Assembly: GCA_035362715.1 (NCBI GenBank)
Contig: DAOSDU010000006.1
Coordinates: forward strand, 29,151-93,150
Reading direction: 5' to 3'
DNA: 64,000 bases
Source of the DNA: Methanofastidiosum sp.
GTDB lineage: Archaea; Methanobacteriota_B; Thermococci; Methanofastidiosales; Methanofastidiosaceae
The translations under genes were made by a program, and so were the position numbers. The notes below the pieces were generated by a model. That model was not told the origin of the DNA, did not search any database, and saw only the letters and a list, made by a program, of their open reading frames with translations. Below are positions 1 through 64,000 of this stretch, in pieces (positions within the stretch are counted from its first letter, which is position 1; each line of letters opens with the position of its first letter).

Positions 1-1
1 G

Positions 2-1225
2 ATAAGCTATCTAATGGATCAGGCTATGAAGGTTGGAGCTCCTGTGATCGGTATAAATGATTCCGGAGGCGCAAGGATACAAGAAGGTGTTGATTCCCTG
101 AAGGGGTATGGGGATATTTTCTACAGGAACACAATATCTTCTGGAGTTATACCTCAGATAACAGCTATTATGGGGCCTTGTGCTGGTGGTGCCGTTTATT
201 CTCCGGCAATAGGGGATTTTGTCTTCATGACCGATGTTACAAGTTATATGTTCATAACTGGGCCTCAAGTTGTAAAAACTGTGTTGCATCAGGATGTGAC
301 CTTTGAAGAACTTGGTGGGCCTCATGTCCACGAGACTAAAAGCGGAATGGCACATAGGGTTGGAAAAAATGACGAGGATACCTTAAATCTTATTAGAAAT
401 CTCTTCAGTTATTTGCCTTCAAACAACATGGAAGACCCTCCATCAATTGCACCAACAGATGACCCATTGAGGGAGACTCCTGAGCTTTATTCGATTATAC
501 CAGAAGATTCAAACAAAGGTTATCATGCAAGTCAAATTGTTAAAGCAGTTCTTGATAACAATGAATTCTATGAAATTCATCCTCTCTATGCACCAAATAT
601 CCTAGTTGGATTTGGGAGACTTGACGGAAAAGTCGTGGGCATAGTCGCAAACAATCCAAGCCATATTGCTGGAGTTTTAGATATTAACTCCTCTGACAAA
701 GCATCAAGATTTATCAGATTCTGTGATGCTTTTAACATTCCAATACTGACTTTTGTTGACACACCAGGTTATATGCCGGGATTAGACCAAGAGCATGGCG
801 GAATTATAAGACACGGTGCAAAGCTATTATATGCGTACTCTGAAGCTACTGTTCCTTTAATTACAGTTATTGTGAGAAAAGCTTACGGGGGGGCATATAT
901 AGCTATGGCTTCAAAACATCTACGGGCTGATGCAGTTTATGCGCTGCCAACAGCAGAGATTGCAGTTATGGGGCCAAAAGGCGCATGTGAAATAGTCTTT
1001 AGAAAAGAGATATCTGAAGCCTCTAATCCTACAAAGAAAACAGATGAACTAAGCGAAGACTACAAACAGAAATTTGCAAATCCCTACATGGCAGCTGCAC
1101 GTGGCTATGTTGATGATGTAGTTGACCCAAAAAATCTAAGAACGATACTAATCAATTCACTTAGGGTATACCAGTCAAAGAGAGAAGTACTACCCAAGAA
1201 AAAACATGGTATAATTCCATTCTAA
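2..1225 (+). CDS. Acyl-CoA carboxylase/decarboxylase carboxyltransferase subunit (PccB/MmdA 12S family), 5' partial (frame open to window start)
   Basis: Motifs [37 protein letters not shown]...[30 protein letters not shown] typical of carboxyltransferase 12S/PccB; ORF continues upstream of first Met to position 2. Confidence 0.85.
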
Positions 1226-1226
1226 G

Positions 1227-1571
1227 GTGGATATAATGGTAAACATGGATTATTTGACTTTAGGATTGACCTTAGTTATAGTTGGTATGGCTATAACTTT
1301 TTTGGTTTTGATTATTTTATCAGGAGTTATACATTATTTTGGTAAATTTATTAAAAATAGGGAAGAAAAGAAAAATAATAAAGAAGAAAAAATTAATCTA
1401 ACTGAAACTCAAACTGAAGATGAAGTAGGAATATCAAATGATGAATTAACTGCAATGATAACAGCAGCTTATTTCCATATATCTAAAGATGCAGTTTCAC
1501 TTATTAATTTGCATTCTAAGATAGATAACTGGAAATTATTAAGCAGACGAGAACAGATGGAGATGTTATAA
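1227..1571 (+). CDS. Small single-TM Lys/Glu-rich membrane protein, possible gamma/delta (OadG/MmdD-like) subunit of Na+-pumping decarboxylase
   Basis: N-terminal hydrophobic helix followed by charged KE-rich tail; position between carboxyltransferase and biotin carrier as in oad/mmd operons. Confidence 0.35.
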   Translation: MDIMVNMDYLTLGLTLVIVGMAITFLVLIILSGVIHYFGKFIKNREEKKNNKEEKINLTETQTEDEVGISNDELTAMITAAYFHISKDAVSLINLHSKIDNWKLLSRREQMEML

Positions 1572-2014
1572 TGGCTAAATACAAAGTTAATGTAGATGGA
1601 AAGGAGTACGAAGTAGAAGTTGAAAATATTGAAAGTGGAAATCTAGAGGTCAAGTTGGGTAATAAGAAGTCTACGGTTAATATCCAAGAGTTAATGGGAA
1701 CTGCTAGACAACAATCATCACCCAAACAAGTTTACCAAGCTCCATCCTATACTCCCCAAAGAGAAGCGCCTGCTCCAATTTCAAAACCGTCTTCAGGTAA
1801 AGGTGAGCCTGTAAAAGCCGTCATGTCAGGAACAGTTCTATCAATAAAAAAGAATCCAGGGGACAAAGTTTCAGTTGGGGACGTAGTATTGATACTCGAA
1901 GCAATGAAAATGGAAAATGAGATCTCCTCTCCATCAGATGGGGTAATAGGTAACATTTCAGTGAAACCAGGACAGACTATAAACACTGGTGATACCCTCT
2001 TCACAATAGGATAA
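1571..2014 (+). CDS. Biotin carboxyl carrier protein (biotinyl domain subunit)
   Basis: C-terminal biotinyl-lysine motif EAMKMENEI, Pro/Ala linker, hammerhead GDxV motifs. Confidence 0.75.
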   Translation: MAKYKVNVDGKEYEVEVENIESGNLEVKLGNKKSTVNIQELMGTARQQSSPKQVYQAPSYTPQREAPAPISKPSSGKGEPVKAVMSGTVLSIKKNPGDKVSVGDVVLILEAMKMENEISSPSDGVIGNISVKPGQTINTGDTLFTIG

Positions 2015-2022
2015 GTGATAAT

Positions 2023-3159
2023 ATGGTCGACTTAATATCGTCCTTTATTGAAATATTCAAAACAACAAGCGGGATTTTTGATTTATCTGCCGGTAATGTT
2101 GCGATGATAGTGGTAGGTTTCATACTTATATACCTCGCAATCTACAAGGGATTTGAGCCGCTATTGTTAGTGCCAATTGGTTTTGGGGCAATTCTTTCTA
2201 ATATACCATTAACTGGTATCTCTGACCCTAATGCAATTGGTGGGGTATTTGGTATTTTCTTAAAGTATCTGATAGCTAATGAAATTGTCCCTTGTCTAAT
2301 ATTCATGGGGATTGGTGCTCTGACAGATTTTGGGCCGTTGTTAGCAAATCCAAAAACATTCATACTTGGTGCTGCTGCTCAGATTGGAGTATTTATTGCG
2401 CTTGTAGGTTCAATTATACTTGGATTTACTCCACAACAAGCTGCCTCTATCGGAATAATCGGAGGAGCGGATGGACCAACTACAATTTATGTCACTACAG
2501 TTCTAGCTCCTGAATTATTAGGTGCTACTGCAGTAGCTGCATACTCCTACATGTCGTTAGTGCCGTTAATACTACCGCCTGCAATTATGCTTACAACTAC
2601 AAAAGCTGAAAGAAAAATTAAAATGGTACAGATGAGAGTAGTTTCACAGAAAGAAAAAGTTGCATTCCCAATCATAGCTGCAATTGTAACTGGATTATTA
2701 GTACCTAAGGCTATCCCATTAGTAGGACTTCTTTTTGTTGGAAATCTTTTCAGGGAGACAGGTGTTACACAAAGGCTTGCCAAAGGTGCTAGTGAGGAGC
2801 TTTTGAACATTGTGACAATTATCCTTGGACTTTCAGTTGGTAGTACTATGGATGCGGCCAACTTCCTTAATCTACAAACAATGAAGATCATGATTTTGGG
2901 AGTAGTGGCATTCTTTACTGCTGCATGTGGTGGAGTTATAGTTGCAAAGATAATGAATCTATTCCTAAAGGAGAAGATTAATCCTATGATAGGTGCTGCC
3001 GGTGTTTCAGCAGTTCCAATGTCTGCGAGGGTTGTACAGAAAATGGGATTAAAGGAAGACCCACAGAATCACCTTCTAATGCATGCAATGGGCCCTAATG
3101 TTGCAGGAGTCATCGGTACCGCTGTTGCCGCTGGAGTCTTGATAGCTTCTCTCGCTTGA
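2023..3159 (+). CDS. Na+-translocating decarboxylase beta subunit (OadB/MmdB/GcdB family integral membrane protein)
   Basis: Strong conservation with OadB: FEPLLLVPIGFGA, FMGIGALTDFGPLLANPKT, GIIGGADGPTTIY, LMHAMGPNVAGVIGTAVAAGV; multi-TM. Confidence 0.92.
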   Translation: MVDLISSFIEIFKTTSGIFDLSAGNVAMIVVGFILIYLAIYKGFEPLLLVPIGFGAILSNIPLTGISDPNAIGGVFGIFLKYLIANEIVPCLIFMGIGALTDFGPLLANPKTFILGAAAQIGVFIALVGSIILGFTPQQAASIGIIGGADGPTTIYVTTVLAPELLGATAVAAYSYMSLVPLILPPAIMLTTTKAERKIKMVQMRVVSQKEKVAFPIIAAIVTGLLVPKAIPLVGLLFVGNLFRETGVTQRLAKGASEELLNIVTIILGLSVGSTMDAANFLNLQTMKIMILGVVAFFTAACGGVIVAKIMNLFLKEKINPMIGAAGVSAVPMSARVVQKMGLKEDPQNHLLMHAMGPNVAGVIGTAVAAGVLIASLA

Positions 3160-3551
3160 TTTTCATGGATGAATTCAAAATAAAAGTTAATGATAAAGAA
3201 CATCAGATTAAATTGAAAAAAGTATCTGATGGAGAGTATCAGGTATTTTATGATGAATTCATCTATGAAATCTCTATTTTAAAGAAGATACAGAAAAAGA
3301 AAGATGATAGCCAATACAGAAAAGAAAATGATATTATTTATGTTGATTCGATAATAGGAGGTATTGTACTCAAATTATCGAAGAAAGCCGGAGAAAGGGT
3401 GGTAAAAGGAGACCCGATAATGACATTAATAGCAATGAAGATGGAGACAGAAATTTATGCTCCGGAGGCAGGGTTACTATCAAGGATACCAGTTTATGAA
3501 GGGATGATTGTTGAAAAGGGCGAACTTCTCTTTGTGATAGATACAAAATAA
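3156..3551 (+). CDS. Second small biotinyl-domain protein (biotin/lipoyl attachment)
   Basis: IAMKMETEI biotinyl-lysine motif near C-terminus; overlaps stop of upstream gene (translational coupling). Confidence 0.6.
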   Translation: MIFMDEFKIKVNDKEHQIKLKKVSDGEYQVFYDEFIYEISILKKIQKKKDDSQYRKENDIIYVDSIIGGIVLKLSKKAGERVVKGDPIMTLIAMKMETEIYAPEAGLLSRIPVYEGMIVEKGELLFVIDTK

Positions 3552-3705
3552 AATGGGAAAAGTTTATTAATATGGTAACTGATATCATAATAGACGAAAA
3601 AAAAGAAGAAAAGGACAAATGTCGCTCGATTGAGATAGATGGCAATCCATCTGTTGAGGAAATTGTTGTGATAATTTCATTATTTAATTTTAGTGAGGTG
3701 GATAA

Positions 3706-4902
3706 ATGAGGCCATTAGAAGGAGTAAAGATACTGGATTTAAGCCATGTGCTTGCGATGCCATACTGCACTATGATCTTAGGCGATCTAGGGGCTGAAAT
3801 TATAAAAATAGAAAAGAGTGACGGAGAAGATTCAAGAAAATTTGGACCATATAAAAATGGAGAAAGCGCTTATTTTATGAGCGTCAACAGAAACAAAAAA
3901 AGTGTCGTATTGAATCTTAAAGAAGAAAAAGGTAAGGAAATACTTAGAGAATTTATTAAAATATGTGACGTTGTAACGGAAAATTTCAGACCTGGGACAA
4001 TGGAAAAGCTTGGATTTTCATATGAAAATATCAAAAAAATAAATCCTAATATAATTTACGCTACAATCTCTCAATTTGGAAATGATTCTGTATACCCTGG
4101 AAGGCCTGGATATGACATTATAGCACAGGCTTATGGAGGATTGATGGGCATAACAGGTTTTCCAGATAATCCCCCTACAAGAGTGGGATCATCAATTGCA
4201 GATATAATGTCAGGCATGTTCTCCGCGATTGGAATTTTAGGGGCTTTAAGAGTTAAAGAGAAAACTGGACAAGCACAGTATATAGACACCGCTATGGTAG
4301 ATTGCATTATTGCAATTTTGGAAAATGCTGTAGTCAGATATACTGTTTCTGAAGAGATACCCCAGAGAATTGGATCAAGACATCCAAGTCTTACCCCTTT
4401 TGATGTATTCAAAGCTCTTGACGGGTACATTGTCATAGGTATAGGAAATGACCATTTGTGGGAGATGTTTTGCAGCAATATTCCGGAATTTAATCTCTTA
4501 ATTATGGCTGAAAGGTTCAAAAATAATGAGTTGAGGACCAAAAATGAGGCAGAATTAAAAAAGATAATTGAAGATTGGACACAAAATCATACAACTGAAG
4601 ATTTGGTAAGAATAATAAATGATGCGGGCGTTCCATGCGGACCTGTTAATACAGTTGACAAGGTCCTTAATGATCCAAATACAAAATATAGGAATATGCT
4701 TTTTGAATTTGACCATCCAATTGCAGGAAAGATGGTTACATCTAATTCTCCTTTGAGTTTGTCACTTACTCCATGTAAAAGTCATTTGCGCCCACCTGCA
4801 CTAGGAGAACATACTGACGAAGTATTAACTAATGTTTTGGGATACTCCAAGGAAAGGATAGAAGAATTGAAAAAGGATAAAATAATATGGGATAGGGGGT
4901 AG
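3706..4902 (+). CDS. CoA-transferase family III protein (CaiB/BaiF/formyl-CoA transferase-like)
   Basis: Length about 400 aa; N-terminal LEGVKILDLS..LAMPYCTMILGDLGAEIIKIE and conserved Asp region typical of family III CoA transferases. Confidence 0.75.
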   Translation: MRPLEGVKILDLSHVLAMPYCTMILGDLGAEIIKIEKSDGEDSRKFGPYKNGESAYFMSVNRNKKSVVLNLKEEKGKEILREFIKICDVVTENFRPGTMEKLGFSYENIKKINPNIIYATISQFGNDSVYPGRPGYDIIAQAYGGLMGITGFPDNPPTRVGSSIADIMSGMFSAIGILGALRVKEKTGQAQYIDTAMVDCIIAILENAVVRYTVSEEIPQRIGSRHPSLTPFDVFKALDGYIVIGIGNDHLWEMFCSNIPEFNLLIMAERFKNNELRTKNEAELKKIIEDWTQNHTTEDLVRIINDAGVPCGPVNTVDKVLNDPNTKYRNMLFEFDHPIAGKMVTSNSPLSLSLTPCKSHLRPPALGEHTDEVLTNVLGYSKERIEELKKDKIIWDRG

Positions 4903-5511
4903 ATATTTACGAAAAGGGGAGAGATAGAGAAAAAACTTAGAACTTTAGATGCTGCTTCTATCAATGATGCCCTGAGAAAAAGAGGTTCGGTTGATGAATC
5001 TATAAAGCCTATAAAACAAGGCGATTTCGTCTGTGGACCTGCCTTTACCGCAAAATGCTGTCCTGGCGATATGCTTACAGCTCTAAAGGCTCTTGAGGAT
5101 ATTTCAGAAGGGGAAGTTTTGGTGATTGATGGAGGAGGGATCACCAAATTTTCTCTTTTCGGTGATCTTATGGCAATGCAGGCCAAACTAAAAAAGGTAG
5201 CTGGCGTTGTTGTGGATGGAGCAATAAGAGATGTCAAGAGTATAAGGGGAGAAGGTCTACCCGTATTCTGCCGCGGGATAGTCACAAGAGCTGGTACTGC
5301 AACGAGACTTGGGGAAATTAATGCCCCAGTAGTCTGCGGTGGAGTCATAGTAAATCCAGGGGACTGGATAGTTGGGGACGACGATGGCGTCGTTGTTATT
5401 CCAAAAGATAAGATTGAAGAAATCATCCATATTGCTGAAGAAACTCTTAAAAGGGAGGCAATAATCAGGGAAGCTATAGAGCAAGGGAAATCAATCAGCA
5501 AACTGCTTTGA
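4903..5511 (+). CDS. RraA-family protein (RraA / 4-hydroxy-4-methyl-2-oxoglutarate aldolase-like); start codon uncertain (first ATG at 5071)
   Basis: VLVIDGGG...GDLMA...AGVVVDGAIRD...PVFCRG motifs of RraA fold; in-frame upstream codons encode RraA-like N-terminus (LRTLDAASINDAL) with no ATG/GTG/TTG. Confidence 0.55.
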   Translation: MFTKRGEIEKKLRTLDAASINDALRKRGSVDESIKPIKQGDFVCGPAFTAKCCPGDMLTALKALEDISEGEVLVIDGGGITKFSLFGDLMAMQAKLKKVAGVVVDGAIRDVKSIRGEGLPVFCRGIVTRAGTATRLGEINAPVVCGGVIVNPGDWIVGDDDGVVVIPKDKIEEIIHIAEETLKREAIIREAIEQGKSISKLL

Positions 5512-5533
5512 ATTTTTTAATCTGGGTGCAAAG

Positions 5534-6838
5534 ATGTTCGAACGCTTGAGGGGTACAAGGGACTTTCTTCCAAATGAAATGGCTGCAAGAAAGAAAGTAT
5601 TTTCATCGATAAAAAAAAGTGTCGAAGAATTTGGATTTTTTGAAACAGATACGCCAGCAATCGAACTATTTGATCTTTATTCCATAAAAAGCGGTGAAGA
5701 GATCATTGAAGAGCTTTATGCCTTTGAGGATAAAGGTGGCAGGATGATCTCTTTGCGCCCAGAGCTTACTCCTTCAGTTGTCAGGGTATTAGTATCTAGG
5801 GCAAAGGAGCTTTCATTTCCAGTGAAATGGTATTCAATACCAAGACTATGGAGGTATGAAAGGCCCCAGAGTGGTAGATTACGTGAGTTCTACCAGCTCA
5901 ATATTGATATATTCGGCTCTGAAGACCCAAGGGCTGACACTGAAGTTATATCGTGTGCCATAAAACTACTTTGCGACCTAGGTTTTGATGAATCAGACAT
6001 AGAAGTCAGGATATCGGACAGGCGCATGCTTCAGGAATTTCTATTAGATCTTGGAATAAAAAATTACCATGATGTTCTTAAAATTATTGACAAGAGAGAA
6101 AAGATAACTGAAAGAGACTTTAAGGAAATGCTCTTGGGTATCGGTTTAGATGATAATCAGATAAAAGAAATAGAAGTTTTTCTTAATTCAAAGGGGGGCT
6201 TGCTTAAATCTATTGAAGGTCTATCTGGGGCCTACCAAGGAGAAGGTATATCCAAGGTCATTGATTCGCTAAAGAAGATCGCTCAAAATCTAAATGATAG
6301 AGGCTATGAAAAATTTATTACCTTTGACCCATCAATTGTGAGAGGGCTTGACTACTACACAGGCATGGTTTTTGAGGTCCACGATAGGAAAAGGGAATTT
6401 AGAGCACTCTTTGGTGGCGGCCGATATGACAATCTTGCAGAACTTTTTGGAGGAGAACATATATCTGCCGTTGGATTTGGGATGGGCGATGCTGTCCTAG
6501 AACTCATGATGAGGAGAAAAAACATATGGCCAGAAGAAAAGGTTGAGATTGATCTCTTCATTGCAACTATTGGTGATGTTGAAAAGGAAGTTTCAAAGGC
6601 ATTAACCAGTTTGAGAAATAATGGATTTAAAGTTGATTTTGACATCATGGGTAGAAATCTTTCAAATCAGATGAAGTTTGCAAACAAATTAGGTGCAAAA
6701 TCTCTTTTGATTATAGGTGAAAGGGATCTAAAAGAGGGCAATGTAACGTTGCGCGACTTAAAATCCGGGGAAGAGAGCAAAGTTTCGTTGAAAGAGTTCA
6801 TTTCTTCGCCATCAAAGTATTTAACGAAAGTTTTATAA
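5534..6838 (+). CDS. hisS: Histidyl-tRNA synthetase
   Basis: Class II aaRS motifs (RGTRDFLP, RLWRYERPQSGRLREFYQ, GGGRYD) and C-terminal anticodon-binding domain; 434 aa. Confidence 0.85.
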   Translation: MFERLRGTRDFLPNEMAARKKVFSSIKKSVEEFGFFETDTPAIELFDLYSIKSGEEIIEELYAFEDKGGRMISLRPELTPSVVRVLVSRAKELSFPVKWYSIPRLWRYERPQSGRLREFYQLNIDIFGSEDPRADTEVISCAIKLLCDLGFDESDIEVRISDRRMLQEFLLDLGIKNYHDVLKIIDKREKITERDFKEMLLGIGLDDNQIKEIEVFLNSKGGLLKSIEGLSGAYQGEGISKVIDSLKKIAQNLNDRGYEKFITFDPSIVRGLDYYTGMVFEVHDRKREFRALFGGGRYDNLAELFGGEHISAVGFGMGDAVLELMMRRKNIWPEEKVEIDLFIATIGDVEKEVSKALTSLRNNGFKVDFDIMGRNLSNQMKFANKLGAKSLLIIGERDLKEGNVTLRDLKSGEESKVSLKEFISSPSKYLTKVL

Positions 6839-6863
6839 AATACTTAAAGGCTATTTTGATTAA

Positions 6864-6934
6864 GCCGGGGTTGTCGAGAGGCTCGGCCTCGGACTGCAGA
6901 TCCGATCACGAGGGTTCAACTCCCTCCCCCGGCT
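6864..6934 (+). tRNA. tRNA-Cys (GCA)
   Basis: Cloverleaf by eye: acceptor GCCGGGG/CCCCGGC, D stem GTCG/CGGC, anticodon stem TCGGA/TCCGA with loop CTGCAGA, T arm GAGGG-TTCAACT-CCCTC; no encoded CCA. Confidence 0.85.
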
Positions 6935-6941
6935 TCGCAAA

Positions 6942-7086
6942 GGGGACATGGTGTAATCAGGCCATCATCATGGACTCCAGAATCCTTTCCGGATGAAAGA
7001 GAATACTGATGGCGTAATGCCGATGAAGAAATTCTGGAGTTTGATGGGGAAATCCATGGATCAGGGTTCAAATCCCTGTGTCCCCA
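6942..7086 (+). tRNA. tRNA-Trp (CCA) with about 71-nt intron (approx 6981-7051) at canonical 37/38 position
   Basis: Acceptor GGGGACA/TGTCCCC, anticodon stem ATGGA...TCCAT with loop CTCCAG|A interrupted by intron, T arm CAGGG-TTCAAAT-CCCTG; archaeal tRNA-Trp characteristically carries an intron. Confidence 0.8.
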
Positions 7087-7102
7087 CTTTAAGGTTGATT
7101 TT

Positions 7103-7555
7103 ATGGGCACTTCAAATTTTACTACAATATCAAAACTTGTTAGACCTGAGAATTTGAATCATCACGGAACTCTTTTTGCCGGTGTGACTTCAATGTGGTT
7201 TGTTGAGGGGGCTTTTATCGAAGCTTCTAGAGTTTATGGGGATCCTACAAAAATTGTCTGTATCAAGGTCCATGGTATGAAATTTATTAGACCAGGAAAC
7301 AATGGAGATATCGTCCAGATTGAATCAGTTTTAGCGCATGTTGGAAAAACAAGCTTGACCATATACACAAAGATATACAAAAGACTCACAAAAGAGCAAC
7401 TTGTTGATGGATTTGTAACTTTTGTCACAGTTGATGAGAAAGGAAAGTCCATGCCACATGGAATTAACTATAAACCAAGTGGTGAAGAGGAACAAAAGCT
7501 CTGGAATGAAGTTGAGAGACTAAAACACTCTGATTCTCAAACAAAAATGATATAG
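7103..7555 (+). CDS. Hotdog-fold acyl-CoA thioesterase (YciA/acyl-CoA hydrolase-like)
   Basis: Pattern VRPENLNHHGTLFAGV...VHGMKFIRPGNNGDIVQIESVLAHVGKTSLTI matches 4HBT/hotdog thioesterases. Confidence 0.65.
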   Translation: MGTSNFTTISKLVRPENLNHHGTLFAGVTSMWFVEGAFIEASRVYGDPTKIVCIKVHGMKFIRPGNNGDIVQIESVLAHVGKTSLTIYTKIYKRLTKEQLVDGFVTFVTVDEKGKSMPHGINYKPSGEEEQKLWNEVERLKHSDSQTKMI

Positions 7556-7558
7556 TAA

Positions 7559-7643
7559 GGAGGGATTGCCGAGCTTGGCCAAAGGCGCAGGATTCAGAGT
7601 CCTGTCATGTAGGTGTTCGTGGGTTCGAATCCCACTCCCTCCA
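7559..7643 (+). tRNA. tRNA-Leu (CAG), type II with long variable arm
   Basis: Acceptor GGAGGGA/TCCCTCC, anticodon stem CAGGA/TCCTG with loop TTCAGAG, long variable arm, T arm GTGGG-TTCGAAT-CCCAC. Confidence 0.85.
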
Positions 7644-7667
7644 CTTATTCTAAAAAATAAAAATTTT

Positions 7668-8036
7668 TTAAAAAATTGCTAGATTTGAAAATATAGCTGC
7701 AAGTACCATAAAGGCTATGTATGCAAGTATTAGTGCTAAAAAGGCCTTTAACCACGATGTTTCGTAGATGGATTTTACGACCCATAGAGCTACAACGAAA
7801 CTAATAATTGTCCCGATAATCCCTAAAGATCCGAAAAATGATCCCAATATAGCGCTCAATGCTATTAATACAACAACACCGAGAATTGCTTTCCAGTATG
7901 AAGAATCGTCAATTCCTGCAAATTTAGCCCCTATCCAAAGGAACAGGGCGTCTAACAATACTAGAACAACTAAGCCTATTATGCCTACGTTCCACATTCC
8001 ACCTATTGCAAATGTGCCAAACATTTTTACACCCAC
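7668..8036 (-). CDS. Hypothetical integral membrane protein (4 TM)
   Basis: ORF with strongly hydrophobic helices; no recognizable family. Confidence 0.4.
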   Translation of the reverse strand: MGVKMFGTFAIGGMWNVGIIGLVVLVLLDALFLWIGAKFAGIDDSSYWKAILGVVVLIALSAILGSFFGSLGIIGTIISFVVALWVVKSIYETSWLKAFLALILAYIAFMVLAAIFSNLAIF

Positions 8037-8118
8037 ATTGTTGAGGATAACAATTATATATAGCTTAGTCTATTTGAATCCAAATATCTTCAAATAATCC
8101 CATCTTATATGAGAATTT

Positions 8119-8301
8119 TTATTCTTTTAATTTCTTTGACTCTTCTCGTCCTTTTGAGATAAAGTATATTCCAGCAACAAATGATAGAGCCAAAATTACT
8201 ATATCTAAAAATTCAAAATACAAAGCATTTGTAAATCTGTAATAAAGTGTAGATAAGCCTGATCCAATGCAAAGACATCCCAATAGTAGTTTGTAGTTCA
8301 T
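8119..8301 (-). CDS. Small hypothetical membrane protein
   Basis: 60-aa ORF with two hydrophobic helices. Confidence 0.3.
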   Translation of the reverse strand: MNYKLLLGCLCIGSGLSTLYYRFTNALYFEFLDIVILALSFVAGIYFISKGREESKKLKE

Positions 8302-8377
8302 ACTTTGAGTATAAATGAAAGACTTAAAATAGTTTCTATTAGGTTATTTCAGAATAACTTGAATTAGGGATCCAATT

Positions 8378-9112
8378 TTATTTTTTTAATATTAACTCGA
8401 TTTCTTCCTTTCCCATGCCGGGCCTTATACTTCCAGAGTATAATATCTCAATCATCTTTCTATCAATTTCAGAGTATCTCTGAGTTTGAGTCCACCCCTC
8501 GTAAAATATGCTGTCACGGTATTTCAAGGAATCCCTCATTAACCCTAGAGACTGAGTTAGTTCCTCTCTTATCATATGAGACCTTTCTTCCTGAAGGAGG
8601 GTATTCTCATTAGCAATGCAGATATCACATTCGTAAATCACATTATTCCTCCATTTACAGTTAAAATACCCATAGTTTCCAGGAGCTGCATTACAGATAG
8701 AAAAATCGGATAATGGAACAAAGTTAATATCGATATTTTGATTCGTGCTAACGATAGATAGGTTTATCTTATCACCAATAATTTCATTGATCTCTGATAC
8801 TACTTGATTCAAGGCCTGGATATCCATTTCATTTGGACTTCCATTGATTTTTATCCTTATATCAGAATCCCATTTTCTTATAACCTGTATATTGTTACCA
8901 TACTCAGTTCCTAGCGCAATTTCTTTGAAGTATTCAATCTCCTTGTCTGTGTAACTTGACTGAGAATTTCCATTTTCAACTGGGGCAGGTTTTGTTTCTT
9001 CTATGTATAAACAACAAGCAGAAACTAATAAAACAAGAAAAACTATTGGAAAGATAATTTTATTTCTGGTCACGAAAAATAATATCGGTTGTGATATATA
9101 ATGATTTCTCAT
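8378..9112 (-). CDS. Hypothetical exported/membrane-anchored protein
   Basis: N-terminal TM/signal anchor followed by Cys (lipobox-like); conserved-looking HMIREELTQSLGL segment but no confident family. Confidence 0.4.
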   Translation of the reverse strand: MRNHYISQPILFFVTRNKIIFPIVFLVLLVSACCLYIEETKPAPVENGNSQSSYTDKEIEYFKEIALGTEYGNNIQVIRKWDSDIRIKINGSPNEMDIQALNQVVSEINEIIGDKINLSIVSTNQNIDINFVPLSDFSICNAAPGNYGYFNCKWRNNVIYECDICIANENTLLQEERSHMIREELTQSLGLMRDSLKYRDSIFYEGWTQTQRYSEIDRKMIEILYSGSIRPGMGKEEIELILKK

Positions 9113-9160
9113 ATAGCCTAATCAAGACATAAGATTAATAAACTATTATTAGAATTAAGA

Positions 9161-9478
9161 TTGACTAATATGAATAAAGATATACCTCGCGACGCCATAA
9201 AGAATCTGCTTTTTGAGATTATATGCGCTATAGATTCATCAGAGTACCAGATCTCAATTAAGGAGATAGAAGATCAGATAGAAGCAGGAAAAATTATGGA
9301 GTTTCTAGGAAAACGTATATCCATCGTGCAACTTACAAGTAGCGAGTATGAATTGATTAATGAGGAGTTGAAAAACCTCTTAGATGTCGCAAGACCTAAT
9401 ATAGAGCGTTATTGGGGCATGAAGAATTCTGGATTGTGCTTTCTTGCATCACTTATAATAGAAGAGTTTTGGAATTAA
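9161..9478 (+). CDS. Hypothetical protein
   Basis: 105-aa ORF, acidic, no recognizable motif. Confidence 0.35.
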   Translation: MTNMNKDIPRDAIKNLLFEIICAIDSSEYQISIKEIEDQIEAGKIMEFLGKRISIVQLTSSEYELINEELKNLLDVARPNIERYWGMKNSGLCFLASLIIEEFWN

Positions 9479-9608
9479 ATCATCTCTGCTTTTTACCTTT
9501 CTTTTTATAAAAATAGATTATCCCGACAAATAGTACTATAGGTATTGATATCCTAAATACAAGTGCAATAATAAAAGTCTGAAGGGGTGTTAATTCCATA
9601 TTTGTCCC

Positions 9609-10460
9609 TCACATCTCTTTACTAAGGAAGTAAAAGAATAATGTTGCGCTCAATAGGTCTGCGGCGCCGCCTGGGCTAATATTTTTTTTGAGAAAATCCA
9701 TTTCAAGATCTAATATCTTTGACATCCCAGTAGTCGTTAAAACTCCGCCCACCTTTACTATTTCATCTGCTTTTTTCTGGATATCATAGTATGCTTCGAT
9801 GCCGTTTCTTGAGATAATGTTTGTGTCTTCAGCTTTTGACATTATGGCAATAAGTGCGTGAAGTGAAGACTTGTTTAAGTCTTGAGTTTTCTCATACACT
9901 TTTTTGAATTCGGGCAGGCCAAGTTCCATAACTGTTGGGAGTCCTTTTTCTACTTCCCCCCTAATACCTGCGATGCCATGTTTGACAAATGTATTTTCGC
10001 CCTTTGAAAGAGTTTTTTTACCTTTCTTGATTGATCCAAGTTCTTTTTCAGTTATTCCGGAAGTTATCTTTGAAACTGAAGATGAAACATTTTTTGGGGA
10101 GAGTCTCCTTTTGTTCAATAAATGGCCCGATGCGCCAAGTATCAGATAAAAAAGGAATATGAGGCCTTTTTGAGTGTTGACGCCGTTTGTTACTTCAAAC
10201 ATCCTCTCTTCAACTTCCAGCCCTAGTTTTCTTAAAGGTGGAAGCATCTTCTGTATATCCCCTTTATAATTATAACCAAAGTGGGATACCTCCTTAAAGC
10301 CCTGGCTCAGTACAGCTGTGCTCTTCAAGAAAAGTGTAAAGTCCATGTCCCTGTGAGCCCCTGACGAAAAAGGTGTAACAAGACCGGGTTTTGGGTGCGT
10401 AGATACCTCTAAAAGGATGCTCCTAGTTGCAAGTTCCCCCAGTAAGTCTACTTTTTTCAT
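9609..10460 (-). CDS. citG: Triphosphoribosyl-dephospho-CoA synthase (CitG/MdcB/MadG family)
   Basis: Motifs THPKPGLVTPFSSGAHRDMDFTLF and overall size match CitG/MdcB; sits in Mad/Mdc-like operon. Confidence 0.7.
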   Translation of the reverse strand: MKKVDLLGELATRSILLEVSTHPKPGLVTPFSSGAHRDMDFTLFLKSTAVLSQGFKEVSHFGYNYKGDIQKMLPPLRKLGLEVEERMFEVTNGVNTQKGLIFLFYLILGASGHLLNKRRLSPKNVSSSVSKITSGITEKELGSIKKGKKTLSKGENTFVKHGIAGIRGEVEKGLPTVMELGLPEFKKVYEKTQDLNKSSLHALIAIMSKAEDTNIISRNGIEAYYDIQKKADEIVKVGGVLTTTGMSKILDLEMDFLKKNISPGGAADLLSATLFFYFLSKEM

Positions 10461-11104
10461 AAATATGCCTCTATGCTCTCTCTATCTATCAATATAACGT
10501 CTCTTAATCCTTTCCCAAGCAGTGTATCGCTTTCAGATGCATACTCTTTAAGGTTTATGCCATAACCGGACCTAAGATGAATTTCAACATCAATCTTAAT
10601 CCTCATTTTAGACTCAATCTCGTTGCACAAAGCTAAGAGACCAATAAGCTCATCTGGAGCGCAGTTTTTTACAATTAGATCCAAGTCGGACTTGTCATGG
10701 GTGTAAGGTAATCCCGTGATAATTTCAAGGGATGTTGAACCCCAAACACCTACCTTAAATTCATTTTTTACGTGGTATAATGCGGACAGTGCAGGTGTTC
10801 TTGATTGAAATTTGAAATTTGTAATTTCATAGGGAGTTACTAGCTTTGTAATTTTATTTCCAGAAACAGATGATCCGAATCTAAGCCTTCTCCCATTTTC
10901 TGTATAGGGATAAACAAAGCCAATGAAGACCGTTTCTTTTTCAGAATAGTAGTTATCTCCTTGAGTGACATCAATCTCTTCTCGCCTTACAATTCCAGGG
11001 AGGATATTCTGAAGTATAAGTTTTTTAAACTCCTCATTTTGAATTGTTGAGGTATCTATCTGTTTCCAGTCGGAAAACACCAGATCATGCCTATGAAAAA
11101 TCAT
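10457..11104 (-). CDS. Phosphoribosyl-dephospho-CoA transferase / holo-ACP synthase (MdcG/CitX-like)
   Basis: GVWGSTSLEIITGLPYTHDKSDLDL motif resembling MdcG; adjacent and overlapping CitG homolog. Confidence 0.5.
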   Translation of the reverse strand: MIFHRHDLVFSDWKQIDTSTIQNEEFKKLILQNILPGIVRREEIDVTQGDNYYSEKETVFIGFVYPYTENGRRLRFGSSVSGNKITKLVTPYEITNFKFQSRTPALSALYHVKNEFKVGVWGSTSLEIITGLPYTHDKSDLDLIVKNCAPDELIGLLALCNEIESKMRIKIDVEIHLRSGYGINLKEYASESDTLLGKGLRDVILIDRESIEAYL

Positions 11105-11112
11105 GTTTGGAT

Positions 11113-12231
11113 TTACCTATCCTTGACCCAGCATGGATCCTTAACGCTTAAAGTTTGGTAGTCAAGCTGTGCCTGAACAAGTAGGTCAAACATCTTTGTC
11201 TTAACAGGCCCTTCTATGATTACTGGCTCGTTGTTCTCTTCATAACCTTTCGGGATTATTGAAGGTTTAAGTTCTAGGACTGTCCTATTGGAGTTTAAGA
11301 TAACATCCTCGGGGACTTTTGCTACCTTGGATTTTATTCTCAAAATGCTTCGGCATGCCCTTTCAATTGTTTGTTTCGCATTTAGTGTTGTTTCTCTAAC
11401 GTAAATTTCATAATCAGGTTGGGTTCTAGCTCTCATATAGGTGATTATCTTCCCATTTTTGTCAAGCGCATGACCAGATTCAACTACAGGAAAACTATCC
11501 CCTGTGGGAAGTCCGCCCACTACTGCTTCTTTGAAATCATGCCCCACATCAGATCTTACAAATGCAATGTCTTCCCTCACAGGATTTCCATTCATTGTTA
11601 TCCACCCAAATTCTTGGGTACCGTATATATCATTGACTCTGGCACCGAGAATGTCATGTATTAGATCAGCAGCCTCTAAATCCAAAGGTGTGCCTATGCA
11701 GTTTACTATATCCACTTTTGGGAGGTCTTCTGCAACATTTAATTTTATAGCGTCTTGTAATGAAGCTTTTAGAAATGATGATTCACCAAAAATTACATTT
11801 GGCTCCTTGTAATATAGATCCATTAGAAAAGAATCTCTGGATGATTTAGTGAGAAATGTCCATGTCACACCCAGCTCTTCCAATGCGTTTCTTGTTATTG
11901 CATTTAGTAGAGGTGGATAACAAAACATCGCTTTGTGGCCTTCTTTTACTCCTGCCATCTTTAATGCATTTTTACCTACATTTTTTCGGTATTCTTTTTC
12001 ATTTGGCGTTATGCCAACTAGATTCTGCCAAGCAGTTGTTCCTGTTGTGAAGGTTATGTATGCGTAGTTTAGAGGCGTATGTACCTCTTCTATAACGTGT
12101 GCTGCAGTTGGGCCATTTATGCCCTTATCAGCAAGAGTCCTATGTTTCATTTCATCAAAAGAAGGAACTGTAGAAAAAGTTTCAACACTATCTTTTAATT
12201 CCTCAAAATAAGGATTTGTTTTTTTTTCCAT
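11113..12231 (-). CDS. Adenylate-forming ligase-like protein, possible ACP-SH:acetate ligase (MadH/CitC functional analog)
   Basis: Weak adenylate-forming signatures (FTTGTTAWQ, YGTQEFGW); operon context between carboxyltransferase and MdcG-like genes. Confidence 0.3.
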   Translation of the reverse strand: MEKKTNPYFEELKDSVETFSTVPSFDEMKHRTLADKGINGPTAAHVIEEVHTPLNYAYITFTTGTTAWQNLVGITPNEKEYRKNVGKNALKMAGVKEGHKAMFCYPPLLNAITRNALEELGVTWTFLTKSSRDSFLMDLYYKEPNVIFGESSFLKASLQDAIKLNVAEDLPKVDIVNCIGTPLDLEAADLIHDILGARVNDIYGTQEFGWITMNGNPVREDIAFVRSDVGHDFKEAVVGGLPTGDSFPVVESGHALDKNGKIITYMRARTQPDYEIYVRETTLNAKQTIERACRSILRIKSKVAKVPEDVILNSNRTVLELKPSIIPKGYEENNEPVIIEGPVKTKMFDLLVQAQLDYQTLSVKDPCWVKDR

Positions 12232-12273
12232 TTTAATTCCTCAAAATAAAAAAATTTAAAATAAAGGAAATTA

Positions 12274-13149
12274 TTATAATAGCTCAGGTAGGAGCTTTTC
12301 GTATTCTTCTTGCATCTTCTTGATGGCTTCCATTCTTTTTGTTCTGCCGCCTCTCTGTGCACCGACTTCTCCTCTGTGCCAAATTCCAAGCTGGTCTTCC
12401 TTACCCTGCTTTTTAAGCTCTCTAATTTCCTTTACTGTCTTGATGATAGTAGCTCTCATGTCCTCAGGTTTCTTTACCATGTCGTCTATTCCACCAAGGT
12501 CATAGAAGAATTCAGCTCCTGAAGCAAATACTGGATTTGTCTTGACAAGCTCGTTTAGCCGCTCTAGGGGTATCTTTGTAATAACAGCTATACTTGTTGT
12601 AGGCATGACGTGAACAATTGTTCCATATTCTTTTGGGAGTGCAAGAATTCTGTCTGAAAGAAGTCCGTGACATAAGAATCCACCACTTACCGCTCTTCCT
12701 ATAATCATTCCAATTACAGGATGTCCTGCCAATCTTGCATCTTCAATAGCAAACTGGTAGGAAGCTGTTCCTTTTGTCATTCCGACAATTTCCTCTATTT
12801 TTCCTGGACTGTTTCCTGGAGTGTCTATTAATAGAATAATTGGCCTCTTCTTGTCTTTTGGCCTGTCCTTGTCTGCATTTATTGTAGCGTACATTGCCTG
12901 AGAGAATTTGTAAGCTTCTTCCATTCCTAAGATTCCGCTGTAAACAACTCTAAATCTGGGATTTGGTCTCCTTGAGTTATTTGCGAGAACTGAGCATACT
13001 TCTCCGTCTAGCATTGCCTGGCCCACCATTACTGGAGGTGCAAGCTCTGCATCTAGATGAGTAGTTCCAATAACATTTTCTTGGAATGAATCCTTGTCAA
13101 ATATCATCTGGATTGCTTCTTCTGTCTTTCCGATTAGTGATGTTACCAT
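12274..13149 (-). CDS. Carboxyltransferase subunit, AccA-like (MdcE/MadD-type gamma subunit)
   Basis: IDTPGNSPG...GRAVSGGFL pattern typical of AccA/MdcE carboxyltransferase alpha-type subunits. Confidence 0.7.
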   Translation of the reverse strand: MVTSLIGKTEEAIQMIFDKDSFQENVIGTTHLDAELAPPVMVGQAMLDGEVCSVLANNSRRPNPRFRVVYSGILGMEEAYKFSQAMYATINADKDRPKDKKRPIILLIDTPGNSPGKIEEIVGMTKGTASYQFAIEDARLAGHPVIGMIIGRAVSGGFLCHGLLSDRILALPKEYGTIVHVMPTTSIAVITKIPLERLNELVKTNPVFASGAEFFYDLGGIDDMVKKPEDMRATIIKTVKEIRELKKQGKEDQLGIWHRGEVGAQRGGRTKRMEAIKKMQEEYEKLLPELL

Positions 13150-14115
13150 TTAAATCCTCCTTGGCCTTCTTTTTACAACTGAAAGAAACTTTTCCTGGGG
13201 CATCTCTGGGATCTGGTCAACGTTTTCGTTTCCATAAATTTTCCAGAGGTCCTTTGAGTCCTTTATTTTCTTTTCAGCAGCTAGTTTCACTACTTCAAGA
13301 TTTTCTTCAACAAGCTGTGGTGAACCAACTTTTCTTGTCTTAGAAATCTTACTCATAGGTTCATCGACAATGTTGACAATTGTGTCTCTGAATGTACCAA
13401 TTGTATCTTTTATTAAGTAGTCAACATCTCCTAGGATGTATTTTGACCTTGCGCCCATTGTCCTCCATATGAGGGCTCTGTCGGATGCGTCAAATTCATC
13501 CTTTCCTACTTCCTGCTGGATAACTTCAGGACCAGTAAGTCCAATTCTTCCAAAGTCGTTTGCGATGACAACATCTGCACTTAAACAGACGAATCCCTGT
13601 GCACCATATGCACCTATTGTGCTGCCTGTTATTGCAATATAGGGTACCTTGTTTTGAAGTTCCCAAATTGTTTCCATTGATTCAGAGTGCATTAAAAGTC
13701 CAGCGTTTGCTTCGTGGAGTCTTACTCCTCCAGAGTCAAATGAGACTATGCATATTGGTTTTCTGTCGTCTGGTACTGAGCCGTATTTTTCCTTCATCTT
13801 TTCATAAGTCTTTAAGGCGAGTTTCATTGTGTAGGCCATCTTAGCTCCGTTAACTTCACCAAGTGCTCCACCAACGAACTTTCCTTCTTGGGATATTACA
13901 AATACTGGGTGTTTCTTTATCTTACCAACGCCCACAGTAATCCCATCGTCGAATTCAACAGCCTCTCCAAGAATCAATAAGTGTGGACTTGTCATTTTAT
14001 CTCTTGGACCTAGAAATTCCTTGAAAGTGTCTTTATCTACCATTCCGTAAGCTCTTTCCCTAGCGGTTGCTTGGTAAAAGCTCTTACTCTGAAGATCTTC
14101 CCAATTTATTTTCAT
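13150..14115 (-). CDS. Carboxyltransferase subunit, AccD-like (MdcD/MadC-type beta subunit)
   Basis: ITGSTIGAYGAQGFVCLSADVVIA, VSFDSGGVRLHEANAGL resembling AccD/MdcD; adjacent to AccA-like partner. Confidence 0.7.
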   Translation of the reverse strand: MKINWEDLQSKSFYQATARERAYGMVDKDTFKEFLGPRDKMTSPHLLILGEAVEFDDGITVGVGKIKKHPVFVISQEGKFVGGALGEVNGAKMAYTMKLALKTYEKMKEKYGSVPDDRKPICIVSFDSGGVRLHEANAGLLMHSESMETIWELQNKVPYIAITGSTIGAYGAQGFVCLSADVVIANDFGRIGLTGPEVIQQEVGKDEFDASDRALIWRTMGARSKYILGDVDYLIKDTIGTFRDTIVNIVDEPMSKISKTRKVGSPQLVEENLEVVKLAAEKKIKDSKDLWKIYGNENVDQIPEMPQEKFLSVVKRRPRRI

Positions 14116-14124
14116 AATATCACC

Positions 14125-14448
14125 TTATTGGAGACCTCCTCCATTATCTACTGCCTGCTGAAGTCTTCTAATAACTACTGCGGGGGTTGCTGCGTTGTCA
14201 TTTATGTTGACTTTGACTCCTGAGAGTCCAGTTTTATCAATGAATTTCTTAACGACTGTTTCCCAGACGTCATCAAAACCGACGACTGTTGTTAAAATGT
14301 GTATTTTAATTTTTCCTTTCAGAGCGTTTTCCTTTTCAATCAAGACTTCAAGATCTCCACTGGCTACAACACCAATGTGGGACCATTCGTCCTTTATTGT
14401 TTTAGGGGTTTCAGGCTTAAATTCATAGTTTAATTCAGTTAATGCCAT
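14125..14448 (-). CDS. Malonate decarboxylase-type acyl carrier protein (MdcC/MadE delta subunit; CitD-related)
   Basis: HIGVVASGDLEVLIE matches VGCVGSGDLEVLLE of MdcC; about 100 aa. Confidence 0.7.
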   Translation of the reverse strand: MALTELNYEFKPETPKTIKDEWSHIGVVASGDLEVLIEKENALKGKIKIHILTTVVGFDDVWETVVKKFIDKTGLSGVKVNINDNAATPAVVIRRLQQAVDNGGGLQ

Positions 14449-15828
14449 TTAGTCCCCTCCATTCTTTGACTTGTCCATGTGTTTTTCAATAAAGTCGGTG
14501 TGGAAAACTCCTCCTCTGAATATCTGGTTTTTCATGACTTTTTTGTGGAATGGAATTGTTGTTTTAATACCATCTACCATAAATTCGTCAAGTGCCCTGT
14601 ACATTCTGTCAATTGCCTCGTTTCTGTCTTCTCCCCATACAATCAATTTTGCGATAAGAGAGTCATAATATGGTGGTATCTGGTACCCTTGGTAACATGC
14701 TGTATCGACTCTAACAAAAGGCCCTCCCGGAAGGATAAGTTTTGAAATTTCACCAGGGGATGGAACGAATGTGTTTGGATCTTCAGCGTTAATTCTGCAT
14801 TCAATTGCATGACCTCTAATCTGAATGTCTTTCTGTGTGTATGGTAATTTTTCTCCAGCTGCTACTTTTATACCAGTCTTTACGATATCGATGTTTGTTA
14901 TCATTTCAGACACACAGTGTTCTACCTGGACCCTTGTGTTCATCTCCATGAAGTAGAAATCGTTTTCCTTATCGTTAAACAAAAATTCTACTGTTCCGGC
15001 ACCTTCATAGTTTGCAGCAAGTGCCGCCTTGACTGCTGCCTCCCCCATCTTCTTCCTTATTTCAGGGGATATAGCAGGTGAAGGTCCTTCTTCGACAAGT
15101 TTCTGATGTCTTCTCTGGATAGAGCAGTCCCTTTCTCCAAGGTATATTGCATTTCCATATTGGTCAGCAATAATCTGAATCTCAACGTGTCTTGGTTGTT
15201 CTATGTACTTTTCGATGTATACATCAGGGTTCCCAAAGGCTGCCTGTGCTTCGGCTTGACAAGATCTCAAAGCAGATTCTAGCTCTTTTTCGGACTTGAC
15301 AAGTCTCATTCCCTTTCCACCGCCGCCTGCTGAGGCTTTGCAGATTACAGGGACTCCGATCTTCTTTATGAGTTTATCGGCTTCCTCGATTGTTTTTATA
15401 ATTCCATCAGAACCGGGTGTTACTGGAACACCACCTTTCTTCATGGTATCTTTAGCTGTTGCTTTGTCTCCCATTGCGTCAATTGATTCTGCACTGGGGC
15501 CTATGAATTTAATTCCATTAGCTTTACAAAGCTTTGAAAATCTAGAGTTTTCTGCAAGAAATCCGTAACCTGGGTGAATACCTTCTGCGCCCGTGACAAT
15601 TGCGGCGTTAATGATATTCATCATGTTCAAGTAACTCTTAATTGATGCGGCAGGTCCAATATTGACTGCTTCATCTGCGAGTGTAACATGAAGAGCATCT
15701 TTATCAGCGTCAGAGTAAACAGCAACTGATTTTATTCCCATTTCCTTGCATGCCCTGATTATCCTTACAGCAATTTCTCCTCTATTTGCAACAAGAACTT
15801 TCTTAAACATATTAATCCTCCTTACCAA
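14449..15828 (-). CDS. accC: Biotin carboxylase (ATP-grasp)
   Basis: [46 protein letters not shown]: canonical AccC motifs; 459 aa. Confidence 0.92.
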
Positions 15829-17576
15829 TTTCTAAATTTGACTGGTGGTTCGTATAAACCTCCAGACCATTCTACAAGTTCACTCATGCTCTTTGCAGCA
15901 AGTTTTGATCTTTTAGCGTCATTAAATGATAGGTCTAAATCTTCAGGAAGCATAACTACTCCGGCCTTCCTTAATTTCTTAGTCTGTGAATCATCAGCTG
16001 CAAGTCCTAGAGGCGTGTATCCTGCTACTGCCTTAATTGCGTCCATTCTTTCCTTTAATGATTTACATTTGTGGATGTATGCGATTCCTTCTTCTGTAAC
16101 TATATGTGTTATATCGTCACCGTAAATCATGATAGGGGGTATCTCGAATTTGGCCTGGGCTTGTAGTTTGAACGCGTCTAGTTTTTCTAAGAATACTGGA
16201 GCCATTCCTTCTCCAAATGTTTCAACCATTTGGACTACTAGTTTTCTTCCTCTGTATATTGGCCCAATCAATGATTCTCTCATACCATCTTCTTTTGAAG
16301 CCATAAGCCATCCTTTTGACGGGTGTCTTCTACCGGGTGCGTTACATGCCATGTTAGGCGCCCCACCAAAACCTGGAATTCTTCCAGCAGTTGCAGCGGC
16401 ACTGTTACCAAATTGGTCAATTTGAAGAGTTGAACCAAAGAATGCATCTACAGCATAATGACCAGCGGCCTGGGACATTACTCTGTTTGATCTCATTGTT
16501 CCATCAGGACCTATTGGGAATATATCTGGTCTTGCCATAATATATTTCTCCATTCCAACTTCACTACCGAATGGCATGAAGGTTTCAGCCCATCCTGATT
16601 CTATAGCAGGTATCATTGTTGGGTGTGGATTTAATGCCCAGTGTGTACAAATCTTTCCTTTTAATCCCATCTCTTCCCCAAATGTTGGCAGTAAAAGTTC
16701 AACGGCTGCGGTGTTAAAACCTATACCGTGATTTAGAGTCTTAACTTCGTATTTTGCGTAGACTCCAACTAAAGCCATCATAGCTATGAATATCTGAGAT
16801 TCAGTAATTAATCTTGGATCTCGTGTAAAGAGAGGTTCAATATAATATGGGTCCTCAGTGGGTACAATAAAGTCAACCCAGCCACCAGGTATATCTACAC
16901 GAGGTACCTTGTTAACAATCTCATTGACCTGTACTATTACAATACCTTTTCTAAATTTGGTAGCTTCAATTATTGAATGGGTTTCTTCTGTGTTGAATCC
17001 TGTGTAAAGATTTCCTTCCTTGTCTGCAGCATTTGCGGCGACTAGACATACTCTTGGTGTGAGGTCAAGATAAGTTCTAGCAAACAATTCCATGTATGTG
17101 TGAATTGCACCAATTGTTATCTTCCCATTCATTACCATACTTGCAAGTCTTGTTGCTACAGGGCCTGAATAACAAAAATCAACTTTTGAGGCTATACCTT
17201 TTTCAAAAACATCTAAATGTTCTGGTAAAGCAAGTACTGATTGTACCATGTGAATATTATTTACTTTTGAAGGACTTACCTTTGCAAAAGCTTTTGCTAA
17301 AAAATTAGCCTGCTTCTGATTGTCCCCTTCTATTGCAACTCTGTCGCCTGGTTTAATGACAGTTTCCAAAAGAGCTACAGCATCGGCCGGATCAATGATT
17401 TTTGTACCTGATTTGACAAATCTCTTTGCTTCGGCAAGCCTTTTTTCTGTATCTTCTCCTTTTTTGTCCCATCCTTTTTTTGCTCTCTCTATTCTATCGT
17501 CATGGGGTATACCTGACACTTTGCCGGGTGTTTGGAATATATCCCTTAGGTAGTTTACATCTTCCATAAGTATCAC
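15822..17576 (-). CDS. MdcA/CitF-family alpha subunit (acetyl-S-ACP:malonate ACP-transferase / citrate-CoA transferase family)
   Basis: 584 aa, size and operon position of MdcA/MadA; CoA-transferase-family I-like segments; overlaps accC start. Confidence 0.55.
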
Positions 17577-17596
17577 CTTATTAGGTAGTACCCAGC

Positions 17597-18082
17597 TTAG
17601 AGAGGCTCAAGAAGCATTAGTACCTGTCCAACTTTGACAAGAGTTTCATTTGTTACTTTAATTTCTGCAATTCTTGCTTTTCTTGGTGCTGTTACTTCAT
17701 TAAACATCTTCATAGCTTCAACAAGTGCTACAACTTGTCCTGCTTCGACTATATCCCCTTCCTTTGGAAGTGGTTTCTTATCAATTGTAGTTCCGGGAGA
17801 TACATAAGATACTCCTGGTGTTGGGGCTGTAAGTTCTATCATGTTTGAAGATGCAGCTGCCTTTGGTGCTTCCTTTGCAACAGGTGCTGACGTTTCTTCA
17901 ACAGTTCCTGCAGACGTCATTGCAGCAGGGATAGAAATTTGAGGCTGAGCAGCATGAACAGCGGCACTTCCACCGGCAACAACAGTTCTAATCTCAACGG
18001 AATCCTTTCTGACTACCAACTCTGCGATATTGTTTTTTTTACAAGCTTCAAGAATTGATATTAAAGACTCTAAGTTCAACAT
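17597..18082 (-). CDS. Biotin carboxyl carrier protein (AccB/MadF-like)
   Basis: C-terminal EAMKMFNEV biotinylation motif, Ala/Pro-rich linker. Confidence 0.8.
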   Translation of the reverse strand: MLNLESLISILEACKKNNIAELVVRKDSVEIRTVVAGGSAAVHAAQPQISIPAAMTSAGTVEETSAPVAKEAPKAAASSNMIELTAPTPGVSYVSPGTTIDKKPLPKEGDIVEAGQVVALVEAMKMFNEVTAPRKARIAEIKVTNETLVKVGQVLMLLEPL

Positions 18083-18283
18083 TTATTTTCCTCCAAAATA
18101 TTCTCTTACCTCTATAGGGTAGTTGTTTTAAGAGATTAAAAACTGATTTAAAAATCTTTTGTTTGTTTTAAGTGCAAACTACAAAAAATAACATTAAAAT
18201 AAATAAAAAATAATATACTAAATAAATGATTTTGCATTTTATTGCCAAATTCAAGCCTTGATTTCTATTTTTAGGCCGAATTA
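18083..18283 (-). promoter_or_regulatory. AT-rich intergenic region upstream of the BCCP-led Mad-like operon; likely promoter (TATA/BRE)
   Basis: 200-bp very AT-rich spacer preceding nine tightly packed co-oriented genes. Confidence 0.3.
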
Positions 18284-19150
18284 TTATGTTATTTTTATGT
18301 ACTTGTATGTCATCATTTTGTATAGAAGTTTGCTTGCAACAAATTCAGAAACTGAAGACGATTCTTGAGGCGCAACTTCGACAATGTCCACAGCCACCAC
18401 ATTTCTCTTGAAAAATACTTCTTTTAAGAAGTCACATGCAAGGTACCATGAAAGGCCTCCGGGTTCAGGCGTCCCTGTTCCAGGAATAATTGATGGATCA
18501 AATGCATCGATATCGAAAGTTATGTAAACATTATCGGATAATTTTTCAATAGCTCTGTTAAACCAATTTTTGTTATCGTGTATATCTTTTGCATAGAAGA
18601 TATTGTAGTTCCCATCTTTAATTTTTTCATACTCTTCTTCTGAGAAGCTTCTTATGCCAACTTGAACAATTGGGGCATCTTCTTCCACCCTTGACATTAC
18701 CGAGGCGTGGCTATATTTATCCCCAAGGTATGCATCCCTTAGATCTAAATGTGCATCAAACTGTAAAACAGAGATATCTTTGTACATTCTTTTTGCAGCT
18801 TTTACTGGAGCTTGAGAAACTGAATGTTCCCCCCCGAGAACACAGAGAAATTTTTTATCTTTTAGAATCTTGAATGACTCTTCTTCAATTTCAAGCATCA
18901 CCTTTTCCATTGCTTGATTACAATTAACTTCATTTTTTGTGTGGATACCCATTGTACAGGGAGAAACAAAAAACTCTTCATCAAAGAGTTCCATGTTTTG
19001 ACTGGCATTGATTATTGCTTTAGGGCCTAAAGAAGTGCCGCCTTTATATGAAACTGTCTTTTCTAAAGGTACAGGTAAAACAGCGAAATATGAATCCTCA
19101 TACTTTGAGTAGTTCTCTTCAATCCCACCGTAGTTATCTGGTACATCCAT
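18284..19150 (-). CDS. speB: Agmatinase (ureohydrolase/arginase family)
   Basis: Mn-binding motifs GGEHSV, DAHLDLRD, ITFDIDAFDPSIIPGTGTPEPGGLS. Confidence 0.8.
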   Translation of the reverse strand: MDVPDNYGGIEENYSKYEDSYFAVLPVPLEKTVSYKGGTSLGPKAIINASQNMELFDEEFFVSPCTMGIHTKNEVNCNQAMEKVMLEIEEESFKILKDKKFLCVLGGEHSVSQAPVKAAKRMYKDISVLQFDAHLDLRDAYLGDKYSHASVMSRVEEDAPIVQVGIRSFSEEEYEKIKDGNYNIFYAKDIHDNKNWFNRAIEKLSDNVYITFDIDAFDPSIIPGTGTPEPGGLSWYLACDFLKEVFFKRNVVAVDIVEVAPQESSSVSEFVASKLLYKMMTYKYIKIT

Positions 19151-19152
19151 AG

Positions 19153-19644
19153 TTACTCAACTATATCAAAGCCTTTAAGACTTTTTAGGGTGTCTGCAAA
19201 TTTTCTAGCATAAATTCTGCATTGTTTTTCTGCTCTGTCATCTGGAGCACCTATTGCCACTGGACCATAATGGTCAGCGTTGTGAATTCCTACAATAACC
19301 ATTCCGTGAATCATCATTGCTTTGAGGATTGAGAGAAGTGTTGTTTCATTTCCCCCACCGATATATGCACTTGTAGTAAAGGCTCCTCCAAGTTTTCCAG
19401 AAAGCTCACCATGGTATTTTACACTTCTATCTATTAGTTCCTTCATCTCGGCTGCCATATCCCCATAGTAAGTTGGAGACCCAAGTATAATGCCATCGTA
19501 ATCTAGTAAATAATCTGGTGATGTTTCAAGCACATCTCTGACTTCAACATCTATTTTTTCATCTCTCAAAAATGTTGCTAGCATATTTGCCATTTCTTTG
19601 GTGTTGCCAGATTTAGAATAATAAACTATTAATGTAGATACCAT
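19153..19644 (-). CDS. Flavodoxin-like NAD(P)H-dependent FMN reductase / WrbA-like flavoprotein
   Basis: N-terminal LIVYYSKSGNTKEMA flavodoxin FMN-binding loop; 163 aa. Confidence 0.6.
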   Translation of the reverse strand: MVSTLIVYYSKSGNTKEMANMLATFLRDEKIDVEVRDVLETSPDYLLDYDGIILGSPTYYGDMAAEMKELIDRSVKYHGELSGKLGGAFTTSAYIGGGNETTLLSILKAMMIHGMVIVGIHNADHYGPVAIGAPDDRAEKQCRIYARKFADTLKSLKGFDIVE

Positions 19645-19917
19645 TTTAATCCTCTACTTCAATTTTTATTTTTCCTTTATGATAGCCTTTCAAAGGAGAA
19701 ATCATGCCTTTTACAATATTAGCTATTAATTCCTCGACAAAAGGATTCAAATCTATTTGTTTTCCATTAATACTCACTTCAACTTTCGACATTTTTATCC
19801 CCGTCTATATTAGTCTTGATTATTTATAAGTTTCTCTATTATTTAATAAGAATGTGCAAGAAAATTTTATTGATTAATTTTATATATGAATAAATCAATA
19901 ATTGTATTTGGGATACG

Positions 19918-20142
19918 TTGGTAACAGAAAAAATCCTCGAGAAAGCAAAGCAACATCAAAAAAAGGAGACTTTTGTTAGAGATATTTTTATTTCAAGAGA
20001 GGAAGTAGCTAATCTCAGGTATATTAGTTTGCCTTCTGGCGTTCATCTCGATATAAAAAAATTGAAGCAAGGTTTTGTAGCACGTTTTTCTGGAGATACT
20101 GAAAAGGTAATAATGGTTGTGAAAACACTTTTTGATGACTAA
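19918..20142 (+). CDS. Hypothetical small protein
   Basis: 74-aa ORF, no motif. Confidence 0.3.
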   Translation: MVTEKILEKAKQHQKKETFVRDIFISREEVANLRYISLPSGVHLDIKKLKQGFVARFSGDTEKVIMVVKTLFDD

Positions 20143-20143
20143 A

Positions 20144-21340
20144 CTATAAAAATCCATCTAAACTAGATTGATTATTCTTCTTTTTATTTAGATGCACCTT
20201 ACCGTACATCCCCCCTCCGCCTGGTTCTATATAGATATTGCCTTCTCTGAAATCAACTATTGCCTGAGCAACTTTTTCACCGGCGACTTTTTCTATTTCC
20301 TCTCTCGGGGTAACAATAAGAACATTTATCTCATTTTTGAATGACTGAACCAATATCTTCCAGAGATCTTGGACTTTTTTTGAATTTACTGAAGCAAGGC
20401 CAAGTGTCTGAACTAAAATTTCTGCGAGAGGAATAGTTTTGATGTATTTAGGTCTGTGTTCGGGATGAGTAACTTCTTGATCATGCAATTCTTTTATTCT
20501 ATCTGCAACGCCTTTTTTTATCAGACCTCCACAACTACACCTGTTCTTTATTTCGATTGCATTTTCAATTGTGTATTTTTTATAGCATCTTGTACATGCG
20601 GTCATGTGGTATTTTCCAAGATCAGGATCTATACCGACATTTAGAACAAATTCATTTCCTCCACGTCTTTTAATGGCCTTAATTATTTCATCGTAGTTAT
20701 TGTCCTTTACCTTTAGTCTGTTGAATTCTCTACCAATTCTATGCGGCCATGGCGAATGGGCATCTGAGTTGGTCATGAACGTGACATCTTTCAACTCCGA
20801 TATACAGTCAGCCATCTGAGCATCAGCAGAAAGGCCAAGTTCAAGGAAAGGTATATTTTTAGTCTTATAGCACTCTTCAAGGGAATCATATTCTTTGTAT
20901 ATTGAAGTCCATGGAGTAAAAGCATGAGATGGCCCAATTAATCCATCTATTTTGTTGACTATGTCTAAGAGCTGGTCTCCTCCCAGGTTTATATTGCATC
21001 TTCCATCAGTGTCTATATTTGGGGATTTATCTTTTATTATATTACGAAACTCTTCAACAGATGATAGAGAAGGGAATAAAATGACGTGGTGGACTCTCCT
21101 TTGATCTTCTACTTCTGTAGTCAGGATGAATCTCATCCCACTTTTATGCTCAAATGTACCATCATCTATTTTGGTTACTGAAGAAACAAAATGATTAAGC
21201 CAGTTCTTATTGAGGCAATCCCCAGACCCTATTGTGTTTAATCCCTTAAATTTTGACTGTTCTGCAATAACAGGGATTTCCATGTTATTGGAAGTACCTC
21301 CAGAATACATTGAATGAATATGAAAATCGACATTTATCAT
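20144..21340 (-). CDS. PHP-domain metal-dependent phosphoesterase family protein
   Basis: N-terminal VDFHIHSMYSGG characteristic of PHP domain; C-terminal Cys cluster. Confidence 0.55.
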   Translation of the reverse strand: MINVDFHIHSMYSGGTSNNMEIPVIAEQSKFKGLNTIGSGDCLNKNWLNHFVSSVTKIDDGTFEHKSGMRFILTTEVEDQRRVHHVILFPSLSSVEEFRNIIKDKSPNIDTDGRCNINLGGDQLLDIVNKIDGLIGPSHAFTPWTSIYKEYDSLEECYKTKNIPFLELGLSADAQMADCISELKDVTFMTNSDAHSPWPHRIGREFNRLKVKDNNYDEIIKAIKRRGGNEFVLNVGIDPDLGKYHMTACTRCYKKYTIENAIEIKNRCSCGGLIKKGVADRIKELHDQEVTHPEHRPKYIKTIPLAEILVQTLGLASVNSKKVQDLWKILVQSFKNEINVLIVTPREEIEKVAGEKVAQAIVDFREGNIYIEPGGGGMYGKVHLNKKKNNQSSLDGFL

Positions 21341-21432
21341 AAAATAATATTAATTATTGCTCTTATAACGTTTATTTATGTGGATTAAATACCACAGATA
21401 ATCTTAAAAGAATGCCTAAATCTTAGATTTAT

Positions 21433-22362
21433 ATGGACGTTTTTGATGTTGCTATTCTTGGAGGGGGGCCAGCTGGGATTTCAGCAGGCATTTATGCTGC
21501 AAGATTTAAATTAAATGCTGTTGTGATATCTAATTCTTTGGGCGGTACTGCACAGACTGCACATCTCATAGAAAATTATCCTGGTTTTGGAGTAATATCT
21601 GGTTTTGAATTGATGCAGAAATTTAAAGATCATCTAAAAAGTTTTGAGATCCCTGTGATAGAAAAACATGTTTATTCTGCAAGTAAAGAAAATGACATAT
21701 TCACAATAAAATTAACAGATGAAGAAGTAAAAGCAAAATGCATTCTTATTGCAACAGGTACTAAAAGAAGAAAGCTGGGAGTTCCTGGAGAAGCTCAGTT
21801 TTATGGAAAAGGGGTAAGCTACTGCGTTACATGTGACGCCTTTTTCTACAGGGATAAGACTGTGGCTGTTGTTGGAGGAAGTGATGCGGCAAATATGGCC
21901 GCTATACTTCTTGCTTCAATGGCAAAAAAAGTTTATGTTATTTATAGAAAAGAAAAGCTAAGAGGGGAATTAGTCTGGATTGAGAGAGTTATAACAAATC
22001 CAAAGATTGAAGTTTTGTACAATTCCAATGTTGTTGAGATAACAGGTAAAGAGTTTGTTGAGGGAGTAAAGTTGGAGGATGGAAGAGAAATTTCCGTAGA
22101 CGGTGTATTTGTTGAGATTGGTTCAATACCAGAATGTTGTTGTGCAAATGATCTTGGAATTGAAATAACTCAAAAAGGTTACATCCAAGTAGACGCTTCA
22201 CAGAAAACTAATGTGGATGGAGTTTATGCTGCTGGGGACGTGACATCTGGGTCTAATGGATTTCAGCAAATTGTTACTGCTGCAAGTGAAGGAGTAATTG
22301 CAATAAAAAGTATTTTTGATGATATGGAAAAGTCAAAGGTGACGCTATGGAAAAAAGAATAA
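21433..22362 (+). CDS. trxB: Thioredoxin reductase (FAD/NAD(P)-dependent)
   Basis: AILGGGPAG FAD motif, redox-active CVTCDA, second Rossmann GGSDAA; 309 aa. Confidence 0.85.
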   Translation: MDVFDVAILGGGPAGISAGIYAARFKLNAVVISNSLGGTAQTAHLIENYPGFGVISGFELMQKFKDHLKSFEIPVIEKHVYSASKENDIFTIKLTDEEVKAKCILIATGTKRRKLGVPGEAQFYGKGVSYCVTCDAFFYRDKTVAVVGGSDAANMAAILLASMAKKVYVIYRKEKLRGELVWIERVITNPKIEVLYNSNVVEITGKEFVEGVKLEDGREISVDGVFVEIGSIPECCCANDLGIEITQKGYIQVDASQKTNVDGVYAAGDVTSGSNGFQQIVTAASEGVIAIKSIFDDMEKSKVTLWKKE

Positions 22363-23069
22363 AAGTTATTATTATTAGTTTAATGCTAATCGGTACTTTG
22401 TTAATGGCAGGATGCAACGAAGCTAATCCCGATAAAGTACTTTCTGAATCAGATAAAACTGAAATAAAGAAAATGCTAGCTAATATGGACGGCAAAGTGG
22501 ACATCTTATTATTTACATCAGCATCAGGCTGTTTCAGTTGCTCTAAAACTGAAACACTTATGAAAGAGTTTGATCAGCTTTCTGATAAAATATCACTGAA
22601 AGTTTATGACACTGATAAAAATAAGGATATGGCTACAAAATATGATATTGAATTAGTTCCAGCAATAGTTGTAATTGGAAAAGAAGATTATGGAATTAAA
22701 CATTATGGATTCCCAGGAGGGAAGGAATTTAATCCACTCCTTGAAGCTATCATTAGCTCATCAATGGAGGGTCCAAAAGTATCCGAAGAAATTGGAAAAA
22801 AAATAAATACTATCAGTAATCCCGTTGAAGTAAAGATTTTTGTTACTCCAACTTGTCCTTCTTGCCCCGATATGGTAAGAGGTGCATATTACTATTCACT
22901 TGTTTCAGACAAAGTATCCACAGTTACGATTATGTCAAACGAGTTTGAAGAATACAGCAAAAATTATAAGATTAATGCAGTTCCAACAATAGTCTTTAAT
23001 GAAGGATTTAGTAAAGAGGGACCAATGGCAGAGGAAACATTTGTCAATTATCTTGTAGTGTCTTCTTAG
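22347..23069 (+). CDS. Exported lipoprotein with two thioredoxin-fold (glutaredoxin-like) domains
   Basis: Signal/lipobox LLMAGC; two CxxC motifs (CFSC, CPSC) in Trx-like context. Confidence 0.55.
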   Translation: MEKRIKVIIISLMLIGTLLMAGCNEANPDKVLSESDKTEIKKMLANMDGKVDILLFTSASGCFSCSKTETLMKEFDQLSDKISLKVYDTDKNKDMATKYDIELVPAIVVIGKEDYGIKHYGFPGGKEFNPLLEAIISSSMEGPKVSEEIGKKINTISNPVEVKIFVTPTCPSCPDMVRGAYYYSLVSDKVSTVTIMSNEFEEYSKNYKINAVPTIVFNEGFSKEGPMAEETFVNYLVVSS

Positions 23070-23076
23070 GTGGAGG

Positions 23077-23727
23077 ATGAATATGAAAAGAATATTAGTT
23101 ATAATTATAGGAATGCTAATATTATTTGCTGGCTGTACTTCTCAGCCAAACACGAACACAAATAATAATACGAACAATGATAATAATCAAACTAATGGAA
23201 CTCAGACAAAAACACTTTACGAACAAGTAGCAGAAGAAGCTATTTGCCCATGCAGCACGCTTTTTAATTTAAAAGACTGTAAACAATATTTCCCAGATTG
23301 CCAGTATACCCTAATCGTTGATGCTACTATAAATAACATGATTTCCGAGGGTAAAACAAAAGACCAGATACTGAAAGCTGTTGATCAATACAATACTGGG
23401 ATAATTGAAGGAAAATTAAACGAATTCAGAAGATCACAAGATGAAAATAGGGTAATAGTACTTTATTTCAAATCTTCACTTTGTGAAATATGCCATGAGA
23501 AAGAGCCAGTTTTAGATGAAATAAAGGAAAAATACAAGGAAAAGATTGATATTTACGAATTTGATAGGATAAATGACGGAGTAATATTCGACTATTTTGT
23601 TGTTGATAGAATCCCAAGTATAGTCTTTTTTGACGGAAAATCAAGACTTAATGAGGTTCCTTTTAACAACATCAGCGTTGATGGAATAAGTTCATTATTA
23701 GATTTTACATTAGATAAAAAGAAATGA
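23077..23727 (+). CDS. Exported lipoprotein with thioredoxin-like domain
   Basis: Lipobox LFAGC, Asn/Thr-rich linker, CEIC CxxC motif in Trx-like segment. Confidence 0.5.
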   Translation: MNMKRILVIIIGMLILFAGCTSQPNTNTNNNTNNDNNQTNGTQTKTLYEQVAEEAICPCSTLFNLKDCKQYFPDCQYTLIVDATINNMISEGKTKDQILKAVDQYNTGIIEGKLNEFRRSQDENRVIVLYFKSSLCEICHEKEPVLDEIKEKYKEKIDIYEFDRINDGVIFDYFVVDRIPSIVFFDGKSRLNEVPFNNISVDGISSLLDFTLDKKK

Positions 23728-23780
23728 GCAACAATGGTTGATACCCAAATACTTTTAAATATCACTATTGTTAATAGGAT

Positions 23781-24296
23781 GTGATAAAGATGAAGATAGT
23801 TAGTATTATCGCCTTTATAATGGCGTTTGTACTTCTTATTTCGGGTATCTATGGACTCAATATTGGGCCAGTTTCGCTTGAAGGTCGGCAGTATCAACAG
23901 GCAAATCAAATTGGGTCTTATATTTGTCTATCCTGTATTGGTCTGACGGGAAGCACGGTCAGCCATACATTAACTGATGATACCATTAATAGATTAAAAA
24001 AAATCGATTACCCTGTTAAAATATGGGTTTTTACATCAAACGATTGCCCAACTTGCCCTGATGCAAAGGCCATAATACTTAATTTCACTGTTGAAAATCC
24101 CAACATATCTTTTGAAGAGATTAAACTTGAAACTCAAGGCCAATTTTTTGATACATATGCCGTATCTGAACTTCCCTCAGTTATTTTCTTTAATAAAGAC
24201 GGTATTGTTCTAAGGAAAGATAATTTTGTACATAAGGTCGTAGGAATAGACAAATTGCAGGAGAGAGTAATAGAAGCAATTGAAATGGTGAGTTGA
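23781..24296 (+). CDS. Membrane-anchored thioredoxin-like protein
   Basis: N-terminal TM helix; CPTC CxxC motif in Trx-like context. Confidence 0.5.
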   Translation: MIKMKIVSIIAFIMAFVLLISGIYGLNIGPVSLEGRQYQQANQIGSYICLSCIGLTGSTVSHTLTDDTINRLKKIDYPVKIWVFTSNDCPTCPDAKAIILNFTVENPNISFEEIKLETQGQFFDTYAVSELPSVIFFNKDGIVLRKDNFVHKVVGIDKLQERVIEAIEMVS

Positions 24297-26377
24297 TGGG
24301 CAAAATAAAACGTATTAGGACTATTTCCCAATCACTTTCTTTGATTCTAATAAATCTTGGTTTCCTTGGGATTTTTTTAAAGCATCTTACAGTTCCAGCT
24401 TTCAATTGTTATGCTTGCCCCTGGGCCACAATAAGCTGCCCCATAGGATTATTGCAGAATTTTGTAATGAACGGACAAGTCCCGACATATGTTTTGGGAA
24501 CAATGGGTGCCGTATTTGTATTCGTTGGAAGTGCTTTCTGTGGATGGGTTTGCCCTTTTGGTTTTTTCCAAGACGCAATTGACTTTGTTAAAAATATATT
24601 TAAAAGGAAAGATAAAAAACCAAGAAAAAAGTCTCAAGCAAAGAATAATTCAAAAGATTTTTCTCTAATAAGTAGATTGATAGTTCTTGTAGCTACTTTA
24701 GTTCTTGCTATAAGATATGTTGATACCATATTCTGTAAATTATGCCCAATAGGAACAATAGAAGCAACTTTTCCATATCAGATTGCTAATGGATTTTCGT
24801 ATAATATCTGGCTAGGGGCCAGGATTGGTATACTTATATTCTTAATAATAATGTTCTTCCTTATTAGCAGATTCTGGTGCAGGTATCTATGCCCCATAGG
24901 TGCTCTGGCCGGACCTTCTAATAAGATAAGTCTTCTAAAGTTATATCACAACGGCGATAATTGTAATGGATGTAATATATGTAAAGATGTATGCCCCCTA
25001 GACATAGATGTTGTAAAAGACCTAAACTCGACAAGATGCACAAGATGTGCAGATTGTGTTGATAAATGTCCAAAGGGTCATCTGGCATTTGGTCTTGATA
25101 TATTTGGCCTTGTTGCAATTTCTCCTTTTAAAAAGAAAAAGCCAAAAGTAGTTGAAAAGAAACTTGTTACACCATCAACAGAAGGCATTCCTGGTGCAGA
25201 AACACCAAAAGACTCAGAAGCGATCCCGCCTGAAGAGGAAGTTGATGTACTAGATGAATTCAAATACAGAGAAAAGGGCACACTTGTTGAGAGGCCTGCA
25301 TATATGGGATTCAAAAAAGGGGAGAGAGTATATCTACCTTATGAAGAAGTAAAAAAGATAGGTGTTAGGCCACCTAAAACTTCATTGTCTGTTCTTTTGA
25401 AACAGTATTCCGAAGGGCGCCTAGCTGAAGATTACGATACTCCTGAAGCTTTTGTAGAAGAAAAGATAGAGGAAAAACTGAAAGATGTTCCTAAATCAAT
25501 TCCAAAGGAAGAAGTAGATAGAAAACATTTTGAAAAGTTTAGGATTCCAAAAAGAACAGAATTACATTTAGAGCATCTAAAATATTTACAAGAACTCGAT
25601 GTACCTATGGACGTAAAAGCGATAGCAAATAACAGCAATGAAGTTCCTGCCGTATTACTTGCTATTGTTGATGCGTCTGATAAGATTAACTTCGAGTATA
25701 TCAATGCAAGAGACAAAAGAGCAGAATGGTACTATCAGGATAATCTACCTTCTGTCTATATCAATGGAAAATATTACAATGGATCATTTTCTGAAGATGA
25801 ATTAATTTACAAGATAAAAACTGAAAGATATATAATTGAAAATGTCAGCCTGATAATTGATTATACAAAATGTATTGGATGCAATGCTCAGAGCTGTAAA
25901 AAATCATGTGATATTTTCAAGAAGATTCCAATATTGGACGAAGGGTATGGGGTATACCCCCTTTCAAACATTGGGTGCTCTCTTTGTGGGAAGTGCATCA
26001 TAGAATGTGATAGAGGCGGAGTTTCTTTTATCTTTGGAGAAAAACTTGTAACAGATCCCAACTTCAGTATCGAAATGATTAAGAAAAATAATGAACTAAT
26101 TTCAACAATCTACCCTGAAACAGTTTTGCTGTTCCTTGAAAAGAATAAGAAGCATTCAAATAGGGCACTTAATTTCACAATTGCATTATCATACCTTTCA
26201 CATGGTAAACTTTCATATCAAATAGTTGACGTTGCTAAAAATCAGGAAGCAGTTTTAAAGCGAAAGATTGGAGCAATACCGTGCTTTTGGGTATCAGACA
26301 ACGTGCAAATTGCAGGTATGGTTTCTGAAGCATCAATATTAGCATTTATACGAAAGATCTCAAAGTGGAAAGGATGA
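24293..26377 (+). CDS. NapH/MauN-family polyferredoxin integral membrane protein with additional C-terminal Fe-S and thioredoxin-like domains
   Basis: Repeated CxxCP motifs in TM context (CYACPW, CGWVCPFG, CRYLCPIG), ferredoxin CxxCxxCxxxCP motifs (CNGCNICKDVCP, CTRCADCVDKCP, CIGCNAQSCKKSCD, CSLCGKCIIECD). Confidence 0.65.
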   Translation: MMGKIKRIRTISQSLSLILINLGFLGIFLKHLTVPAFNCYACPWATISCPIGLLQNFVMNGQVPTYVLGTMGAVFVFVGSAFCGWVCPFGFFQDAIDFVKNIFKRKDKKPRKKSQAKNNSKDFSLISRLIVLVATLVLAIRYVDTIFCKLCPIGTIEATFPYQIANGFSYNIWLGARIGILIFLIIMFFLISRFWCRYLCPIGALAGPSNKISLLKLYHNGDNCNGCNICKDVCPLDIDVVKDLNSTRCTRCADCVDKCPKGHLAFGLDIFGLVAISPFKKKKPKVVEKKLVTPSTEGIPGAETPKDSEAIPPEEEVDVLDEFKYREKGTLVERPAYMGFKKGERVYLPYEEVKKIGVRPPKTSLSVLLKQYSEGRLAEDYDTPEAFVEEKIEEKLKDVPKSIPKEEVDRKHFEKFRIPKRTELHLEHLKYLQELDVPMDVKAIANNSNEVPAVLLAIVDASDKINFEYINARDKRAEWYYQDNLPSVYINGKYYNGSFSEDELIYKIKTERYIIENVSLIIDYTKCIGCNAQSCKKSCDIFKKIPILDEGYGVYPLSNIGCSLCGKCIIECDRGGVSFIFGEKLVTDPNFSIEMIKKNNELISTIYPETVLLFLEKNKKHSNRALNFTIALSYLSHGKLSYQIVDVAKNQEAVLKRKIGAIPCFWVSDNVQIAGMVSEASILAFIRKISKWKG

Positions 26378-27141
26378 ATCTAGTTGAGTTGTTGATAGTT
26401 GGGGCTATTCAGGGATTTTTAGAATTTTTACCTGTTTCAAGTTCAGGAAATGTATCTTTAATACTCATGAATTTCTTAAAACTTACACCTTCTGAAAGTT
26501 TTTCTTTATCTATATTCCTCCATCTGGGCACTCTTCTTGCAGTATTAGTCTATTTTAGAAATGACATCATAAATATTTTAAAAAACATCAAGACTGATAA
26601 AACATCACATTTTTTGATAGTTTCTACTATTCTTACCGGAGTAGTGGGTGTTCCAATATACATCGTATTAAAATCTATTTTTGAAAACATTCAGCTAGAT
26701 ATTGGAAATATAATTATCGGCCTATTTCTTATTGCGACGGGGATTATCTTGAAGTATAGGTCAAAATCAGGATTTAAAAAGGTGGAAGATTCAAACATTT
26801 GGGATATGATAGTTGCCGGGGTGGCTCAGGGTATCTCTATAATACCTGGAATATCAAGATCCGGTTTTACTCTTGCAGCTTTGTTAGGGCGAGATTTTGA
26901 TAAAGAAGAGGCTTTAAGAATCTCTTTTTTAATGTCAATGCCAGCAATTATTGGTGGGATTATCTTAGAAGCAAATGACATTACATTAGTAGCAAATACT
27001 TATCCCGCATTAATTAGCGCATTTATTACATCTATTATAGTAATCAAGTTATTGTTAGAGTTTGCAAAAAGATTAAATTTTTCTTATTTTTGTATTGGGC
27101 TTGGGGCAATAACAGTGGTTATATCCTTACTTATTCTTTAA
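26365..27141 (+). CDS. uppP: Undecaprenyl-diphosphatase
   Basis: Motifs FLPVSSSG and PGISRSG; 8 TM; 258 aa. Confidence 0.85.
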   Translation: MERMNLVELLIVGAIQGFLEFLPVSSSGNVSLILMNFLKLTPSESFSLSIFLHLGTLLAVLVYFRNDIINILKNIKTDKTSHFLIVSTILTGVVGVPIYIVLKSIFENIQLDIGNIIIGLFLIATGIILKYRSKSGFKKVEDSNIWDMIVAGVAQGISIIPGISRSGFTLAALLGRDFDKEEALRISFLMSMPAIIGGIILEANDITLVANTYPALISAFITSIIVIKLLLEFAKRLNFSYFCIGLGAITVVISLLIL

Positions 27142-27882
27142 AATTAGATATATAATATCTCCAGATTTGAGGTTCAACATAGAGTTTGCATCTCCAAGAT
27201 ATTTTGATATTTCAAGATGACCTGATGAAGAGTATAAAGCAAGCAACTCTAGATTTTTTCCTTCTTCATAGTGAGTAAGAACTGGAATTCTAATATTGGA
27301 TAGCTCAATTTCTTTTATGTTTGCATCTTCTTTTTTCATATTTAGGATAATGTTCCCAAATGAATCCACGTACAAAACAGTTAGCAATGCGCAGTCTTTG
27401 CTAATTTCCTTCTTAAAAGGAAGACAAGTTATTTGATCTTTCTTTTCCAGAAAATCCGTATCGCCAATATCTATAAATGCGGCAGTTGGGGCAAATATAT
27501 CTCTGCCGTGAAAAGTATTAGAATAATTAGTAATTCCATATTCAAGTAATCTTTGATTCAGTTTGTTAACATTTATTTTGAAGACTTCGCCTTTTAGTAG
27601 GGAAAAAATACCATTGTCGGGCCCGACAAATGTATGGCCATCACAATTTAATACTATAGATTCTCTTTGACTTCCAACACCTGGATCAACTACAACAATA
27701 TGGATTGTTCCTTTGGGAAAATATGAATATGAACTAGATATCACAAATGCAGCGTCATATATCGACTGCCTTTTTATCTTATGAGTGATATCAATAATTT
27801 TAGCCTTGGGATTAATTTTGTAGATTGGGCCTTTGATTTGGCCGGCGTAAAAATCATCGAAATCAGTAGTCAATGAAATCAT
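27127..27882 (-). CDS. SAM hydroxide adenosyltransferase family protein (DUF62; fluorinase/chlorinase-like)
   Basis: N-terminal ISLTTDFDDFYAGQIKG, VVVDPGVGS, YVDSFGNIILN conserved motifs. Confidence 0.8.
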   Translation of the reverse strand: MISLTTDFDDFYAGQIKGPIYKINPKAKIIDITHKIKRQSIYDAAFVISSSYSYFPKGTIHIVVVDPGVGSQRESIVLNCDGHTFVGPDNGIFSLLKGEVFKINVNKLNQRLLEYGITNYSNTFHGRDIFAPTAAFIDIGDTDFLEKKDQITCLPFKKEISKDCALLTVLYVDSFGNIILNMKKEDANIKEIELSNIRIPVLTHYEEGKNLELLALYSSSGHLEISKYLGDANSMLNLKSGDIIYLILKNK

Positions 27883-28003
27883 GAATAAAATTATCTCCTG
27901 TACCTATTAAATTTATGTATATAAAAAAAGAATCTCGACCATTGTATAATCTAATTGCGAAACATTTAAATAAGTTAACTAATAGTTAAGTTATAGTGAA
28001 AGA

Positions 28004-28657
28004 ATGGCAACGACAGAAGAAATATTTGATATTCTAGGGAATCAAACAAGGAGAATGATACTTGAGATGCTAGCTACATCCCCTTGTTATACGACAGAGA
28101 TAGCTGAGAGGCTAGAAATCGGTCAAAAGGCCATTAATGAACATCTTAAGATAATGCAAGATCTAGGGCTAATAGATCTGTTTGTTTTAAAACAGAAAAG
28201 AGGAAGCCCCAGGAAATACTTTAAGATAAAAGACAATATAAGAATGGAGCTTTTTGTTGCACCAAGAGTGTTTGATGCATCTTTTAAAACTGAAGAAATT
28301 GATATGGAATCGATTTTTGAAAGATATCCAGAATACAAGTCCTTTTATGAAGAAATTAAGTTTGATTCGGAGATTAGAATAATTGGTAGGTTGAAAGAAA
28401 ATCTTGATTACCTCAAAAATGAATTAGTTGAAATTGATAATGCAAAAGCATTCATAGAAAGGTCTATTTCTGAAGTAAAGGAGACTATTTTAAAAACTAT
28501 AGAAGACCTTAATCTTAGAGAAAAAGAGAAAAAAGTTCTTATTGAGATTGTATTAAAAGAATCTTATTCTCCTCAAGGTATTGCTGATAGCTTAAACTTA
28601 GAATTAGAAGAAGTAGTTGATTCTATTAAAATACTTAGAGAAAAGGGAGTTTTATAG
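28004..28657 (+). CDS. Winged-helix (ArsR-like) transcriptional regulator with C-terminal coiled coil
   Basis: N-terminal ILGNQTRRMILEMLATSPCYTTEIAERLEIGQKAINEHLKIMQDLGLI HTH; heptad-rich C-terminus. Confidence 0.5.
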   Translation: MATTEEIFDILGNQTRRMILEMLATSPCYTTEIAERLEIGQKAINEHLKIMQDLGLIDLFVLKQKRGSPRKYFKIKDNIRMELFVAPRVFDASFKTEEIDMESIFERYPEYKSFYEEIKFDSEIRIIGRLKENLDYLKNELVEIDNAKAFIERSISEVKETILKTIEDLNLREKEKKVLIEIVLKESYSPQGIADSLNLELEEVVDSIKILREKGVL

Positions 28658-28703
28658 GATAATTTTTTATATTATCTTAATATAACTCCAGCAGGTGCTA
28701 TGA

Positions 28704-30143
28704 ATGGCCGAAGATCTTGGAGTTACCATTTCTAGAGATGAGGATTTTTCTGAATGGTACAATCAAATTGTTGTAAAAGCAGGTCTTGCTGATTATTCTC
28801 CCATTAAGGGATGTATGGTAATAAAACCATACGGTTATGCAATATGGGAAAGTATTAAGGATTTTCTTGACAAGAGAATAAAGAATACAGGTCATGAAAA
28901 TGCATATTTTCCCTTATTTATTCCTGAAGAATTTTTTGAGATGGAAAAAGAGCATGTTGAAGGATTCACACCTGAAGTTGCATGGGTGACTCATGGTGGG
29001 GACACACCTCTTGAAAGAAAACTTGCTATAAGGCCAACTTCTGAAACTATTATGTACTCAATGTATGCCAAATGGATAAGAAGCTGGCGCGACCTTCCTT
29101 TATTGATAAATCAATGGGCTAATGTAGTTAGATGGGAAACAAAAATGACGAAACTTTTCATAAGAACTAGGGAATTCTTATGGCAAGAGGGACACACTGC
29201 CCACGCTACAAAGGAAGAAGCTGAGGAAGAAGTAAAAAAAATGCTTGGTATTTATAGGGAAGTAATGGAAGATTTACTTGCAATCCCAACAATACCAGGG
29301 TATAAAACTGACAATGAAAAGTTTGCAGGTGCAGTCTACACTATGACTGTTGAATCCTTGATGGCGGATAAAAAGGCGATGCAGGCAGGTACGTCTCACC
29401 TTTTAGGCCAGCATTTCTCTAAAGCCTTTGGTATTATGTTTGAAGACAAGGATAAAGAAAAGAAGTACGTCTGGCAAACTTCGTGGGGAATGACCACTAG
29501 AACAGTAGGTACTCTTGTAATGGTCCACAGTGACAATAAAGGCCTTATATTACCGCCAAGAGCAGCCCCAATCAAGATCGTTATTGTGCCAATTATATTT
29601 AAAGATGGTAAAGAAGAAGTGATTGCACGATGCAAGGAAGTTCAAGAGTTACTTGGAAAGAAATACAAAGTAAAGTTAGACGACAGAGAAGGGTATACTG
29701 CAGGCTTTAAATTCAATGAATGGGAATTAAAAGGAATCCCAATTAGGATAGAGATAGGGCCACGAGATGTAAAAGAGAATAAAGTAGTTGTCGTAAGACG
29801 TGACAACGCCCAAAAAATCTTTTTGCATATGGACAATCTTGGCCAAGAAATAGACAGGATCCTTGAAGATATCCAGAACACTCTTTTCACAAATGCTAAA
29901 GAGTTTTTAGAAAAAAATACATTTTTACCTAAAGACTACAATGAATTATCGGATATACTAAACAATCAAAAAGGAATGGCAAAGATTAGCTGGTGCGAAA
30001 GGGGATGTTGCGAAGAAAAGATAAAAGACGAAACAGGCGCAACTTCTTGTTGCATACCTCTAGACCAGAATGGATTAGAGAAAAAATGCATTGTGTGCGG
30101 CCAAGAAGCAAAGAAAGTTATCCTGTTTGCCAAGCATTATTGA
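28704..30143 (+). CDS. proS: Prolyl-tRNA synthetase (archaeal/eukaryotic type)
   Basis: Class II core and C-terminal Zn-binding domain (CIVCG); 479 aa; conserved YxxxxRWE, GTSH motifs. Confidence 0.9.
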   Translation: MAEDLGVTISRDEDFSEWYNQIVVKAGLADYSPIKGCMVIKPYGYAIWESIKDFLDKRIKNTGHENAYFPLFIPEEFFEMEKEHVEGFTPEVAWVTHGGDTPLERKLAIRPTSETIMYSMYAKWIRSWRDLPLLINQWANVVRWETKMTKLFIRTREFLWQEGHTAHATKEEAEEEVKKMLGIYREVMEDLLAIPTIPGYKTDNEKFAGAVYTMTVESLMADKKAMQAGTSHLLGQHFSKAFGIMFEDKDKEKKYVWQTSWGMTTRTVGTLVMVHSDNKGLILPPRAAPIKIVIVPIIFKDGKEEVIARCKEVQELLGKKYKVKLDDREGYTAGFKFNEWELKGIPIRIEIGPRDVKENKVVVVRRDNAQKIFLHMDNLGQEIDRILEDIQNTLFTNAKEFLEKNTFLPKDYNELSDILNNQKGMAKISWCERGCCEEKIKDETGATSCCIPLDQNGLEKKCIVCGQEAKKVILFAKHY

Positions 30144-31846
30144 AGGATCTTTGACATATAAGGCCCTTCTTTTTTATATTTAAATTTTCTATAGTATTCT
30201 CTTGCTCCAATGCCAGAAATTATTACCATCTTGTTTAAATCCAAATCTTCTTTTGCAATTCTTTCTGCTTCAAGCAATAATTTTCTTCCGTATCCCTGAT
30301 GCTGCCAACCAGATTCCTTTTTATCGCCTATACTGATAAGGCCACCATAGACGTGAAGCTCTCTTATTAATCCAGTTGAAACTTTGGATATCTCTTTTCT
30401 ATGTGCAAATTCTGAAGGTTTTCTTAATCTAGCATATCCAATCAAGATGTCCCTCTTGACATCTTCAAAACTGATAAAGTACTCTACCCCTTCTGAAGCC
30501 TCATAGCTTTCAGTCAGTAACTTAATGTTTTGAAGCTCTGGATAAATTCCTTCTTTGTGCGCTTTTCTTCCGACTTCCCTGCATCTGACACATTTGCACT
30601 GTATATTTCTTATTTTCAATTCTTCTTCAATCATCTGCCCGAGGTTAGAGCGTTTCACTCCAGCTTGGACAAGTGTAGATGGTATATCCCTCTGTATCCT
30701 CATGGTTCTTACCCATTTTGGCATGAACTCCTTGATCTTCAGTATAAGCTCCATTGCTTCTTCTGTAGTGTAAGGTACATATTCACCTTTTTTCCACATG
30801 TCGTATAATTCCGTTCCTTCTAGAACAAGACATGAATAGAACTTCACCATATCAGGCATGAATAATTTGTTAGAGAATATTGTTCTAAAAGTATCTATGT
30901 CTTTTTCAAATGAAGACCCAGGTAATCCAGGCATCATATGATAGTTTATCTTAAATCCAGAGTCCTTTAGGATTCTTGTAGCTTGAACGACATCGTTAAC
31001 TGTGTGGCCTCGATTAACTTTTTGGTATATTTCCTCAGAGATAATTTGAACGCCTAGTTCAACTCTAGTGCCACCATAAGAGAGCATCCTATCACAGTGA
31101 ACTTCCTTTGCCCAGTCAGGCCTTGTTTCAAAGGTCATCCCAATGCATCTTATTTTTGATTTTTCATTAATTTTTTGAGCTTTGTCCAGAGTTAGTGGTT
31201 CATCTGCTAGGATATAAGATGCAAAATCATTAGAACTATTTTTTTGGCCAAATCTATTCTCTAGAGAAGTAATAACATAATTAACATCAAACATATTGTC
31301 TAAACTTGTTTCATCTGCATCAGGGTCAAAATAATTCATTGCATTTAGGCATTCTCTAATGAAATATTCTTGATAATCAAAAGATTGTGAGGGAAAGGTT
31401 CCTCCCATTATAATTAGTTCAACTTTATCTATTTCATGGCCTGTGTTATACAGCTGTTTTAATCTATGAAATGTTTGAAGAAATGGGTGAAATTTAAAAT
31501 TAATGGCCCTCATTGTTGCAGGTTCTTTCCCAGTATAGCTTTGAGGCGTATTAACAGCGTCCCCTGGACAGTATATGCATCTCCCATGCGGACATTTGCT
31601 AGGTAAAGGCATTACTGCTATGACTGCTACCCCTGACATAGTCCTTATTGGCCTTTTAATTAGAATCTTCACAAACTCTTCTTGCCTATCTTTAAGATAT
31701 TCTAAAATGTCTGAATTTCTAGGGGTTCTATCCAAGTTAAAGGCACTTGAAATTTCTGATTTCTTTAGCTCAAGTTCTCTGGAATTCTTTATTTTTCCTT
31801 CTAAGAACTCTTCAGATAGCTTCTTACATGCCCCTTTATAGTTCAT
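30137..31846 (-). CDS. elp3: Elp3-family radical SAM/GNAT protein (tRNA U34 carboxymethyl-modification acetyltransferase)
   Basis: Radical SAM CPHGRCIYCPG, central Elp3 region, C-terminal GNAT QHQGYGRKLLLEAERIA. Confidence 0.9.
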   Translation of the reverse strand: MNYKGACKKLSEEFLEGKIKNSRELELKKSEISSAFNLDRTPRNSDILEYLKDRQEEFVKILIKRPIRTMSGVAVIAVMPLPSKCPHGRCIYCPGDAVNTPQSYTGKEPATMRAINFKFHPFLQTFHRLKQLYNTGHEIDKVELIIMGGTFPSQSFDYQEYFIRECLNAMNYFDPDADETSLDNMFDVNYVITSLENRFGQKNSSNDFASYILADEPLTLDKAQKINEKSKIRCIGMTFETRPDWAKEVHCDRMLSYGGTRVELGVQIISEEIYQKVNRGHTVNDVVQATRILKDSGFKINYHMMPGLPGSSFEKDIDTFRTIFSNKLFMPDMVKFYSCLVLEGTELYDMWKKGEYVPYTTEEAMELILKIKEFMPKWVRTMRIQRDIPSTLVQAGVKRSNLGQMIEEELKIRNIQCKCVRCREVGRKAHKEGIYPELQNIKLLTESYEASEGVEYFISFEDVKRDILIGYARLRKPSEFAHRKEISKVSTGLIRELHVYGGLISIGDKKESGWQHQGYGRKLLLEAERIAKEDLDLNKMVIISGIGAREYYRKFKYKKEGPYMSKILQ

Positions 31847-31934
31847 AATATTTATTTTCTAGTTAGATTATTAAAATTGACTGTTTCATTTTCTGAAACT
31901 TTCGATAAAACCGTTTCAAGATAATGCTTTTATA

Positions 31935-32837
31935 TTGTTTCAAACAAGTATATGTGTGGTAAAAATGAATAAAACAATGAAAATATCTTTGCTAATCTTA
32001 ATACCAGCGTTACTAATAATGGCTCTACCCATTGGAATACTTTCTGAAGACTACGAAACTGCCACAACTTCTGCGATTTCATATCTAGAAAGGATAGATC
32101 CAGAAAATCCATACCTCCCCCTTGCAAAAGATACCGCAATTACCAACCCAAAGATGTCAATCAATTTTGCATTGAAGGGTATCATAGAAAGTGAGAAGGG
32201 GAATAAAGAGGATAATTTGAACAAGGCTCTGGAAATAATGAGCTCTCTTAAACTTATACCTGAAGATAGAAGAGACATGTTCAATGTTTTAATTCTAGAA
32301 TACAATCTTACACGCTCACAGAAATACATAGAGGATTCCGCCAAGACTTCAAATCTTAGATACTTGGCGAATTCAGAAGAATATTTAAAACAAGCAAATG
32401 ATGATCTTAATGAAATTAGTGGGAATGGTTTGGGAGAAACAGAAACAAAACTTAAAAAAATAGCAGAGACTTATATGAATCGGTCTTCAAATTATTCAAA
32501 TTTATATAAAGAAATGGCGTTAATATCTTATGATGAGAACAGATACCTTGCAACGACACTTTTCTCAATATATGCTAAAAATGACAATCAAAGTTTTGAT
32601 GAACCTTTAGATGTTATTTTAACAAGATTTGAAGAAAAGTGGAACTCTTTCTTTGGTTCAGGCGCATACAAAGATTCACCTTTTAGTCCTGATTCTCTAA
32701 AAGAGCTTCAGAGAAAAGCAATTAATTATAGAGGAGAAGGAAACGAAGATTTTGCAAATGTCATATCAGACTACATAAAGTTCCAGGCAATATCTTATAC
32801 AGAATTTATTAATGCTATTGAGGAGGGAGGACTTTAA
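31935..32837 (+). CDS. Hypothetical exported protein (true start possibly at internal MNKTMK, about 31965)
   Basis: Signal-anchor LLILIPALLIMALPIGIL; no family recognized. Confidence 0.4.
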   Translation: MFQTSICVVKMNKTMKISLLILIPALLIMALPIGILSEDYETATTSAISYLERIDPENPYLPLAKDTAITNPKMSINFALKGIIESEKGNKEDNLNKALEIMSSLKLIPEDRRDMFNVLILEYNLTRSQKYIEDSAKTSNLRYLANSEEYLKQANDDLNEISGNGLGETETKLKKIAETYMNRSSNYSNLYKEMALISYDENRYLATTLFSIYAKNDNQSFDEPLDVILTRFEEKWNSFFGSGAYKDSPFSPDSLKELQRKAINYRGEGNEDFANVISDYIKFQAISYTEFINAIEEGGL

Positions 32838-33634
32838 TGGCAGAAGAAGCAAAATGGAAAAAAAATTCCAGAAGATGGGAAAAGAAGGCTAAAGATTACA
32901 AACTAAAAAAGGAAGAACTAGAATCCAAATACAATACCATCAATCAGGAAAATGAAAATCTTAAGAAAGAATTAATATCTACAAGAGAAGAAAGAGATAA
33001 AATTAAAGAAACTGAGAAGAAGGGCGAATTTGGCACAGTTGCCATTGCAGTCATTCTAATTCTTGGTATTCTTTTTGCAGGTTCAGTTGCAGGTTTGGCA
33101 TTTCTATATAACTCAAATCAAGCATTAACTTCGGCTAACTCAGACCTTACTGTGGAAACATCTTCATTGAGGGGTCAGATATCAAAGCTTCAATACGAAA
33201 AGAGCGTGCTTGAAGCAGAGAAAAGTAGCTATCAAAGCGAAGTAACAGACATTGAAAAAGAATTAGAAAAGGTCAAGGGAGACAGCGATGCTACCATAAG
33301 GCTTCTACAGAGGGAAGTTTTGTCTTTAACATCGAAAGTGTCAAGACTAGAATCAGACATCAAAGCAAAAGACATATCGATAGCATCCCTACAGAATCAG
33401 CTTGCAGAGTGTGAATATCGTAACAGGTGTTTTACCGTTAGTATTACACCAACTTCACGAACTGCATCTACAGGTTCAGATCACTCTTTAAGCTACACAA
33501 TGTATGTAAATTTCTCAGGATACGGATGTGGAAGAAGGATTGAAATCCCAATAACACTCAATTATGACTTCAACAATTCAGGCATCGATACCTTTGGACT
33601 TCAAGCCTCATCAGGGAACTGGTGTTGCAACTAG
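32837..33634 (+). CDS. Hypothetical coiled-coil membrane protein
   Basis: Charged N-terminus, central TM helix, long heptad coiled coil, Cys-containing C-terminus. Confidence 0.4.
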   Translation: MAEEAKWKKNSRRWEKKAKDYKLKKEELESKYNTINQENENLKKELISTREERDKIKETEKKGEFGTVAIAVILILGILFAGSVAGLAFLYNSNQALTSANSDLTVETSSLRGQISKLQYEKSVLEAEKSSYQSEVTDIEKELEKVKGDSDATIRLLQREVLSLTSKVSRLESDIKAKDISIASLQNQLAECEYRNRCFTVSITPTSRTASTGSDHSLSYTMYVNFSGYGCGRRIEIPITLNYDFNNSGIDTFGLQASSGNWCCN

Positions 33635-33635
33635 A

Positions 33636-33926
33636 TTATCTGATATATCTATCTCTTTTTTCACTTATTTTTTTACCATAATAAATAGGATATTTTTCTA
33701 TTTCTTTTTCTTTACCTTCTAATCTTCTAGAATAACCAACATGCCCTATTGTATAGACCAATACAAAAAAGAGGATAAACAAAATAGAGTTAATTAAAAG
33801 AAGCTCTGTAATTTTTTCAGGATATGTTCCCCTAATAATTTCTCTAATAGAAACTCCGATGAAAGAAACTAGATAGGTAAAAGTAGGAATCTCAACAGAA
33901 ATCAATAGAGCTTTTATTTTATCCAT
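33636..33926 (-). CDS. Small hypothetical membrane protein
   Basis: 96-aa ORF with two TM helices. Confidence 0.3.
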   Translation of the reverse strand: MDKIKALLISVEIPTFTYLVSFIGVSIREIIRGTYPEKITELLLINSILFILFFVLVYTIGHVGYSRRLEGKEKEIEKYPIYYGKKISEKRDRYIR

Positions 33927-33989
33927 ATCATCTAAACAATAATAATTTTGATAAATATAAATATTGGGGTATAAATTAAAAAAAGAAGT

Positions 33990-34655
33990 TTAATCAATAA
34001 AGCTAATTGAGGTATCCTTTATTTCAGGTATATAGGAAGAAATATCTGATTTGATAAATTCCTCAAGAGAGCTTCTGTAAGGTGGATTAATCCCTTTAAG
34101 TTCTATATTGACCTTTTCCCCTTCAACGTTAACTACTTGTGAAGAAACATCAATACCTGGGGCTCTGACCTTTAAAATAGCATTAATCTTTTCAGTCAGG
34201 TCCTCAATTTTCTTTAGAAGTGTTACTTCGTATAAGAGTGTTTTTCCAGATAATGGATGATTGAAGTCAAGCTTTACCCTTCCACTTGAAACACTTCTTA
34301 CAGTCGCCCAGTGGCCGTTAATTTCTATTTTTAATCCAGCCCTTGGAAATATACCATGCTTCTTAAAATCGTTCAAATGCATTATTTGTAATAGAGAAGA
34401 ATCTCTCTTTCCAAACCCTTTTTCAGGAGTTATATCAAAAGTTTTTGTTTCGCCAACTTCTATATCTAAAAGGGACTCGTCCAATCCTTTAATGACATGT
34501 CCGGCACCTACGACTACCTGTATAGGCTCGTATTTATTCCCTTCGTTATATACGTTAGCTTGTTTTGCTTTTGTTTCATCAGTTACATCAAAGATTTTAC
34601 CCGTTTCTTTGATTTTCCCAACATATTGTATCTCAACAAAATCTCCGTCTTTCAA
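33990..34655 (-). CDS. FKBP-type peptidyl-prolyl cis-trans isomerase (long archaeal type with IF insert)
   Basis: GDFVEIQYVGK...GKIFD...NVYNEG..VGAGHVIKGLDESLL..GETK FKBP signature; 221 aa. Confidence 0.8.
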   Translation of the reverse strand: MKDGDFVEIQYVGKIKETGKIFDVTDETKAKQANVYNEGNKYEPIQVVVGAGHVIKGLDESLLDIEVGETKTFDITPEKGFGKRDSSLLQIMHLNDFKKHGIFPRAGLKIEINGHWATVRSVSSGRVKLDFNHPLSGKTLLYEVTLLKKIEDLTEKINAILKVRAPGIDVSSQVVNVEGEKVNIELKGINPPYRSSLEEFIKSDISSYIPEIKDTSISFID

Positions 34656-34663
34656 TGAATCAC

Positions 34664-35611
34664 CTATTTGTCTTCGATTCCATTTTCAGTTACAAAGAAT
34701 ATTGCTTCTCCCTCTGGTAAGTTTGGAGAGTCAACGAGTCTTGCTATTCTTTGTCCGCCTTTTGCTTTTCTTAAATATAATCTAAGTGTAGATGAGTGAC
34801 CAAGGATATGTCCCCCTATAGGCCTTGTCGGATCGCCAAAAAAAGCATCAGGTTTTGCTGAAACTTGATTAGTAACAAATACACAGACATCTTGATTAGA
34901 TGCAATGCTATGTAGCGTCCTTAAATGCCTTGCGAGTTTTTGCTGTCTTTCAGCCAAAGTCCCTCTTCCAACATACTCCGATCTAAATGAAGAAGTAAGA
35001 GAATCAACTACAAGTAATTTAATATTTTCTGCTTCGATTAAATCTACAGTTTTTTCAGTAAGTAACATCTGATGGTCAGAATTAAAAGCTCTTGCAACTC
35101 TGATCTTGCCCAACACTTCTGTTGGATCCATGCCCACTCCCTTGGCCATCTGAATAATCCTTTCTGGCCTAAATGTACTTTCCGTATCTATGAATATAGC
35201 ACCGGCGTCAAGTCCACCTTTTTCAATTGGTAACTGCACATTTACACAAAGCTGATGACCAATCTGACTTTTTCCTGAGCCGAATTCTCCAAAAGCTTCA
35301 ATTATTGCTTGTGTCTCGAATCCTCCAGCTATTAATTCATCAAGCCTTTTGCTTCCAGAAGTAATTCTGCCGATAAATTTTCTTTTTTCTAAAAGTTCAT
35401 TTGCTGTTAAAAATCCACCTACGTCAGCGGCTTCTCTGGCAGCTTCAATTATCTTGGAGGCAGAACTTTCACCGATTTCAGCAATTTCAAACAATTCCTT
35501 TGGTGAAGCTACAGCTATTGACTCCACAGTTCTAAATCCGGCCTCTCTTAGCTTTTCCGCAGTCTTAGGGCCTATTCCTGGAAGACCTTCAAGGTCTTTT
35601 ATTTTTTCCAT
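34664..35611 (-). CDS. radA: DNA repair and recombination protein RadA
   Basis: N-terminal HhH ([12 protein letters not shown]), Walker [10 protein letters not shown], RecA/Rad51 core; 315 aa. Confidence 0.95.
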
Positions 35612-37317
35612 TAAATCACCATAAATATATCTCTAGCCTTGGAGGCAGGATTTATTTCTTTAATCTCATACCCATAAAACTCTTTCAAGTTATTATTTTC
35701 ATAAATTCTGGCTTTAATATCGTATTCCTTCCAAGGTTGTACTTCCTTTTTAATCTTACCTCTAATATTGCCATAACCGTCGTCACAAATAACAATAAAG
35801 CCATCTCCTTCGCTTACAATATGCTTTATCAAAGGAGAGATAATACAATAATCGTTGTTTGATACTTCATCTATAGTTTTGGAGGGAGGGTTTTTGATAG
35901 ATTCGAGGCTAGGAATGCTATATTCGCCCTTTTGAATAGAGCTTGCTTTAATAAACAAAACATCAGAATCCTTTTCAACCGTTCCAACTACTTTAACAGC
36001 ATCACCGATGTTAAAATTTTTATTTGTTATCTGACTCAAAGAGATAGGGATACTACCGGATTCATCAATAACAATTAAGAAATCCCCTTCAATTCCATTG
36101 ACTCTTGCTAGGATATTGACGGTGTCAGATAAACTGTAATCTGCTATCTTCTTTTCTTCTGGCTTTTCTTCAGCTTTAGAAGATTGTATCCTTGAACCGA
36201 GACCAAGGTGTGCTTCAAGACCATTATTGAATTTTATGTTACAGGATTCGATCCTTACTTTGGTGCTAGGTACTAAAGTTGCCAATAAATCTGCTTTATC
36301 GTCCCACAGGACTACTTTAAGATCGTGCGTACCATCGCTAAGTAAAAATCTGCCAACTTTTCCAGTTCCACTTTCTCTTGTGAAAGTTCTAATATCATAT
36401 ACTTCTTTAACATACCCTTCAATGTTTATGCCCTTCATATTTTCATTGAGGTCAGGTATAGAAACTGTGAGAGATTCAGATTTTGGGATGTCTTCCCTTT
36501 CAGTCTTTTCAGGTATTATATTTGATGAAGATCCAAGATTTATTTCAACAGAGTTTAATCCCATCTTGGAGTAAGCATTTTCAATGGTAATAATATCATT
36601 TTTTGCAAAGGTGTTTAATAATTCAGCTTTTTTATCCCACAGAGTCACCCTTATCTCCCCTGTGTCATCCATTATCATGAAGTTACCAACTTTTCCAACA
36701 GAACCGTCTTTTTTAGTAAATTCCCTTACGCCATAGATTACAGAAATTCTGCCTGTGACATCAATGTTATTCATCTTATCTTCAATATCCCTGATTTTTA
36801 GTTTAACATAATTTATAGGAGGGTAATCGGCGCTGTCTTGACCGCCAGAAATAACGCCATCTTTGCCAAGACTAACCTCAAATTCGTTGTTAAACCCTTT
36901 CCTTAGATATCCATTTCTAACTGTGACGACGTCGCCTCTCTTAAATTGCTTAAGTTTTTCTATCTGATCGTCCCAAAAAACAATTCTAATACTTCCTGTT
37001 TTGTCGGCAATTACGATATTCTGAACCCTACCCTCTGTGCCTGTCTTTCTTTGGAAAGTATTAAAATCAAAAATTCTCATAATCCTGCCACTGATGTCAA
37101 CGTGTTGCATGCCTTCATTAATGTCTGAAATAAAAAAGTGTTTTTTCTCTTTAGGAATTTCTTCAAAAGATACACCTAGCTCTCCAGCTATCAGGAGCAA
37201 TGCCCCTTCTTCTGATAACAATCCCCCCACAGATTGAATCTTCTTATCAATTCTTTCTTTTAGTTCGTTTTCAGAAATTGTTTCTAATAATCTTTCATAA
37301 AGAGCTTCCGCTGTCAT
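35611..37317 (-). CDS. Replication factor A (RPA-like ssDNA-binding protein with multiple OB folds)
   Basis: Four repeated OB-fold units (e.g. [42 protein letters not shown]); stop overlaps radA start. Confidence 0.65.
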
Positions 37318-37460
37318 AGGTTACCAGAAAGATTAATTTTTTGGTGTTTATAAAATTTGGGGTATGTTTATAGATAATTAAAAATACACTTTCAAATACT
37401 GAAAACTGAAAATTATAAATTTATACAATTATAAGATAATCTTTTAAACTATGATGGGTT

Positions 37461-38300
37461 ATGATGTTTATGAATATCAATAAAAAGTGGATATTCATAG
37501 TAATTGCAGTAGTTTTAATAATTGGAATTCTATATCTTGGTCAAGATACTTTCTTCAATTTTAAGAAGAATCCTAAAATATCGGCCAGTGTTGATGTTTT
37601 GGCAACTAAGATGCTAATAACAAATGAAGAAACTGGAATTCTAAATTTAGAAAATACAGGGAAAAGCAATGCTATAGAAATAGAAGTAACGGAAGTTTCA
37701 CCATTTACTGTTACCCTAGAATCCACACCTCCATTATTGTTGGAAAAAGGAAAGACTTCTACCATAAAATTAAAAATAGTTGCAGAAAAAGAGGTACTAA
37801 AACTTTCTGAAACAAGGAAAAATATACCTCTTGAATTCACAATTAAATATAAGAATAATGAAGGCATTCAAATGAATGCTGTTACAGCTAAAACAACTGT
37901 TCAGGTTTATAGACCAAAATTTGATATTAAAAAAATAGACCTAGGCGGGCTTCTTAAAACAGAGTTATCCCTTAAACACGACCAAAATGGACTTTTAATG
38001 ATGGACATTGAATCTGATCAAGTGTTTAAAGAAGGAGAGTACTGGATAGAATTTACATCGGATTACTCTGATTTAGAGGTGGAGTCTGTTGATAAATATC
38101 CATCTGAGAAGATATATGGTGGCTACAAATTCACTTTTCAAGACCTCCTCCCTGGAAATAAAAGAATATCAAAATCATTTCTACTCAAATCAAAGGTTTC
38201 TGCTGGGAGTTATGAGACTAGATTCATTGTAAATACTAAAGTATTTTGGAGAGGGATTTTACTTGATCAAGAAAATATCAATGTAGTCGTATCAGAATAA
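37461..38300 (+). CDS. Hypothetical membrane-anchored extracytoplasmic protein
   Basis: N-terminal TM; beta-rich repeats; no family. Confidence 0.4.
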   Translation: MMFMNINKKWIFIVIAVVLIIGILYLGQDTFFNFKKNPKISASVDVLATKMLITNEETGILNLENTGKSNAIEIEVTEVSPFTVTLESTPPLLLEKGKTSTIKLKIVAEKEVLKLSETRKNIPLEFTIKYKNNEGIQMNAVTAKTTVQVYRPKFDIKKIDLGGLLKTELSLKHDQNGLLMMDIESDQVFKEGEYWIEFTSDYSDLEVESVDKYPSEKIYGGYKFTFQDLLPGNKRISKSFLLKSKVSAGSYETRFIVNTKVFWRGILLDQENINVVVSE

Positions 38301-38441
38301 TAAAATCCTCCTATTTTATGTTAAATTTCATTAATTAAGCGAATAAATCTATATTTTTAAGCAATTGTGAAATAACCAAAAAGTATATAAATAGGCAACG
38401 AAACTTTTTCATGCTAGTTCTCTAGCGTTTTTCAATGAGCG

Positions 38442-38705
38442 TTGATAGAGGGAGATATTATGGATGTACTCGTAGGAAAGAAAAAGGCAATGGCGTATGT
38501 TCTTGCTATAGTCACTGGATTTAATGCAGGTGAGAATGAGATAACCATAAAAGCTAGGGGAAGAAGTATATCTACTGCTGTGGATACTGCAGAAATCGTA
38601 AAAAGCAGATTTGTTCCCGATGCTAAAATTACCGATATAAAGATTGGAACAGAGCAGGTAGAACAGAGAGCAGTTAGTACTATTGAAATAACGATGAAAA
38701 AATAA
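38442..38705 (+). CDS. albA: Chromatin protein Alba
   Basis: 87 aa, [22 protein letters not shown]...[19 protein letters not shown] is near-canonical Alba. Confidence 0.9.
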
Positions 38706-38723
38706 AAATCATTGAGGGATATA

Positions 38724-38825
38724 ATGGGCAAAAGGCCACGAAAATGGAAAAAGAAAGGCAGAATGCGCTGGAGACACGTTAAGAAGAAAATGAGAAGAAT
38801 GAAAAGAAAAGCTAGAAAGCAATAA
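38724..38825 (+). CDS. rpl41e: Ribosomal protein eL41 (33 aa; below ORF-track cutoff)
   Basis: MGKRPRKWKKKGRMRWRHVKKKMRRMKRKARKQ closely resembles archaeal L41e (MKRRPRKWKKKGRMRWKW...). Confidence 0.7.
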   Translation: MGKRPRKWKKKGRMRWRHVKKKMRRMKRKARKQ

Positions 38826-38885
38826 ATTCATTCTTTTGCCCCAGTTTTTTAGATACTTTTTTAATATACTTTATTTATTTCTTTT

Positions 38886-39326
38886 ATGAAAAGAAAAGAG
38901 ATTGTTACTTCATTTTTATTTAAGGATGGGAAGGTCCTCCTTCTTAAAAGAAGCGATAAGGTTGGCACTTTTAGAGGCAAATGGGCAGGTGTTTCTGGAT
39001 TCATTGAAGAAGAAAACAGCCTTGATGCCGCTTTAAGAGAGATAAAAGAGGAAACAGGTGTTGATAAAAAACACTTAGAACTCCTAAAGAGTGGAACTCC
39101 TTTCGATGTCAATGATGTTGTAAATGATACCATATGGTCGATTAATCCATTCCTCTTCCTATTTAAGGGAAAAGAAATAAACATAGACTGGGAACACGAC
39201 GCTTTTGAATGGATCTATCCAAAAGAAATGGAAAATTATGATACAGTTACAAATCTTAAAAAGACCTTATTTGATCTTATTAAAAATTCTGATGCAGAAC
39301 AAATGATTGAAAACCTTAAATTCTAA
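38886..39326 (+). CDS. NUDIX hydrolase
   Basis: Nudix box GKWAGVSGFIEEENSLDAALREIKEETGV. Confidence 0.8.
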   Translation: MKRKEIVTSFLFKDGKVLLLKRSDKVGTFRGKWAGVSGFIEEENSLDAALREIKEETGVDKKHLELLKSGTPFDVNDVVNDTIWSINPFLFLFKGKEINIDWEHDAFEWIYPKEMENYDTVTNLKKTLFDLIKNSDAEQMIENLKF

Positions 39327-39343
39327 TAAATGGTAGTATAATT

Positions 39344-39940
39344 ATGAGAAAAGTTGAAGCTCTGCCTTATACAGTTGAAGAAGGAATTAAGAAGGTACTT
39401 ATGACCCTAAATAAGGTAGATATCGAATATTATACTGCTGGTAGAGAAATTTACATCAATGAAGATCTCCTATTGAATCAAGATTTAGAGGGAAATGATA
39501 GGTCGTTTATTAAAAAAATCAAGGATTACTTGAGAAATGAGATTGAAGCAGATTATGCAATACTATCATTTGATACTGCCCCAGATGGATCCTATATGGT
39601 CATCGAATATAATAATTATGCAACTTTTTCAGCACTTGCCAAAATTTTAAGTTTGAAACCCGAAGATGAAGTGAGTGAAGAGAAACATTTGCCTGGAATC
39701 AAGGATACAAAACTAGAAAGAGAGTTGGATATAATAAACAGAGAAATTTCAGGTGAAGATGTCAAGTTTGATGATAAAGAAGACGATGAGGAATACGACT
39801 ATATCAACTTTGGAGAAAGAAATTGCAAAGTTTGTGGATCTGTAATAAGAAGAGTTACAGTCCATGACAAAGATGGCAAAATGAGAGACGGCTACAAATG
39901 CGTCAACACGAACTGCCTAAAGATTTATATTATCAGGTAA
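39344..39940 (+). CDS. Hypothetical protein with C-terminal Zn-ribbon
   Basis: CKVCGS...CVNTNC four-Cys motif; acidic middle. Confidence 0.4.
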   Translation: MRKVEALPYTVEEGIKKVLMTLNKVDIEYYTAGREIYINEDLLLNQDLEGNDRSFIKKIKDYLRNEIEADYAILSFDTAPDGSYMVIEYNNYATFSALAKILSLKPEDEVSEEKHLPGIKDTKLERELDIINREISGEDVKFDDKEDDEEYDYINFGERNCKVCGSVIRRVTVHDKDGKMRDGYKCVNTNCLKIYIIR

Positions 39941-39973
39941 TTTTATAAGAGATAGGCTTAGATATTTTTCTAG

Positions 39974-40058
39974 GCGGGGGTTGCCGAGCATGGTCTAAGG
40001 CGCCGGACTTAAGATCCGGTGACGCAGGTCTTCGAGGGTTCGAATCCCTTCCCCCGCA
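39974..40058 (+). tRNA. tRNA-Leu (TAA), type II
   Basis: Acceptor GCGGGGG/CCCCCGC, anticodon stem CCGGA/TCCGG with loop CTTAAGA, long variable arm, T loop TTCGAAT. Confidence 0.85.
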
Positions 40059-40214
40059 CTTTTTACTAAAATTAATGCGGTATTGTTTCTCTCCTAATTT
40101 TAATATATTAAATCTAGAAAGCTTAAAATTAAAAATAATTAATTATGTAAATGATAATGTAAAACTTGTGAATAGATGCTAAAGAGTTTTAAACGGGAAT
40201 GAAAGAGGGATTTA

Positions 40215-40346
40215 ATGGGAAAATGTCCAATCTGCGGAAAGGAAACTATCAGGGGCAACGTGCTCTGCACAGATTGCTACATGAATAATAGGGCTCTGGA
40301 TAAAGCCAGTCAGCGAACTCTGGATCATCCAGAAGAGTCAGAATAA
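40215..40346 (+). CDS. Small Zn-ribbon protein (43 aa)
   Basis: MGKCPICGKE...CTDCY four-Cys ribbon; immediately downstream of tRNA-Leu. Confidence 0.35.
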   Translation: MGKCPICGKETIRGNVLCTDCYMNNRALDKASQRTLDHPEESE

Positions 40347-40975
40347 GATTATTGTAGGATTAAATATAATATTTTTTTATAAAAATACAAAAAAAAAGTT
40401 CCTAAATAGTTCACTAAAATAAAACGACATTATATCCCTTTACAGGAAGAATTCCGAATAAAATATAGATTACTCCTGTTATATCAATAGAATGTAATCT
40501 ATAAGCTTATTATACTGAATAAGTGTCTAAAGACAATACAGCCATATAATATCTATTTCATATATTTTAAATATAAATAAATATCTTGTACATAATAAAT
40601 AACCGAAAGAGTTATATAAGCTAAAAAGTATTGTAATATTACACAGGTCGAAACTTCACTAGCCTAATGCTGAAGTAATTCCTTATTAGGTTACTTGGCC
40701 TCTATATAACAGGCGTCAAAACTTGTTATCTATGCTTTGTGTCCATTAAGGCCTACGCTCTGGTCATGGTCAAATCTTTAATCAAACACCATGTTTGAAG
40801 GAATGAAAAGAAAGCTATTTTCTTTTCATTTGTCTCCTTGGATTTGATTGTTTCGTTAAGTCTAAACAAGCCCGAGTCTTCACATAATCTAGATAAGCGA
40901 CAAACTGTGTAATTTTCTTTTTTGATTAATTTATTAAGTTAGAATGAATGTTTTTTCTAAATTAAAAAAATAAAA

Positions 40976-41191
40976 TTAATTATTGTTTAGAATTTTTTTA
41001 GCTGAAACTATTATCGTCATTGCCATGGCCTTGATATAAGGATCTCCTATAATGCACATCTCTTCCAAGAACTCCTTGTTTTCCAAATAAAATCTTACAG
41101 CCCTCATCTTTGACTCAGGAATGTTATTTTCCATGTTTTCTCCTCTAACAAATTTCTCCCATAAAGAAATTCTCTTTTCTCTTCTTTTCAT
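40976..41191 (-). CDS. Hypothetical protein
   Basis: 71-aa ORF in island. Confidence 0.3.
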   Translation of the reverse strand: MKRREKRISLWEKFVRGENMENNIPESKMRAVRFYLENKEFLEEMCIIGDPYIKAMAMTIIVSAKKILNNN

Positions 41192-41453
41192 TGACCTTGA
41201 ACCGGTAGACGTCCTTGACCAGAAACAGGTAGTCCTCCAATCCTTTCATGATCGTCTTGGCTTTATCCGATGATCCTTCATTGCCAAAACACAAAAGCAA
41301 GAATCTGTACCCCTCGGTGTAGCTAATAGCATGCTCAATGGACATGATCATCTCTGAAAGCTCGATGATACTAAATGTGTACAGCTCCTCCCTTGTAAGC
41401 ATGGGCAGTGTATCTTCATGCCCCTTTTCTAAAACATCGATACTTTTTGCCAA
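41145..41453 (-). CDS. Hypothetical protein
   Basis: 102-aa ORF, overlaps downstream gene start. Confidence 0.35.
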   Translation of the reverse strand: MAKSIDVLEKGHEDTLPMLTREELYTFSIIELSEMIMSIEHAISYTEGYRFLLLCFGNEGSSDKAKTIMKGLEDYLFLVKDVYRFKVNEKKRKENFFMGEIC

Positions 41454-41465
41454 AATTTTTCCTCC

Positions 41466-41520
41466 TTACTTACTACTTACTTACTACTATACTACATACT
41501 ACACTACACTACACTACACC
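41466..41520. repeat. Low-complexity tandem repeat (TTAC/TAC then ACTAC units)
   Basis: ttacttactacttacttactactatactacatactacactacactacactacacc read directly. Confidence 0.7.
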
Positions 41521-42003
41521 CGCTTCAGTGCAGATCTTTTCTTTTAGTTCTCCAGTGGAAATACAAAGACCATTTGAGAAGTTGTCCAAGACTCTCTGAT
41601 CGTTTAGGACATTATCAATTCCGGCCTCGGATATCTTCTTCTTGATTATAGGCCATACTGTAAATTCCCAGAGTTTCTGTTTCTCTATTTCAGATAATTG
41701 CTTTTCTTCAGTCTTATTTTTAGGGACAATCTCTTTATCAATCTCTTTTTTTGTTTCTTTTAGATTTTTCTTTGTCAATTCATCAATTTCTGCTTTTAAT
41801 CTTGTTGCTTCCAAAATAGCGCTTTCATATTTGTCTTTAGCCAATTCAAGCTCTGATTTGTTCATTTCTATATACTGTTTTAAGGCCTCAGTTATTGTAT
41901 CTGTAAATCCCTTCGATGAAACAGCGTAAGCCTTTTCCAAAAGATCTTCAGGGAGCCATGCTTGTATGAGCCGTTTTCCGTACCTTAACTGGCTTTTTCC
42001 CAT
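41509..42003 (-). CDS. Ribbon-helix-helix (CopG/Arc/omega-like) DNA-binding protein with C-terminal coiled coil
   Basis: N-terminal KRLIQAWLPEDLLEKAYAVSSKGFTDTITEALKQYIE fits RHH beta-alpha-alpha; iteron array lies directly upstream. Confidence 0.45.
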   Translation of the reverse strand: MGKSQLRYGKRLIQAWLPEDLLEKAYAVSSKGFTDTITEALKQYIEMNKSELELAKDKYESAILEATRLKAEIDELTKKNLKETKKEIDKEIVPKNKTEEKQLSEIEKQKLWEFTVWPIIKKKISEAGIDNVLNDQRVLDNFSNGLCISTGELKEKICTEAGVV

Positions 42004-42031
42004 ACTACACCCCCCTTATTTTCATTTTTTT

Positions 42032-42191
42032 TGTAAGTAAAACTGGCCCTAAAAATGGCACTTTGTAAGTAACCTGTAAGTAAAAAAGGCCAAAAAAGGG
42101 GGGTCTTGTAAGTGTCGCTGTAAGTAATTTTTGTATTGATTTACTTACAAAAGTGCAAAAGTGTAAGTAAATTCGCTCTTTCTGTAAGTAT
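42032..42191. repeat. Iteron array: 8 copies of TGTAAGTA(A) (7 direct, 1 inverted) within 160 bp
   Basis: Copies at 42032, 42064, 42075, 42107, 42119, 42141 (inverted TTACTTACA), 42162, 42183. Confidence 0.85.
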
Positions 42192-42195
42192 GAAA

Positions 42196-42657
42196 TCAAG
42201 GCACCACCCTGCATTTCACGATCTTTTCTATTGGCAGAAGTTCTGAGACCTTGATCACAAAGGTGTCGCAGGAGTAGGTGAAGTTCCCCTGCCTCTCCTT
42301 TTCCCCTTCTCTTTTGAGAACTGCCTTCTTCAGATATTCCTCCCTTGGCAAAGCTCCTGCAATTGTGAATCTTCGCTTTTTCTCATTGTAGAATACAAAG
42401 GCGTAGATATCGTTTTCAAGTGAAGCCTGGGCACTAGAAAGGTCCACGTTATAGTCGCTGCTGATTGGAAAGCACGTCCTCATAGTCTTGACGTCTACCC
42501 TCATGCCCTGGACGGTGACATCCCAGCGCTGCATCCTGTTTCTTGTTAGCCTTGCTTTCAACCCCTTATCCTTGCAGTGCTGCATGAAGGCCATCTCACC
42601 CTTTACTCCTACTAGCCTAGCCTGACGGCTGGGCGGGAAAATTGATGGTACAGACAC
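42196..42657 (-). CDS. Hypothetical protein, possible PD-(D/E)XK nuclease fold
   Basis: GEMAF...WDVTVQGMRVDVKT gives E...D...DxK arrangement reminiscent of Hjc/restriction-endonuclease-like fold; weak. Confidence 0.3.
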   Translation of the reverse strand: MSVPSIFPPSRQARLVGVKGEMAFMQHCKDKGLKARLTRNRMQRWDVTVQGMRVDVKTMRTCFPISSDYNVDLSSAQASLENDIYAFVFYNEKKRRFTIAGALPREEYLKKAVLKREGEKERQGNFTYSCDTFVIKVSELLPIEKIVKCRVVP

Positions 42658-43544
42658 TACGCATCAGCGCCTACAGGTTCTGCCTCAATCTTCATTTCTG
42701 TATACTCTTCTGATGAAACGAGGAACTCTGATTCAGGCCCGGTAGATAGATTGATATAGCCCTTCCTGTTGCGCCCCGTCTCTATGTTGGTCACTGTGAC
42801 TGTTAGCCCTACCAGCGGAGACTTGCTTTCCAAAGTCCTTATGCGCTCTAGCATTGGATTTGCTGGAACAACTTTTCCTGAATCAGTTTTATACATCGAA
42901 GTGTCGTAGCAGTTTAGCCAGATGCTGAATTTACCGTCGGTGAGCTCCACGCCTCTGGACTTAGCCCTATACTTATGCTCCCAAGAATAAGGCCTTTCGG
43001 TACTCAATTTATTGACCCTTGCAGTGAGCCTTTCTATTCGACCGTTTCTGATCTTTTGAGCCAATGACTTCTCCGAAAGATTGTCAAGCTCCTGCCACAA
43101 ATTGCCATCGGAATTTTCCCCATCAGGCTTCCAACCGTAAGACATTGCCGCAAGCCTAATAGCATCCTCTTCTTCGATGCCGTATCTTCCGCCCTTGTAC
43201 TCCTTTTCTATCGCCTTCTTGTACCAATCCGGATCATCCGGATGATGCTTCTTAGCGTAATCTACAAGATACTCCTCAGCATTTACGCTGTCTACAAAGG
43301 ACTGGCTGGGCTTTTTTAGAATAGAATTTTTCTTTTCTAGATCTAGTTTTACTAGAACTAATGCACTTTCTTCTGTCACCCCCTTTTCATCTTTTTTTAG
43401 GTCAACAAGACGGGAGAGCTCGTTAATCGAGATCCCGTGCTTGCTGCATATTTCCTGTTTTATTTCCTCATAGGCCATGTATGATGCACCTTTTAGAAGG
43501 GGCGTAAAGACTTTGACAATATCAGCTATACGCCTCCATAACAA
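42657..43544 (-). CDS. Hypothetical protein (295 aa)
   Basis: Stop overlaps start of downstream gene (coupled); no family recognized. Confidence 0.4.
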   Translation of the reverse strand: MLWRRIADIVKVFTPLLKGASYMAYEEIKQEICSKHGISINELSRLVDLKKDEKGVTEESALVLVKLDLEKKNSILKKPSQSFVDSVNAEEYLVDYAKKHHPDDPDWYKKAIEKEYKGGRYGIEEEDAIRLAAMSYGWKPDGENSDGNLWQELDNLSEKSLAQKIRNGRIERLTARVNKLSTERPYSWEHKYRAKSRGVELTDGKFSIWLNCYDTSMYKTDSGKVVPANPMLERIRTLESKSPLVGLTVTVTNIETGRNRKGYINLSTGPESEFLVSSEEYTEMKIEAEPVGADA

Positions 43545-43722
43545 TTTGGTAACTTATGATTAAAGGCATTTACAAGGCATTTTATGGTATTAAGATTTCA
43601 GTGCAATTATTATTTTGAAGATAATTATCTTTTTTGGAAACAGAACTGAATTAATTTTAATTAGAGCATTTGCAATAAGAAAAGATTGAAAGGGAAATCA
43701 AGAGGGTTAATTTAATTCTTTT

Positions 43723-44010
43723 TCAATCGTACATGAGATCTTTAGTATGATCATATTCAAAATTAGTAGACTTGCAGTTGGGACACCTTGGGGGAGCATC
43801 CATAGTATAGTTTCCTCCACACTCGCATTTTCCAGCATACTCTTCGAATGATCTGTATTTTGAGGGGGCTTCACGTAGTTCATAAAAGTACACGGTTTTT
43901 CCCTTGCCGCATTTGTCGCAGTGCAGGTCATGATTAGTGAATCCACCGCCTGTTTGAATTGAATATCTTGTGCCACAGTCCTTGCATATAGCTTCAGAAA
44001 TGCACCCCAT
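43723..44010 (-). CDS. Zn-ribbon protein with four CxxC pairs
   Basis: CKDCG...CDKCG...CECGG...CPNCK. Confidence 0.45.
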   Translation of the reverse strand: MGCISEAICKDCGTRYSIQTGGGFTNHDLHCDKCGKGKTVYFYELREAPSKYRSFEEYAGKCECGGNYTMDAPPRCPNCKSTNFEYDHTKDLMYD

Positions 44011-44128
44011 GCATAATTTGAAATGTTAATACTATTTATTGTTAACTGAAAAAATATCTTCAATAGGGTTATATAATTGTAAGATAAAAAATTATAAATA
44101 TTAATATAGACAATAAACAGGGATTAAA

Positions 44129-44377
44129 ATGAATGCGATGGTAGAAATTTGTCTTTATTGTAAGCATAGAAATAAAGATTGTGAGTTTGGGGAAAATATA
44201 CCAGATTTAATTTTAGTTGGCAGGTTTAATCATAAAATACCTATTTGGAAGGAAAAAATATTATTTGAATTTGACGATGATATTTCAGATGAGAAAAAAG
44301 AATATATAAATTTTGATTTTGTGGATAAAGAAAGGGCTACCAAAATTTTAAAAAATTTAAAAGGAAAGATTATTTAA
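44129..44377 (+). CDS. Hypothetical small protein with N-terminal CxxC
   Basis: 82-aa ORF, CLYCKHRNKDC. Confidence 0.3.
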   Translation: MNAMVEICLYCKHRNKDCEFGENIPDLILVGRFNHKIPIWKEKILFEFDDDISDEKKEYINFDFVDKERATKILKNLKGKII

Positions 44378-44670
44378 TAGGATAGTAATTACTGAAGCAC
44401 TTTTTTGGAGAACGGATTATTCTTCCATACGTATCATAGCAATTGGCAAATTAAACTAAAGACAATTAAGTATGCAATAAGAAAGAGTGAAAGAAAATTA
44501 GTTGGGATAATACTATTTATTGTTAACTGAAAAATAAAAGGCCCAGGTAAGGGGTATATAGGAGTGTGTGTAGCCATAATCCCGGACCTAATCAATTCTG
44601 GGCTTGGCAATATTAAGGGCTAATCCTAGGGAATTTGTATTTATCATTATAATGACTAAAGATGCTCACC

Positions 44671-45417
44671 CTACATGTTTTCATCGGACCATTTCTCGGT
44701 ATCAAAACTTGAGAATATTGCTGCGTCAAGAACGCATGGTGATATACCGCATGCATTACATATTTGTTGAAATCCTTCAGAAACAAAGTTAAAATAATTC
44801 CTGTCTGCCAATGTTGCAGCCGATAATGCTATTGGAAAACCAAATTCCTTAAGCCACTTTGTAATTCTGCTGTCTATGGGCACTTCATATCTTGTCAATC
44901 CAAGACCTAGAAGCAGATTTCGTGATTGCTTCGGCCCAAAGCCCCTCAAATTATCTATCAAGACATCGACGCATTCAAGTTCTGTTTCCTTTGAAGGCCT
45001 TTTTTTTAAGTCTCCAATAATTCTAAATATCTCTTCCCATCCACCGTTATTAAGCCAGTTATAGTTAAGCGATGCTTCCTCCGAAATTGATTTACCCCGG
45101 CGGATACCCCCAAAATCAGTAATTGTTTTTTCAATGAACCTTTTTAGGTCATGCTGGTGGCTACATATTGAATAATCCAAGAGAAAAGGTTTGGTGCAAA
45201 CGAATTTTGTAATTGGGCTACTTGGGCCAGATCTTTGCTGAGTTGATAGAAGACATGTGATCATTTCCTTCCAAAATATCTCTTTCGTGACTTCAGGGAT
45301 ATTTCCATTAATATTCCTTTTAATTCGATTTAACACTAAAGGATTATCTTTATGCATTTCGTAAAATGCCTTAACTTTTGAAATATCTGAATCTGTGACA
45401 ATCCAATCGATTTTCAT
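44671..45417 (-). CDS. HhH-GPD superfamily DNA glycosylase/AP-lyase-like protein (Ogg/AGOG/EndoIII-like)
   Basis: Helix-hairpin-helix LRGFGPKQSRNLLLGLGL followed about 19 aa later by PIDSRI (Lys...Asp spacing as in bifunctional HhH-GPD glycosylases); 248 aa. Confidence 0.45.
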   Translation of the reverse strand: MKIDWIVTDSDISKVKAFYEMHKDNPLVLNRIKRNINGNIPEVTKEIFWKEMITCLLSTQQRSGPSSPITKFVCTKPFLLDYSICSHQHDLKRFIEKTITDFGGIRRGKSISEEASLNYNWLNNGGWEEIFRIIGDLKKRPSKETELECVDVLIDNLRGFGPKQSRNLLLGLGLTRYEVPIDSRITKWLKEFGFPIALSAATLADRNYFNFVSEGFQQICNACGISPCVLDAAIFSSFDTEKWSDENM

Positions 45418-45425
45418 CTTAACAC

Positions 45426-45845
45426 CTAGTCCATCTCATCCCTTATTTCCTTTAATCTTTTTAATATGTCAAGGACTAATCCATTCTCAATTGAGGCGGC
45501 AATAAAGCCCCCGCCCATAGTAAGCCTATCTCCTGCTAAGATCTTTTTGAATAAAGCCCTAATGTCCAGTATATTAGCTTCTGACAAGGGAATCGCTCTA
45601 TTAAGTAATAAAGATATATGATTCCCATCTCTACGCTCTCCTTTACGGCCTACATAACTGGTGGTAAAATTTTCCTTGTAGAGCGTATGCAGAAAATTGA
45701 TAACTTCTGCTGAATCCTCCACCCAGCAATCCACTACAGTAAAGAATATATTGTCTTTGTTTTCAAAATACGGCATGAACTCTAAGACCTTGTCTATGTT
45801 TTCCTTTGTTATTGGGATTGAGTTTTCTATTAGGTGCATTTTCAC
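45426..45845 (-). CDS. Hypothetical protein (139 aa) in operon between nuclease and glycosylase
   Basis: Tight spacing (8-9 bp) to both neighbours. Confidence 0.4.
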   Translation of the reverse strand: MKMHLIENSIPITKENIDKVLEFMPYFENKDNIFFTVVDCWVEDSAEVINFLHTLYKENFTTSYVGRKGERRDGNHISLLLNRAIPLSEANILDIRALFKKILAGDRLTMGGGFIAASIENGLVLDILKRLKEIRDEMD

Positions 45846-45903
45846 CAGAACATATCTTAACTTTACCTCTATAATGATTTAGGATTTATTAAATAAAGAA
45901 AAT

Positions 45904-46938
45904 TCAGTATTTGTCTTTTATTTTGAAATCCACCACATAGTATTTTAATTCTACCAGGTTATTTATCGCATCCACAGCATACTGAAGTCTTTCATCTGGC
46001 TCGTTTACTATTATTATTCCCCTCACTTTAGAGCCATAATTTTTCTTCACCCAGCCTATATACCTTAATATCTGGCCCACCACTTCATCGTTTTTCCGGC
46101 CTTTCTTGAGCTCAATTACGACTTGATTTCCCCTGTTGTCCTTGCAAAGGAGGTCTATCCTCCCAACTTCTTTTGTATCGTACTCTTTCCTTACGTCAGT
46201 GAATCCTTTCTCAATGGCCGAAGGATTCATTGACAGGAAATCCCTTAAATCATTTTCAATTGAAATTGAGCCATAAGCTTTTAATGCTTCTTCTGGGCCA
46301 CCGTCTTCTTCATCATAACCATACCAAAGAATATCAGACAACAGGTAATAATTTTCTAAGTTCAATAGTTCTTTAGCTGATTGAAAAATAATAAAATCTC
46401 TCAAATACTCTATTGTTCTGTCAAAATACTTATTATCCGCGGAAACATTAAACATACTTAAGGCATCTTCTCTCGCTGCCTCATCTTGTTCGGAACTTAT
46501 ATTCATTGCTTCTTTATTTTGTGCCGTAATAATTGGATATTTGAAGTTGTCAGAAGCAGTTAAAAAATGTGATAATGTGTGGACCCCCATGCCTTTCAAT
46601 CTAAGGAAATTATCTATCCTTTCAGGGAATAATTGTTCATCCCCGTGTATTAAATATCTAAGATGTGAATTGAACTCTTTTATATTGTCTCGGTACAATA
46701 GATTTGACAAATTCCTGTTAGAAACTAGAATCCTCATTTTTTTAAATAGATGAAAGAAAGTATCCGAGTCCATATCTTTTTCATTGATGAATTCTATGTC
46801 ATGCAAAATCTTTTTGCATTCATTTTGCGCTTCATCTTGTATAGGTCTCAAATTTTTGACTTTTTCTGTATTAAGACTATTATTTTTATAAGATTGTAGA
46901 ATTTCTATTTGCTCAGGTGTAAATTCAAATTTAGACAT
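45904..46938 (-). CDS. Protein with C-terminal YhcG/DUF1016-like PD-(D/E)XK nuclease domain and unknown N-terminal domain
   Basis: GRIDLLCKDNRGNQVVIELKKGRKNDEVVGQILRYIGW matches DUF1016 core (IDLL..D..VVIELK.G....D..GQL..Y). Confidence 0.5.
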   Translation of the reverse strand: MSKFEFTPEQIEILQSYKNNSLNTEKVKNLRPIQDEAQNECKKILHDIEFINEKDMDSDTFFHLFKKMRILVSNRNLSNLLYRDNIKEFNSHLRYLIHGDEQLFPERIDNFLRLKGMGVHTLSHFLTASDNFKYPIITAQNKEAMNISSEQDEAAREDALSMFNVSADNKYFDRTIEYLRDFIIFQSAKELLNLENYYLLSDILWYGYDEEDGGPEEALKAYGSISIENDLRDFLSMNPSAIEKGFTDVRKEYDTKEVGRIDLLCKDNRGNQVVIELKKGRKNDEVVGQILRYIGWVKKNYGSKVRGIIIVNEPDERLQYAVDAINNLVELKYYVVDFKIKDKY

Positions 46939-47261
46939 GCATTATAATATAATATTCAATATAAATATTTATTGTCTAGTTAATTAATATGATAATATTT
47001 TCTTTAGTAGAATTAAATAAGTTATAAAGTAATTTACTATTTTCATGGGGGGGCCAAAAATAATTTTTGTACCCATTGAGAAATTATTCTAATTGGCTCC
47101 CACATTAGATTATATGGTACATTTAAATAAGTATAGTTCTCCCGATTTATGGAATCATTTATAGTTAAAATTAAAATAGATTTTCGATATAGAGACATAG
47201 TAGACTAGGATATACTTATATTCATATTACTCCCATCCACTTATTAAGAGAATGATTTAAT

Positions 47262-47792
47262 ATGTCTGATATTTTAGGAAAGCAATGCCCAAGCTGCGGG
47301 ATTAAATTTGTCATGGAACTTGAAAAATGCCCTATATGTAATGTTTATTTAGATCTTATAAGTGATACAAAAGTTTTTGATAGCAGTGGCTTCACTAAAG
47401 ACGGCTTTGACAAGTATGGCTATGATGAAAAAGGCTACGATAAACATGGATTTGATAGAGACGGTTATAACAAAGCAGGATACTCCAAAGCGGGTTTTGA
47501 TAGAAATGGATTCAATAAACAAGGCATCCATAGATACACAGGCAGAAAATTTAACTTTCAAAATATTGATCAAAATGGCTACGATGACAAGGGATTTGAT
47601 AAAGAAGGGTATAACAGAAATGGCTTTGATAGGTTTGGCAGGGATAAAGACGGCTTTGACAAGGACGGGTACGACAAAAAAGGATTTGACAGAAACGGCC
47701 TTCACAGAAACGGGACAAGATATGGATATAACGGCTTTGACAAGGATGGCTATGATAAGGAAGGATACGATAATAAAGGAATTAAAAAATAA
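47262..47792 (+). CDS. Zn-ribbon protein with about 25 tandem 5-residue repeats G-[FY]-[DN]-[KR]-x
   Basis: CPSCG..CPICN then GFDKDGYDKKGFDRNGF... ; other frames of same repeats give low-complexity ORFs. Confidence 0.4.
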   Translation: MSDILGKQCPSCGIKFVMELEKCPICNVYLDLISDTKVFDSSGFTKDGFDKYGYDEKGYDKHGFDRDGYNKAGYSKAGFDRNGFNKQGIHRYTGRKFNFQNIDQNGYDDKGFDKEGYNRNGFDRFGRDKDGFDKDGYDKKGFDRNGLHRNGTRYGYNGFDKDGYDKEGYDNKGIKK

Positions 47793-47809
47793 AATCAAAT
47801 ATATAAAAT

Positions 47810-48424
47810 TTATAATTGAACAATCATTTTATTAGATGATTGCCATAGGTACCAAACAGCAATAGTACTATATGGGCCCCATTTTGAAGTTATACTATAA
47901 ATTTGTTCTTTAGATATATTTTTTATCCCATATGATCTCTCCAAGGCTCTAAGAAATCCTATATCATCCAAGGGTAAAACATCAAGCCTATTCATTGAAA
48001 AAATTAAAAACATCTCGGCTGACCACCTACCCAATCCTTTTATTTTTGTCAAGTATTCAATGATCTCTTGATTCGATAAATTATTAAAAAATTCGTCATC
48101 GACTCTATACGTTAAGAAGTGCATAGACAATCCGAGTATGTACTCAATTTTTCTTTCAGATATTCCAGCTTCTTTGAATCGATCTATTGAAATCTCCAAT
48201 ATGGCCTCTGGGGAGGGATTATTATTAATTACTTCCAAAAACCTTTTGTATATTGTATTTGCAACCCTTATAGATAGTTGCTGATGGATTATTATCCTTA
48301 CCAAAGAACTAAAATAGTTATTATTCTTTGAGAGTAAACATTCCCCTATGTCATCAATTATCTTTGATAAGACTGGATCCCTTGATTTTAAGTGATCAAT
48401 GGATTCTTTATACTCAGTTTTCAT
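47810..48424 (-). CDS. AlkA-like 3-methyladenine DNA glycosylase (HhH-GPD)
   Basis: IKGLGRWSAEMFLIFSMNRLDVLPLDDIGFLRAL matches AlkA HhH-GPD catalytic region. Confidence 0.65.
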   Translation of the reverse strand: MKTEYKESIDHLKSRDPVLSKIIDDIGECLLSKNNNYFSSLVRIIIHQQLSIRVANTIYKRFLEVINNNPSPEAILEISIDRFKEAGISERKIEYILGLSMHFLTYRVDDEFFNNLSNQEIIEYLTKIKGLGRWSAEMFLIFSMNRLDVLPLDDIGFLRALERSYGIKNISKEQIYSITSKWGPYSTIAVWYLWQSSNKMIVQL

Positions 48425-48519
48425 GATTGCCCCTATGAGTAATAAAAAATTAATATGTCTTTCTATTATCAGGATTTTTTGAGTAAACTTCTTAAATAAG
48501 GAATAATTAAATAGTTCGG

Positions 48520-49677
48520 ATGGAAGAATACGAGTATATTTCTCTTAAATTGCTTGAAGCTGCTATTAATCAAGAAATAAATACTTTTCTAGAGGAAGTG
48601 AAAAAATATAATTTTGATGAATTATTGAGATTTGTTTCTAAACAGGAAACGGGAAGAGGCGGATCTAAAGAAGAGGGAGAAAATAAAAACTTCGAGTATA
48701 AGACCCACGAAGTAGTTAGATATTACCAAAAACTTAGACTTGGCAAAGACGTCTCTAAATATTCTAGCGAAGCTGATAGATTAAAATATGAACTTAGATG
48801 GAAAATTGCAAGTGCTCCTTTTTTTTCAAAAGCCACAGAACACCTTGTCTACGATAGCATAACTAAATACTTGCTTAAAAACAATATTGGATATAAACAC
48901 TATTACTCCCCAAATGCATCAGATTTTGCCATAATTATAGAAAAAGAAGATATTCTAAAATTAATAAAACTACTAGATCTTGATATTACTTTGCCAGATT
49001 CAGATTATAATGGCATTGTGATGCATGTCGATGCTAAAAGTGTATCCGCTTTACTTAATCTTAATGATAGGCTTGTAAAGGCCGAAGCTTCAGGTAGGGA
49101 AAAAAGAGAATTAGGTCAATGCACTGCCAACTGGAATCAAATATCCTACATACCTAAAAAGTTGGAAGATGCTTTGAGAAAATATGATGATGAATTCAAA
49201 CATAAAAAACATGAAGTTTTGCCCCAATTTATATCAATCAATAGTTCAAAATATTATACTGTTACTAATTTTGTTAGTTGCCTGTCTTACCTACCCAAAG
49301 GCTCCACTTTTTTTAAAGATGATCTTGATACCCTAGATACCAGTTACTTTTCATTTGTTTTTTGCGTGATTTCAGTGCCAAACGGAATATTAAAAGATCG
49401 ATTCTATGATGAATTCTTTGGAGGGGTCAAAAATGGGTACGATAAGACCCTTGATCAAAAATATCCTTTTGATTCTAGGATATACATTAAAAGTTCAAAA
49501 GAAGAATATTTAGTATTCAAAAATTTAGAGGAAATGCCTAAAAGATTTTTCTATATGCCAGAAACGGAAAATGAATTTCAAGTAATGGTACTCACTAAAG
49601 GAGAAGTTATGACAAAAAAATTTATTTTAAATAAATCAACATCAAATAATTATAAACTAGATAAGTTTATTGGGTGA
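48520..49677 (+). CDS. Hypothetical protein, paralog 1 of three (degenerate PD-(D/E)XK-like core plus shared C-terminal module)
   Basis: About 40% identity to 50492..51550 along most of length; SPNASDFAIIIEKE segment; shared (I/V)(S/N)(I/V)PNG C-module. Confidence 0.5.
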   Translation: MEEYEYISLKLLEAAINQEINTFLEEVKKYNFDELLRFVSKQETGRGGSKEEGENKNFEYKTHEVVRYYQKLRLGKDVSKYSSEADRLKYELRWKIASAPFFSKATEHLVYDSITKYLLKNNIGYKHYYSPNASDFAIIIEKEDILKLIKLLDLDITLPDSDYNGIVMHVDAKSVSALLNLNDRLVKAEASGREKRELGQCTANWNQISYIPKKLEDALRKYDDEFKHKKHEVLPQFISINSSKYYTVTNFVSCLSYLPKGSTFFKDDLDTLDTSYFSFVFCVISVPNGILKDRFYDEFFGGVKNGYDKTLDQKYPFDSRIYIKSSKEEYLVFKNLEEMPKRFFYMPETENEFQVMVLTKGEVMTKKFILNKSTSNNYKLDKFIG

Positions 49678-50446
49678 TTTTATTTTTATATCTGATTTAG
49701 ACTTAGAAAGATTGGAAGAAAAATATTTGAATATTATTTATAATCAATTATATATAAACATAAATCCAGTAATTAAAGGGATTATGTCACGAGACAAAAT
49801 AACAATATATTGGAAAGAGAAATTTGCTAATCAATCAGAACAGAAAATAACTTCAGACATTGCAAAAGGCGCCGAAAGAATTTTTTCACATTATATGGTA
49901 GAAGAATGGGAACCAAATTCTTGCCCTATTGGGTCTGACTTATTCTATAAGACAAATAATGCATATGTGCATATTGAAATTAAAACGGCAAGAGTAAATA
50001 GCAGAACTCAAGATTATAAAGGTTTATGTCCTGTTAGCAAAAACCAGACTAGCTATTGTGCAACTGAATCCTACACAAAAAGAACTATGATTAAAACAAT
50101 TCCAAATTTACCTTATTCTTATTTTGAATATCCTTGTCTAACTTATGCCATACAAACGATATATGATCCAGATAATAATTATTCTACTTTAGCTGTACTT
50201 TTAATTAGTATTCCAAATGGCCAATTATTCAATATTTATGGTAATAATATAGCAAAAGCTGGAAAGTTGAAAAATGAATCTTTTAGATATGTATATTCAA
50301 GGAATCCGTATTTTGAAAAAATAAAAAAATGTACCCCATGTTCACCTCACCGAGTTAAATTCATTTATTTTAACGAAGGATATATTTTAGACAATGAAAG
50401 TCCCATTACAAAAGAATTTATTACTGGTCGCAATGATATACTTTAG
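49670..50446 (+). CDS. Putative PD-(D/E)XK restriction endonuclease-like protein sharing C-terminal module with flanking paralogs
   Basis: CPIGSD(x13)HIEIK: classic PD...ExK; C-terminal ISIPNG module shared with neighbours. Confidence 0.45.
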   Translation: MGDFIFISDLDLERLEEKYLNIIYNQLYININPVIKGIMSRDKITIYWKEKFANQSEQKITSDIAKGAERIFSHYMVEEWEPNSCPIGSDLFYKTNNAYVHIEIKTARVNSRTQDYKGLCPVSKNQTSYCATESYTKRTMIKTIPNLPYSYFEYPCLTYAIQTIYDPDNNYSTLAVLLISIPNGQLFNIYGNNIAKAGKLKNESFRYVYSRNPYFEKIKKCTPCSPHRVKFIYFNEGYILDNESPITKEFITGRNDIL

Positions 50447-50491
50447 TTTTATACCGATAACTCTATATTCTTTTGTCAGTTCGATAAATCG

Positions 50492-51550
50492 GTGTACCAA
50501 ATGGAACAGTACGAATATATCTCATTTAAACTAGTTGAGAAAGTTTTAGGGAATAAATATAATGAGTTCACAAAAAATATCAAAAATATTCATTTTGATG
50601 AAATGTTTCAGTTTCTTTCAAGGCAGGGAAGTGGCAGGGCACGGACCTTATATGATTATGATTTGAGAGATGTTCTTGAATCTTGCATCAATTCTTCATT
50701 GGATCGAGAAAAAGAAAAGGAATTAAGATGGAGACTCGCCTCCTCACCATTATATAAAGTAGCTATCGAAAGATTTGTCAATGAAAATATGACTAAATGG
50801 TTTGTTGAGAATGAAATTGAATATAGTATATACTATTCTCCAAATTCCTCAGATTATGCGGTCGTACTAACTAATAATTCTTATACTAAAATAGCTGAGA
50901 TCTTAGATCTAGACTTTGAGATTAATGAGAACTATGACGGCGGATTATTACTTGTCGATTCTAAGAGTTTGAATGCCTTAGGAAATCTTGGAGATTCTTT
51001 AGTAGAGGACGAAGTAGGGCTATTTGAAGCAAAATGGAATCAAATATCATATGAACCCCCATTGCTAAAAAAAGCAAAAACTGAGCATCCAGATCCTCTA
51101 ATGGCTAAAAAACATAGTGTGTTACCTCAGATTACATTAATAGAAAATAAGAAGTATGTAACTGTTACCTGTTTTGCAGTAGGATTAAATTATTTGGCAT
51201 ATCCTTCCCCTTTTTTCACTGATCCCTTGAATACTCTCAGCAGCAAATACTTTGATATAATCTTATATATAGTAAATGTTCCAAATGGAGTTCAAGGCAA
51301 TAAATTCGACAGATTCTTTTTTAATGGTAAAGGGGGATATGATGAATCAAATCCAAATTACCCTGTTGACTGCAGAATTGGTATCAAGAATAATGGTATA
51401 TATCTAAGGTTTGAGGATATAGAAGGTAACCCTAAAAGATTTTCTCATTTTCCATCAACGCCACGATTTTATAATATTTCATTATTCAAAAATAGAGGGA
51501 TAATAGGAAAAAGAGTAAAAGTTGGAGAGGTCATAAGACCTCTTTGTTAA
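50492..51550 (+). CDS. Hypothetical protein, paralog 2
   Basis: Homologous to 48520..49677 (MEQYEYISFKL..., ELRWRLASSP..., EAKWNQISYEP...). Confidence 0.5.
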   Translation: MYQMEQYEYISFKLVEKVLGNKYNEFTKNIKNIHFDEMFQFLSRQGSGRARTLYDYDLRDVLESCINSSLDREKEKELRWRLASSPLYKVAIERFVNENMTKWFVENEIEYSIYYSPNSSDYAVVLTNNSYTKIAEILDLDFEINENYDGGLLLVDSKSLNALGNLGDSLVEDEVGLFEAKWNQISYEPPLLKKAKTEHPDPLMAKKHSVLPQITLIENKKYVTVTCFAVGLNYLAYPSPFFTDPLNTLSSKYFDIILYIVNVPNGVQGNKFDRFFFNGKGGYDESNPNYPVDCRIGIKNNGIYLRFEDIEGNPKRFSHFPSTPRFYNISLFKNRGIIGKRVKVGEVIRPLC

Positions 51551-51620
51551 TACAATAACACTTAGGACAACCTTTAAATCTTATATATTTTTAATACTGA
51601 TACCCAATAATCAAAAGGTA

Positions 51621-53702
51621 ATGCTTATGCCAGAGGATACAATCTTACATGGAGATGTTTATGCATGTCTAACTTCTCTTGAGGATAATTCAATTGCAGT
51701 TGCTATAACTTCACCACCCTATTGGGCCCAAAGAGATTATGAATTTGAGGGCCAAATTGGTTCAGAAAAGACTTCAGAGGAATATATTGGGAAGCTAGTT
51801 TCAGTTTTTAGCAAACTAAGAGAGAAACTAAGAGATGACGGTATATTTTTCTTAAATGTTGGCGACAAATATTTTAACAAGTATGGAAAGTCGAACTTAC
51901 TTTTAATACCTTATAGACTTGCTTATCACATGCAAAAAGATGGTTGGATAGTTGAAGATATTATTATGTGGTATAAACCAAATCATATGCCCTCATCTGT
52001 GAAGGACAGATTTGCAAATACTTATGAGCCTGTAATAGTTCTATCCAAGAATAAACATAATATCTATAAAAAAGAAAATAATGTTCTTAGTATTCCATTA
52101 CAGCCTTCCAAATGGAAACACACCGCAGTATTCCCAGAGAAACTAGTTGATGAATTATTAAAAAAAATTAATCTAAAAAAGGAGGATATTGTACTAGATC
52201 CTTTCGGAGGTACTGGAACTACTGCTTATGCTGTTAAAAAGTTGAGAAACAACAATCTTAATCCTTTAGAAATATATTCTATAATGATCGAAATGAGTGA
52301 AGAATTTGTCAAGATTATCCAAGAGCGGGTTGATATACAAAAAATTGTTCCAGTAAACCATATAGAATATAAATGGAAATCCCTCACAAATGACTATCCT
52401 TCTTATACTGAAATTAATGAGATAATCAACAATATTTATGGAGAAGTATTCATTGCAAATACTTCAAAAGAATTAATTGCTGCATTTAATGGCATTACAG
52501 GTGACAATTTCAAGAAATACCACCGAAAGGACGCCCTATACTTTTTTGGTGTTAAGAATTGGGATCTAGAAGCCCTGTATTATGCCAACAGGATATATGG
52601 GTATAACTATGTTTTAAGAAATATGATTATTATTTCCAATAACTTCAAATGGTATCCTATTTTTGTATTTGCTAATGATAGCACCATAGTTCCGTATAAA
52701 TTTTATATTGATAGGATAAGAGTTGATCCTTTAATGAAAAATGAATTTGACTGGGATAAAATTAAATTTATTGGAATGAAGGTCAAAAGTAGTTTTTCTA
52801 AAGAAACTAAAGAGGGAACTATTGTTGAAATACTAAAAAATTATGAAGACGGGTTCCCTAAAATAGTATGTGTTCAATGGAATGGAAAAGCTTCTATAGA
52901 ATTTGTGATACACCCAGGGGAAGACGAATTTTTAATGGAAGGTTTGAAATTCTTATGTCCTTTTTGCCATACTACTCTAAAAGAAATATTTAATCCTATT
53001 TCAAAGACAAAATGCCCAAATTGTAAAAAGGAACTATTGAATGGCAAGGACTCTATACCAACGATTATAGAGCCAGAACAAATTGAGATAGAATTAGAAA
53101 ATCTAAAATCTATATATAGCCCCATTGGAAAAATTATTGAAATAAATTCATTTGAGAATAAGAAAAAAACGTCAAGTAAATTTGCAGATGTAAAAAGGGT
53201 TAACTGGGGCGCTTCTCCAGGTGCTAGAAAAATCATGGAAGGCGACTATTTTGCTAAAATGAGATTATATAGGATGGATCAACCAACAATTGCGAAAATA
53301 CTATCGATAATACGAGAGAGTAAAGACTTTAAAATTAAGGATTTATTGGAAGTTTTTCCTGATAATTATCTCCACACAGTAGGCCATTGGTTTAGAACTG
53401 ATTTTGGAGGTTCAGTTCCGAAAAATGAAGATGCAGAGAAACTAGAAGAGGTAATAGGTAATGGAGAAAAAATATGGGAAATTTTAAAACGTACAGCATT
53501 GAAATTTCAAACTGTTAAATCATCAATAAAAGGAAAAAATCCAGGCGATTTTATTTTTGATTTATCAGATGAAGAACTAATTAATTATTTGAGACTATTG
53601 TTTATGACACCAAATGATTATATAAACTCTCTAACAAATAAAGATAATATAAATATTAAAAATCATCAATCTGACTTAGATTCTTTCATGAAAAATGAAT
53701 AG
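51621..53702 (+). CDS. DNA amino-methyltransferase (beta class, N4-cytosine or N6-adenine) with about 450-aa C-terminal extension containing Zn ribbon
   Basis: Motif IV TSPPYW near N-terminus followed by motif I VLDPFGGTGTT (beta-class order); C-terminal CPFC...CPNC. Confidence 0.8.
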   Translation: MLMPEDTILHGDVYACLTSLEDNSIAVAITSPPYWAQRDYEFEGQIGSEKTSEEYIGKLVSVFSKLREKLRDDGIFFLNVGDKYFNKYGKSNLLLIPYRLAYHMQKDGWIVEDIIMWYKPNHMPSSVKDRFANTYEPVIVLSKNKHNIYKKENNVLSIPLQPSKWKHTAVFPEKLVDELLKKINLKKEDIVLDPFGGTGTTAYAVKKLRNNNLNPLEIYSIMIEMSEEFVKIIQERVDIQKIVPVNHIEYKWKSLTNDYPSYTEINEIINNIYGEVFIANTSKELIAAFNGITGDNFKKYHRKDALYFFGVKNWDLEALYYANRIYGYNYVLRNMIIISNNFKWYPIFVFANDSTIVPYKFYIDRIRVDPLMKNEFDWDKIKFIGMKVKSSFSKETKEGTIVEILKNYEDGFPKIVCVQWNGKASIEFVIHPGEDEFLMEGLKFLCPFCHTTLKEIFNPISKTKCPNCKKELLNGKDSIPTIIEPEQIEIELENLKSIYSPIGKIIEINSFENKKKTSSKFADVKRVNWGASPGARKIMEGDYFAKMRLYRMDQPTIAKILSIIRESKDFKIKDLLEVFPDNYLHTVGHWFRTDFGGSVPKNEDAEKLEEVIGNGEKIWEILKRTALKFQTVKSSIKGKNPGDFIFDLSDEELINYLRLLFMTPNDYINSLTNKDNINIKNHQSDLDSFMKNE

Positions 53703-53736
53703 TAATCTTTTTTAAGAGTAACAATTTTTTTTATTT

Positions 53737-53934
53737 ATGTCGCAACGTTTTTGCTACGAGTACATAAAAAACAACGCTTCAAATGAAAAACCTCTAACTG
53801 CAAAGAATATATCAAAAAATTGTCCAGGACTTGGAGAAAGAGCCATTGTAAAATCCTTGAAATTATTAAGAGAAAATAAGGAAGTAAAATATATCTATAA
53901 AAATGGAACTTATTTTTATACTGGCATATATTAG
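53737..53934 (+). CDS. Small hypothetical protein (possible wHTH controller)
   Basis: 65-aa ORF at 3' end of MTase operon; LGERAIVKSLKLLRE helix-like. Confidence 0.25.
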   Translation: MSQRFCYEYIKNNASNEKPLTAKNISKNCPGLGERAIVKSLKLLRENKEVKYIYKNGTYFYTGIY

Positions 53935-53982
53935 TTAATTTTGATAATAATTTTTATAAAGGTAAAATAATAATTAGCTATT

Positions 53983-54025
53983 GTCCAGGGCGCCATTACT
54001 TTCTTTTGGCAGAACAGCCCTGGAC
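53983..54025. other. GC-rich 9-bp hairpin (GTCCAGGGC...GCCCTGGAC, 25-nt loop) in AT-rich intergenic region
   Basis: Inverted repeat read directly; second IR GCCTAGG...CCTAGGC at 54070-54106. Confidence 0.5.
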
Positions 54026-54285
54026 TATTCAACAATTAAATTTATAAATCGAAATTAAGCGGGTAGATTGCCTAGGTGGTCAAATAGTCTGTAATTCAGC
54101 CTAGGCGAAATACTATTTCTAATTATCTAACAAGCTAAATTTAAGGTAGATTCTTCTCTTATTATAATTAATATATCATATTTATGCTATTTTTAGTTAG
54201 TTTTAAATAGTATTTATTTTTAATAGCTCTGATTAAGATTTGGTAATTTGGGGGGTTTATTATAAAAGAACCCGAAGATCTTGCT

Positions 54286-54486
54286 TTGGCTGCAGTTGGG
54301 AGATTGATTAGGGGAGAGGGGATAGAGAGAGTTTCTGAAGATGCATGCATAGCTTTGGCCTTGGCACTTGAAGAATATGCAAGGCAGATAACAAGAAAGG
54401 CAAAAGACTATTCGACTCATGCTAAAAGAAAAACAATAAAACTTGATGATATTGAGCTTGCACTGAAAGATTTTAAGATTAAATAG
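54286..54486 (+). CDS. Archaeal histone (HMf-like histone fold), TTG start
   Basis: AAVGRLIRGEGIERVSEDACIALALALEEYARQITRKAKDYSTHAKRKTIKLDDIELALKDFKIK matches archaeal histone consensus. Confidence 0.8.
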   Translation: MAAVGRLIRGEGIERVSEDACIALALALEEYARQITRKAKDYSTHAKRKTIKLDDIELALKDFKIK

Positions 54487-54653
54487 ACTATATATAAAAA
54501 TAGTAATAAATTACCAGATAACCCTGTCTCTCTTTCTCTTGCACTTCTTACAAACTAAAAAAGTTCCCTCGGTCTTCTGATCATAGCAATAGCTAGCAGT
54601 CCTCTCAATCGGCCTTGCCAAAACTACCCCGCATCTAACACAATAATATTCTC

Positions 54654-55322
54654 TCATGCTTTCATAATCCATGCCACTTCATAATATTTTGGCCTAATAT
54701 CAATTGTAAATCCTGCAACTCTTGTGGTGGTGTCCCCTGCAAAAGTCCAAGACCCTGCTACAGTCTTTGTATGGCTACCGCCAGTTGTCCCAGGATTTGT
54801 TGAAGAAGTCGTTATGCCCTGAAGGAAGCGGTCAATTAGATTAGGCGTCCCGTTGTTTCCATCGCAAAGAAGCCATCCTGATGGGATGCTTGTTAATACC
54901 CCACTCCAAGCCACAATAACTCCAGGCGGTACAAACGAGGGTAATCCCGAAATAACGTTTGTAATTGAAGAGATTGAACTAGCCCCCGCAACAACTGTCG
55001 CAAGTAGCATCGCATCATCCGGCAAAGTTACGGAAGTTGAGATTGTGAGCCAGTTAGCGCCGTTGTCAGAATGCAGATAAACATAGTTTGTGCTATTTGC
55101 TGTTGCTGTCAAAGATTCTGCAGCATCTGAAACAACTTGAAACATGCCCCCGGCCGCATCCTTTACATATGCAGTTCCAGCAGAAACGCTAAGATTAAGG
55201 CCACTGTCAACTGAAACTGTAAATCCTGTCTTTTTGCCTTCAGGAAAGAAATCCCCGAAATACTGCCTGAAATCAGCCGAGGTGATTTTTGCCCCTGCCG
55301 ATACCTTTTTTGTAAATGTCAT
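54654..55322 (-). CDS. Phage tail fiber protein with tail-collar domain
   Basis: GVIVAWSGVLTSIPSGWLLCDGNNGTPNLIDRFLQG...GGSHT matches Phage_tail_collar domain. Confidence 0.75.
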   Translation of the reverse strand: MTFTKKVSAGAKITSADFRQYFGDFFPEGKKTGFTVSVDSGLNLSVSAGTAYVKDAAGGMFQVVSDAAESLTATANSTNYVYLHSDNGANWLTISTSVTLPDDAMLLATVVAGASSISSITNVISGLPSFVPPGVIVAWSGVLTSIPSGWLLCDGNNGTPNLIDRFLQGITTSSTNPGTTGGSHTKTVAGSWTFAGDTTTRVAGFTIDIRPKYYEVAWIMKA

Positions 55323-55332
55323 GAATATACCT

Positions 55333-55836
55333 TTAAAATTCTATAACGTAATAAACAGTCATTGTTTTTGTGTTGCTGAAAGTTTTTGTTGGAGAGATCA
55401 ATGAGTGAGTAAGAAGGTCTGTCTGATTGGCAGCATAAAGTCCAAGCTCCGCCCATGTGCCATAATAATCAGCTTCCGTGTAATCAAAATAATAAGTTGC
55501 CTCAGATTTATTTGAATAGGTATTGTTATGCAAGCTCCCGGGGACATAAGATTTTAATGATCCTAACTGTGTTGTTAGGGCCAGATCTGTTGCTGCAACT
55601 GCCGAGCTTCCAGTACCCACCGCTAACTTTCCTAGAACATGTTTATTTGCATCATAATCTCCTGTCAGCACATCTGCAAGTGCAGCTTTTAGTTTGTTTG
55701 TGATCAGATTCTTCTGCCATGACCCTCCAATGACCTTGTCTCTTTCAAGATCATATTCTACAATCTTGAATTTTCCAAGGTAAGGATTTTTATCCCCCCT
55801 CACTAGTTCTATTATGTCCAATCGCTCACGTCCCAT
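55333..55836 (-). CDS. Putative virion structural protein, paralog of 60787..61176
   Basis: LAVGTGSSAVAATDLALTTQLG vs ALGSGTTAEANDQTALVTEI shared pattern. Confidence 0.4.
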   Translation of the reverse strand: MGRERLDIIELVRGDKNPYLGKFKIVEYDLERDKVIGGSWQKNLITNKLKAALADVLTGDYDANKHVLGKLAVGTGSSAVAATDLALTTQLGSLKSYVPGSLHNNTYSNKSEATYYFDYTEADYYGTWAELGLYAANQTDLLTHSLISPTKTFSNTKTMTVYYVIEF

Positions 55837-58800
55837 CTCGCTTCATTGTCATCATATTCGGTCTCATAATCTGTTGCCGTCTCAAAAATATTTTCTGATA
55901 ATACGACTGCAGGTGTTTCAGTTGTCTCTTTATAATCTGTTGTCTGCTCCTGTGATTCCAGGATATTTTTGACTTTCAGCCTTCTAAGCTCGGAAAACAA
56001 GTTTGCAAATGCGGAGTAAAAGTCATCTGCAGCTGTGCATGTCAAGGTGACTGTTGAAATCTGCCGCTCTTTTATCTCGTAAGTTACCGACAGTATTGTT
56101 TGATCTTCAAGCGTTGGCATTCCAGGAAGGGAAGTAAACTCAATAACCTGGCCCGCCTTCAATCTTTTCCCGGGGGGATTTATCACGAGTCGGGATGCAT
56201 TTTTTAGCGCATATTCTATTGCCTTTTGCTGCGCCAAAGTCAATGCAGTGTCTGCCTCCTGGATGGTCAGATCTATAATTGGGATATCTGTATGGTATTC
56301 AAACATCATTGTTTCTGTTGTGGCGCTTTTTACAATCTGCACCCCATAGTAAGTCTTGAAGGCCAGCTTCCCAGTTGCTGCGGTCCATGATCCAGCAAGA
56401 GTTTTGTATTTATGGCCGCTTGTCGTTGTGTTATTATGCACAACTTTGTAAGTGTCTGTTGCCGTGCCAATAATATTGAAAACGATCCAGTTTGTTTTTG
56501 ATATGTCAAGCTGACAATCAACAAGCGTTGTTTTTACCCAGCCGCCGTCAGTGGAAATATCTTCTTGAGGGATTGATCCAAAGCCGATAATGCTTCCAGT
56601 TGGATTTCCGCCGTTATCTTCTACGATTGTGAAGATCATATCATCAAGAGGATTTCCTACCTTTTTGACATAAACGTCCAGGAACAGTATATTTGATTTT
56701 GAGGGCGTAAATGTCGAGGCATAGGATTTATCGTGCAGAGAAACTTCTGTTGTAGTTGTGGACTGGCTGAAATCCAAAAATCCCTGTTTGCCGCCGACAA
56801 CATACACCCTGTCAAAGTATTTCATTGCATCTCGCTTGATCTTAGCGCTTATGATTTCCCCACTTGATATAACGTGGTCTGCTGATAGATCCGCCGCATC
56901 GTAGAAGTTCAAATCGTCATTTTCATCAATGTAAAAGTCAGCACCCACAAGGCTAGCAACTTTATCAATTGCCTGGCCAACATACTCCCATGCAAAGGTC
57001 ATGGATGGAATTGCTTCCGCAAAAGTTTCAAGATTAGTTGTTGTTATTTCAGGGCAATACCTAGAAATAATATCTGAAACTATTTCATCGGCAGTTTTGT
57101 TGTTATAAGTTTCGGCGCCTGATATAGTTGTTTGGCCGGCCCTAATTGACCCATAGTCTTCGCCAGAAAGTATTATGCGATTGCTCCTGTACTCGTCCAG
57201 CTCAAACTCAACTGAGGTGATAAGGCCATGGAAGATCTTTGTGACCGGCGGATCATTTTCATCGACATAGAAGAATACTTCATTCCCCACCTCAAATGTT
57301 TCGGATAACGCCCCGTTATCATTGTATAAACTGATTTCAAAGTAATCCGATCTTTTTCCTTTCTCGTCAGTGAATCTTGCATATTCAATTATGTTTAAGG
57401 CTGAAAGATCTATTTCAACATCGCCAGCCTGTCCCACAATTATGGCCCAAAAAAGTGGTGTCGCTCCGGATGTTTCAGATTTTATTGATAAGGCGCCATA
57501 AGAAGAATAATTTATTGATTCAACCTCAGTGAACTGAAATGCTCCTTTGGATTCAAAAGTGAGTATCTCAATATCTGTATCAACATCCTGGATAATTATG
57601 GAACTATGAGAATCTACTTCTATTAATGAGTGATAGACGCATGCAGTTGCAACTTCCATGGTACTGGCGCCAGCTGCTTCGTTTTCCCCCACAAATGAAG
57701 TATTCAATTGAATATCCATTTGCGCATCACTTGTTATTGCTTCACTGATGATATATGAGGTGATGCCGTTGAATGTAAGATCCCCTATCCCGATAATGTT
57801 TAGTGTTTTTTTGAAATCTGTTTTTATCTCTGCTGTGATTGATCCCATGCCGGCAATCTCTATCAGGTCAGTGTCTGAATCGATGTCCTGGAGCAAAAGA
57901 GATCCATTTGCAGCATATGTAGCGCTTATTATGTAATCTGTGTTTGCGGCTAACTCTAGGGAACCGGCACCGAGCATTATAATATCGGGAGGGGTCCATA
58001 AAGTATAAACAATTATTTTAGCTTTTGAGATATAATCTATTAGCTCAAGATCCTGGATCTGGATTAATCCATGGCCAGAGAAAAGGATTAGTTCGATATC
58101 ATAATCAATGTCCTGAATTGTAACTGAGGAAGCTGCACTCAATAAAGCGCTATAAGTATAATCTGTTGTCGTGATTATCTCTACTGCAGCTTGAGAAGAA
58201 ACTTCAAGAAGATCATACTTATTCATATGCCCTGTTAAGGTGACAAAGGACAATCCTGTCGTGATTATATTAGAAAAATAATTCCCGATTGCAGATAGTT
58301 CAACTGAAGATGCCGCATTCAAAAAGGCGCTATAAGTATAATCTGTTGTCCGGCTTATTTCAACTGACCCGGCACCGATAAAAGTGATAAGTTCAATATC
58401 AGTGTCTATATCATTTGTGACTATTGAAGCGGTGCTTGTGTAATTGATACCATAAATATAATCCGTGACTGTTGTAATTTCAATTGCTGCATTGCTTTGG
58501 TATTCTACCACTGCCGTGGACCCCGAATAATCCCATACTCCAAATGCACCGGCACTGGTAAATGTGATCAGTTCAATATCAGTCTCTACGTCATAAGCGA
58601 CTATTGAAGCAATGCTTGTGTAGTTTACGAGAGATGAGTAATTTGTGGCTGCTGCGATTTGTATTTCACTTTGGGCCCCAAATGATATTATCTCAAGATC
58701 AATGTCAATATCTTGTATTGTAACTGATCCAGCGCCGCCAAATGCGACTTCAACTACTTTCCCTAAGATTGCGCCTATTTCAAAAGTTGCTGCGCCGGTG

Positions 58801-60713
58801 ATGTTTGAAATACTGACCAACTGTTTATGCCCTAAAGCTTCAGTTGTTCCGGCCCCATCAAAAGTTACAGATAAGGCCAAGCTGGAAATTGCAGAAACGG
58901 CAGATGATCCATAACCTGAAAATGTGATAAGTTCAATATCAGTGTCTTTGTCCTGGGAAACGACAGCGCCCAAGCTGGTATAGTTAATATTACAAATATA
59001 ATCAGTAACAGTTGCAACTTCAACTGCCGCATAGCTTTGGTAAGTGATTGTTTGGCTGTATGCTGCTGTTGCCGCAATTGTTACTGCACCTGTCCCTGTA
59101 AGTTCAGCTAATGAATTATACCCCACTTGTTCTTCACAAGAAACACTGCCTTTGCTGGCGATAAGTATTGTTTCAATATCGGTATCAATATCTTGTATAA
59201 CTATTGATCCATATCCTGTGAGAGCTATAGTCTCAGAATATATCAAGCCATAAGTGCAAGAAACTGCACCGTTTGAAGTATAAGTTATTGTTGCTGCTCG
59301 AGCTACTCCGGCTGCGGTCACCGCAACTGCAGCATTTCCAGTATAAGTAACTGTTTCTTCATATTCCTCTCCAGAAGCCTCGGTATATTCTATCACAAGC
59401 TTTGGGTCATAGCTTGTCCCAGAATACTCAGACGAATAGATATATCCGGTATAAGCAGTAGTCAGGCTGGGCGGACTATCTGCATAATCATAGGTGTATT
59501 CCATCAAGCAGTATTTTGTTGTGCCTGTTGTTGAAACGTCTGATTTGCCAGTTGCGTCAAGGTCGATTGTTTTGTAGCCGTTGGTGCTTGTAGCTATAGT
59601 GCCATAAGAGCTCCCGCTATACGCTGTGAAATCGCTTGTTGTAAGTGAAGCTGCCTGTGTCCCTTTCAATGCGCAAAGCGTGGCACCATTGCTAGTTGAA
59701 TAGACATAAACAGAAAGAGCGGCTGTATCGATTGTTGCGCCGTCTGGGATATCTGAAGTATCAAAGTATAGAAATCCCCTTCTTATCGTGTATGCATAGC
59801 CTAGAAGCTGCTTATCAAAGGATTTGCTCGTGCTGACAACTATGGCTGTGGCGGTGTCATAAACTGTGGCACCACTTGTGCGTGCCGTGCTCCAAGACGT
59901 GCTGTATGTTCCTTTTATATCCCCGTCTGCAGAAGTGGAATAATAAGTTGTAGAATCGATATATATTGTTTTTTTGCCTTTCAGTTTTTCATTGCCGGGA
60001 CCGAGAAGGCCGTATTTTTGGACCATCCACGCCCAATTTTTGGCCTTATCATCAAAGTACTTGACATAGAAAATTCTGCCTTCTTTTTTTACGATCTTGT
60101 GCTTCAAAGGTTGCGAGAAGTAATCAAGATTTTCTACCCACATCCTGGGCCTGGGTATCCAGATTTTTTCTTTTGTATCCAGTTCAAAAGTAAATGTTTC
60201 TGCCTTTTTCCCCTTCGGATGGAGTCCCTTCAGATGCAGCTCATACCAGACTTCAACATCTTTCAAATGGATCTTTTCGGTATCCACCACAATAGATTCC
60301 TGGACATAGCGCTCATGGACCCTGTTGTGGATCCAGATGCCATCAGAAATGACGTGCTTCAGTTCGTAATCATTTACCCGCACAATTTTGGTAAATCTAT
60401 CAAAAGTAACTTCTTCCCCATTCAGTATGATCTTAGCGATACTTGCTTCGTATTGCTGATCATACCCTTTTCGGAAGCCAAAATATTTTTCTTTCTTTCT
60501 GTCTTTTCTAAATCCAACAGAAAATTTGTGCTTGTCCATTATGAATTTGTCTTTTTCTTCACGGATCGTTATATCAATAGTTCTTAGATTGTGATTGTCA
60601 TCTTCATAATGGATGGGCTTTTCGTGATAGATCTTTCTGAACTTTCCTGGCGCAATTTGAAATGTTTTTGAAGTAAGAGTCCTTTTTTCAATTACCTCTT
60701 GCTTTTTATTCAC
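55812..60713 (-). CDS. Giant (1633 aa) tail/baseplate protein with central tandem repeats of about 55 aa and C-terminal distal-tail/tail-lysin-like region
   Basis: At least 8 repeats with core IQDIDTDIELITF..G.GS; located immediately after tape measure and small protein as Dit/Tal are in siphoviruses. Confidence 0.55.
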   Translation of the reverse strand: MNKKQEVIEKRTLTSKTFQIAPGKFRKIYHEKPIHYEDDNHNLRTIDITIREEKDKFIMDKHKFSVGFRKDRKKEKYFGFRKGYDQQYEASIAKIILNGEEVTFDRFTKIVRVNDYELKHVISDGIWIHNRVHERYVQESIVVDTEKIHLKDVEVWYELHLKGLHPKGKKAETFTFELDTKEKIWIPRPRMWVENLDYFSQPLKHKIVKKEGRIFYVKYFDDKAKNWAWMVQKYGLLGPGNEKLKGKKTIYIDSTTYYSTSADGDIKGTYSTSWSTARTSGATVYDTATAIVVSTSKSFDKQLLGYAYTIRRGFLYFDTSDIPDGATIDTAALSVYVYSTSNGATLCALKGTQAASLTTSDFTAYSGSSYGTIATSTNGYKTIDLDATGKSDVSTTGTTKYCLMEYTYDYADSPPSLTTAYTGYIYSSEYSGTSYDPKLVIEYTEASGEEYEETVTYTGNAAVAVTAAGVARAATITYTSNGAVSCTYGLIYSETIALTGYGSIVIQDIDTDIETILIASKGSVSCEEQVGYNSLAELTGTGAVTIAATAAYSQTITYQSYAAVEVATVTDYICNINYTSLGAVVSQDKDTDIELITFSGYGSSAVSAISSLALSVTFDGAGTTEALGHKQLVSISNITGAATFEIGAILGKVVEVAFGGAGSVTIQDIDIDLEIISFGAQSEIQIAAATNYSSLVNYTSIASIVAYDVETDIELITFTSAGAFGVWDYSGSTAVVEYQSNAAIEITTVTDYIYGINYTSTASIVTNDIDTDIELITFIGAGSVEISRTTDYTYSAFLNAASSVELSAIGNYFSNIITTGLSFVTLTGHMNKYDLLEVSSQAAVEIITTTDYTYSALLSAASSVTIQDIDYDIELILFSGHGLIQIQDLELIDYISKAKIIVYTLWTPPDIIMLGAGSLELAANTDYIISATYAANGSLLLQDIDSDTDLIEIAGMGSITAEIKTDFKKTLNIIGIGDLTFNGITSYIISEAITSDAQMDIQLNTSFVGENEAAGASTMEVATACVYHSLIEVDSHSSIIIQDVDTDIEILTFESKGAFQFTEVESINYSSYGALSIKSETSGATPLFWAIIVGQAGDVEIDLSALNIIEYARFTDEKGKRSDYFEISLYNDNGALSETFEVGNEVFFYVDENDPPVTKIFHGLITSVEFELDEYRSNRIILSGEDYGSIRAGQTTISGAETYNNKTADEIVSDIISRYCPEITTTNLETFAEAIPSMTFAWEYVGQAIDKVASLVGADFYIDENDDLNFYDAADLSADHVISSGEIISAKIKRDAMKYFDRVYVVGGKQGFLDFSQSTTTTEVSLHDKSYASTFTPSKSNILFLDVYVKKVGNPLDDMIFTIVEDNGGNPTGSIIGFGSIPQEDISTDGGWVKTTLVDCQLDISKTNWIVFNIIGTATDTYKVVHNNTTTSGHKYKTLAGSWTAATGKLAFKTYYGVQIVKSATTETMMFEYHTDIPIIDLTIQEADTALTLAQQKAIEYALKNASRLVINPPGKRLKAGQVIEFTSLPGMPTLEDQTILSVTYEIKERQISTVTLTCTAADDFYSAFANLFSELRRLKVKNILESQEQTTDYKETTETPAVVLSENIFETATDYETEYDDNEARWDVSDWT

Positions 60714-60786
60714 ACCTGAAAAACTGTAGTCGTATCCGGCCAGTCTATCACTTTACCCAATTTTAAAAAAATAAAAAAAAATAGAT

Positions 60787-61176
60787 TTATGCCCTGGATT
60801 CAGTCTCTTTGATAATGATCTGCAGAGAGTCGCCGCCTTCAACAGCCTTTGTCGCTGAGAACTTGTGCCTCATCAGCATGTCCCCTGCAGGATCCCCGTC
60901 ATCGTTGAAAATTCCAACTTCGTTGACGGATAAGCTTCCTGTAAAGGAAAAGGTCTTTGTCCACTTTGCCTTGTAGTCAGCCTCATATTCGCAAGTGGCA
61001 GCCGCCCTTGCTCCGCCGTTAGTTGTAATTTCTGTGACTAATGCTGTTTGGTCGTTTGCCTCTGCTGTTGTTCCAGAGCCTAGTGCGATATATGTGAATG
61101 GGGCAGTAGATACACCATTCAAGAGTTTGGCCTTCATTTCAAGGCCTTTGTTCACGAGTGTTGCCATAAGATTCAA
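60787..61176 (-). CDS. Putative virion structural protein (129 aa)
   Basis: Paralogous to 55333..55836; between TMP and giant protein. Confidence 0.4.
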   Translation of the reverse strand: MNLMATLVNKGLEMKAKLLNGVSTAPFTYIALGSGTTAEANDQTALVTEITTNGGARAAATCEYEADYKAKWTKTFSFTGSLSVNEVGIFNDDGDPAGDMLMRHKFSATKAVEGGDSLQIIIKETESRA

Positions 61177-61287
61177 CTCTCCGTTTTTTCTATTTTCGGG
61201 TAGTCATTTCCCATCTCTTTTATGTTGCCGTCTTTATCTCTGACTACCCATGTCACGAGATATTCCGTCTTGCTTTTTGCTTCCATT

Positions 61288-63150
61288 CTAGAATCCCACC
61301 CTGGTGATTCTATTGATTCGCTTCAGGATTTCATCGGCGATCTTGTCTGGGTCGCCACTTCCTGAAATATTGAAGGTATTGTTCACGACCATGCTTTTTC
61401 CCTGGAGCTTTGATCCATCCTTGAACGCCAGAATATTGTCATCCTTGTGGAACTGCACAACTTCGCCTTTTTTTGTAATCAAAGCATCGTTTACTCTTTT
61501 TGAGATTTCTCCAGTTGCTGTGTTCATGTAACCGACGAGAGCACCACCGGAGCTATTGCGGATTGTCTCGTAAGTTACGCCGCCGCTTGAAAAAGAATTT
61601 GTAACGACTGCATTCCCCCTTTCGGGGCCTTCATAGACTATATCGCTTCCAGCTTGAACTCTTTCAGAAGATCCAAAAGTCCTGCAGCCGCTGCCGCCCC
61701 CTCCGGAAGGATTCAACATCTGCCTGACAATGTTCATTGCGCTGTTCATGTAGTTGACTGCACCGCCAGCAGTTTGGCCCAACTGATCAACTTCCCCTGC
61801 AGTTTTGCTTGTGCTGCCCCTCAAAATAGCCAGATATTCATTTGCAAGCTGCACCGCATTTGTGTTGTTTGTGATTTCAAGACTGTTTTGCTTTGTCTTT
61901 TCCTTGTTTTCATTTTCAGCACGCTCTATCTCTCGCAAGCGTCCCAATGCATCTGCGGCATTTTCTGATTCTATTGGAAGTGTGTTTGGACTTACAGCCC
62001 CAGGGCTAACCCACTGCCCCCTAGCAGCCGCCTCATAAGAGGTATAAGCTCCGGCCTTTTCATACTGCACTTGTTGTCCCGCATAATCCCAAATGGCCAT
62101 GCCCCCGGGATTTGTTGCCCTAAGTCCAAGATCTATAATCTTGTCAAGGTGTAAATCCTTGATAATGACACTTATCCTGGAAAGCGCATCTTCAATTATG
62201 CCCAAAATATATGATACCCTGTCAAAAGCATCGGCCAGTTTTGTGATCGCCTCTTCAGAAGAAGTAACGCCAGCGAGCTTCATGATAATGTTGCCAAGTT
62301 CAGAACCAAAGCTTATCGAATGTTCTAAAAGATTCCCAAACGCATCTACAAGCGGTTGGATTTCCCCGGAGTTTATCATCTCTGAAATCTTGTTTGCAAT
62401 GTTTTCTAATGTTGGCGCTATTGCCCCGGTCAGCTCATCTCCAAAAAGCGTCTTTAGATTTTGGACCTGATTTTGAAAATTGGCAAATATCCCTGCAGTT
62501 GAGTTCCTGAGCGCCTCTGCACTTCCGCCAAAAGATTTTTCCATCTGCTTTGCCAGGTAGTCCATCTTTTGTGCTGCCGACATTGATTTCATGCTGACTG
62601 AATCAAGGACGACACCGTTCTGTTCGAGCGTTGATGTGCTCCCACTAAGAGCCATTGCAACTTGCTTTGTTGCAGTCTCTAGATCCATACCCTCTGCTGC
62701 TGCATAGTCTTCCGCTGCTAACAAGAGCTTTAGCGACCGGTCATAATCCTTTGTTACGGCTATCAGATTGTTGAAGCTTTTCCGAATTGAGATGTCGTCG
62801 ATGGATGTCAGTTCAGAATGCTGGCCTATCACCTTTTCAATCTGCTTTGAGTAGGACTGTATTCCTGCATTTTTCAAAAGATTTCCTGTCTGTGACTGAA
62901 ACTTTGATTGCTCTAAAGAGAGCTTTACCATCTCACGATTCAAGTTTTGTACTGCGGCAATGCCGTAGGTCGTTATGGCAGTTGCCATCGTTCCCACAGC
63001 TACCTCTGCCGCATGGCCCAAAGAATACATTGCCCCGCCGGCTTTGGATGTGCCCTTCTCAAGGCCGCCAAGCGCCGACTCAACATTTTTTATAGGGCCT
63101 GATGCCCTGTCTTCAGCAGTTACAGTTATCTTGACATTTTGCTCTTGCAT
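61288..63150 (-). CDS. Tail tape measure protein
   Basis: 620 aa, helical/low-complexity, Gly-rich tracts, ETATKQVAMALSG-type segment; follows two small overlapping chaperone-like ORFs. Confidence 0.6.
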   Translation of the reverse strand: MQEQNVKITVTAEDRASGPIKNVESALGGLEKGTSKAGGAMYSLGHAAEVAVGTMATAITTYGIAAVQNLNREMVKLSLEQSKFQSQTGNLLKNAGIQSYSKQIEKVIGQHSELTSIDDISIRKSFNNLIAVTKDYDRSLKLLLAAEDYAAAEGMDLETATKQVAMALSGSTSTLEQNGVVLDSVSMKSMSAAQKMDYLAKQMEKSFGGSAEALRNSTAGIFANFQNQVQNLKTLFGDELTGAIAPTLENIANKISEMINSGEIQPLVDAFGNLLEHSISFGSELGNIIMKLAGVTSSEEAITKLADAFDRVSYILGIIEDALSRISVIIKDLHLDKIIDLGLRATNPGGMAIWDYAGQQVQYEKAGAYTSYEAAARGQWVSPGAVSPNTLPIESENAADALGRLREIERAENENKEKTKQNSLEITNNTNAVQLANEYLAILRGSTSKTAGEVDQLGQTAGGAVNYMNSAMNIVRQMLNPSGGGGSGCRTFGSSERVQAGSDIVYEGPERGNAVVTNSFSSGGVTYETIRNSSGGALVGYMNTATGEISKRVNDALITKKGEVVQFHKDDNILAFKDGSKLQGKSMVVNNTFNISGSGDPDKIADEILKRINRITRVGF

Positions 63151-63310
63151 GCTCTTTTCTCTTTTTGATAAGCTCTTCGGCCTGAATTCTCTTTTCTTCC
63201 TGGGTGTCTTCCGGATTCTGGTACAAAATATAGCCCCTCACAAGCCTCCTTTTTTCAAGGATTGTGAGTCTTGGTATTTCCCAAACCTTATATCCAAGCT
63301 GGTGCAGCAC
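63113..63310 (-). CDS. Tail assembly chaperone, downstream (T-like) ORF, probably expressed as frameshift extension of 63318..63638
   Basis: Its frame is open upstream to 63364, overlapping last 15 codons of upstream ORF; overlaps TMP start. Confidence 0.4.
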   Translation of the reverse strand: MLHQLGYKVWEIPRLTILEKRRLVRGYILYQNPEDTQEEKRIQAEELIKKRKEHARAKCQDNCNC

Positions 63311-63317
63311 CTGCTCC

Positions 63318-63638
63318 TCAAGGAGCCTTGCCTTTGTTTCCAGGCTCAGAACGAAAGGATTCTTTTATGTCACTGATATCAAGGAGCTTTTGGACTAGTT
63401 GCGCAATTGCCTTTGTCTTCCCAAACTTTTTGATTTCATCAGAGGAAAGCTTTGGCTCAACAATATGTGCTGATAGAATATCGTATCCTTTTTGAGGATC
63501 TGACAAAAGTGCTATTTCGCCCTCAGGGATTGGTATGACCTTGGCATCCTTGCCATGCTCAATCTCGATAATGATTGCTTTCAGCTCCCCTTTTTCATCC
63601 CGCTCATGCAGAAAGTATGATTTTTCAACTATCGCCAT
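63318..63638 (-). CDS. Tail assembly chaperone (G-like)
   Basis: 106-aa acidic ORF between major-tail-like gene and TMP. Confidence 0.4.
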   Translation of the reverse strand: MAIVEKSYFLHERDEKGELKAIIIEIEHGKDAKVIPIPEGEIALLSDPQKGYDILSAHIVEPKLSSDEIKKFGKTKAIAQLVQKLLDISDIKESFRSEPGNKGKAP

Positions 63639-63647
63639 ATGATCGCC

Positions 63648-64000
63648 TCACCAGTTGGTCTTTGCAAAAGGTGCCTCCCAAAAAACTTCTGCGGATGTGC
63701 CAGAGAATGAAAACTTGTAGCTCATCTTTGTGTCAAGGGGGAATACTGCGCTGTAGTCTGAAAAGATGCAGTTTGAAAGAGTTATCTTTAGAGAATCTGA
63801 TGCCTCGTCTGCATAGCCCTTGTCAATTACAATATCCTTTGCAGCAAGTGCTTCATTTGTAGAGGTCCCGCCAAGCACCAGCTGCTCTATTTCGTTTGCA
63901 GTTATTGAGTCTGGGATGTAAGCTGTTATTGATCCATTTATTGCCTCAAACTTTCCGGAGTATGCTGTCGAGGGGGATCTTGCAGCAAGGCCGTGTCCTA
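63648..64000 (-). CDS. Putative major tail protein, C-terminal part (ORF open through window end)
   Basis: No stop in frame between 63879 and 64000; position upstream of chaperones/TMP. Confidence 0.35.
   Translation of the reverse strand, partial: GHGLAARSPSTAYSGKFEAINGSITAYIPDSITANEIEQLVLGGTSTNEALAAKDIVIDKGYADEASDSLKITLSNCIFSDYSAVFPLDTKMSYKFSFSGTSAEVFWEAPFAKTNW

Follow-up and report, generated by a model that had tools for sequence, protein, structure and literature searches.

The window analysed here, a 64,000-nt stretch of DNA from a methane-producing archaeon, contains an operon that resembles those for ACP-dependent malonate decarboxylases and also encodes AccC, an ATP-grasp biotin carboxylase (BC). 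Does the enzyme decarboxylate malonate, or does AccC drive it as a carboxylase, as an initial annotation of the sequence had proposed?

Gene content and layout of the operon

The operon lies on the minus strand (18082 to 9609) and consists of nine co-directional genes with gaps of at most 42 nt. The window belongs to Candidatus Methanofastidiosum, whose MAGs contain loci 95-99% identical to it. Genes were assigned by matches to profile HMMs (Pfam PF, TIGR and NF models) with the cut-offs of the models, and all nine assignments of the initial annotation are borne out, that of the ligase through its orthologues. The order, 5' to 3', is BCCP, MadA/MdcA, AccC, an MdcC-type ACP, carboxyltransferase (CT) beta, CT gamma, a MadH-type ligase, MdcG and CitG. 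The first gene (17597..18082) codes for an AccB-like BCCP of 161 aa (PF00364, 58 bits), with the biotinylation motif EAMKM. It is preceded by the only long gap of the cluster, an AT-rich, non-coding leader of 201 nt (18083..18283, minus strand) which, on inspection of the sequence, we presume to be the archaeal promoter region. MadA/MdcA, the acetyl-S-ACP:malonate ACP transferase (15822..17567; TIGR01110, 860 bits, cut-off 789), most likely starts at ATG 17567, giving 581 aa; the start in the ORF list is GTG 17576. AccC (14449..15810; TIGR00514, 735 bits, cut-off 626) is followed by the MdcC/MadE-type ACP (14125..14448, 107 aa; TIGR03130, 104 bits, cut-off 84; PF06857), whose prosthetic-group serine motif reads IGVVASGDLEVL and not VGVV... 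as first annotated. The CT subunits are MadC/MdcD-like CT beta (13150..14115, 321 aa; NF005530, 324 bits; TIGR03133, 301 bits, cut-off 278) and MadD/MdcE-like CT gamma of the biotin-dependent type (12274..13149, 291 aa; TIGR03134, 253 bits, cut-off 237). The ligase (11113..12231, 372 aa) has a weak AMP-binding Pfam match and shares 50-55% identity with the MadH proteins of bacterial Mad clusters; PF27502 (MadH_C) is present in its orthologues and in 669 homologue clusters. From the function of Malonomonas MadH, we take it to be an ACP-SH:acetate ligase that primes the carrier. The last two genes encode MdcG, the holo-ACP synthase (phosphoribosyl-dephospho-CoA transferase; 10457..11104; PF10620, 76 bits; TIGR03135, 91 bits, slightly under the cut-off of 99.7), and CitG/MdcB, the triphosphoribosyl-dephospho-CoA synthase (9609..10460; TIGR03125, 276 bits, cut-off 272; PF01874, 249 bits). 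The genes had been described as tightly packed and partly overlapping; the packing stands, but with the revised starts the sole overlap is that of MdcG and CitG (4 nt), the remaining gaps being 29, 11, 0, 9, 0, 42 and 8 nt.

The most likely start of AccC is ATG 15810, with GGAGG 6 nt upstream, which yields a protein of 453 aa and is to be preferred over the earlier choice, TTG 15828. This start lies 11 nt past the stop codon of MadA, the ribosome-binding site GGAGG overlaps that stop, and the 3' end of AccC directly abuts the start codon of the ACP. Thus, there is no intergenic room for a promoter of its own, which the initial annotation had named as a possible sign that accC is functionally unlinked. 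The catalytic residues of AccC are all kept (K116, K159, the Gly loop, H209, K238, E276, E288, N290, R292, E296 and R338). The protein matches solved biotin carboxylases with 605 bits and shares about 65% identity with AccC/PycA-type proteins of bacteria.

Subunit types and the acid handled

The initial annotation had likened the operon to the biotin-dependent system of Malonomonas. The parallel holds: the window subunits share 50-64% identity with their counterparts in bacterial clusters containing MadB, MadF, MadH and MadLM, and CT gamma carries the signature DTPGN(S/G)PGK. The bacterial Mad clusters compared (L024-L029 and L049-L112, all uncharacterised) come from Peptococcaceae, Spirochaetota and gut Clostridia. 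With these and the Na+ MAD of Malonomonas rubra, the operon has in common MadA, the MdcC-type ACP, a MadC/MadD-type CT (DTPGN.PGK), a biotin carrier, MadH, MdcG and CitG, as well as the core order MadA-ACP-CT beta-CT gamma-MadH-MdcG. It differs from them in its archaeal host, in having AccC between MadA and ACP and in lacking MadB/OAD_beta, the small OadG-like subunit and the MadL/MadM malonate carrier. The biotin carrier also differs, since MadF of the Mad systems has 69 aa, whereas the longer AccB-like protein encoded by the first gene of the operon comprises an N-terminal segment, an Ala/Pro-rich linker and the biotinyl domain. Its residues 2-159 align to positions 1-155 of the 156 in the AccB model TIGR00531, with 72 bits, below the cut-off of 115. 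A long carrier is also found in the bacterial Mad cluster L027 (181 aa, 59% identical).

Judged by sequence, the CT pair belongs with the biotin-dependent Mad enzymes and not with the biotin-independent Mdc enzymes. CT beta is 52-59% identical to its counterparts in bacterial Mad clusters as against 38% to Lactobacillus MdcDE. The CT gamma signature, here DTPGNSPGK, is common to all bacterial clusters with MadB, whereas the biotin-independent MdcE proteins of Pseudomonas and Lactobacillus carry DVPSQAYG at this site. With the biotin-independent MDC of Klebsiella, Pseudomonas and Acinetobacter (5vit/5vip), the operon shares MdcA with all its active-site residues, the MdcC ACP, MdcG, MdcB/CitG and the general MdcD/MdcE CT fold. 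However, its CT pair is 38-39% identical to MdcDE of a Lactobacillus MAG and matches Pseudomonas MdcD (5vip_B) and MdcE with 125 and 85 bits; the MdcE Gln100/Tyr102 motif within DVPSQAYG is absent, the operon additionally encodes a biotin carrier, AccC and MadH, and no gene is left to encode MdcH, the malonyl-CoA:ACP transacylase. Multi-subunit ATP-dependent biotin carboxylases (AccABCD, PycA/PycB, archaeal acyl-CoA carboxylase) likewise have a canonical AccC, an AccB-like carrier and a two-subunit crotonase-fold CT. In contrast to AccABCD, the CT subunits of the operon fail the AccA and AccD models (30-50 bits, cut-offs near 318). Moreover, instead of an acyl-CoA or pyruvate, the group to be carboxylated would be an acetyl thioester carried by a phosphoribosyl-dephospho-CoA ACP, and the MadA transferase would set free a dicarboxylate.

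MadA matches P. aeruginosa MdcA (5vit) with 680 bits and retains all ten of its active-site residues, including the malonate-binding R341, N292, Q345 and F312. This argues that the acid handled is malonate/acetate, and disfavours the different substrate that the initial annotation had offered as an alternative. We regard it as highly improbable that the same architecture serves other acids, such as propionate/methylmalonate or some different dicarboxylate, and thus works neither as a decarboxylase of malonate nor as a carboxylase of acetate. Such a reading would suit a host in which the physiological role of malonate is without explanation, and the archaeal proteins are no closer than 50-64% to the bacterial Mad subunits, but the residues of the narrow malonate pocket are identical and the MadA score exceeds the cut-off of the mdcA equivalog.

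Distribution of AccC and the membrane decarboxylase

We compared 60 metagenomic loci, 51 of the bacterial Mad type and nine of the archaeal type covering the region. Throughout this set, AccC and the membrane decarboxylase exclude each other. AccC was found in none of the 51 bacterial Mad clusters; OAD_beta/MadB is present in 40 of the 41 that have at least 3 kb of sequence upstream of MadA, and the MadL/MadM carrier in most of the 51. Conversely, AccC lies between MadA and ACP in each of the nine Methanofastidiosia loci of the set and in four others whose genes were read one by one (L009, L022, L023 and L030), and neither OAD_beta/MadB nor MadL/MadM occurs inside the operon in any of these thirteen. 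Six further bacterial contexts, inspected gene by gene, fit the same exclusion. The gene order with accC, whose conservation in related genomes the initial annotation had put forward as a check, is thus conserved. The AccC-bearing clusters form a single clade, and the arrangement has been retained in two subclades that are 78-83% identical to each other, which indicates selection for AccC at its place in the operon.

In subclade II, CitG is directly followed by a second full set, consisting of a PccB-like CT, a BCCP and a BC of 525 aa. The embedded AccC would therefore not be needed as a general-purpose BC, and this sister lineage speaks against the possibility, raised in the initial annotation, that AccC is simply the sole BC of the cell, placed here without functional linkage.

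Direction of the reaction

The operon encodes every part of a carboxylase (BC, BCCP and CT) together with a complete Mad-type ACP cycle. We tentatively favour the reading that a Mad-type ACP-dependent biotin enzyme has been turned from a Na+-pumping decarboxylase into an ATP-driven acetyl-S-ACP carboxylase. CitG and MdcG would put the 2'-(5''-phosphoribosyl)-3'-dephospho-CoA arm onto the ACP, and MadH would load acetate on its thiol. AccC would carboxylate the biotin of the AccB-like carrier with ATP and bicarbonate, the MadC/MadD-type CT would transfer the carboxyl group to acetyl-S-ACP to give malonyl-S-ACP, and MadA would exchange the malonyl group for fresh acetate, releasing malonate and restoring acetyl-S-ACP. 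The net reaction would be acetate + HCO3- + ATP -> malonate + ADP + Pi. The idea of an AccC-driven carboxylase, already present in the initial annotation, is strengthened by the exclusion pattern in the 60 loci; the catalytic direction, the product released and its physiological use are what we infer. Malonate decarboxylation yields about -17 kJ/mol and ATP hydrolysis about -32 kJ/mol, so that ATP-driven acetate carboxylation appears feasible (about -14 kJ/mol), whereas ATP synthesis by a reversed AccC does not. An organism that reportedly does not fix carbon may use malonate, if produced, as a C3 building block. No pathway consuming free malonate or malonyl-S-ACP was found within the window, and we know of none in methanogens.

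Such a conversion would follow a known module logic, in which CT, carrier and OAD_beta make a Na+-pumping decarboxylase (for the family, see PMC7274780), and CT, carrier and BC an ATP-driven carboxylase. The operon has this logic in common with the pairs methylmalonyl-CoA decarboxylase/propionyl-CoA carboxylase and oxaloacetate decarboxylase/pyruvate carboxylase. In these pairs, the ATP-dependent counterpart of the Na+ decarboxylase has a homologous CT, and a BC replaces the beta subunit. The methylmalonyl-type CT of Methanofastidiosia itself shows this swap between subclades, being accompanied by OAD_beta in the window and by a BC in L022. We found no ATP-dependent counterpart of the malonate (MAD) family in the literature searched, and know of none.

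The initial annotation had noted that the cluster has no membrane Na+-pump subunit. This is correct for 9609-18082, but the window carries a Na+-translocating acyl-CoA decarboxylase set outside the operon, on the plus strand (14..3551; tblastn and TIGR models). It comprises an MmdA-like CT truncated by the window edge (14-1225; TIGR01117, 688 bits), an OadG-like subunit (1227-1571; TIGR01195), a biotin carrier (1571-2014), OAD_beta (2023-3159; TIGR01109, 520 bits, cut-off 191) and a second biotinyl protein (3156-3551). The same arrangement is seen in L030-L032. OAD_beta scores 184 bits on the MadB equivalog TIGR03136 (cut-off 597). Lying 6.4 kb from the operon, it could accept a carboxylated carrier, which speaks against a carboxylase.

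This cluster is a candidate partner in trans for an assimilatory or energy-conserving malonate decarboxylase, a reading which we consider unlikely, if far from negligible. Here, MadA would load imported malonate on the ACP, decarboxylation would proceed via biotin, the Na+-pumping beta subunit at 2023-3159 would discharge carboxybiotin, and AccC would be a co-transcribed passenger or a BC shared with other CTs (MmdA/PccB-like, PycB). The published reading of the Methanofastidiosum/WSA2 genomes, as relayed in PMC6052691, gives malonate as a possible carbon source, which implies a decarboxylase. The closest bacterial Mad cluster, L027, also uses a beta subunit of the general type seen in the window; on the MadB equivalog, the two score only about 180 bits each. 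In kind, MadA, MadH and the carrier match the parts of true decarboxylases. Moreover, the top bacterial relative of AccC adjoins a PycB-like gene, so that BCs of this sort can work with other CTs. However, a decarboxylase gives no account of a mid-operon AccC kept in every Methanofastidiosia locus and in none of the 51 bacterial ones, MadL/MadM is absent from every archaeal locus, and the beta subunit already belongs to a full separate set that includes a CT, an OadG-like subunit and two carriers. Past matches at 87-93%, its closest relatives drop to 66-72% (Archaeoglobus, Thermococcus, Methanomicrobia), with none near 80%, where the mad genes of subclade II fall; in that subclade, no OAD_beta was found within 10 kb of the operon, and the second BC is there instead.

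A PccB/MmdA-like CT cluster lies beside the 3' end of the operon in both subclades, immediately downstream of it in L022, L008 and L046, and in the window convergent with it at a distance of 6.4 kb. This proximity, which could be due to chance, would accord with a transcarboxylase or dual mode, in which CO2 passes from malonyl-S-ACP through biotin to propionyl- or acetyl-CoA via the neighbouring CT without ATP, and AccC provides the carboxybiotin whenever there is no malonate. The organism has been proposed to assimilate propionate (PMC6052691). However, we know of no precedent in which a Mad-type CT and an acyl-CoA CT share a carrier. Moreover, every CT cluster comes with one or more biotin carriers and with either a BC or a beta subunit, making cross-talk unnecessary and this mode improbable.

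Operon layout and host

Nine consecutive open reading frames occupy the minus strand from 18082 to 9609, and their products were identified with Pfam and NCBIfam profile models. The first gene codes for an AccB-like biotin carrier of 161 residues (PF00364, with an EAMKM motif). It is followed by genes for MdcA/MadA, the acetyl-S-ACP:malonate ACP transferase (TIGR01110, 860 bits, cut-off 789), AccC (TIGR00514, 735 bits, cut-off 626), an acyl carrier protein (ACP) of the MdcC/MadE type with the serine motif IGVVASGDLEVL (TIGR03130, 104 bits, cut-off 84), the beta (TIGR03133, 301 bits) and gamma (TIGR03134, 253 bits) subunits of a carboxyltransferase (CT), a 372-residue MadH-type ligase with a weak AMP-binding match and with orthologues that carry PF27502 (MadH_C), MdcG (PF10620, 76 bits) and CitG/MdcB (TIGR03125, 276 bits, cut-off 272). 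Both genes for the phosphoribosyl-dephospho-CoA arm of the ACP, those for CitG/MdcB and MdcG, are thus in the operon. The open reading frames and profile models bear out the nine genes described in the initial annotation, in which the ACP motif was off by one letter.

MadA most likely starts at the ATG at 17567, which gives a protein of 581 residues. Judged from the sequence, the most likely start of AccC is the ATG at 15810, for a protein of 453 residues, as long as in its relatives; the GGAGG that precedes this codon overlaps the stop codon of madA. With these revised starts, the intergenic distances are, in order, 29, 11, 0, 9, 0, 42, 8 and -4 nt. A Shine-Dalgarno-like motif is clear upstream of seven of the nine genes, and an AT-rich leader of 201 nt lies 5' of the first. 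The biotin carboxylase (BC), the biotin carrier (BCCP) and the CT are therefore co-encoded in a single operon with no gap above 42 nt.

A scan with MadA over one genome per species found loci with 95-99% identity in Candidatus Methanofastidiosum MAGs and with 78-81% identity in other Methanofastidiosia MAGs. The rest of the window codes for archaeal housekeeping proteins (RadA, an RPA-like protein, ProRS, an ELP3-type radical SAM protein and HisRS). Because of these relatives and of the archaeal genes, the host is a WSA2/Arc I methanogen and not a bacterium. The Methanofastidiosa are methyl-reducing methanogens, abundant in anaerobic digesters and currently said to consume malonate. The class is reported to be without any carbon-fixation pathway. 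The genes themselves are already in public MAGs, and "malonate decarboxylase" has been noted before; according to PMC6052691, Nobu et al. (2016) name malonate as a carbon source for Methanofastidiosum.

A biotin-dependent malonate system with AccC in place of MadB

The MadH-type protein has 669 homologue clusters, all with PF27502, with identities of 78-96% within the Methanofastidiosia and bacteria next at 49-55%. We inspected six bacterial contexts gene by gene (L024 from Peptococcaceae, L025 from Spirochaetota, and L026-L029). In all six, the gene for OAD_beta, the membrane Na+-decarboxylase subunit, and a tiny OadG-like gene precede the order MadA-ACP-CT beta-CT gamma-MadH; MdcG, CitG and a biotin carrier are also encoded, and AccC is absent. 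Five have a 69-residue carrier together with the malonate carrier MadL/MadM; the exception, L027, has a 181-residue carrier and no MadL/MadM. The window subunits share 50-64% identity with those of the six contexts.

Two lines of evidence place the operon with the biotin-dependent (Malonomonas-type, MAD) systems. The window CTs are 50-59% identical to the CTs of MadB-containing clusters, and MadH 50-55% identical to MadH of bacterial Mad clusters, but the CTs share just 38-39% identity with the biotin-independent fused MdcDE of a Lactobacillus MAG. Moreover, the MdcE of P. aeruginosa relies on Gln100 and Tyr102 (PMC5534430). The corresponding site reads DVPSQAYG in Pseudomonas and Lactobacillus MdcE, DTPGN(S/G)PGK in every MadB-containing cluster and DTPGNSPGK in the window. 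Both the signature in CT gamma and the pattern of identities thus agree with the initial annotation, which had assigned the operon to the Mad type, and rule out the biotin-independent (Klebsiella/Pseudomonas-type, MDC) assignment that the NCBIfam names imply. As the window CTs score above the cut-offs of the "biotin-independent" beta and gamma equivalog models (TIGR03133, TIGR03134 and NF005530), these models do not separate MAD from MDC, and automatic annotation will mislabel Mad-type clusters as biotin-independent.

The operon shares with MAD the MadA protein, the MdcC/MadE-type ACP and its arm genes, a MadC/MadD-type CT, a carrier and MadH. It differs in that its carrier is AccB-like and has 161 residues, whereas the usual carrier (MadF) has 69, and in that both MadB, the membrane carboxybiotin decarboxylase and Na+ pump, and MadL/MadM are missing from it. 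Unlike MDC, it encodes a biotin carrier, and the DVPSQAYG motif is replaced; no acyltransferase (FabD-like) match was found among the nine genes, and since all nine are otherwise assigned, the operon has no MdcH, the malonyl-CoA:ACP transacylase of MDC. With ATP-dependent biotin carboxylases it has in common the combination of AccC, BCCP and CT, but its CTs, being of Mad type, reach only 30-50 bits on the accA and accD models of bacterial acetyl-CoA carboxylase (AccABCD; cut-offs 317-319).

When metagenomes were scanned with eight aligned MadH proteins, 80 loci were obtained, which were screened by tblastn. Nine loci of archaeal type, with a MadH of 80% identity or more, cover the region, and 51 loci are of bacterial type. 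AccC lies between MadA and CT beta in all nine archaeal-type loci and was detected in none of the 51 bacterial ones. OAD_beta was found upstream of MadA in none of the nine; of the bacterial loci, 41 extend 3 kb or more upstream, and 40 of these have it there. MadL/MadM gave no match in the nine loci or in the window and were present in most of the 51. The nine-gene order of the window, AccC included, is repeated in the relatives L009, L022 and L023, and its 3' half in L030; MadB is not encoded within the operon in the nine metagenomic loci, in L009, L022 and L023, or in the window. We found no AccC-containing Mad cluster outside the Methanofastidiosia among the 51 bacterial metagenome loci and the six bacterial contexts. 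Nor did the literature searched, the coverage of which was incomplete, yield any account of malonate decarboxylase clusters that contain AccC or of AccC taking the place of MadB.

Neighbour-joining of the MadA sequences groups the loci with AccC into a single clade with two subclades; the tree was rooted with a single Mdc sequence, which does not settle whether this clade nests within the bacterial ones. Homologues of AccC are at least 78% identical within the Methanofastidiosia, and identity then drops straight to about 65%, to bacterial proteins of the AccC/PycA type; the top such match, the only one inspected, adjoins a PycB-like gene in an ordinary pyruvate carboxylase context. Because of the single clade of loci with AccC and of this drop, AccC is of bacterial type, inserted once and retained in this arrangement since. 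The archaeal system was apparently put together from bacterial parts.

The bacterial Mad cluster nearest in layout to the archaeal operon is that of L027 (Logan SRR13776099_630, 1823-11110), with the order MdcG-CitG-OadG-OAD_beta-BCCP (181 residues)-MadA (580 residues)-ACP-CT beta-CT gamma-MadH. Its beta subunit is of the general type (TIGR01109, 525 bits; just 179 on the MadB equivalog model), and L027 is a plausible model of the ancestor before the beta subunit gave way to AccC. The lone exception among the 41 bacterial loci, L101 (QMCE01001140.1, 5160-10550), is a high-GC Mad-type cluster (MadA, CTs and MadH) in which OAD_beta, AccC and MadLM are all absent within about 5 kb to each side.

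A neighbouring Na+-decarboxylase cluster

A bacterial OAD_beta query matched the window itself by tblastn, outside the operon. Five plus-strand genes (14-3551) code for an MmdA-like CT that runs off the edge of the window (530 residues in the relative L030), an OadG-like subunit, a 147-residue biotin carrier, OAD_beta (2023-3159; TIGR01109, 520 bits; 184 bits on the MadB equivalog model TIGR03136, cut-off 597) and a second biotinyl protein. A family III CoA-transferase and then an RraA-like protein follow on the same strand, the whole stretch running from 14 to 5511. The absence of a membrane Na+-pump subunit, stated in the initial annotation, therefore holds for the operon but not for the window, where the genes of a Na+-translocating acyl-CoA decarboxylase are clustered 6.4 kb from the operon. 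The five-gene layout recurs on other contigs of Methanofastidiosum. The relatives of the window OAD_beta are matches at 87-93% identity and then proteins of Archaeoglobus, Thermococcus and Methanomicrobia at 66-72%, with the homologue P0243 at 72%; the protein appears to be of archaeal descent. In general type it matches the beta subunit encoded within the bacterial cluster L027, and through it the genome that contains the window has a beta subunit on offer in trans. A transcarboxylase link between the operon and the neighbouring acyl-CoA CT is suggested by their proximity, and by nothing else.

In subclade II, the sister Methanofastidiosia lineage (L022, L008 and L046), a CT homologous to the window MmdA-like CT (57-62% identical) is encoded directly after CitG. 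Its partners are a 126-residue carrier and, in place of OAD_beta, a 525-residue BC. In L022 (16479-20038), this set represents a second swap between a beta subunit and a BC in the same archaeal class. The embedded AccC is therefore not the sole BC of subclade II and is not present by default. That AccC is merely the cell's only BC, placed there by chance, is rejected for subclade II by the adjacent second BC/BCCP/CT set; for the window lineage, the idea is weakened by the 11-nt junction between MadA and AccC and by the strict conservation of the arrangement. An arginase-fold 5' neighbour, considered as a feature conserved between the subclades, proved not to be homologous.

Under the published interpretation, which is possible, malonate is a source of carbon; the carrier would then be discharged by the OAD_beta protein encoded at 2023-3159. 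This leaves the conserved insertion of AccC, the absence of MadLM and the situation in subclade II without explanation.

Proposed reaction and other features of the window

AccC matched solved biotin carboxylases with 605 bits. It keeps K116, K159, the glycine loop, H209, K238, E276, E288, N290, R292, E296 and R338 (E. coli numbering), and with them all the catalytic residues. MadA matched the MdcA of P. aeruginosa (5vit) with 680 bits and is identical to it at each of the ten positions that PMC5534430 implicates in catalysis and in the binding of malonate: N59, Y134, R228, N258, I261, N292, F312, R341, Q345 and G381. This identity argues for malonate and acetate as the acid pair handled by MadA, and makes the different substrate allowed for in the initial annotation unlikely.

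A CT and a carrier form a Na+-pumping decarboxylase when combined with OAD_beta and an ATP-driven carboxylase when combined with a BC, as in the pairs oxaloacetate decarboxylase/pyruvate carboxylase and methylmalonyl-CoA decarboxylase/propionyl-CoA carboxylase. By textbook values, the free energy of malonate decarboxylation is about -17 kJ/mol and that of ATP hydrolysis about -32 kJ/mol, so that an ATP-driven carboxylase direction is allowed. Reversal of AccC to make ATP from malonate decarboxylation was rejected, as on these values it would cost about +14 kJ/mol under standard conditions, and far more at cellular ATP/ADP ratios. The Na+-pumping biotin decarboxylase family has been described (PMC7274780).

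By analogy with these pairs, the window cluster represents the malonate family in its BC form, and for this reason we favour a carboxylase scheme. AccC would carboxylate the carrier, the MadC/D-type CT would carboxylate acetyl-S-ACP, and MadA would free malonate in exchange for acetate; MadH, MdcG and CitG would prime and build the ACP. Tentatively, and with chances that we judge to fall a little short of even, the operon of this uncultured class of methanogens would then supply what the malonate decarboxylases have lacked, a counterpart that depends on ATP. It would be a new class of biotin carboxylase, with an acetyl thioester on the phosphoribosyl-dephospho-CoA ACP as acceptor and, together with MadA, an "acetate carboxylase" that turns acetate and bicarbonate into free malonate for one ATP. 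The direction of the reaction, the product released and its use are points that we infer. No malonate-consuming enzyme was found within the window, and nothing relevant to an ATP-dependent MAD counterpart or to an "acetate carboxylase" was found in the incompletely covered literature that we searched.

If the carboxylase scheme is true, biotin carboxylases gain acetyl bound to an ACP as a new type of acceptor, and acetate + CO2 -> malonate as a further net reaction; the pattern in which every Na+-decarboxylase family has an ATP-driven mirror image would be complete, and the metabolic model of the Methanofastidiosa would change. Metabolic engineers, too, would take an interest in a route that makes a C3 dicarboxylate from acetate and bicarbonate for a single ATP. 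Should the scheme not hold, the locus nevertheless shows clearly how modules of biotin enzymes have been swapped and have passed from bacteria to archaea.

Other parts of the window also drew our attention. On the plus strand, a redox cluster (21433-26377) codes for a thioredoxin-reductase-like flavoprotein, three thioredoxin-fold proteins and a 694-residue Fer4-domain protein, and is divergent from a TIGR00375-family gene (20144-21340). Directly after tRNA-Cys, the segment 6942-7086 (plus strand) gives a full-length Rfam tRNA match of 44 bits over 145 nt; ARAGORN made no tRNA call there, and the segment is probably an intron-containing archaeal tRNA. The region from about 41500 to 63400 holds large open reading frames with no Pfam match (1633 residues, 55812-60713; 620 residues, 61288-63150; and several of 250-385 residues), together with a 693-residue DNA methylase (51621-53702) and a NucS-like protein (45904-46938). 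GC content rises from about 30% to 40-45% beyond 54 kb, and the region is possibly a defence island or an integrated element.

Follow-up and report, generated by a model that had tools for sequence, protein, structure and literature searches.

Glycosylase-fold genes in the variable region of a provirus-like element from a Methanofastidiosum archaeon

The variable region and its genes

The window, that is, the whole 64,000-nucleotide stretch that was analysed, contains a low-G+C variable or accessory region (40060..54650, without strand) that lies between a tRNA-Leu gene at 39974-40059 and a module of tail genes, and that holds the genes studied here. Its G+C content is 0.331, against 0.362 in the left flank and 0.427 in the right flank. 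Tail-fibre and tail-collar PHROG matches are found at 54654-61176, and the backbone genes at 40976-43544 are common to two relatives (L090 and the sister strain L097) and to three IMG/VR viral contigs (L181-L183). No att repeat of the tRNA-Leu was found in the window. The sequence-only reading had placed the genes in a mobile accessory island, and this was borne out, since every relative examined has the same mobile, variable region with restriction and defence genes.

Four open reading frames of 248, 139, 344 and 204 amino acids, all on the minus strand, had been listed for this interval (44671..45417, 45426..45845, 45904..46938 and 47810..48424, respectively). All four are present, and because homologues of each are strongly conserved we consider them to be real genes. 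The first three had been described as an operon with gaps of only 8-9 bp. This is correct for the 8-bp spacer between the 139-aa and 248-aa genes (45418..45425, minus strand), which contains an AGGTG ribosome-binding site, and these two genes are probably co-transcribed. The gap between the 344-aa and 139-aa genes, however, is 58 bp, or 64 bp if measured to the NCBI ATG. This AT-rich spacer (45846..45903, minus strand) contains a T-run and the TATA-like element TTTATTTAATAAA, and from its sequence it is probably a transcription-unit boundary. The 204-aa gene, previously called divergent, lies on the same strand as the other three and is divergent only from a restriction-modification (R-M)-like cluster at 48520, which is 1.6 kb from the 344-aa gene and unrelated to it.

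The 139-aa protein (137 aa from the ATG at 45839) was earlier listed as being of unknown function, but it does have a family, Pfam DUF6508 (PF20118, E value 2e-10, 40.9 bits against a gathering threshold of 23.6). The family is rare, with 25 representative clusters among 1.8 billion proteins, and the literature searched makes no mention of it. DUF6508 is a backbone gene bordering the variable defence slot: it occurs on the three IMG/VR viral contigs adjoining the same backbone genes, and the slot upstream of it holds a different restriction or defence system in each relative. Five related elements carry DUF6508 without the glycosylase gene. The junction between DUF6508 and the 248-aa gene recurs in three further loci (L007-L009), one of which, L007, has the same 8-bp junction. 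In the sister strain L097 the same locus retains the glycosylase gene (89% identity) and lacks DUF6508, the nuclease gene and the AlkA-like gene; a 3' remnant of DUF6508 of about 30 nt is still present there. DUF6508 would open the backbone operon of the element, and the glycosylase gene would have been inserted behind it, probably using the DUF6508 promoter.

Three proteins with glycosylase folds

The 248-aa protein (44671..45417) is a stand-alone Ogg2-fold DNA glycosylase, predicted to be bifunctional (glycosylase/AP lyase) and a candidate defence glycosylase. Its top structural matches are all enzymes of the HhH superfamily. The HhH active-site segment GFGPKQSRN...P-x-D-S-R-I is encoded at 44872..44931 (minus strand), and the codons for Lys163 (44929-44931) and Asp182 (44872-44874) were verified. 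Both residues are invariant (A1) and, when aligned, match the Lys/Asp pair of Ogg2 chain 9o00. The protein scores below the thresholds of the Ogg families (PF22175, 18.8 bits compared with 27; NCBIfam PRK01229, 27.3 bits compared with 183). An invariant D239...W243 in its family recalls, as a sequence resemblance, D184/W188 of Dag1.

Genomes and viral contigs were scanned with short peptide patterns, and the resulting counts are therefore lower bounds. Members of the glycosylase family occur in 172 of the 185,579 species genomes (approximately 0.1%); they are near-identical in length and share 55-60% identity across domains, a combination that implies horizontal spread. An identity of this order across domains is unusually high for a defence gene and counts against a defence role. 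Eight contexts were annotated with Pfam, and defence genes were present in seven of them: Mrr/ScoMcrA on a conjugative element, REase-ARP/ERCC4/HicA/DUF2779, DISARM, R-M, Type I R-M, a PvuRts1I-like SRA protein with VapBC, and the studied window itself. One context (L187) is mostly housekeeping, and some homologues sit tightly behind housekeeping genes, for example those for urocanase or 2-oxoacid dehydrogenase. No conserved partner gene was found across 82 glycosylase loci. In 5 of 83 loci, a NucS_C-type nuclease is encoded no more than two genes away from the glycosylase, a hint of some functional connection and a point against independence. As an active Ogg2-fold glycosylase/AP lyase, the 248-aa protein would use Lys163, together with Asp182, as the Schiff-base nucleophile; it would act on invading DNA by removing a non-canonical base and nicking the strand, thereby blocking replication in the manner of the Dag glycosylases, and it would function as a single gene.

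The 344-aa protein (45904..46938) is an END-type nuclease in which an inactivated Ogg2-like sensor is joined to a NucS-type PD-(D/E)XK nuclease. The motifs GRIDLL, VVIELK and GQILRY, on which a YhcG-like identity had been based, are present but represent the catalytic set of NucS. The YhcG_C family (PF06250) was rejected for this domain at 18.3 bits, below its cut-off of 32.5, whereas NucS_C (PF01939) gave an E value of 6e-20 and 71.9 bits against a Pfam threshold of 24. PDB entry 2vld (NucS) matches the protein with an E value of 3e-11 over residues 227-309 only. The C-terminal nuclease domain (aa 223-344; 45904..46272, minus strand) has an intact catalytic set, with D262, E276, K278, Q289 and Y293 invariant in 34 sequences and aligned to 2vld. 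The N-terminal domain (aa 1-212; 46303..46938, minus strand), whose fold the sequence-only reading had overlooked, is an Ogg2-like HhH glycosylase fold without the catalytic Lys and Asp. The match to Ogg2 is by structure only, and no sequence profile detected it. In the same 34 sequences, Gln replaces the Ogg2 Lys in 31, with His in the protein of the window, and the residue at the Asp position is Thr in 28, Ser in five and Gly in one, with Asp absent from residues 135-141.

Because the N-terminal domain is itself an inactivated glycosylase fold, the 344-aa protein can be regarded as a self-contained sensor-nuclease. The domain, a proposed modified-base reader, keeps the base-flipping fold of Ogg2 and would bind a non-canonical base; binding without excision is proposed since both the catalytic Lys and Asp are lost. 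The C-terminal nuclease (D262/E276/K278) would then cut the DNA, making the protein a putative END-type restriction enzyme that depends on modification and consists of a single polypeptide. By analogy the target may be guanine in a modified form, for example a 7-deazaguanine derivative, and plausible targets exist in that 7-deazaguanine DNA is known in archaeal viruses (PMC6884629). Searches for the nuclease family found 80 loci, 41 of them with the full two-domain protein, and neither the glycosylase nor DUF6508 was present at any of the 80. Two annotated contexts of the family are unlike each other.

The 204-aa protein (47810..48424) is a monofunctional 3-methyladenine DNA glycosylase of the Mag/AlkA type, encoded within the variable region (PF00730, E value 4e-17), in agreement with the AlkA-like family originally proposed. 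It matches PDB entry 2h56 (E value 6e-35) and Schizosaccharomyces pombe Mag1 (E value 2e-29), has Trp134 at the HhH position that is Lys in bifunctional enzymes, and retains Asp153/154. This alkylpurine glycosylase would be cargo that acts in repair or in defence, and the chances that its role is ordinary repair are about even. The combination that the sequence-only reading named as refuting, a housekeeping phylogeny together with a dead nuclease, does not hold for the 248-aa or the 344-aa protein.

Independent cassettes and alternative readings

We put at roughly 65% the probability that the studied interval lies in a hypervariable slot for defence genes, within a provirus-like element of this archaeon, and that the slot contains independent cassettes rather than a single operon. 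The region is a genuine defence hotspot, and it holds new members of recently described kinds of protein. Its three separately mobile glycosylase-fold genes (one active-looking, another with an inactivated fold joined to a nuclease, and a third of an ordinary alkylation-repair type) most likely, by context and by analogy with the systems compared below, attack modified-base foreign DNA. The analysis establishes the folds, which catalytic residues are kept or lost, how the families are distributed and what surrounds the genes; the defence function, the substrates and the transcription units are inferred from these. Recruitment of glycosylase-fold proteins for defence, as had been suggested from the sequence, is retained as the best reading, with the Dag glycosylases (10.1101/2025.10.29.685425) and the END nucleases (PMC12191111) as precedents; this principle of defence was first described in 2024-2025.

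An extension of this reading can be put forward only tentatively, namely, that the family of approximately 249-aa Ogg2-fold proteins represents previously uncharacterised bacterial and archaeal antiviral glycosylases, in some lineages paired with NucS-type nucleases as a two-step base-excision restriction system, and that here the same viral DNA with modified guanine would be attacked along two routes, by one Ogg2-like protein that is active and by another that is inactivated. It draws on operons in three proteobacterial genomes, in which 0-2 bp separate a glycosylase homologue from a NucS_C-type nuclease upstream of it (PADLOC candidate PDC-S11), and on the END-type nuclease two genes away in the present locus.

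It seems unlikely that these genes are ordinary repair cargo, with the 248-aa protein an accessory Ogg2-like 8-oxoguanine glycosylase and the 204-aa protein a 3-methyladenine glycosylase, both acting on host or element DNA and without a part in defence. The Ogg2 fold with the same catalytic Lys and Asp, the label 'thermostable 8-oxoguanine DNA glycosylase' that some sources give to family members, the closeness of the 204-aa protein to characterised Mag/AlkA enzymes, and the housekeeping neighbours of some homologues are all consistent with such a role. Against it stand the occurrence of the 248-aa family in about 0.1% of species genomes with the horizontal spread that this implies, its scores below the Ogg thresholds, the defence genes in seven of eight annotated contexts, and the location of the gene in a slot whose restriction systems are exchanged from strain to strain.

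The three-gene operon or module of the sequence-only reading would be a cooperative system of base-excision restriction in which the glycosylase makes abasic sites or nicks, the nuclease turns these into double-strand breaks, and DUF6508 serves as an adaptor or regulator. We think this quite improbable. The three genes do adjoin on one strand, with 8 bp between DUF6508 and the glycosylase gene, and that junction recurs in L007-L009, but the sister strain retains the glycosylase alone at the same locus, five related elements have DUF6508 without it, and the spacer upstream of DUF6508 contains the T-run and the TATA-like element. Both proposed partners are missing at all 80 loci of the nuclease family, and among the 82 glycosylase loci the N-terminal domain of the nuclease is found in none and DUF6508 in close Methanofastidiosum relatives only. 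Other nucleases do recur beside the glycosylase (the PDC-S11 operons, another nuclease two genes downstream of it in L014, and DUF2779 nucleases), and Brig3-BapA shows that a glycosylase can be accompanied by a helper gene. The PDC-S11 proteins, however, are a different family that has the catalytic domain alone in common with the 344-aa protein, and the latter, which carries its own sensor domain, needs no partner.

Functions serving the virus itself, such as counter-defence or the processing of its own or host modified DNA (for example, removing host modifications, or degrading host DNA in lytic growth), would fit a region between the tail and backbone genes of a virus-like element and the presence of DUF6508 on IMG/VR viral contigs, but are highly improbable, given that a scan of 2.9 million viral contigs did not find the glycosylase family and gave one partial match to the nuclease family, that viral proteins gave no strong structural match, that homologues are mostly in bacterial chromosomes adjoining defence genes, and that no base-modification genes were seen among the open reading frames that were scanned for the 40-64 kb portion of the window.

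Comparison with known systems

END nucleases consist of a catalytically inactive glycosylase domain of the HhH superfamily (Ogg/EndoIII-like) fused to a nuclease; they are encoded by single genes without a fixed partner in defence islands and restrict phages with hypermodified DNA (PMC12191111). The 344-aa protein shares with them the HhH sensor fold, the loss of the sensor's catalytic residues and the intact active site of the fused nuclease. It is closest in design to END^Mag (MDV2503288.1), which joins an Ogg-like sensor to a 'NucS'-like PD-DExK nuclease, is the example of this NucS-plus-Ogg-like combination tried against modified-guanine phages, and has Sso, Mja and Tm Ogg as its best template matches (Yee et al. 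2025 preprint, PMC12191111). The sensor of the 344-aa protein matches the same Ogg2 group, the two being likened by architecture and fold and not by sequence; the END^Mag accession was absent from the ten NCBI-derived clusters of homologues that were looked up. In the founding member, END^PaCF1, a PLD nuclease is N-terminal and the sensor C-terminal, whereas the 344-aa protein has its sensor at the N-terminus and uses a PD-(D/E)XK nuclease. The present protein also differs from END nucleases in that its host is an archaeon, its gene lies in a provirus-like element, and it is known here from sequence.

The 344-aa protein resembles NucS/EndoMS (2vld, 5gke) in its C-terminal catalytic domain, including the residues D-E-K-Q-Y. 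Full identity with NucS/EndoMS was rejected, as the N-terminal DNA-binding and dimerisation domain of NucS is missing and an Ogg2-like domain occupies its place; for this reason the public label 'endonuclease NucS' overstates the relationship.

The 248-aa protein is best compared with Dag1-Dag17, single-gene glycosylases of the HhH superfamily with a Lys/Asp pair and a stacking Trp that defend against 7-deazaguanine phages (Getz et al. 2025, 10.1101/2025.10.29.685425). Dag1 appears to be bifunctional, the Dags are patchy, horizontally spread and located in AT-rich mobile or defence regions, and some of them group close to Ogg and AGOG when folds are compared (10.1101/2025.10.29.685425). Likened by description, the 248-aa protein agrees in its single-gene HhH fold, K163/D182 pair, mobile or defence location and patchy distribution; it differs in that the Dags come from Vibrio integrons, whereas its own family has members in archaea and in many bacterial phyla and shows far stronger conservation than exists within the Dags. 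The Ogg2 enzymes (Tm1821 3n0u, MjaOgg 3fhf and 9o00) have the same fold and the catalytic Lys/Asp in the HhH-GPD motif, but the identity is only 16%, the 248-aa protein has about 40 extra residues and an accessory, patchy distribution, and its family has invariant motifs of its own, TTQQRSGP and the FSSFD..W tail.

Brig1, which the sequence-only reading had taken as the model, is the wrong analogue because it has a uracil-DNA-glycosylase (UDG) fold and the glycosylase-fold proteins studied here belong to the HhH superfamily. Both Brig1 and Brig3 are of the UDG superfamily and target modified cytosines (PMC11078745, PMC13160076), and Brig3 can act on a broader set of targets with the help of an adjacent gene (PMC13160076). 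The likeness lies in the concept of a glycosylase that excises a phage-specific modified base. DUF6508 was considered as a counterpart of the helper BapA and rejected, the former having 139 aa and the latter more than 250 aa, modelled with two beta-barrels.

Lastly, the locus resembles the defence hotspots of prophages and satellites, which are bacterial integrated elements with a fixed slot of varying defence systems. The slot described here holds Type I, II and III R-M systems, DISARM, Mrr and nucleases, varying by relative, and differs in that its host is a methanogen-related archaeon.

Gene layout and conservation across related loci

Four minus-strand ORFs were found at exactly the coordinates listed by the sequence-only reading: a 248-aa glycosylase (44671-45417), a 139-aa DUF6508 protein (45426-45845), a 344-aa nuclease (45904-46938) and a 204-aa AlkA-like protein (47810-48424). 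The first three genes had been described as separated by 8-9 bp. This holds for the DUF6508 and glycosylase genes, whose 8-bp spacer contains an AGGTG ribosome-binding site, but the nuclease and DUF6508 genes are 58 bp apart (64 bp when measured to the ATG used by NCBI), and the spacer between them is AT-rich, with a T-run and a TATA-like TTTATTTAATAAA.

The proposal that these three genes form a conserved operon was rejected on the basis of a sister strain (L097), of HMM searches of 82 glycosylase loci and of the gene content of 80 nuclease loci. The sister strain corresponds to the window in both flanking regions and has the glycosylase, at 89% identity; its R-M pair is different. It lacks the nuclease, the AlkA-like gene and DUF6508, of whose 3' end a remnant of approximately 30 nt persists in front of the glycosylase. 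At a second related locus, L007, DUF6508 and the glycosylase meet at the same 8-bp junction and are 34% and 80% identical, respectively, to their window counterparts. Five related elements carry DUF6508 without the glycosylase, and across the 82 glycosylase loci the HMMs picked up DUF6508 in close Methanofastidiosum relatives only. The N-terminal domain of the nuclease was never found in those 82 loci, and neither the glycosylase nor DUF6508 was present in the 80 metagenomic loci of the nuclease family, 41 of which encode the full two-domain protein. The three genes are not one unit.

At 5 of 83 loci a NucS_C-type nuclease is no more than two genes away from the glycosylase, far over the naive expectation; this proximity may reflect common residence in defense islands rather than a functional link. 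PDC-S11, a PADLOC candidate defense nuclease with a NucS-like domain at its N terminus, is encoded 0-2 bp upstream of the glycosylase homolog in three proteobacterial genomes (L031, 6966-8000; L050, 246-1370; L064, 4935-6203), which comprise a gammaproteobacterial MAG, Rhodovulum imhoffii and Tropicimonas isoalkanivorans, and it is possible that the two genes constitute a system. Two 488-aa proteins encoded upstream of the glycosylase at other loci (L001 and L003) were considered as fusions of the 344-aa and 139-aa proteins; this was rejected, as they are related neither to one another nor to the proteins of the window.

The designation of the 204-aa protein as AlkA-like was borne out: it is of the standard Mag/AlkA type (PF00730, E 4e-17; PDB 2h56, E 6e-35; S. 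pombe Mag1, E 2e-29), with a Trp at the HhH position of the Lys of bifunctional enzymes and the catalytic Asp kept. In this strain the variable region carries its gene as cargo, and the corresponding region of the sister strain lacks it; the protein may serve either repair or defense.

A large family of Ogg2-fold glycosylases

The 248-aa protein had been described as a bifunctional Ogg-like enzyme. Its fold and active site support this description; its sequence does not reach the thresholds of the Ogg families, since its matches to Ogg-HhH (Pfam) and to the NCBIfam N-glycosylase/DNA lyase were both below threshold. A profile search of the PDB reached Ogg2 marginally (E 0.02), and in that search Lys163 and Asp182 aligned with the catalytic Lys and Asp of Ogg2. 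Database searching produced 1679 homologous clusters, nearly all of 247-250 aa and with 55-60% identity to the archaeal query, whose named sources include Smithella, Brocadiales, Thermodesulfobacteriota and Parcubacteria. When 26 diverse members were aligned, 66 columns proved invariant, among them TTQQRSGP, GFGPKQSRN...LGLT..E.P.DSRI (which includes Lys163 and Asp182) and a C-terminal FSSFD..W. These results bring to light a large, uniform family of approximately 1,700 clusters and about 249 aa, with the Lys/Asp pair intact.

We scanned for this family with short invariant peptide patterns, so that the counts are lower bounds: it was found in 172 of 185,579 species (one genome per species) and in none of 2.9 million viral contigs. 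The hosts are scattered among Planctomycetota, Nitrospirota, Desulfobacterota, Bacteroidota, Alpha- and Gammaproteobacteria, Patescibacteria and several archaeal phyla. Among predicted viral structures (BFVD) the 248-aa protein gave weak EndoIII-like matches alone, and PHROGs and PADLOC contained no matches to the 248-, 139- or 204-aa proteins.

Clustering of the neighbors in 82 non-redundant loci revealed no conserved partner; the biggest clusters, each found at 3-5 loci, were transposases, ScoMcrA-like proteins, DUF2779 nucleases, methyltransferases and integrases. When 39 tightly linked, same-strand neighbors were examined with Pfam and PADLOC, those of defense or mobile type included DUF2779 (3), PDC-S11 (3), Nmad2 (2), DUF6946 (2), ThsB-TIR, RmuC, HNH and AbiEii-like proteins, and others, such as urocanase and 2-oxoacid dehydrogenase, were housekeeping. 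Seven of the eight Pfam-annotated contexts contained defense genes (Mrr/ScoMcrA adjoining conjugation genes; REase-ARP/ERCC4/HicA/DUF2779; DISARM; an R-M pair; Type I R-M; a PvuRts1I-like SRA enzyme with VapBC; and the window itself), while the eighth was mostly housekeeping. The same contextual pattern has been reported for the Dag glycosylases, single-gene HhH-fold defense enzymes with a Lys/Asp pair that protect against 7-deazaguanine phages (10.1101/2025.10.29.685425).

Two arrangements were observed in addition. At L191 (7847-8716) the homolog is directly upstream of a protein with a PvuRts1I-like N-terminal domain and an SRA domain, a type of modification-dependent restriction enzyme, with a VapBC pair close by. 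At L014 an Nmad2 protein (8869-9459) and then a DUF7669-NucS_C nuclease (9484-10215) lie directly downstream of the homolog. Nmad2 (nucleotide modification associated domain 2) adjoins the glycosylase repeatedly, as the two Pfam hits among the 39 neighbors indicate, and we found nothing usable on it in the literature searched.

An END-type nuclease with an inactivated glycosylase fold

The 344-aa protein had been considered a YhcG-like nuclease. YhcG_C remained under threshold, and the domain is NucS_C, which forms the C-terminal part (residues about 227-311, E 6e-20). The family comprises 974 clusters from hosts such as Nitrosopumilaceae, Omnitrophota, Acidobacteriota, Bathyarchaeota and Helarchaeota, and is conserved across its full length of approximately 345 aa, with D262, E276, K278, Q289 and Y293 invariant and aligned with Pyrococcus NucS. 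In a local alignment, the motif of the N-terminal domain falls on the Ogg2 helix-hairpin-helix KGLGMKEASHFL. Where Ogg2 has its catalytic Lys, 31 of 34 sequences have Gln and the window protein has His; 18 residues further on, the Asp has given way to Thr (28 sequences), Ser (5) or Gly (1). Since both catalytic residues are replaced, the N-terminal domain is an inactivated Ogg2-like glycosylase fold, and the public annotation is to be corrected in that the protein is not NucS. A recent common origin of this N-terminal domain and the 248-aa glycosylase was rejected, as hhalign detected no similarity (probability 0.1%).

Exactly the same principle, an inactive Ogg-like sensor joined to a "NucS"-like PD-DExK nuclease, was described in a 2025 preprint for END^Mag, a member of the END nucleases that restricts phages with modified guanine and whose sensor found its best templates in Sso, Mja and Tm Ogg (PMC12191111). 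The likeness of the 344-aa protein to END^Mag is one of architecture, as compared from the published description; MDV2503288.1 (END^Mag) was not among the ten NCBI-sourced homolog clusters that we looked up. The homologs of the 344-aa protein stand alone, one adjoining Mrr and Type I R-M and another amid housekeeping genes.

The element, its variable slot and a possible mechanism

DUF6508 is an uncommon family: a set of 1.8 billion proteins yielded 25 representative clusters, and the literature searched does not mention it. Its relatives (55-83% identity) occur on Methanofastidiosum-type contigs and three IMG/VR viral contigs, where they adjoin homologs of the window's backbone genes 42196-43544 and 43723-44010. 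DUF6508 is a backbone gene that marks the border of the element's defense hotspot; as an obligatory partner of the glycosylase it was rejected, being found alone in the five related elements. It was also dismissed as an analog of BapA, the helper gene of Brig3 (PMC13160076), which is much larger and modeled with two beta-barrels. Two rare DUF6508 fusions were seen (P0296, 549 aa; P0305, 194 aa). In one, the N-terminal 416 aa matched nothing in Pfam or the PDB; in the other, a short ADP-ribosylglycohydrolase-like segment follows DUF6508.

The slot on the side of DUF6508 opposite the backbone has different content in every relative: a PDDEXK_4 nuclease (L090), DUF4268 with Type I R-M (L093), PDDEXK_4, Mrr and a Q_salvage protein (L094), DISARM (L007), Type III R-M (viral contig L181), and a UvrD-PD-(D/E)XK helicase-nuclease with a methyltransferase and Res subunit (viral contig L182). 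In the window it holds the END-type nuclease and the AlkA-like gene, along with a Zn-ribbon repeat protein and a Type II-like R-M cluster. The last (48520-53702, plus strand) encodes two uncharacterized paralogs of 385 and 352 aa (38% identity), between them a 258-aa protein that weakly matches a Type II restriction enzyme, and next a 693-aa N6/N4 methyltransferase (PADLOC MTase_II, E 6e-225). The repeat protein (47262-47792, plus strand; 176 aa) combines an N-terminal zinc ribbon with a 5-aa motif, G[FY]D[KR]x, encoded by a 15-nt unit that is repeated about 11 times, and has homologs of 75-86% identity in the same slot of L094 and L097. Immediately beyond the 3' end of the glycosylase gene, two identical 27-nt direct repeats (44027-44053 and 44508-44534) bracket a 481-bp segment holding an 82-aa ORF; L007 has the repeat once and lacks the insert, suggesting that a small cassette was inserted.

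The right flank (54654-63150, minus strand) encodes tail fiber-, tail collar- and tape measure-like proteins; therefore, the 40-64 kb stretch as a whole resembles a tailed provirus or what remains of one. Proteins of 222, 167 and 129 aa matched tail-fiber/tail-collar PHROGs, a 620-aa protein has a weak tape-measure likeness, and the gene for a protein of 1633 aa contains internal repeats, whose period is 180 nt. The four genes lie in a region where G+C drops to 0.33 and which begins after tRNA-Leu (39974-40059); G+C is 0.36 to its left and 0.43 in the tail module to its right. No att repeat of the tRNA-Leu that would delimit the island was found in the window, nor was an integrase gene, which L090 carries adjoining the same backbone genes. 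The approximately 900 bp beside the tRNA-Leu (40060-40975) contain no ORF of at least 60 aa, a short zinc-ribbon ORF near 40216-40345 being the exception. Elsewhere, next to tRNA-Cys, 6942-7086 (plus strand) matched the full tRNA model over 145 nt in Rfam without an ARAGORN call, which indicates an intron-containing tRNA. Such a tRNA fits the archaeal host, Methanofastidiosum, the name under which NCBI lists identical proteins.

Folds, active-site states, distributions and contexts were established here; for the mechanism, we infer that the END-type protein would take up a flipped, non-canonical base in the inactive pocket of its Ogg2-like domain and cut the DNA with its NucS-type domain, and that the 248-aa enzyme would excise such a base via a Lys163 Schiff base and nick the strand. 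The Ogg2 pocket of OGG enzymes reads the N7/C8 edge of guanine, and modified purines would most plausibly be the target of both proteins. 7-deazaguanines are targets of END^Mag (PMC12191111) and of Dags (10.1101/2025.10.29.685425), and archaeal viruses with 7-deazaguanine DNA are known (PMC6884629). The sole contribution of DUF6508 would probably be its promoter.

To our knowledge, defense by glycosylase-fold proteins was not recognized before 2024-2025, and nearly all of it in bacteria. The END-type sensor-nuclease and the candidate defense glycosylase described here belong to an archaeon and are carried by a provirus-like element, in which a variable slot swaps restriction systems between strains. 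If the substrates are 7-deazaguanines, the DNA modification of archaeal viruses would be linked to a matching countermeasure of host or provirus. Both principles are already contained in 2025 preprints (PMC12191111; 10.1101/2025.10.29.685425); what is new here is the archaeal and proviral setting, with an apparently active and an inactivated Ogg2-fold protein at one locus, together with the large glycosylase family and DUF6508 as the border of the hotspot.

Follow-up and report, generated by a model that had tools for sequence, protein, structure and literature searches.

A five-gene archaeal operon with three related nuclease genes and one methylase gene, probably a restriction-modification module of the MwoI/BglI/SfiI family

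Does a cluster of five genes, in which three nuclease-fold proteins stand beside one long methylase, represent a new defence system, or is it a restriction-modification (R-M) operon of a known family? The cluster lies in a window (the whole stretch of DNA analysed) of 64,000 nucleotides. The five co-oriented, tightly spaced genes of an earlier sequence-only reading were all recovered as open reading frames at exactly the same coordinates (48520-53934), with intergenic gaps from -8 to +70 nt (-8, +45/54, +70 and +34 nt across the operon). Three nuclease genes (p1, p2 and p3) and one PF01555 methylase gene make it up in a total of 5.4 kb, followed by a small gene, and the whole operon was found 100% identical in three further metagenome assemblies (four in all). 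Its GC content of 0.30, against 0.33-0.42 in the flanks, suggests acquired DNA. On balance, the operon is probably a Type IIP R-M module of the MwoI/BglI/SfiI family, with three nuclease genes and one methylase gene, and its nuclease and methylase components all fall within this known family. The features are as follows.

48520..49677, + strand: p1, restriction endonuclease of 385 aa, rare BglI/SfiI/MwoI-fold subfamily; predicted tetrad E107, D135, D171, K173
49670..50446, + strand: p2, short MwoI_N-type restriction endonuclease of 258 aa, TTG start; predicted tetrad E69, D90, E103, K105
50501..51550, + strand: p3, paralog of p1 (by BLASTP) of 349 aa; predicted tetrad E90, D118, D153, K155
51621..53702, + strand: M.MwoI-type amino-methyltransferase of 693 aa, the single modification enzyme of the operon (PF01555 3.8e-39; PADLOC MTase_II PDLC03303)
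51621..52340, + strand: methylase catalytic domain, aa 1-240 (motif IV SPPY at 51711-51722; motif I DPFGGTGTT at 52197-52223)
52956..53024, + strand: zinc ribbon CPFC-x15-CPNC in the middle region of the methylase, aa 446-468 (from sequence; weak Pfam zinc-ribbon matches only)
53157..53570, + strand: C-terminal TRD-like module of the methylase, aa 513-650 (VNWGASPGAR, HTVGHWFR, KGKNPGD; homology to the short-methylase insert)
53737..53934, + strand: basic protein of 65 aa with weak winged-helix similarity (PADLOC AbiEi N-terminal region 4.9e-4; Pfam TFIIE_beta 0.0077, below cut-off)

Three nuclease proteins and their motifs

Judged by their conserved residues, p1, p2 and p3 are predicted BglI-fold nucleases of the PD-(D/E)XK type, and the tetrad for metal binding and catalysis is complete in each of them. 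The relatedness of all three was confirmed by hhalign between the p1/p3 and p2 families (98.5%, E 2.6e-15), which pairs their E, D and (D/E)xK residues as well as NQxSY, PNG, GK and D/S-x-R. The shared (I/V)(S/N)(I/V)PNG module is indeed common to the three proteins; the PNG motif is family-wide, and canonical MwoI-type enzymes have AIPNG.

The start of p2 overlaps the stop of p1 by 8 nt. Its PD...ExK core is present as D90...E103-x-K105, as had been read from the sequence, while the spacing from CPIGSD to HIEIK is 10 residues and not 13. The protein matches the precomputed Pfam family PF27366 MwoI_N and PADLOC REase_II (6.2e-11), as well as an HMM built from canonical MwoI-type proteins (8.8e-13), and its K199/S204/R206 have a spacing identical to that of K305/S310/R312 in MwoI. 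The usual partner of p2-family enzymes is a methylase of 426-434 aa, which is absent from this operon.

The paralogy of p1 and p3, claimed at about 40% identity, holds at 38% over 368 aa (BLASTP, E 4e-78). For p3, the mechanical open reading frame begins at GTG 50492 (352 aa); the alignment with p1 and the gene callers favour ATG 50501, and p3 was called as 349 aa in L001-L003. The core of p1 and p3 had been described as degenerate. Its SPNxSD does align with the PIGSD of p2, and a conserved (D/E)xK half-motif follows about 35 residues later, past an inserted helix, as VD171-A-K173 in p1 and VD153-S-K155 in p3, so that the degeneracy is not upheld; the half-motif is conserved across the p1/p3 family, and the catalytic residues are invariant in an alignment of eight sequences. 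The pair belongs to a rare sister subfamily of the short MwoI_N-type p2 family, with 16 clusters among 1.84 billion representatives. The PF27366 MwoI_N profile has no match in p1 or p3, and neither these two proteins nor the small gene product gave anything above threshold in Pfam, NCBIfam or PADLOC. In place of K-x4-S-x-R, the residues are K304...D318-S-R320 in p1 and K277...D290-C-R292 in p3; the loop is longer in both, Ser is replaced by Asp, and the sites of p1 and p3 may therefore differ from GCN7GC. Identities to single-copy relatives (40% for p1, 38% for p3) are about the same as that between p1 and p3, and bootstrap values of 49% for p1+p3 and 38% for p1+P0203 do not decide for or against a local duplication.

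A single long methylase

The SPPY (aa 31-34), DPFGGTGTT (aa 193-201) and CPFC...CPNC zinc-ribbon (aa 446-468) motifs of the methylase are all where they had been noticed. Beyond the catalytic domain, the sequence-only reading had seen an unrecognized extension of about 450 aa, possibly a sensor or specificity domain. Instead, PDLC03303 covers the protein end to end (6e-225, residues 6-669 on model positions 4-667 of 668), and the extension is conserved in more than 2,800 homologs (n=2,815), which among the matches listed are 53-59% identical over the full length; some of the homologs carry JGI names taken from zinc-ribbon proteins. The idea of a sensor fares no better, as the extension includes a module whose homolog in the short methylases is an insert between motifs IV-VIII and I, by position their target-recognition region. 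Residues 513-644 align with the methylases of L004, L005 and L022 at 33-35% identity (BLASTP, E 3e-18 to 3e-21), and such methylases of 426-450 aa, with the homologous mid-protein insert, partner the p2 family and a divergent p1/p3-family member. Among long methylases the module is 44-62% identical; compared with those of L008, L009 and L013, the operon methylase is 58% identical overall and 57-62% in the module. Its catalytic domain is 66-70% identical to most partner methylases of the MwoI-type family. The middle 270 residues, zinc ribbon included, are without assigned function.

Motifs IV and I each occur once in the methylase, with no recognition domain between them, and the order is IV-VIII, then I-III, then the TRD-like module, which we infer to be the recognition domain from its position in the short forms. 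Previous work described M.MwoI as an m4C enzyme of a proposed delta class (PMC3874165), which the layout here fits. The product is probably m4C, an assignment in keeping with SPPY as motif IV and with the best-scoring relatives in the PDB, which include the m4C enzyme M.PvuII.

Loci of relatives and competing explanations

The layout had been called non-standard for Type II and possibly a new defence system, which the loci of relatives contradict, since the usual neighbour of the long methylase is one MwoI-type nuclease of 373-381 aa. It directly follows a single MwoI_N nuclease of 373-378 aa in Thermococcus sp. 2319x1, a Dictyoglomus MAG and a JGI contig. Relatives of p1/p3 adjoin the long methylase in six of seven other contexts and the short form in one, and of the loci seen whole, three have such a relative as the sole nuclease, one has a pair, and one combines a relative with a canonical MwoI-type nuclease:

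L014: methylase directly upstream of a p1/p3-family gene; short contig
L017/L018: methylase, HTH controller protein and a single p1/p3-family nuclease
L019: one p1/p3-type and one canonical MwoI-type nuclease around one methylase
L020: a p1/p3-family paralog pair (47-48% identity) upstream of the methylase
L021: a single p1/p3-family nuclease, convergent with the methylase
L022: a single p1/p3-family nuclease and a short methylase

Nuclease subfamilies and methylase forms are freely mixed between loci. Across ten other loci, none of the small genes encodes a relative of the 65-aa protein, and it is not conserved in the family.

In the most likely mechanism, one m4C methylase would protect against three separate homodimeric nucleases. 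The methylase would make N4-methylcytosine on host DNA in a GCN7GC-type interrupted palindrome, a site taken by family analogy, while p1, p2 and p3, each as its own homodimer with Mg2+, would cut within the spacer, leaving 3' overhangs, at unmethylated copies of this site or of narrower sub-sites, for example GCCN5GGC-like ones. Cutting at the same site or its sub-sites means that one methylation pattern would protect against all three, although for the sites of p1 and p3 this coverage is putative. Several nucleases per methylase may raise restriction efficiency, or their stacking may hinder viral escape through a nuclease-specific inhibitor or the loss of a subset of sites. The small downstream protein, with its winged-helix similarity, is a possible regulator of the operon. 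GCN7GC occurs at 138 sites in the 64-kb window (86 +/- 9 expected); avoidance is absent, and the count is neutral for the R-M reading and lends it no support.

An unlikely but substantial alternative is an obligate heterodimer or heterotetramer of p1 with p3, Type IIT-like or BslI-like, with one half-site read by each paralog and both half-sites modified by the single methylase; p2 would then be a homodimeric enzyme of its own. BglI-fold dimers read one half-site per subunit (PMC3458533), which would suit such an enzyme, and so would the long retention of adjacent paralogs in two lineages, as the diverged p1 and p3 are kept adjacent here and in L020 a second, separate pair precedes a methylase of the same kind, with catalytic residues intact in both members of each pair as in BbvCI-type heterodimers. 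Type IIT enzymes, however, generally come with two methylases or one fused double methylase (PMC4081073); in place of this hallmark for an asymmetric site, the operon has a lone methylase, which contains one catalytic domain and most resembles the methylases that partner single MwoI-type enzymes cutting palindromes. Moreover, relatives are the sole nuclease in L017, L021 and L022, which suggests that the p1/p3 family needs no second subunit, and p1 and p3 are about as near to single-copy relatives as to each other. The sequence-only reading had suggested a BbvCI-like enzyme with an inactive partner: its inactive subunit falls away with the full tetrads of both paralogs, and its heterodimer is disfavoured because of the single methylase and the sole-nuclease relatives. 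Less probable again is gene turnover, by which one or two nuclease genes would be redundant leftovers of replaced or merged systems, such as a p2-type system minus its own 430-aa methylase, and no longer functionally important. The missing p2 partner, the low GC of the operon and the free mixing between loci all speak for it, but the three open reading frames are intact with all catalytic and family-invariant residues in place, and the overlap of p1 with p2 is what a co-translated operon would show. An active nuclease without protection would be lethal, so its retention implies coverage by the methylase. The identical copies in four assemblies show no sign of decay, an identity that gives no power on selection.

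The proposal furthest from the evidence is a new, non-R-M defence system, with the methylase extension as the sensor of infection and the nuclease-fold proteins as the effectors. Although the unmatched profiles of p1, p3 and the small gene and the unassigned middle region of the methylase leave some room for it, this reading is very improbable and largely refuted by a whole methylase that follows a known Type II model, usually in simple two-gene systems with a MwoI-type nuclease, by the recognition-type module in the extension, and by the BglI restriction-enzyme fold common to all three nucleases. The sequence-only interpretation is partly supported: the R-M nature that had also been proposed is probable, without a new system around it.

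As an archaeal R-M operon, the locus is ordinary in kind and leaves the knowledge of defence systems unchanged in kind; three related, apparently active nucleases per methylase are unusual. It adds a rare, previously unannotated BglI/SfiI/MwoI-fold subfamily without a Pfam, NCBIfam or PADLOC model, whose members p1 and p3 annotation pipelines now leave as hypothetical proteins, and which could yield new cutters of interrupted palindromes, possibly altered at the position that governs MwoI versus BglI selectivity. One methylase with two or three related nucleases is found in at least three unrelated loci, which raises the question of why several are kept per methylation pattern. An unlikely answer is that diverged BglI-fold nucleases stacked under one M.MwoI-type methylase (p1+p2+p3; L019; L020) are a selected architecture, either through a p1/p3 heteromer at an asymmetric or extended interrupted site or through nested specificities within one broad methylation motif. 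If true, the former would make a Type IIT-like enzyme that depends on only one methylase, and the latter would give robustness to viral anti-restriction proteins and site loss.

Comparison with known systems

BglI cuts GCCN5GGC (PDB 1dmu) and SfiI cuts GGCCN5GGCC (PDB 2ezv). The operon nucleases have only 14-17% sequence identity to them, and profile searches against PDB sequences gave no match; p1 and p3 add a helix between the D and DxK strands, are longer at the N-terminus and carry a beta extension at the C-terminus. M.SfiI belongs to the beta class of methylases (PMC3874165), as do the short methylases of this group but not the 693-aa enzyme. Type IIT enzymes (BbvCI, Bpu10I) and the alpha2-beta2 enzyme BslI likewise have two related, differing nuclease subunits side by side, both with catalytic sites. 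BslI cuts the interrupted palindrome CCN7GG and depends on Zn(Cys)4 motifs, whereas no more than 3-6 cysteines occur in each of p1-p3. Two methylases are the general rule in Type IIT systems (PMC4081073), against one here, and in three loci a p1/p3 relative is the sole nuclease.

Plasmid pPO1 of Picrophilus oshimae carries a putative two-gene R-M system without experimental characterisation (PMC3177234). Its ORF5 (260 aa, 'Type II restriction enzyme') belongs to the p2 family (32% identical, E 8e-28), and its 431-aa methylase (ORF2) has the catalytic half and the TRD-like module in common with the operon methylase; the system has a short methylase and no p1/p3-type genes.

The MwoI R-M system of Methanobacterium wolfei (R.MwoI and M.MwoI) recognises GCN7GC. 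Three nuclease genes stand here against one there, two of them in a subfamily that Pfam MwoI_N misses, and p2, at 258 aa, is without the insertion of about 80 residues in R.MwoI (aa 190-270, PMC3458533). The link to R.MwoI and M.MwoI runs via Pfam and PADLOC models and residue numbering rather than their sequences: p2 shares the MwoI_N family, the catalytic E/D/(D/E)xK and the K-x4-S-x-R spacing, and the methylase belongs with the MTases of about 670 aa that adjoin canonical MwoI-type nucleases, in the same delta-type order as proposed for M.MwoI. The host is an archaeon in both.

The operon and its surroundings

Five co-oriented open reading frames make up the operon, and the coordinates proposed for them in the sequence-only reading were borne out. 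Three of them (p1, p2 and p3) encode nucleases.

Genes of the operon
p1: 48520-49677, + strand, nuclease, 385 aa
p2: 49670-50446, + strand, nuclease, 258 aa; TTG start, 8-nt overlap with the p1 stop
p3: 50492/50501-51550, + strand, nuclease, 352/349 aa; ATG at 50501 favoured by the alignment with p1 and by gene callers
methylase: 51621-53702, + strand, 693 aa
small gene: 53737-53934, + strand, 65 aa

The intergenic gaps measure 45-54 nt after p2, 70 nt after p3 and 34 nt after the methylase gene. The gap between p3 and the methylase gene (51551-51620) holds CCTTTAAATCTTATATATTTTTAAT, an A+T-rich run like an archaeal TATA box; the methylase gene may be transcribed from a separate promoter and could then be expressed independently of the nucleases. 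The five genes are 100% identical across four assemblies (the window and three other metagenome assemblies), and selection analysis across assemblies is therefore impossible. The 65-aa gene was considered as a conserved controller protein and rejected, since none of the small genes at ten other loci is related to it.

Several features were also observed around the operon and elsewhere in the window.

Neighbouring features
6863-6936: tRNA-Cys
6942-7086, + strand: adjoining 145-nt tRNA (Rfam 44 bits; absent from ARAGORN output), probably an intron-bearing archaeal tRNA
45426-45845: DUF6508 protein
45904-46938, - strand: 344-aa protein, C-terminal NucS_C / PD-(D/E)XK nuclease domain (6.2e-20)
47262-47792, + strand: 176-aa protein; zinc ribbon (CPSC...CPIC) at the N-terminus, then about 15 short repeats of the form GFD(K/R)xGY(D/N)K in tandem
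47810-48424: HhH-GPD DNA glycosylase
54286-54486, + strand: 66-aa archaeal histone-fold gene (Pfam Histone/CBFD_NFYB_HMF)
54654-64000, - strand: provirus-like tail module

The NucS_C protein matches PDC-S02, a candidate defence system in PADLOC (4.7e-19), and with the DUF6508 and HhH-GPD genes on either side it may constitute a small island of defence and repair genes upstream of the operon. The 176-aa repeat protein has no match in Pfam, PHROGs or PADLOC. The histone-fold gene lies between the operon and the tail module; of the three further assemblies of the locus, two lack a call for it. This gene and the intron-bearing tRNA mark the host as an archaeon, and NCBI lists the identical methylase under a Methanofastidiosum sp. 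MAG. The tail module directly adjoins the operon. On the - strand it encodes a tail-collar fibre protein of 222 aa (phrog_1800, 1.2e-12), a 167-aa protein assigned to phrog_5417/4176, a 620-aa protein weakly similar to tape-measure proteins, and one of 1633 aa without any family match. The operon has a GC content of 0.30, compared with 0.33 immediately upstream of it and 0.42 downstream and in the tail module. The genes left of the operon have no viral family matches, and the operon may be cargo of the adjoining provirus-like element.

The three nucleases

The middle nuclease p2 and all 80 homologs found belong to PF27366 (MwoI_N) in the Pfam precomputed annotation, and p2 also matches the PADLOC Type II REase model PDLC03522 (6.2e-11). 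The p2 family alignment (37 sequences) keeps E69, D90, (D/E)103-x-K105, NQTSY, IPNG, AGK199 and R206. In the published model of R.MwoI, the active site comprises E71, D97, D110 and K112, while DNA is recognized by K305, S310 and R312 (PMC3458533). Compared through the Pfam and PADLOC models and the published residue numbers, this active-site and recognition pattern is reproduced in p2, whose K199/S204/R206 match exactly the K-x4-S-x-R spacing of MwoI, which is also present as K319/S324/R326 in the canonical MwoI-type proteins (373-381-aa MwoI_N nucleases). As a separate observation, positions 58-141 of the p2-family profile match the 82-kDa large subunit of the vaccinia early transcription factor (VETF; PDB 6rfl_K, residues 262-341; E 2.8e-4), which may reflect a nuclease-like domain in VETF or chance.

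The proteins on either side, p1 and p3, are paralogous to each other at 38% identity (E 4e-78) and gave no significant match in Pfam, NCBIfam, PADLOC or PHROGs. A word-indexed protein search with p1 returned zero matches, not even p1 itself, though the gene is called in three assemblies there; the family was then recovered by an exhaustive HMMER search, in which just 16 clusters turned up out of 1.84 billion representatives. Scans of genome contigs and viral contigs found no relatives, and a metagenome scan found two short contigs only. A tblastn search against phage records gave no match for p1, p2 or the methylase extension, while against plasmids p1 had no match and the methylase extension matched pPO1 only. 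The p1/p3 family is a new, rare and unannotated nuclease subfamily. BglI and SfiI were not found in PDB sequence searches with single proteins and profiles, that of the p2 family included, and the likeness to them was recovered by fold comparison only.

Profile-profile comparison aligns the p1/p3 family with the p2 family over p1 residues 2-347 (98.5% probability, E 2.6e-15).

Aligned elements (p1/p3 family, then p2 family)
A-x-ERFV, GAERIF
SPNxSD, PIGSD
VDxKS, IEIKT
WNQISY, NQTSY
VPNG, IPNG
GKxGY, AGK
D-x-R, (D/S)-F-R

The core of the flanking proteins had been described as aligned with that of p2 and degenerate; the alignment of SPNASD with PIGSD holds, while the apparent degeneracy dissolves, the second half-motif lying about 35 residues downstream, beyond an inserted helix. 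In the predicted model of p1, a strand (136-141) is followed by a helix (142-151) and a further strand (165-176). The putative catalytic tetrad of p1 is E107/D135/D171/K173, and that of p3 is E90/D118/D153/K155; D135, D171 and K173 are invariant in an 8-sequence alignment. With a full tetrad in both, neither protein looks like the inactive partner subunit once suggested.

The methylase and related loci

Residues 27-235 of the methylase match PF01555, and the protein matches the PADLOC Type II MTase model PDLC03303 end to end (6e-225, positions 4-667 of 668). A word-indexed search found 2,815 homologs, and the 120 listed, from archaea and bacteria, share 53-59% identity with it across 93-98% of the length. 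The methylase of the window is closest to partners of canonical MwoI-type enzymes. One 373-378-aa MwoI_N nuclease directly precedes the long methylase in Thermococcus sp. 2319x1, in a Dictyoglomus MAG and in a JGI contig, and this methylase is therefore the normal MwoI-type partner. The SPPY motif and similarity to M.PvuII are consistent with methylation of cytosine at N4, both base and target motif being predicted from sequence.

In beta-class methylases, the recognition domain lies between motifs IV-VIII and motif I. Residues 513-644 (VNWGASPGAR, HTVGHWFR, KGKNPGD) are homologous to a module that is inserted at this place in methylases of 426-450 aa, which makes the long form look like a permuted relative that carries its recognition module C-terminally. 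Residues 241-512, in the middle of the protein, include a zinc ribbon at 446-468 and are conserved at 28-50% identity.

Besides the window, seven contexts of the p1/p3 family were read, and in all seven a member stands beside this methylase family.

Contexts of the p1/p3 family
L014: long methylase immediately upstream; contig end just past the nuclease
L017/L018: long methylase, then HTH_3 controller-type protein, then single nuclease
L019: single long methylase between a p1/p3-type nuclease and a canonical 381-aa MwoI_N nuclease
L020: one long methylase preceded by a paralog pair (352 and 350 aa, 47-48% identity)
L021: long methylase and a single nuclease in convergent orientation
L022: divergent family member, short 450-aa methylase and winged-helix gene

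The single-nuclease contexts mean that a p1/p3-family member can be the only nuclease of its locus. From locus to locus, one nuclease subfamily or methylase form can stand in for another, and two to three nucleases per methylase occur in three unrelated loci (the window, L019 and L020). Two candidates were rejected. A 57-aa ORF between the L020 paralogs showed no significant similarity that would make it a p2-type remnant (8% probability in hhalign; HMM E 0.035 with a database of six sequences). Genes of 282-284 aa next to the long methylase in L009, L011 and L019, considered as a further shared component, proved unrelated to one another. In addition, the MwoI-type nucleases of the archaeon Thermococcus sp. 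2319x1 (L008, 5457-9201) and of a Dictyoglomus thermophilum MAG, a bacterium (L013, 5542-9197), are 93% identical and the small flanking genes 85%, which points either to a recent move of the entire module between domains or to mis-binning of a contig.

Mode of action and relation to known systems

We favour, with moderate confidence, one m4C methylase working with three homodimeric BglI-fold nucleases on sites of the GCN7GC kind. The methylase would mark an interrupted palindrome of this kind, and p1, p2 and p3, each a homodimeric, Mg2+-dependent BglI-fold nuclease, would cut unmethylated copies of its site or narrower sub-sites, for example GCCN5GGC, a subset of GCN7GC. The selectivity position holds the MwoI-type Ser in p2 and Asp (D-x-R) in p1 and p3. 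Acidic substitutions at S310 narrowed the specificity of MwoI (PMC3458533), and by analogy we infer that p1 and p3 might be more specific. Site avoidance was uninformative as a specificity clue, as GCNNNNNNNGC (GCN7GC) is over-represented in the window (138 sites versus 86 +/- 9 in dinucleotide-preserving shuffles), perhaps from codon periodicity, and GCCN5GGC occurs at its expected count. Only one GCNNNNNNNGC site lies between 47298 and 54282.

The main alternative, that p1 and p3 form a heteromer as in the BbvCI-like arrangement proposed earlier, is unlikely: paralog pairs kept in two lineages speak for it, but p1/p3 relatives also occur as single copies, and the methylase is single, whereas Type IIT enzymes generally have two (PMC4081073). 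Phylogeny neither resolved whether p1 and p3 are local duplicates nor dated the duplication. It is less probable still that one or two of the nuclease genes are redundant leftovers, as there is no indication of decay, and a new non-R-M defence system is highly improbable and essentially excluded. The sequence-only reading observed the locus largely correctly and interpreted it correctly in part only.

The locus belongs to a known family of Type II R-M systems and is unusual in its architecture of three nucleases and one methylase. At other loci, p2-family genes are simply paired with an N6_N4 methylase of 426-434 aa in two-gene systems; one example is carried by plasmid pPO1 of Picrophilus oshimae, where an R-M system had already been suspected by the authors who described it (PMC3177234). 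Moreover, the m4C enzyme M.MwoI has been proposed as delta class, while M.SfiI is beta class (PMC3874165), and the C-terminal recognition module predicted for the long methylase fits the class proposed for M.MwoI.

Follow-up and report, generated by a model that had tools for sequence, protein, structure and literature searches.

The window analysed here is a stretch of 64,000 nt from Methanofastidiosum sp. (GCA_035362715.1, DAOSDU010000006.1:29151-93150), and all positions are counted from its first nucleotide. A first-pass annotation had proposed a siphovirus tail cassette between 54654 and 64000; all the ORFs it listed were found on the minus strand with the sizes given, and the cassette was borne out as one for a long non-contractile tail, in the order tube, chaperone(s), tape measure, hub and fibre. 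The ORF running off the window end (63648-64000), previously described as major-tail-like, comprised 117 codons of the C-terminus of a 326-aa tail tube protein. By itself this fragment matched no family, and it was recognised as tail tube only via the full-length protein encoded on contigs 100% identical to the window (L003, 9011-9991), which matched Pfam Phage_tube_2 (2e-15) and PHROG 290 (5.5e-8). A tail assembly chaperone candidate of 106 aa (63318-63638) was located with the tube gene on one side and the tape measure gene on the other; it had no family match in Pfam or PHROG, was identical on 10 contigs and showed dN/dS of 0.06-0.08. Two small overlapping ORFs had been noted here and both exist, since three-frame translation revealed a second chaperone-like frame of 83 codons on the same strand (63113-63364), +1 relative to the 106-aa ORF, which overlaps that ORF over its last 15 codons and runs into the beginning of the tape measure gene. 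In contig L008 (82% nucleotide identity) the amino acids of the 83-codon frame were conserved and the substitutions conservative. For this +1 frame no slippery site of a canonical type was recognised, and a GTG at 63310 could serve for independent initiation. The putative tape measure protein (620 aa, 61288-63150) gave a weak match to PHROG 991 TMP (E = 1e-3) and no Pfam or PDB relative, but its length was kept in all relatives and its dN/dS was 0.07-0.20. The tape measure and chaperone assignments are thus made mainly by position and size.

Three smaller proteins are likewise encoded on the minus strand. The 129-aa protein (60787-61176) was similar to the small fibre/adaptor protein Gp80 (PF23140, 1.9e-6) and to PHROG 5417 (3e-13), with dN/dS of 0.02-0.04; it was also noticed that a 37-aa ORF at 61173-61286 had been called in other assemblies. 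The 167-aa protein (55333-55836) was classed as fibre-associated, matching PHROG 5417 (8.5e-13) and PHROG 4176 'tail fiber' (1.7e-11), with dN/dS of 0.03-0.07. It had been called a paralog, and a relationship to the 129-aa protein was indeed detected, both belonging to PHROG 5417 at about 1e-13, although only a distant one (26% identity, pairwise E = 0.007). The 222-aa protein (54654-55322) had been assigned as a tail fibre with a collar domain, in agreement with its matches to PHROG 1800 'tail collar fiber' (1.2e-12) and to tail fibre chains in PDB (9nxk, 2.5e-8; 9qgo, 6e-7); the Pfam Collar match was weak. This putative receptor-binding protein was found at 35 IMG/VR loci, with dN/dS of 0.03-0.07. 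Over all tail genes, dN/dS against four relatives ranged from 0.02 to 0.23, and no internal stops were present in the tail genes within the window.

The largest tail gene (55812-60713, minus strand) encodes a protein of 1633 aa, whose length would be 1575 aa with the ATG at 60539 as start codon. This protein had been described as a distal tail/baseplate protein, and the hub-family and structural matches identify it specifically as a Tal-like baseplate hub. It is made up of an N-terminal domain (residues about 60-445), a middle region (about 445-1085) with 7-9 degenerate repeats of the motif QDIDTDIELI, and a C-terminal region (1085-1633; window 55815-57461) consisting of a gp27/gp44/VgrG-type hub with an inserted beta-sandwich. 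A tail tip hub (Tal/gp27-like) is therefore present as the C-terminal domain, and the protein can be grouped in the superfamily of Mu gp44, T4 gp27, VgrG and siphophage Tal. In addition, no match to the Dit/Sipho_tail family was found in any ORF of the window with Pfam or PHROG; the Gp80-like protein of 129 aa and the N-terminal domain of the hub protein are candidates for a Dit/adaptor role. Structurally, the hub matched best with Mu gp44-type and contractile-injection-system hubs, as might be expected if the particle were a myovirus with a contractile tail, and two proteins of 299 aa and 148 aa encoded just upstream of the tube had no matches, so that a short sheath is possible. However, none of the ORFs from the capsid gene through to the fibre gene matched a sheath, gp25-like or gp6/J-like wedge family, the hub is followed by only two small genes and one fibre, and the best sequence match of the hub family was the siphovirus HFTV1. 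The nearest cultured relatives by capsid, HVTV-1 and HCTV-1/5, are siphoviruses as well. A contractile tail is very unlikely.

The provirus had been predicted to run past position 64000, and it does: the metagenome contigs L001, L002 and L003/L045, which match the window at 100% identity for 3.8-8.5 kb, continue upstream into genes for the tube, a connector, an HK97-type capsid, an S78-type prohead protease and a portal-MuF-ADP-ribosyltransferase fusion, before the assemblies break about 11-12 kb beyond the window end. In close relatives, genes for the large terminase, a DNA methylase and a tyrosine integrase lie further upstream. The suggested search for head, packaging and integration genes thus succeeded for portal and capsid on identical contigs, whereas terminase and integrase were seen in relatives only, the tail regions of those carrying TerL being at most about 82% identical. 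Taken alone, the window contains tail genes without an integrase, which would also fit a tailocin or a decaying prophage remnant, and remnants do occur at the tRNA gene described below, where, in L091 and L093, two att copies enclose a fragment of ~4.9 kb whose TerL is truncated. Nevertheless, full-length capsid, protease and portal genes are situated directly upstream on the 100%-identical contigs; the absence of head or packaging genes, which had been named as grounds for refuting a provirus, is therefore not what was found, and a tailocin is very unlikely. Moreover, all the tail genes have kept their full length, purifying selection on them is strong, and the head-plus-tail synteny is retained in more than 20 IMG/VR contigs, making a remnant very unlikely too.

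The viral sequence also extends in the other direction. A conserved left arm (40976-45845) carries minus-strand genes of 71, 102, 164, 153, 295, 95, 248 and 139 aa, the last being DUF6508, and one 82-aa gene on the plus strand. Pfam and PHROG gave no function for these genes, but they are common to the IMG/VR relatives, where they lie downstream of the tail fibre genes, their GC3 (0.45) resembles that of the tail genes, and a 35.3-kb contig covers the sequence from 41273 through the tail module. Between arm and tail genes, homology to relatives ends at ~54510 and picks up again at ~45815. The interval (genes at 45904-53934, annotated with Pfam and PADLOC) encodes a NucS/Cas4-like nuclease (344 aa), a 176-aa protein, an HhH-GPD glycosylase (204 aa), a 385-aa protein, an MwoI-like type II restriction endonuclease (258 aa, annotated MwoI_N), a 352-aa protein, a type II DNA methyltransferase (693 aa) and a 65-aa protein; PADLOC reported MTase_II (6e-225), REase_II (6e-11) and PDC-S02 (5e-19). 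In relatives the same slot is occupied by type III restriction-modification or UvrD-nuclease genes. Judged from these comparisons, the low-GC island of ~30% is not host DNA but a variable cargo slot (45.9-54.5 kb) inside the virus, bearing a type II restriction-modification system.

Base composition was examined in three ways, all of which agreed that the tail module is GC-richer than its surroundings, as the first-pass annotation had stated. The tail block had a mean GC of 0.427, as against 0.362 over the host part (1-39973) and 0.307 over 45846-54509; 2-kb windows gave 0.40-0.456 at 54-64 kb versus 0.29-0.33 at 44-54 kb; and third-position GC was 0.400 in the tail genes versus 0.293 in 33 host genes (Mann-Whitney p = 5e-4). 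Some host stretches at 12-17 kb also reached 0.40-0.41, and a second GC-rich block at 41-44 kb is part of the same provirus. The higher GC of the tail genes shows foreign origin, but the recent acquisition that had been read from it does not follow.

A tRNA-Leu(TAA) gene was identified with ARAGORN and Rfam at 39974-40059 (plus strand). Its 3'-terminal 54 nt (40006-40059) constitute the att core, and the site is thus the attL of the provirus, which does not start at 54654 as had been supposed but reaches down to the tRNA gene at 40059. Partial tRNA copies beginning exactly at 40006 were found on eight other contigs, each beside an integrase arm; for the present copy attL was seen, its attR lies beyond the window, and the partial att copies were on other contigs only. 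Four independent contigs (L084, L094, L095 and L114) contain the complete tRNA abutting the same left end of the virus, and in L094 the host flank is the same (99.4%) whereas the virus is divergent (79.6%). The same tRNA-Leu thus has different occupants among the contigs, which is better evidence for mobility than GC. The left end itself (40060-40957) is AT-rich (GC 0.29) and non-coding, apart from a small zinc-ribbon ORF at 40216-40346. Comparison by blastn revealed that ~810 nt of it (40147-40957) are missing from five related proviruses, in which 40146 is joined to 40958 (L084, L094, L095, L112 and L114), and contiguous in L070 and L106. No integrase gene was found within the window. Among relatives, L116 encodes a 406-aa tyrosine integrase upstream of TerL, L076/L077 encode an integrase of 258 aa, and an integrase of 264-269 aa adjoins the same att core and, in L099, the virus left end. 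The order integrase arm, core and virus left end was observed in L106, L112 and L099; these junctions could represent tandem arrays instead of excised circles.

Because assemblers often break or misjoin at repeats and the junction coincides with one of 54 nt, we considered that the virus might not be integrated and that the window might be a chimeric contig, in which host and free viral genome had been joined at the tRNA-like repeat. Contigs L070, L106 and L112 terminate exactly at this repeat, and the 35.3-kb contig holds viral sequence only. Against this, the non-repeat 5' half of the tRNA is joined to the virus in five independent assemblies (the window and the four contigs with the full tRNA), and host and viral proteins are encoded on one 105.6-kb contig of a Methanofastidiosum sp. 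MAG at NCBI, with consecutive locus tags (PLI06_05445 to PLI06_05575), the MAG proteins for RPA, a 198-aa protein and the tape measure matching the window exactly. Furthermore, the same repeat flanks other integrase-bearing elements in contigs of 119 and 201 kb. Such a chimera is thus very improbable indeed.

With a probability of about 85%, we conclude that the region 54654-64000 represents the tail-assembly half of a structural operon, and that this operon belongs to a temperate, tailed archaeal virus of siphovirus-like type (class Caudoviricetes), integrated at the 3' end of tRNA-Leu(TAA) in Methanofastidiosum sp. Archaeal markers were found, and the provirus is real and, it appears, intact. 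From the att core at 40006-40059, the element proceeds through the small-gene arm, the variable cargo slot and the tail genes to the head genes past 64000. By analogy with characterised siphoviruses and the cryo-EM structure of HFTV1, the 326-aa tube protein would polymerise round the 620-aa tape measure, helped by the 106-aa chaperone and its +1-frame partner, and the resulting tail would measure roughly 90-100 nm. The tip would be sealed by a trimer of the 1633-aa protein via its C-terminal gp27-like hub, while the long N-terminal extension and the inserted beta-sandwich of this protein, the 222-aa collar fibre and the two small proteins (129 aa and 167 aa) would form the apparatus for adsorption to the host envelope. 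In the lysogen, the restriction-modification cargo would protect against other DNA.

The viruses of Methanofastidiosum, a methyl-reducing methanogen not yet cultured, are almost unknown. An element of this kind is already known and expected, so that current views stand, but the lineage is poorly described. Head-tailed proviruses had been regarded as sparsely described in such archaea; they are less sparse than assumed, given large surveys of archaeal proviruses and a tailed virus of Methanofastidiosa in GenBank. The latter, vir519 (BK063666.1, 38.8 kb, circular, from mangrove sediment), is the nearest GenBank virus; by capsid, the nearest set comprises it and the haloarchaeal viruses HVTV-1, HCTV-1 and HCTV-5, all at about 30%. 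It shares with the window virus the host class, a similar genome size and synteny of TerL, portal, neck, protease region, capsid, proteins of about 298, 149, 335, 95 and 611 aa and a very large distal protein. Only three proteins were similar by BLAST (capsid 31%, portal 22%, protease 24%), and no similarity was found in any tail protein or terminase. The distal tail proteins also differ (606 + 1437 aa in vir519 versus 129 + 1633 + 167 + 222 aa), as does the state of the genome, the vir519 record being circular and lacking an annotated integrase, the window virus being integrated at a tRNA. The names of the records of relatives (ADurb.Bin080) suggest anaerobic digesters rather than mangrove sediment as habitat.

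By capsid sequence, HVTV-1, HCTV-1 and HCTV-5 are the closest cultured relatives, aligning over 97% of the length at 29-31% identity (E 1e-35). However, their genomes of about 103 kb are about three times larger, their hosts are halophilic, and no similarity to them was found in tube and fibre, the tail proteins searched. Membership of the same genus or family as vir519 or these viruses was not supported by the BLAST results, with only three similar proteins (22-31%) and the capsid alone (~30%), respectively. For the archaeal siphovirus HFTV1 (Haloferax tailed virus 1), a complete model from cryo-EM is available (PDB 9H4P/9H7V; PMC12494034). HFTV1 is a lytic virus of a halophile, and its hub core is N-terminal, followed by C-terminal globular domains, whereas that of the window virus is C-terminal, behind a 1085-aa repeat-bearing extension. 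No counterpart of the HFTV1 baseplate-tail connector was identified in the window virus. The tape measure (620 aa versus about 341 aa) is about twice that of HFTV1, and a longer tail is accordingly predicted.

It is possible, though doubtful at present, that the group, with more than 35 IMG/VR contigs, constitutes an unclassified family-level lineage of temperate archaeal siphoviruses confined to Methanofastidiosum, with an inverted-order hub and two defence cargo slots. If so, the adsorption device would differ from that of every solved tail, the hub extension might take over the Dit/adaptor role, and the copy number of the hub repeats might tune host range. The cargo slots, after the fibre gene and between TerL and portal, would exchange restriction-modification and other defence genes, and the provirus would serve this uncultured methanogen as a mobile defence island. 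The only GenBank virus genome assigned to this host class has about 31% capsid identity. From the present locus come a near-complete gene map, a population of relatives and an integration site that is defined (54 nt of tRNA-Leu-TAA), by which IMG/VR host assignment, lysogeny tracking and attP/attB assays become directly testable. By the link between the hub and HFTV1, the sole complete structural model for archaeal tails is extended to a virus of a non-halophilic methanogen, and the restriction-modification cargo slots offer a concrete case of an archaeal provirus bearing host defence.

On the minus strand of the window, 54654-64000 contains ORFs of 222, 167, 1633, 129, 620 and 106 aa and a truncated ORF exiting the window, exactly the gene list of the first-pass annotation, which had read the region as a siphovirus-like tail module. 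We consider this region to be the tail module of a siphovirus-like provirus that is integrated and apparently intact (probability about 0.85); the earlier reading is thus supported overall, with corrected boundaries and a specific identity for the 1633-aa protein. The higher GC that had been claimed for the tail block was upheld by 2-kb windows (0.40-0.456 versus 0.29-0.33 in the preceding 10 kb), by block means (tail, 0.427; host at 1-39973, 0.362; 45846-54509, 0.307) and by GC3 (0.400 in the tail genes versus 0.293 in 33 host genes; p = 5e-4), with the caveat that parts of the host backbone are likewise at 0.40-0.41. The same provirus also includes a second block of high GC, at 41-44 kb.

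The 222-aa protein was similar to tail-collar fibre families (PHROG 1800, 1.2e-12) and to the solved tail fibre chains 9nxk (2.5e-8) and 9qgo (6e-7). Both the 167-aa and 129-aa proteins, which share only 26% identity in pairwise comparison, matched PHROG 5417 (about 1e-13) and the tail-fibre PHROG 4176, and the 129-aa protein also passed Pfam Gp80. For the 620-aa protein, only a weak tape-measure match was obtained (PHROG 991, E = 1e-3); its gene is at the expected tape measure position, and its length is 620 aa in every relative. Family searches with the 106-aa ORF gave no match. Downstream of this ORF, an 83-codon open frame (63113-63364) was found in the +1 frame, overlapping the final part of that ORF as well as the beginning of the tape measure gene, and its amino acid sequence was conserved in a relative of 82% nucleotide identity. 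This organization resembles the G/GT chaperone arrangement; a search for a slippery site for the +1 frame found none, and translation of the 83-codon frame could start independently at a GTG. Compared with four relatives, every tail gene had a dN/dS of 0.02-0.23, and the genes of the window were without internal stops, which speaks against a decaying remnant.

Direct Pfam, PHROG and PDB sequence searches gave no match for the 1633-aa protein, and a word-indexed search of 5.8 billion proteins revealed only 9 full-length homologues, with 8 more relatives when the C-terminal domain alone was the query. The protein consists of a conserved N-terminal domain (residues about 60-445), 7-9 degenerate QDIDTDIELI repeats that vary among relatives (about 445-1085) and a conserved C-terminal domain (1085-1633). 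Since the homologues begin at the equivalent of Met59 and in one relative a stop precedes this position, the true length may be 1575 aa. Exhaustive HMMER profile searching with the C-terminal domain detected 1425 relatives, most of them stand-alone proteins of about 500 aa, and a profile built from 50 relatives was similar to the baseplate hub (9h4p_BD, 8.6e-19) of Haloferax tailed virus 1 (HFTV1), an archaeal siphovirus with a cryo-EM model (PDB 9H4P/9H7V), to a contractile-injection-system hub (2e-8) and to Mu gp44 (7e-5). An AlphaFold model from a shallow 9-sequence alignment (pLDDT 32) was discarded, and that from a 50-sequence alignment (pLDDT 84) resembled T4 gp27 and VgrG (Foldseek probability 1.0). 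Based on these profile and fold matches, the 1633-aa protein is a tail-tip hub that carries an unusual extension at its N terminus, an assignment that narrows the previous one as a distal tail/baseplate protein. No Dit or adaptor was identified among the tail genes. The HFTV1 hub serves as the anchor of three fibres, and at ejection it is shed together with the tape measure (PMC12494034); by analogy, the 1633-aa hub would have the same fibre-anchoring and shedding roles. In HFTV1, about 341 tape-measure residues correspond to 560 Å of tail (PMC12494034), a ratio at which a tape measure of 620 aa would give a tail roughly 90-100 nm long.

The exact tape measure and 106-aa proteins of the window were also present on other assemblies, and contigs from these (L001, L002 and L003/L045), having 100% identity to the window across 3.8-8.5 kb, reach 11.4 kb beyond its end. 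In the upstream direction, these identical contigs encode a tail tube protein (326 aa; Phage_tube_2, 2e-15), proteins of 148 and 299 aa without matches, small proteins of 76, 88 and 64 aa, an HK97-type major capsid protein (390 aa; PHROG 24667, 1.4e-38), a prohead protease (284 aa; PHROG 23555, 2e-34; Peptidase_S78), a gp10-like connector (123 aa; weak Pfam match) and a 934-aa fusion of portal, MuF and ADP-ribosyltransferase (Pfam and PHROG matches). The provirus therefore does continue past the window end, as the first-pass annotation had proposed, and the head genes whose absence downstream would speak against this reading are present. No match was found for the tube protein in the phage collection, and a PDB sequence search gave no relatives for either the tube or the tape measure protein. 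The portal fusion (L003, 1483-4287, about 5-8 kb past the window end), with its MuF-like and ADPrib_exo_Tox domains, may be an ejected effector. Portal relatives of 95-96% identity were also seen in MAGs labelled Firmicutes bacterium ADurb.Bin080 and Prolixibacteraceae (L006 and L007), most likely viral contigs mis-binned into other genomes.

A large terminase was seen in relatives only (loci L008, L074/L073, L116 and L120). The gene order in L008 was methylase, TerL, methylase, MvaI-type endonuclease and portal, and in L116 a 406-aa tyrosine integrase was located about 6 kb upstream of TerL. For the window's own copy, attR, terminase and integrase were not recovered, the longest identical contigs ending about 11-12 kb past the window. 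It was also noticed that a second variable slot lies between the TerL and portal genes (L008, 2555-4260; L120, 9318-15632), which is occupied in L008 by an MvaI/BcnI restriction-modification pair and in L120/L121, from a Methanofastidiosum MAG, by the same pair plus host-like genes spanning about 5 kb (PAS sensor, ferredoxin, MTH865, PNPOx and ArsR-type regulator).

Among relatives in IMG/VR (fibre gene present in 35 loci, capsid gene in 23), similarity to the window ends about 145 bp beyond the fibre gene (about 54510) and resumes at 41.0-45.8 kb, and one 35.3-kb contig spans from 41273 to the tail module; the 45.9-54.5 kb region is therefore a variable slot within the virus. This synteny corrects the boundary originally drawn for the provirus: the tail module stands as part of it, and the element also includes 41-54.5 kb. 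The cargo slot (45904-53934), of low GC (0.31) and flanked by the fibre gene on one side and the conserved left arm (40976-45845) on the other, encodes an MwoI-like type II endonuclease (PADLOC, 6e-11), a 693-aa type II methyltransferase (PADLOC, 6e-225), a NucS/Cas4-like nuclease (PADLOC PDC-S02) and an HhH-GPD glycosylase, and at the same position relatives carry type III restriction-modification systems or UvrD-nuclease (UvrD-PD-(D/E)XK) genes. In one relative (L016, 11177-11341), the tail fibre gene is directly followed by tRNA-Met and tRNA-Arg genes, which lie at the border of the slot. No function was matched for the left-arm proteins in PHROG and Pfam. Near the left end, an AT-rich segment of about 810 nt (40147-40957) was found in the window, L070 and L106, and five related proviruses lack it (junction 40146|40958); it contains a 43-aa zinc-ribbon ORF (40216-40346) and is bordered by weak inverted repeats of 14 nt. 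A low-complexity TAC/TACA-type repeat (41466-41520) lies just downstream of the 164-aa gene, and two loci (L069 and L071) break there.

When metagenomes were scanned with the 3′-terminal part of the tRNA-Leu(TAA) gene (39974-40059), 34 loci were obtained, 8 of which had partial tRNA copies starting exactly at window position 40006 and preceded by a conserved arm adjoining the gene of a 264-269-aa tyrosine integrase. The att core is thus 54 nt (40006-40059). A full tRNA followed by the left end of this virus was found in the window and four other contigs (L084, L094, L095 and L114); in L094 the host flank was the same as in the window (99.4% identity), whereas the virus was only 79.6% identical, which argues for independent or ongoing integration and against an assembly artefact. 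Across L081-L114, the tRNA-Leu(TAA) gene is a hot spot for integration, its 54-nt core being shared by at least three occupants: 1) this virus, 2) an element of about 10 kb with primase-polymerase/D5-helicase and tyrosine-integrase genes, which is the commonest occupant (15 loci) and is bounded by both att copies in L096, and 3) a remnant, about 4.9 kb long, that includes a terminase fragment. A gene-transfer-agent reading was rejected on the grounds that three different occupants make this a polymorphic site and that relatives have integrases. In L106, L112 and L099, the integrase arm and core were joined to the virus left end, junctions that may represent excised circles or tandem arrays. 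No second att copy was found in the window, the earlier-collected loci or IMG/VR, and the 264-aa integrase had no matches in IMG/VR.

Archaeal markers in the window include RPA, a NucS domain and a tRNA that presumably contains an intron. Its exact RPA (HOI77034.1), 198-aa protein (HOI77038.1, PLI06_05445) and tape measure (HOI77063.1, PLI06_05575) are all NCBI proteins from a Methanofastidiosum sp. MAG, on a contig of up to 105.6 kb, and MAGs with relatives are labelled Candidatus Methanofastidiosum sp. or 'Thermococci archaeon'. A 145-nt tRNA adjoining tRNA-Cys (6942-7086) was found by Rfam and missed by ARAGORN, presumably due to an intron, and fits an archaeal host. In addition, a host cluster at 14449-17576 includes a biotin carboxylase and a match to the malonate decarboxylase alpha subunit (E 2e-266); malonate is a proposed carbon source for Methanofastidiosum.

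By capsid, the nearest GenBank record is Caudoviricetes sp. vir519 (BK063666.1; host Methanofastidiosa, 38.8 kb; 31% identity), followed by the haloarchaeal viruses HVTV-1, HCTV-1 and HCTV-5 (about 30%). The structural operon of vir519 is syntenic with that of this virus, but at the BLAST level only portal, protease and capsid are common to the two, and no tail protein. IMG/VR already includes the contigs and NCBI the proteins, the latter as 'hypothetical', and large surveys of archaeal proviruses exist, one of which has a few in Methanobacteriota_B. Given these surveys, the capsid identity of about 31% to the nearest record and the lack of a common tail protein, this virus is a new lineage, probably of high rank, within a known kind, and not a new kind of element.
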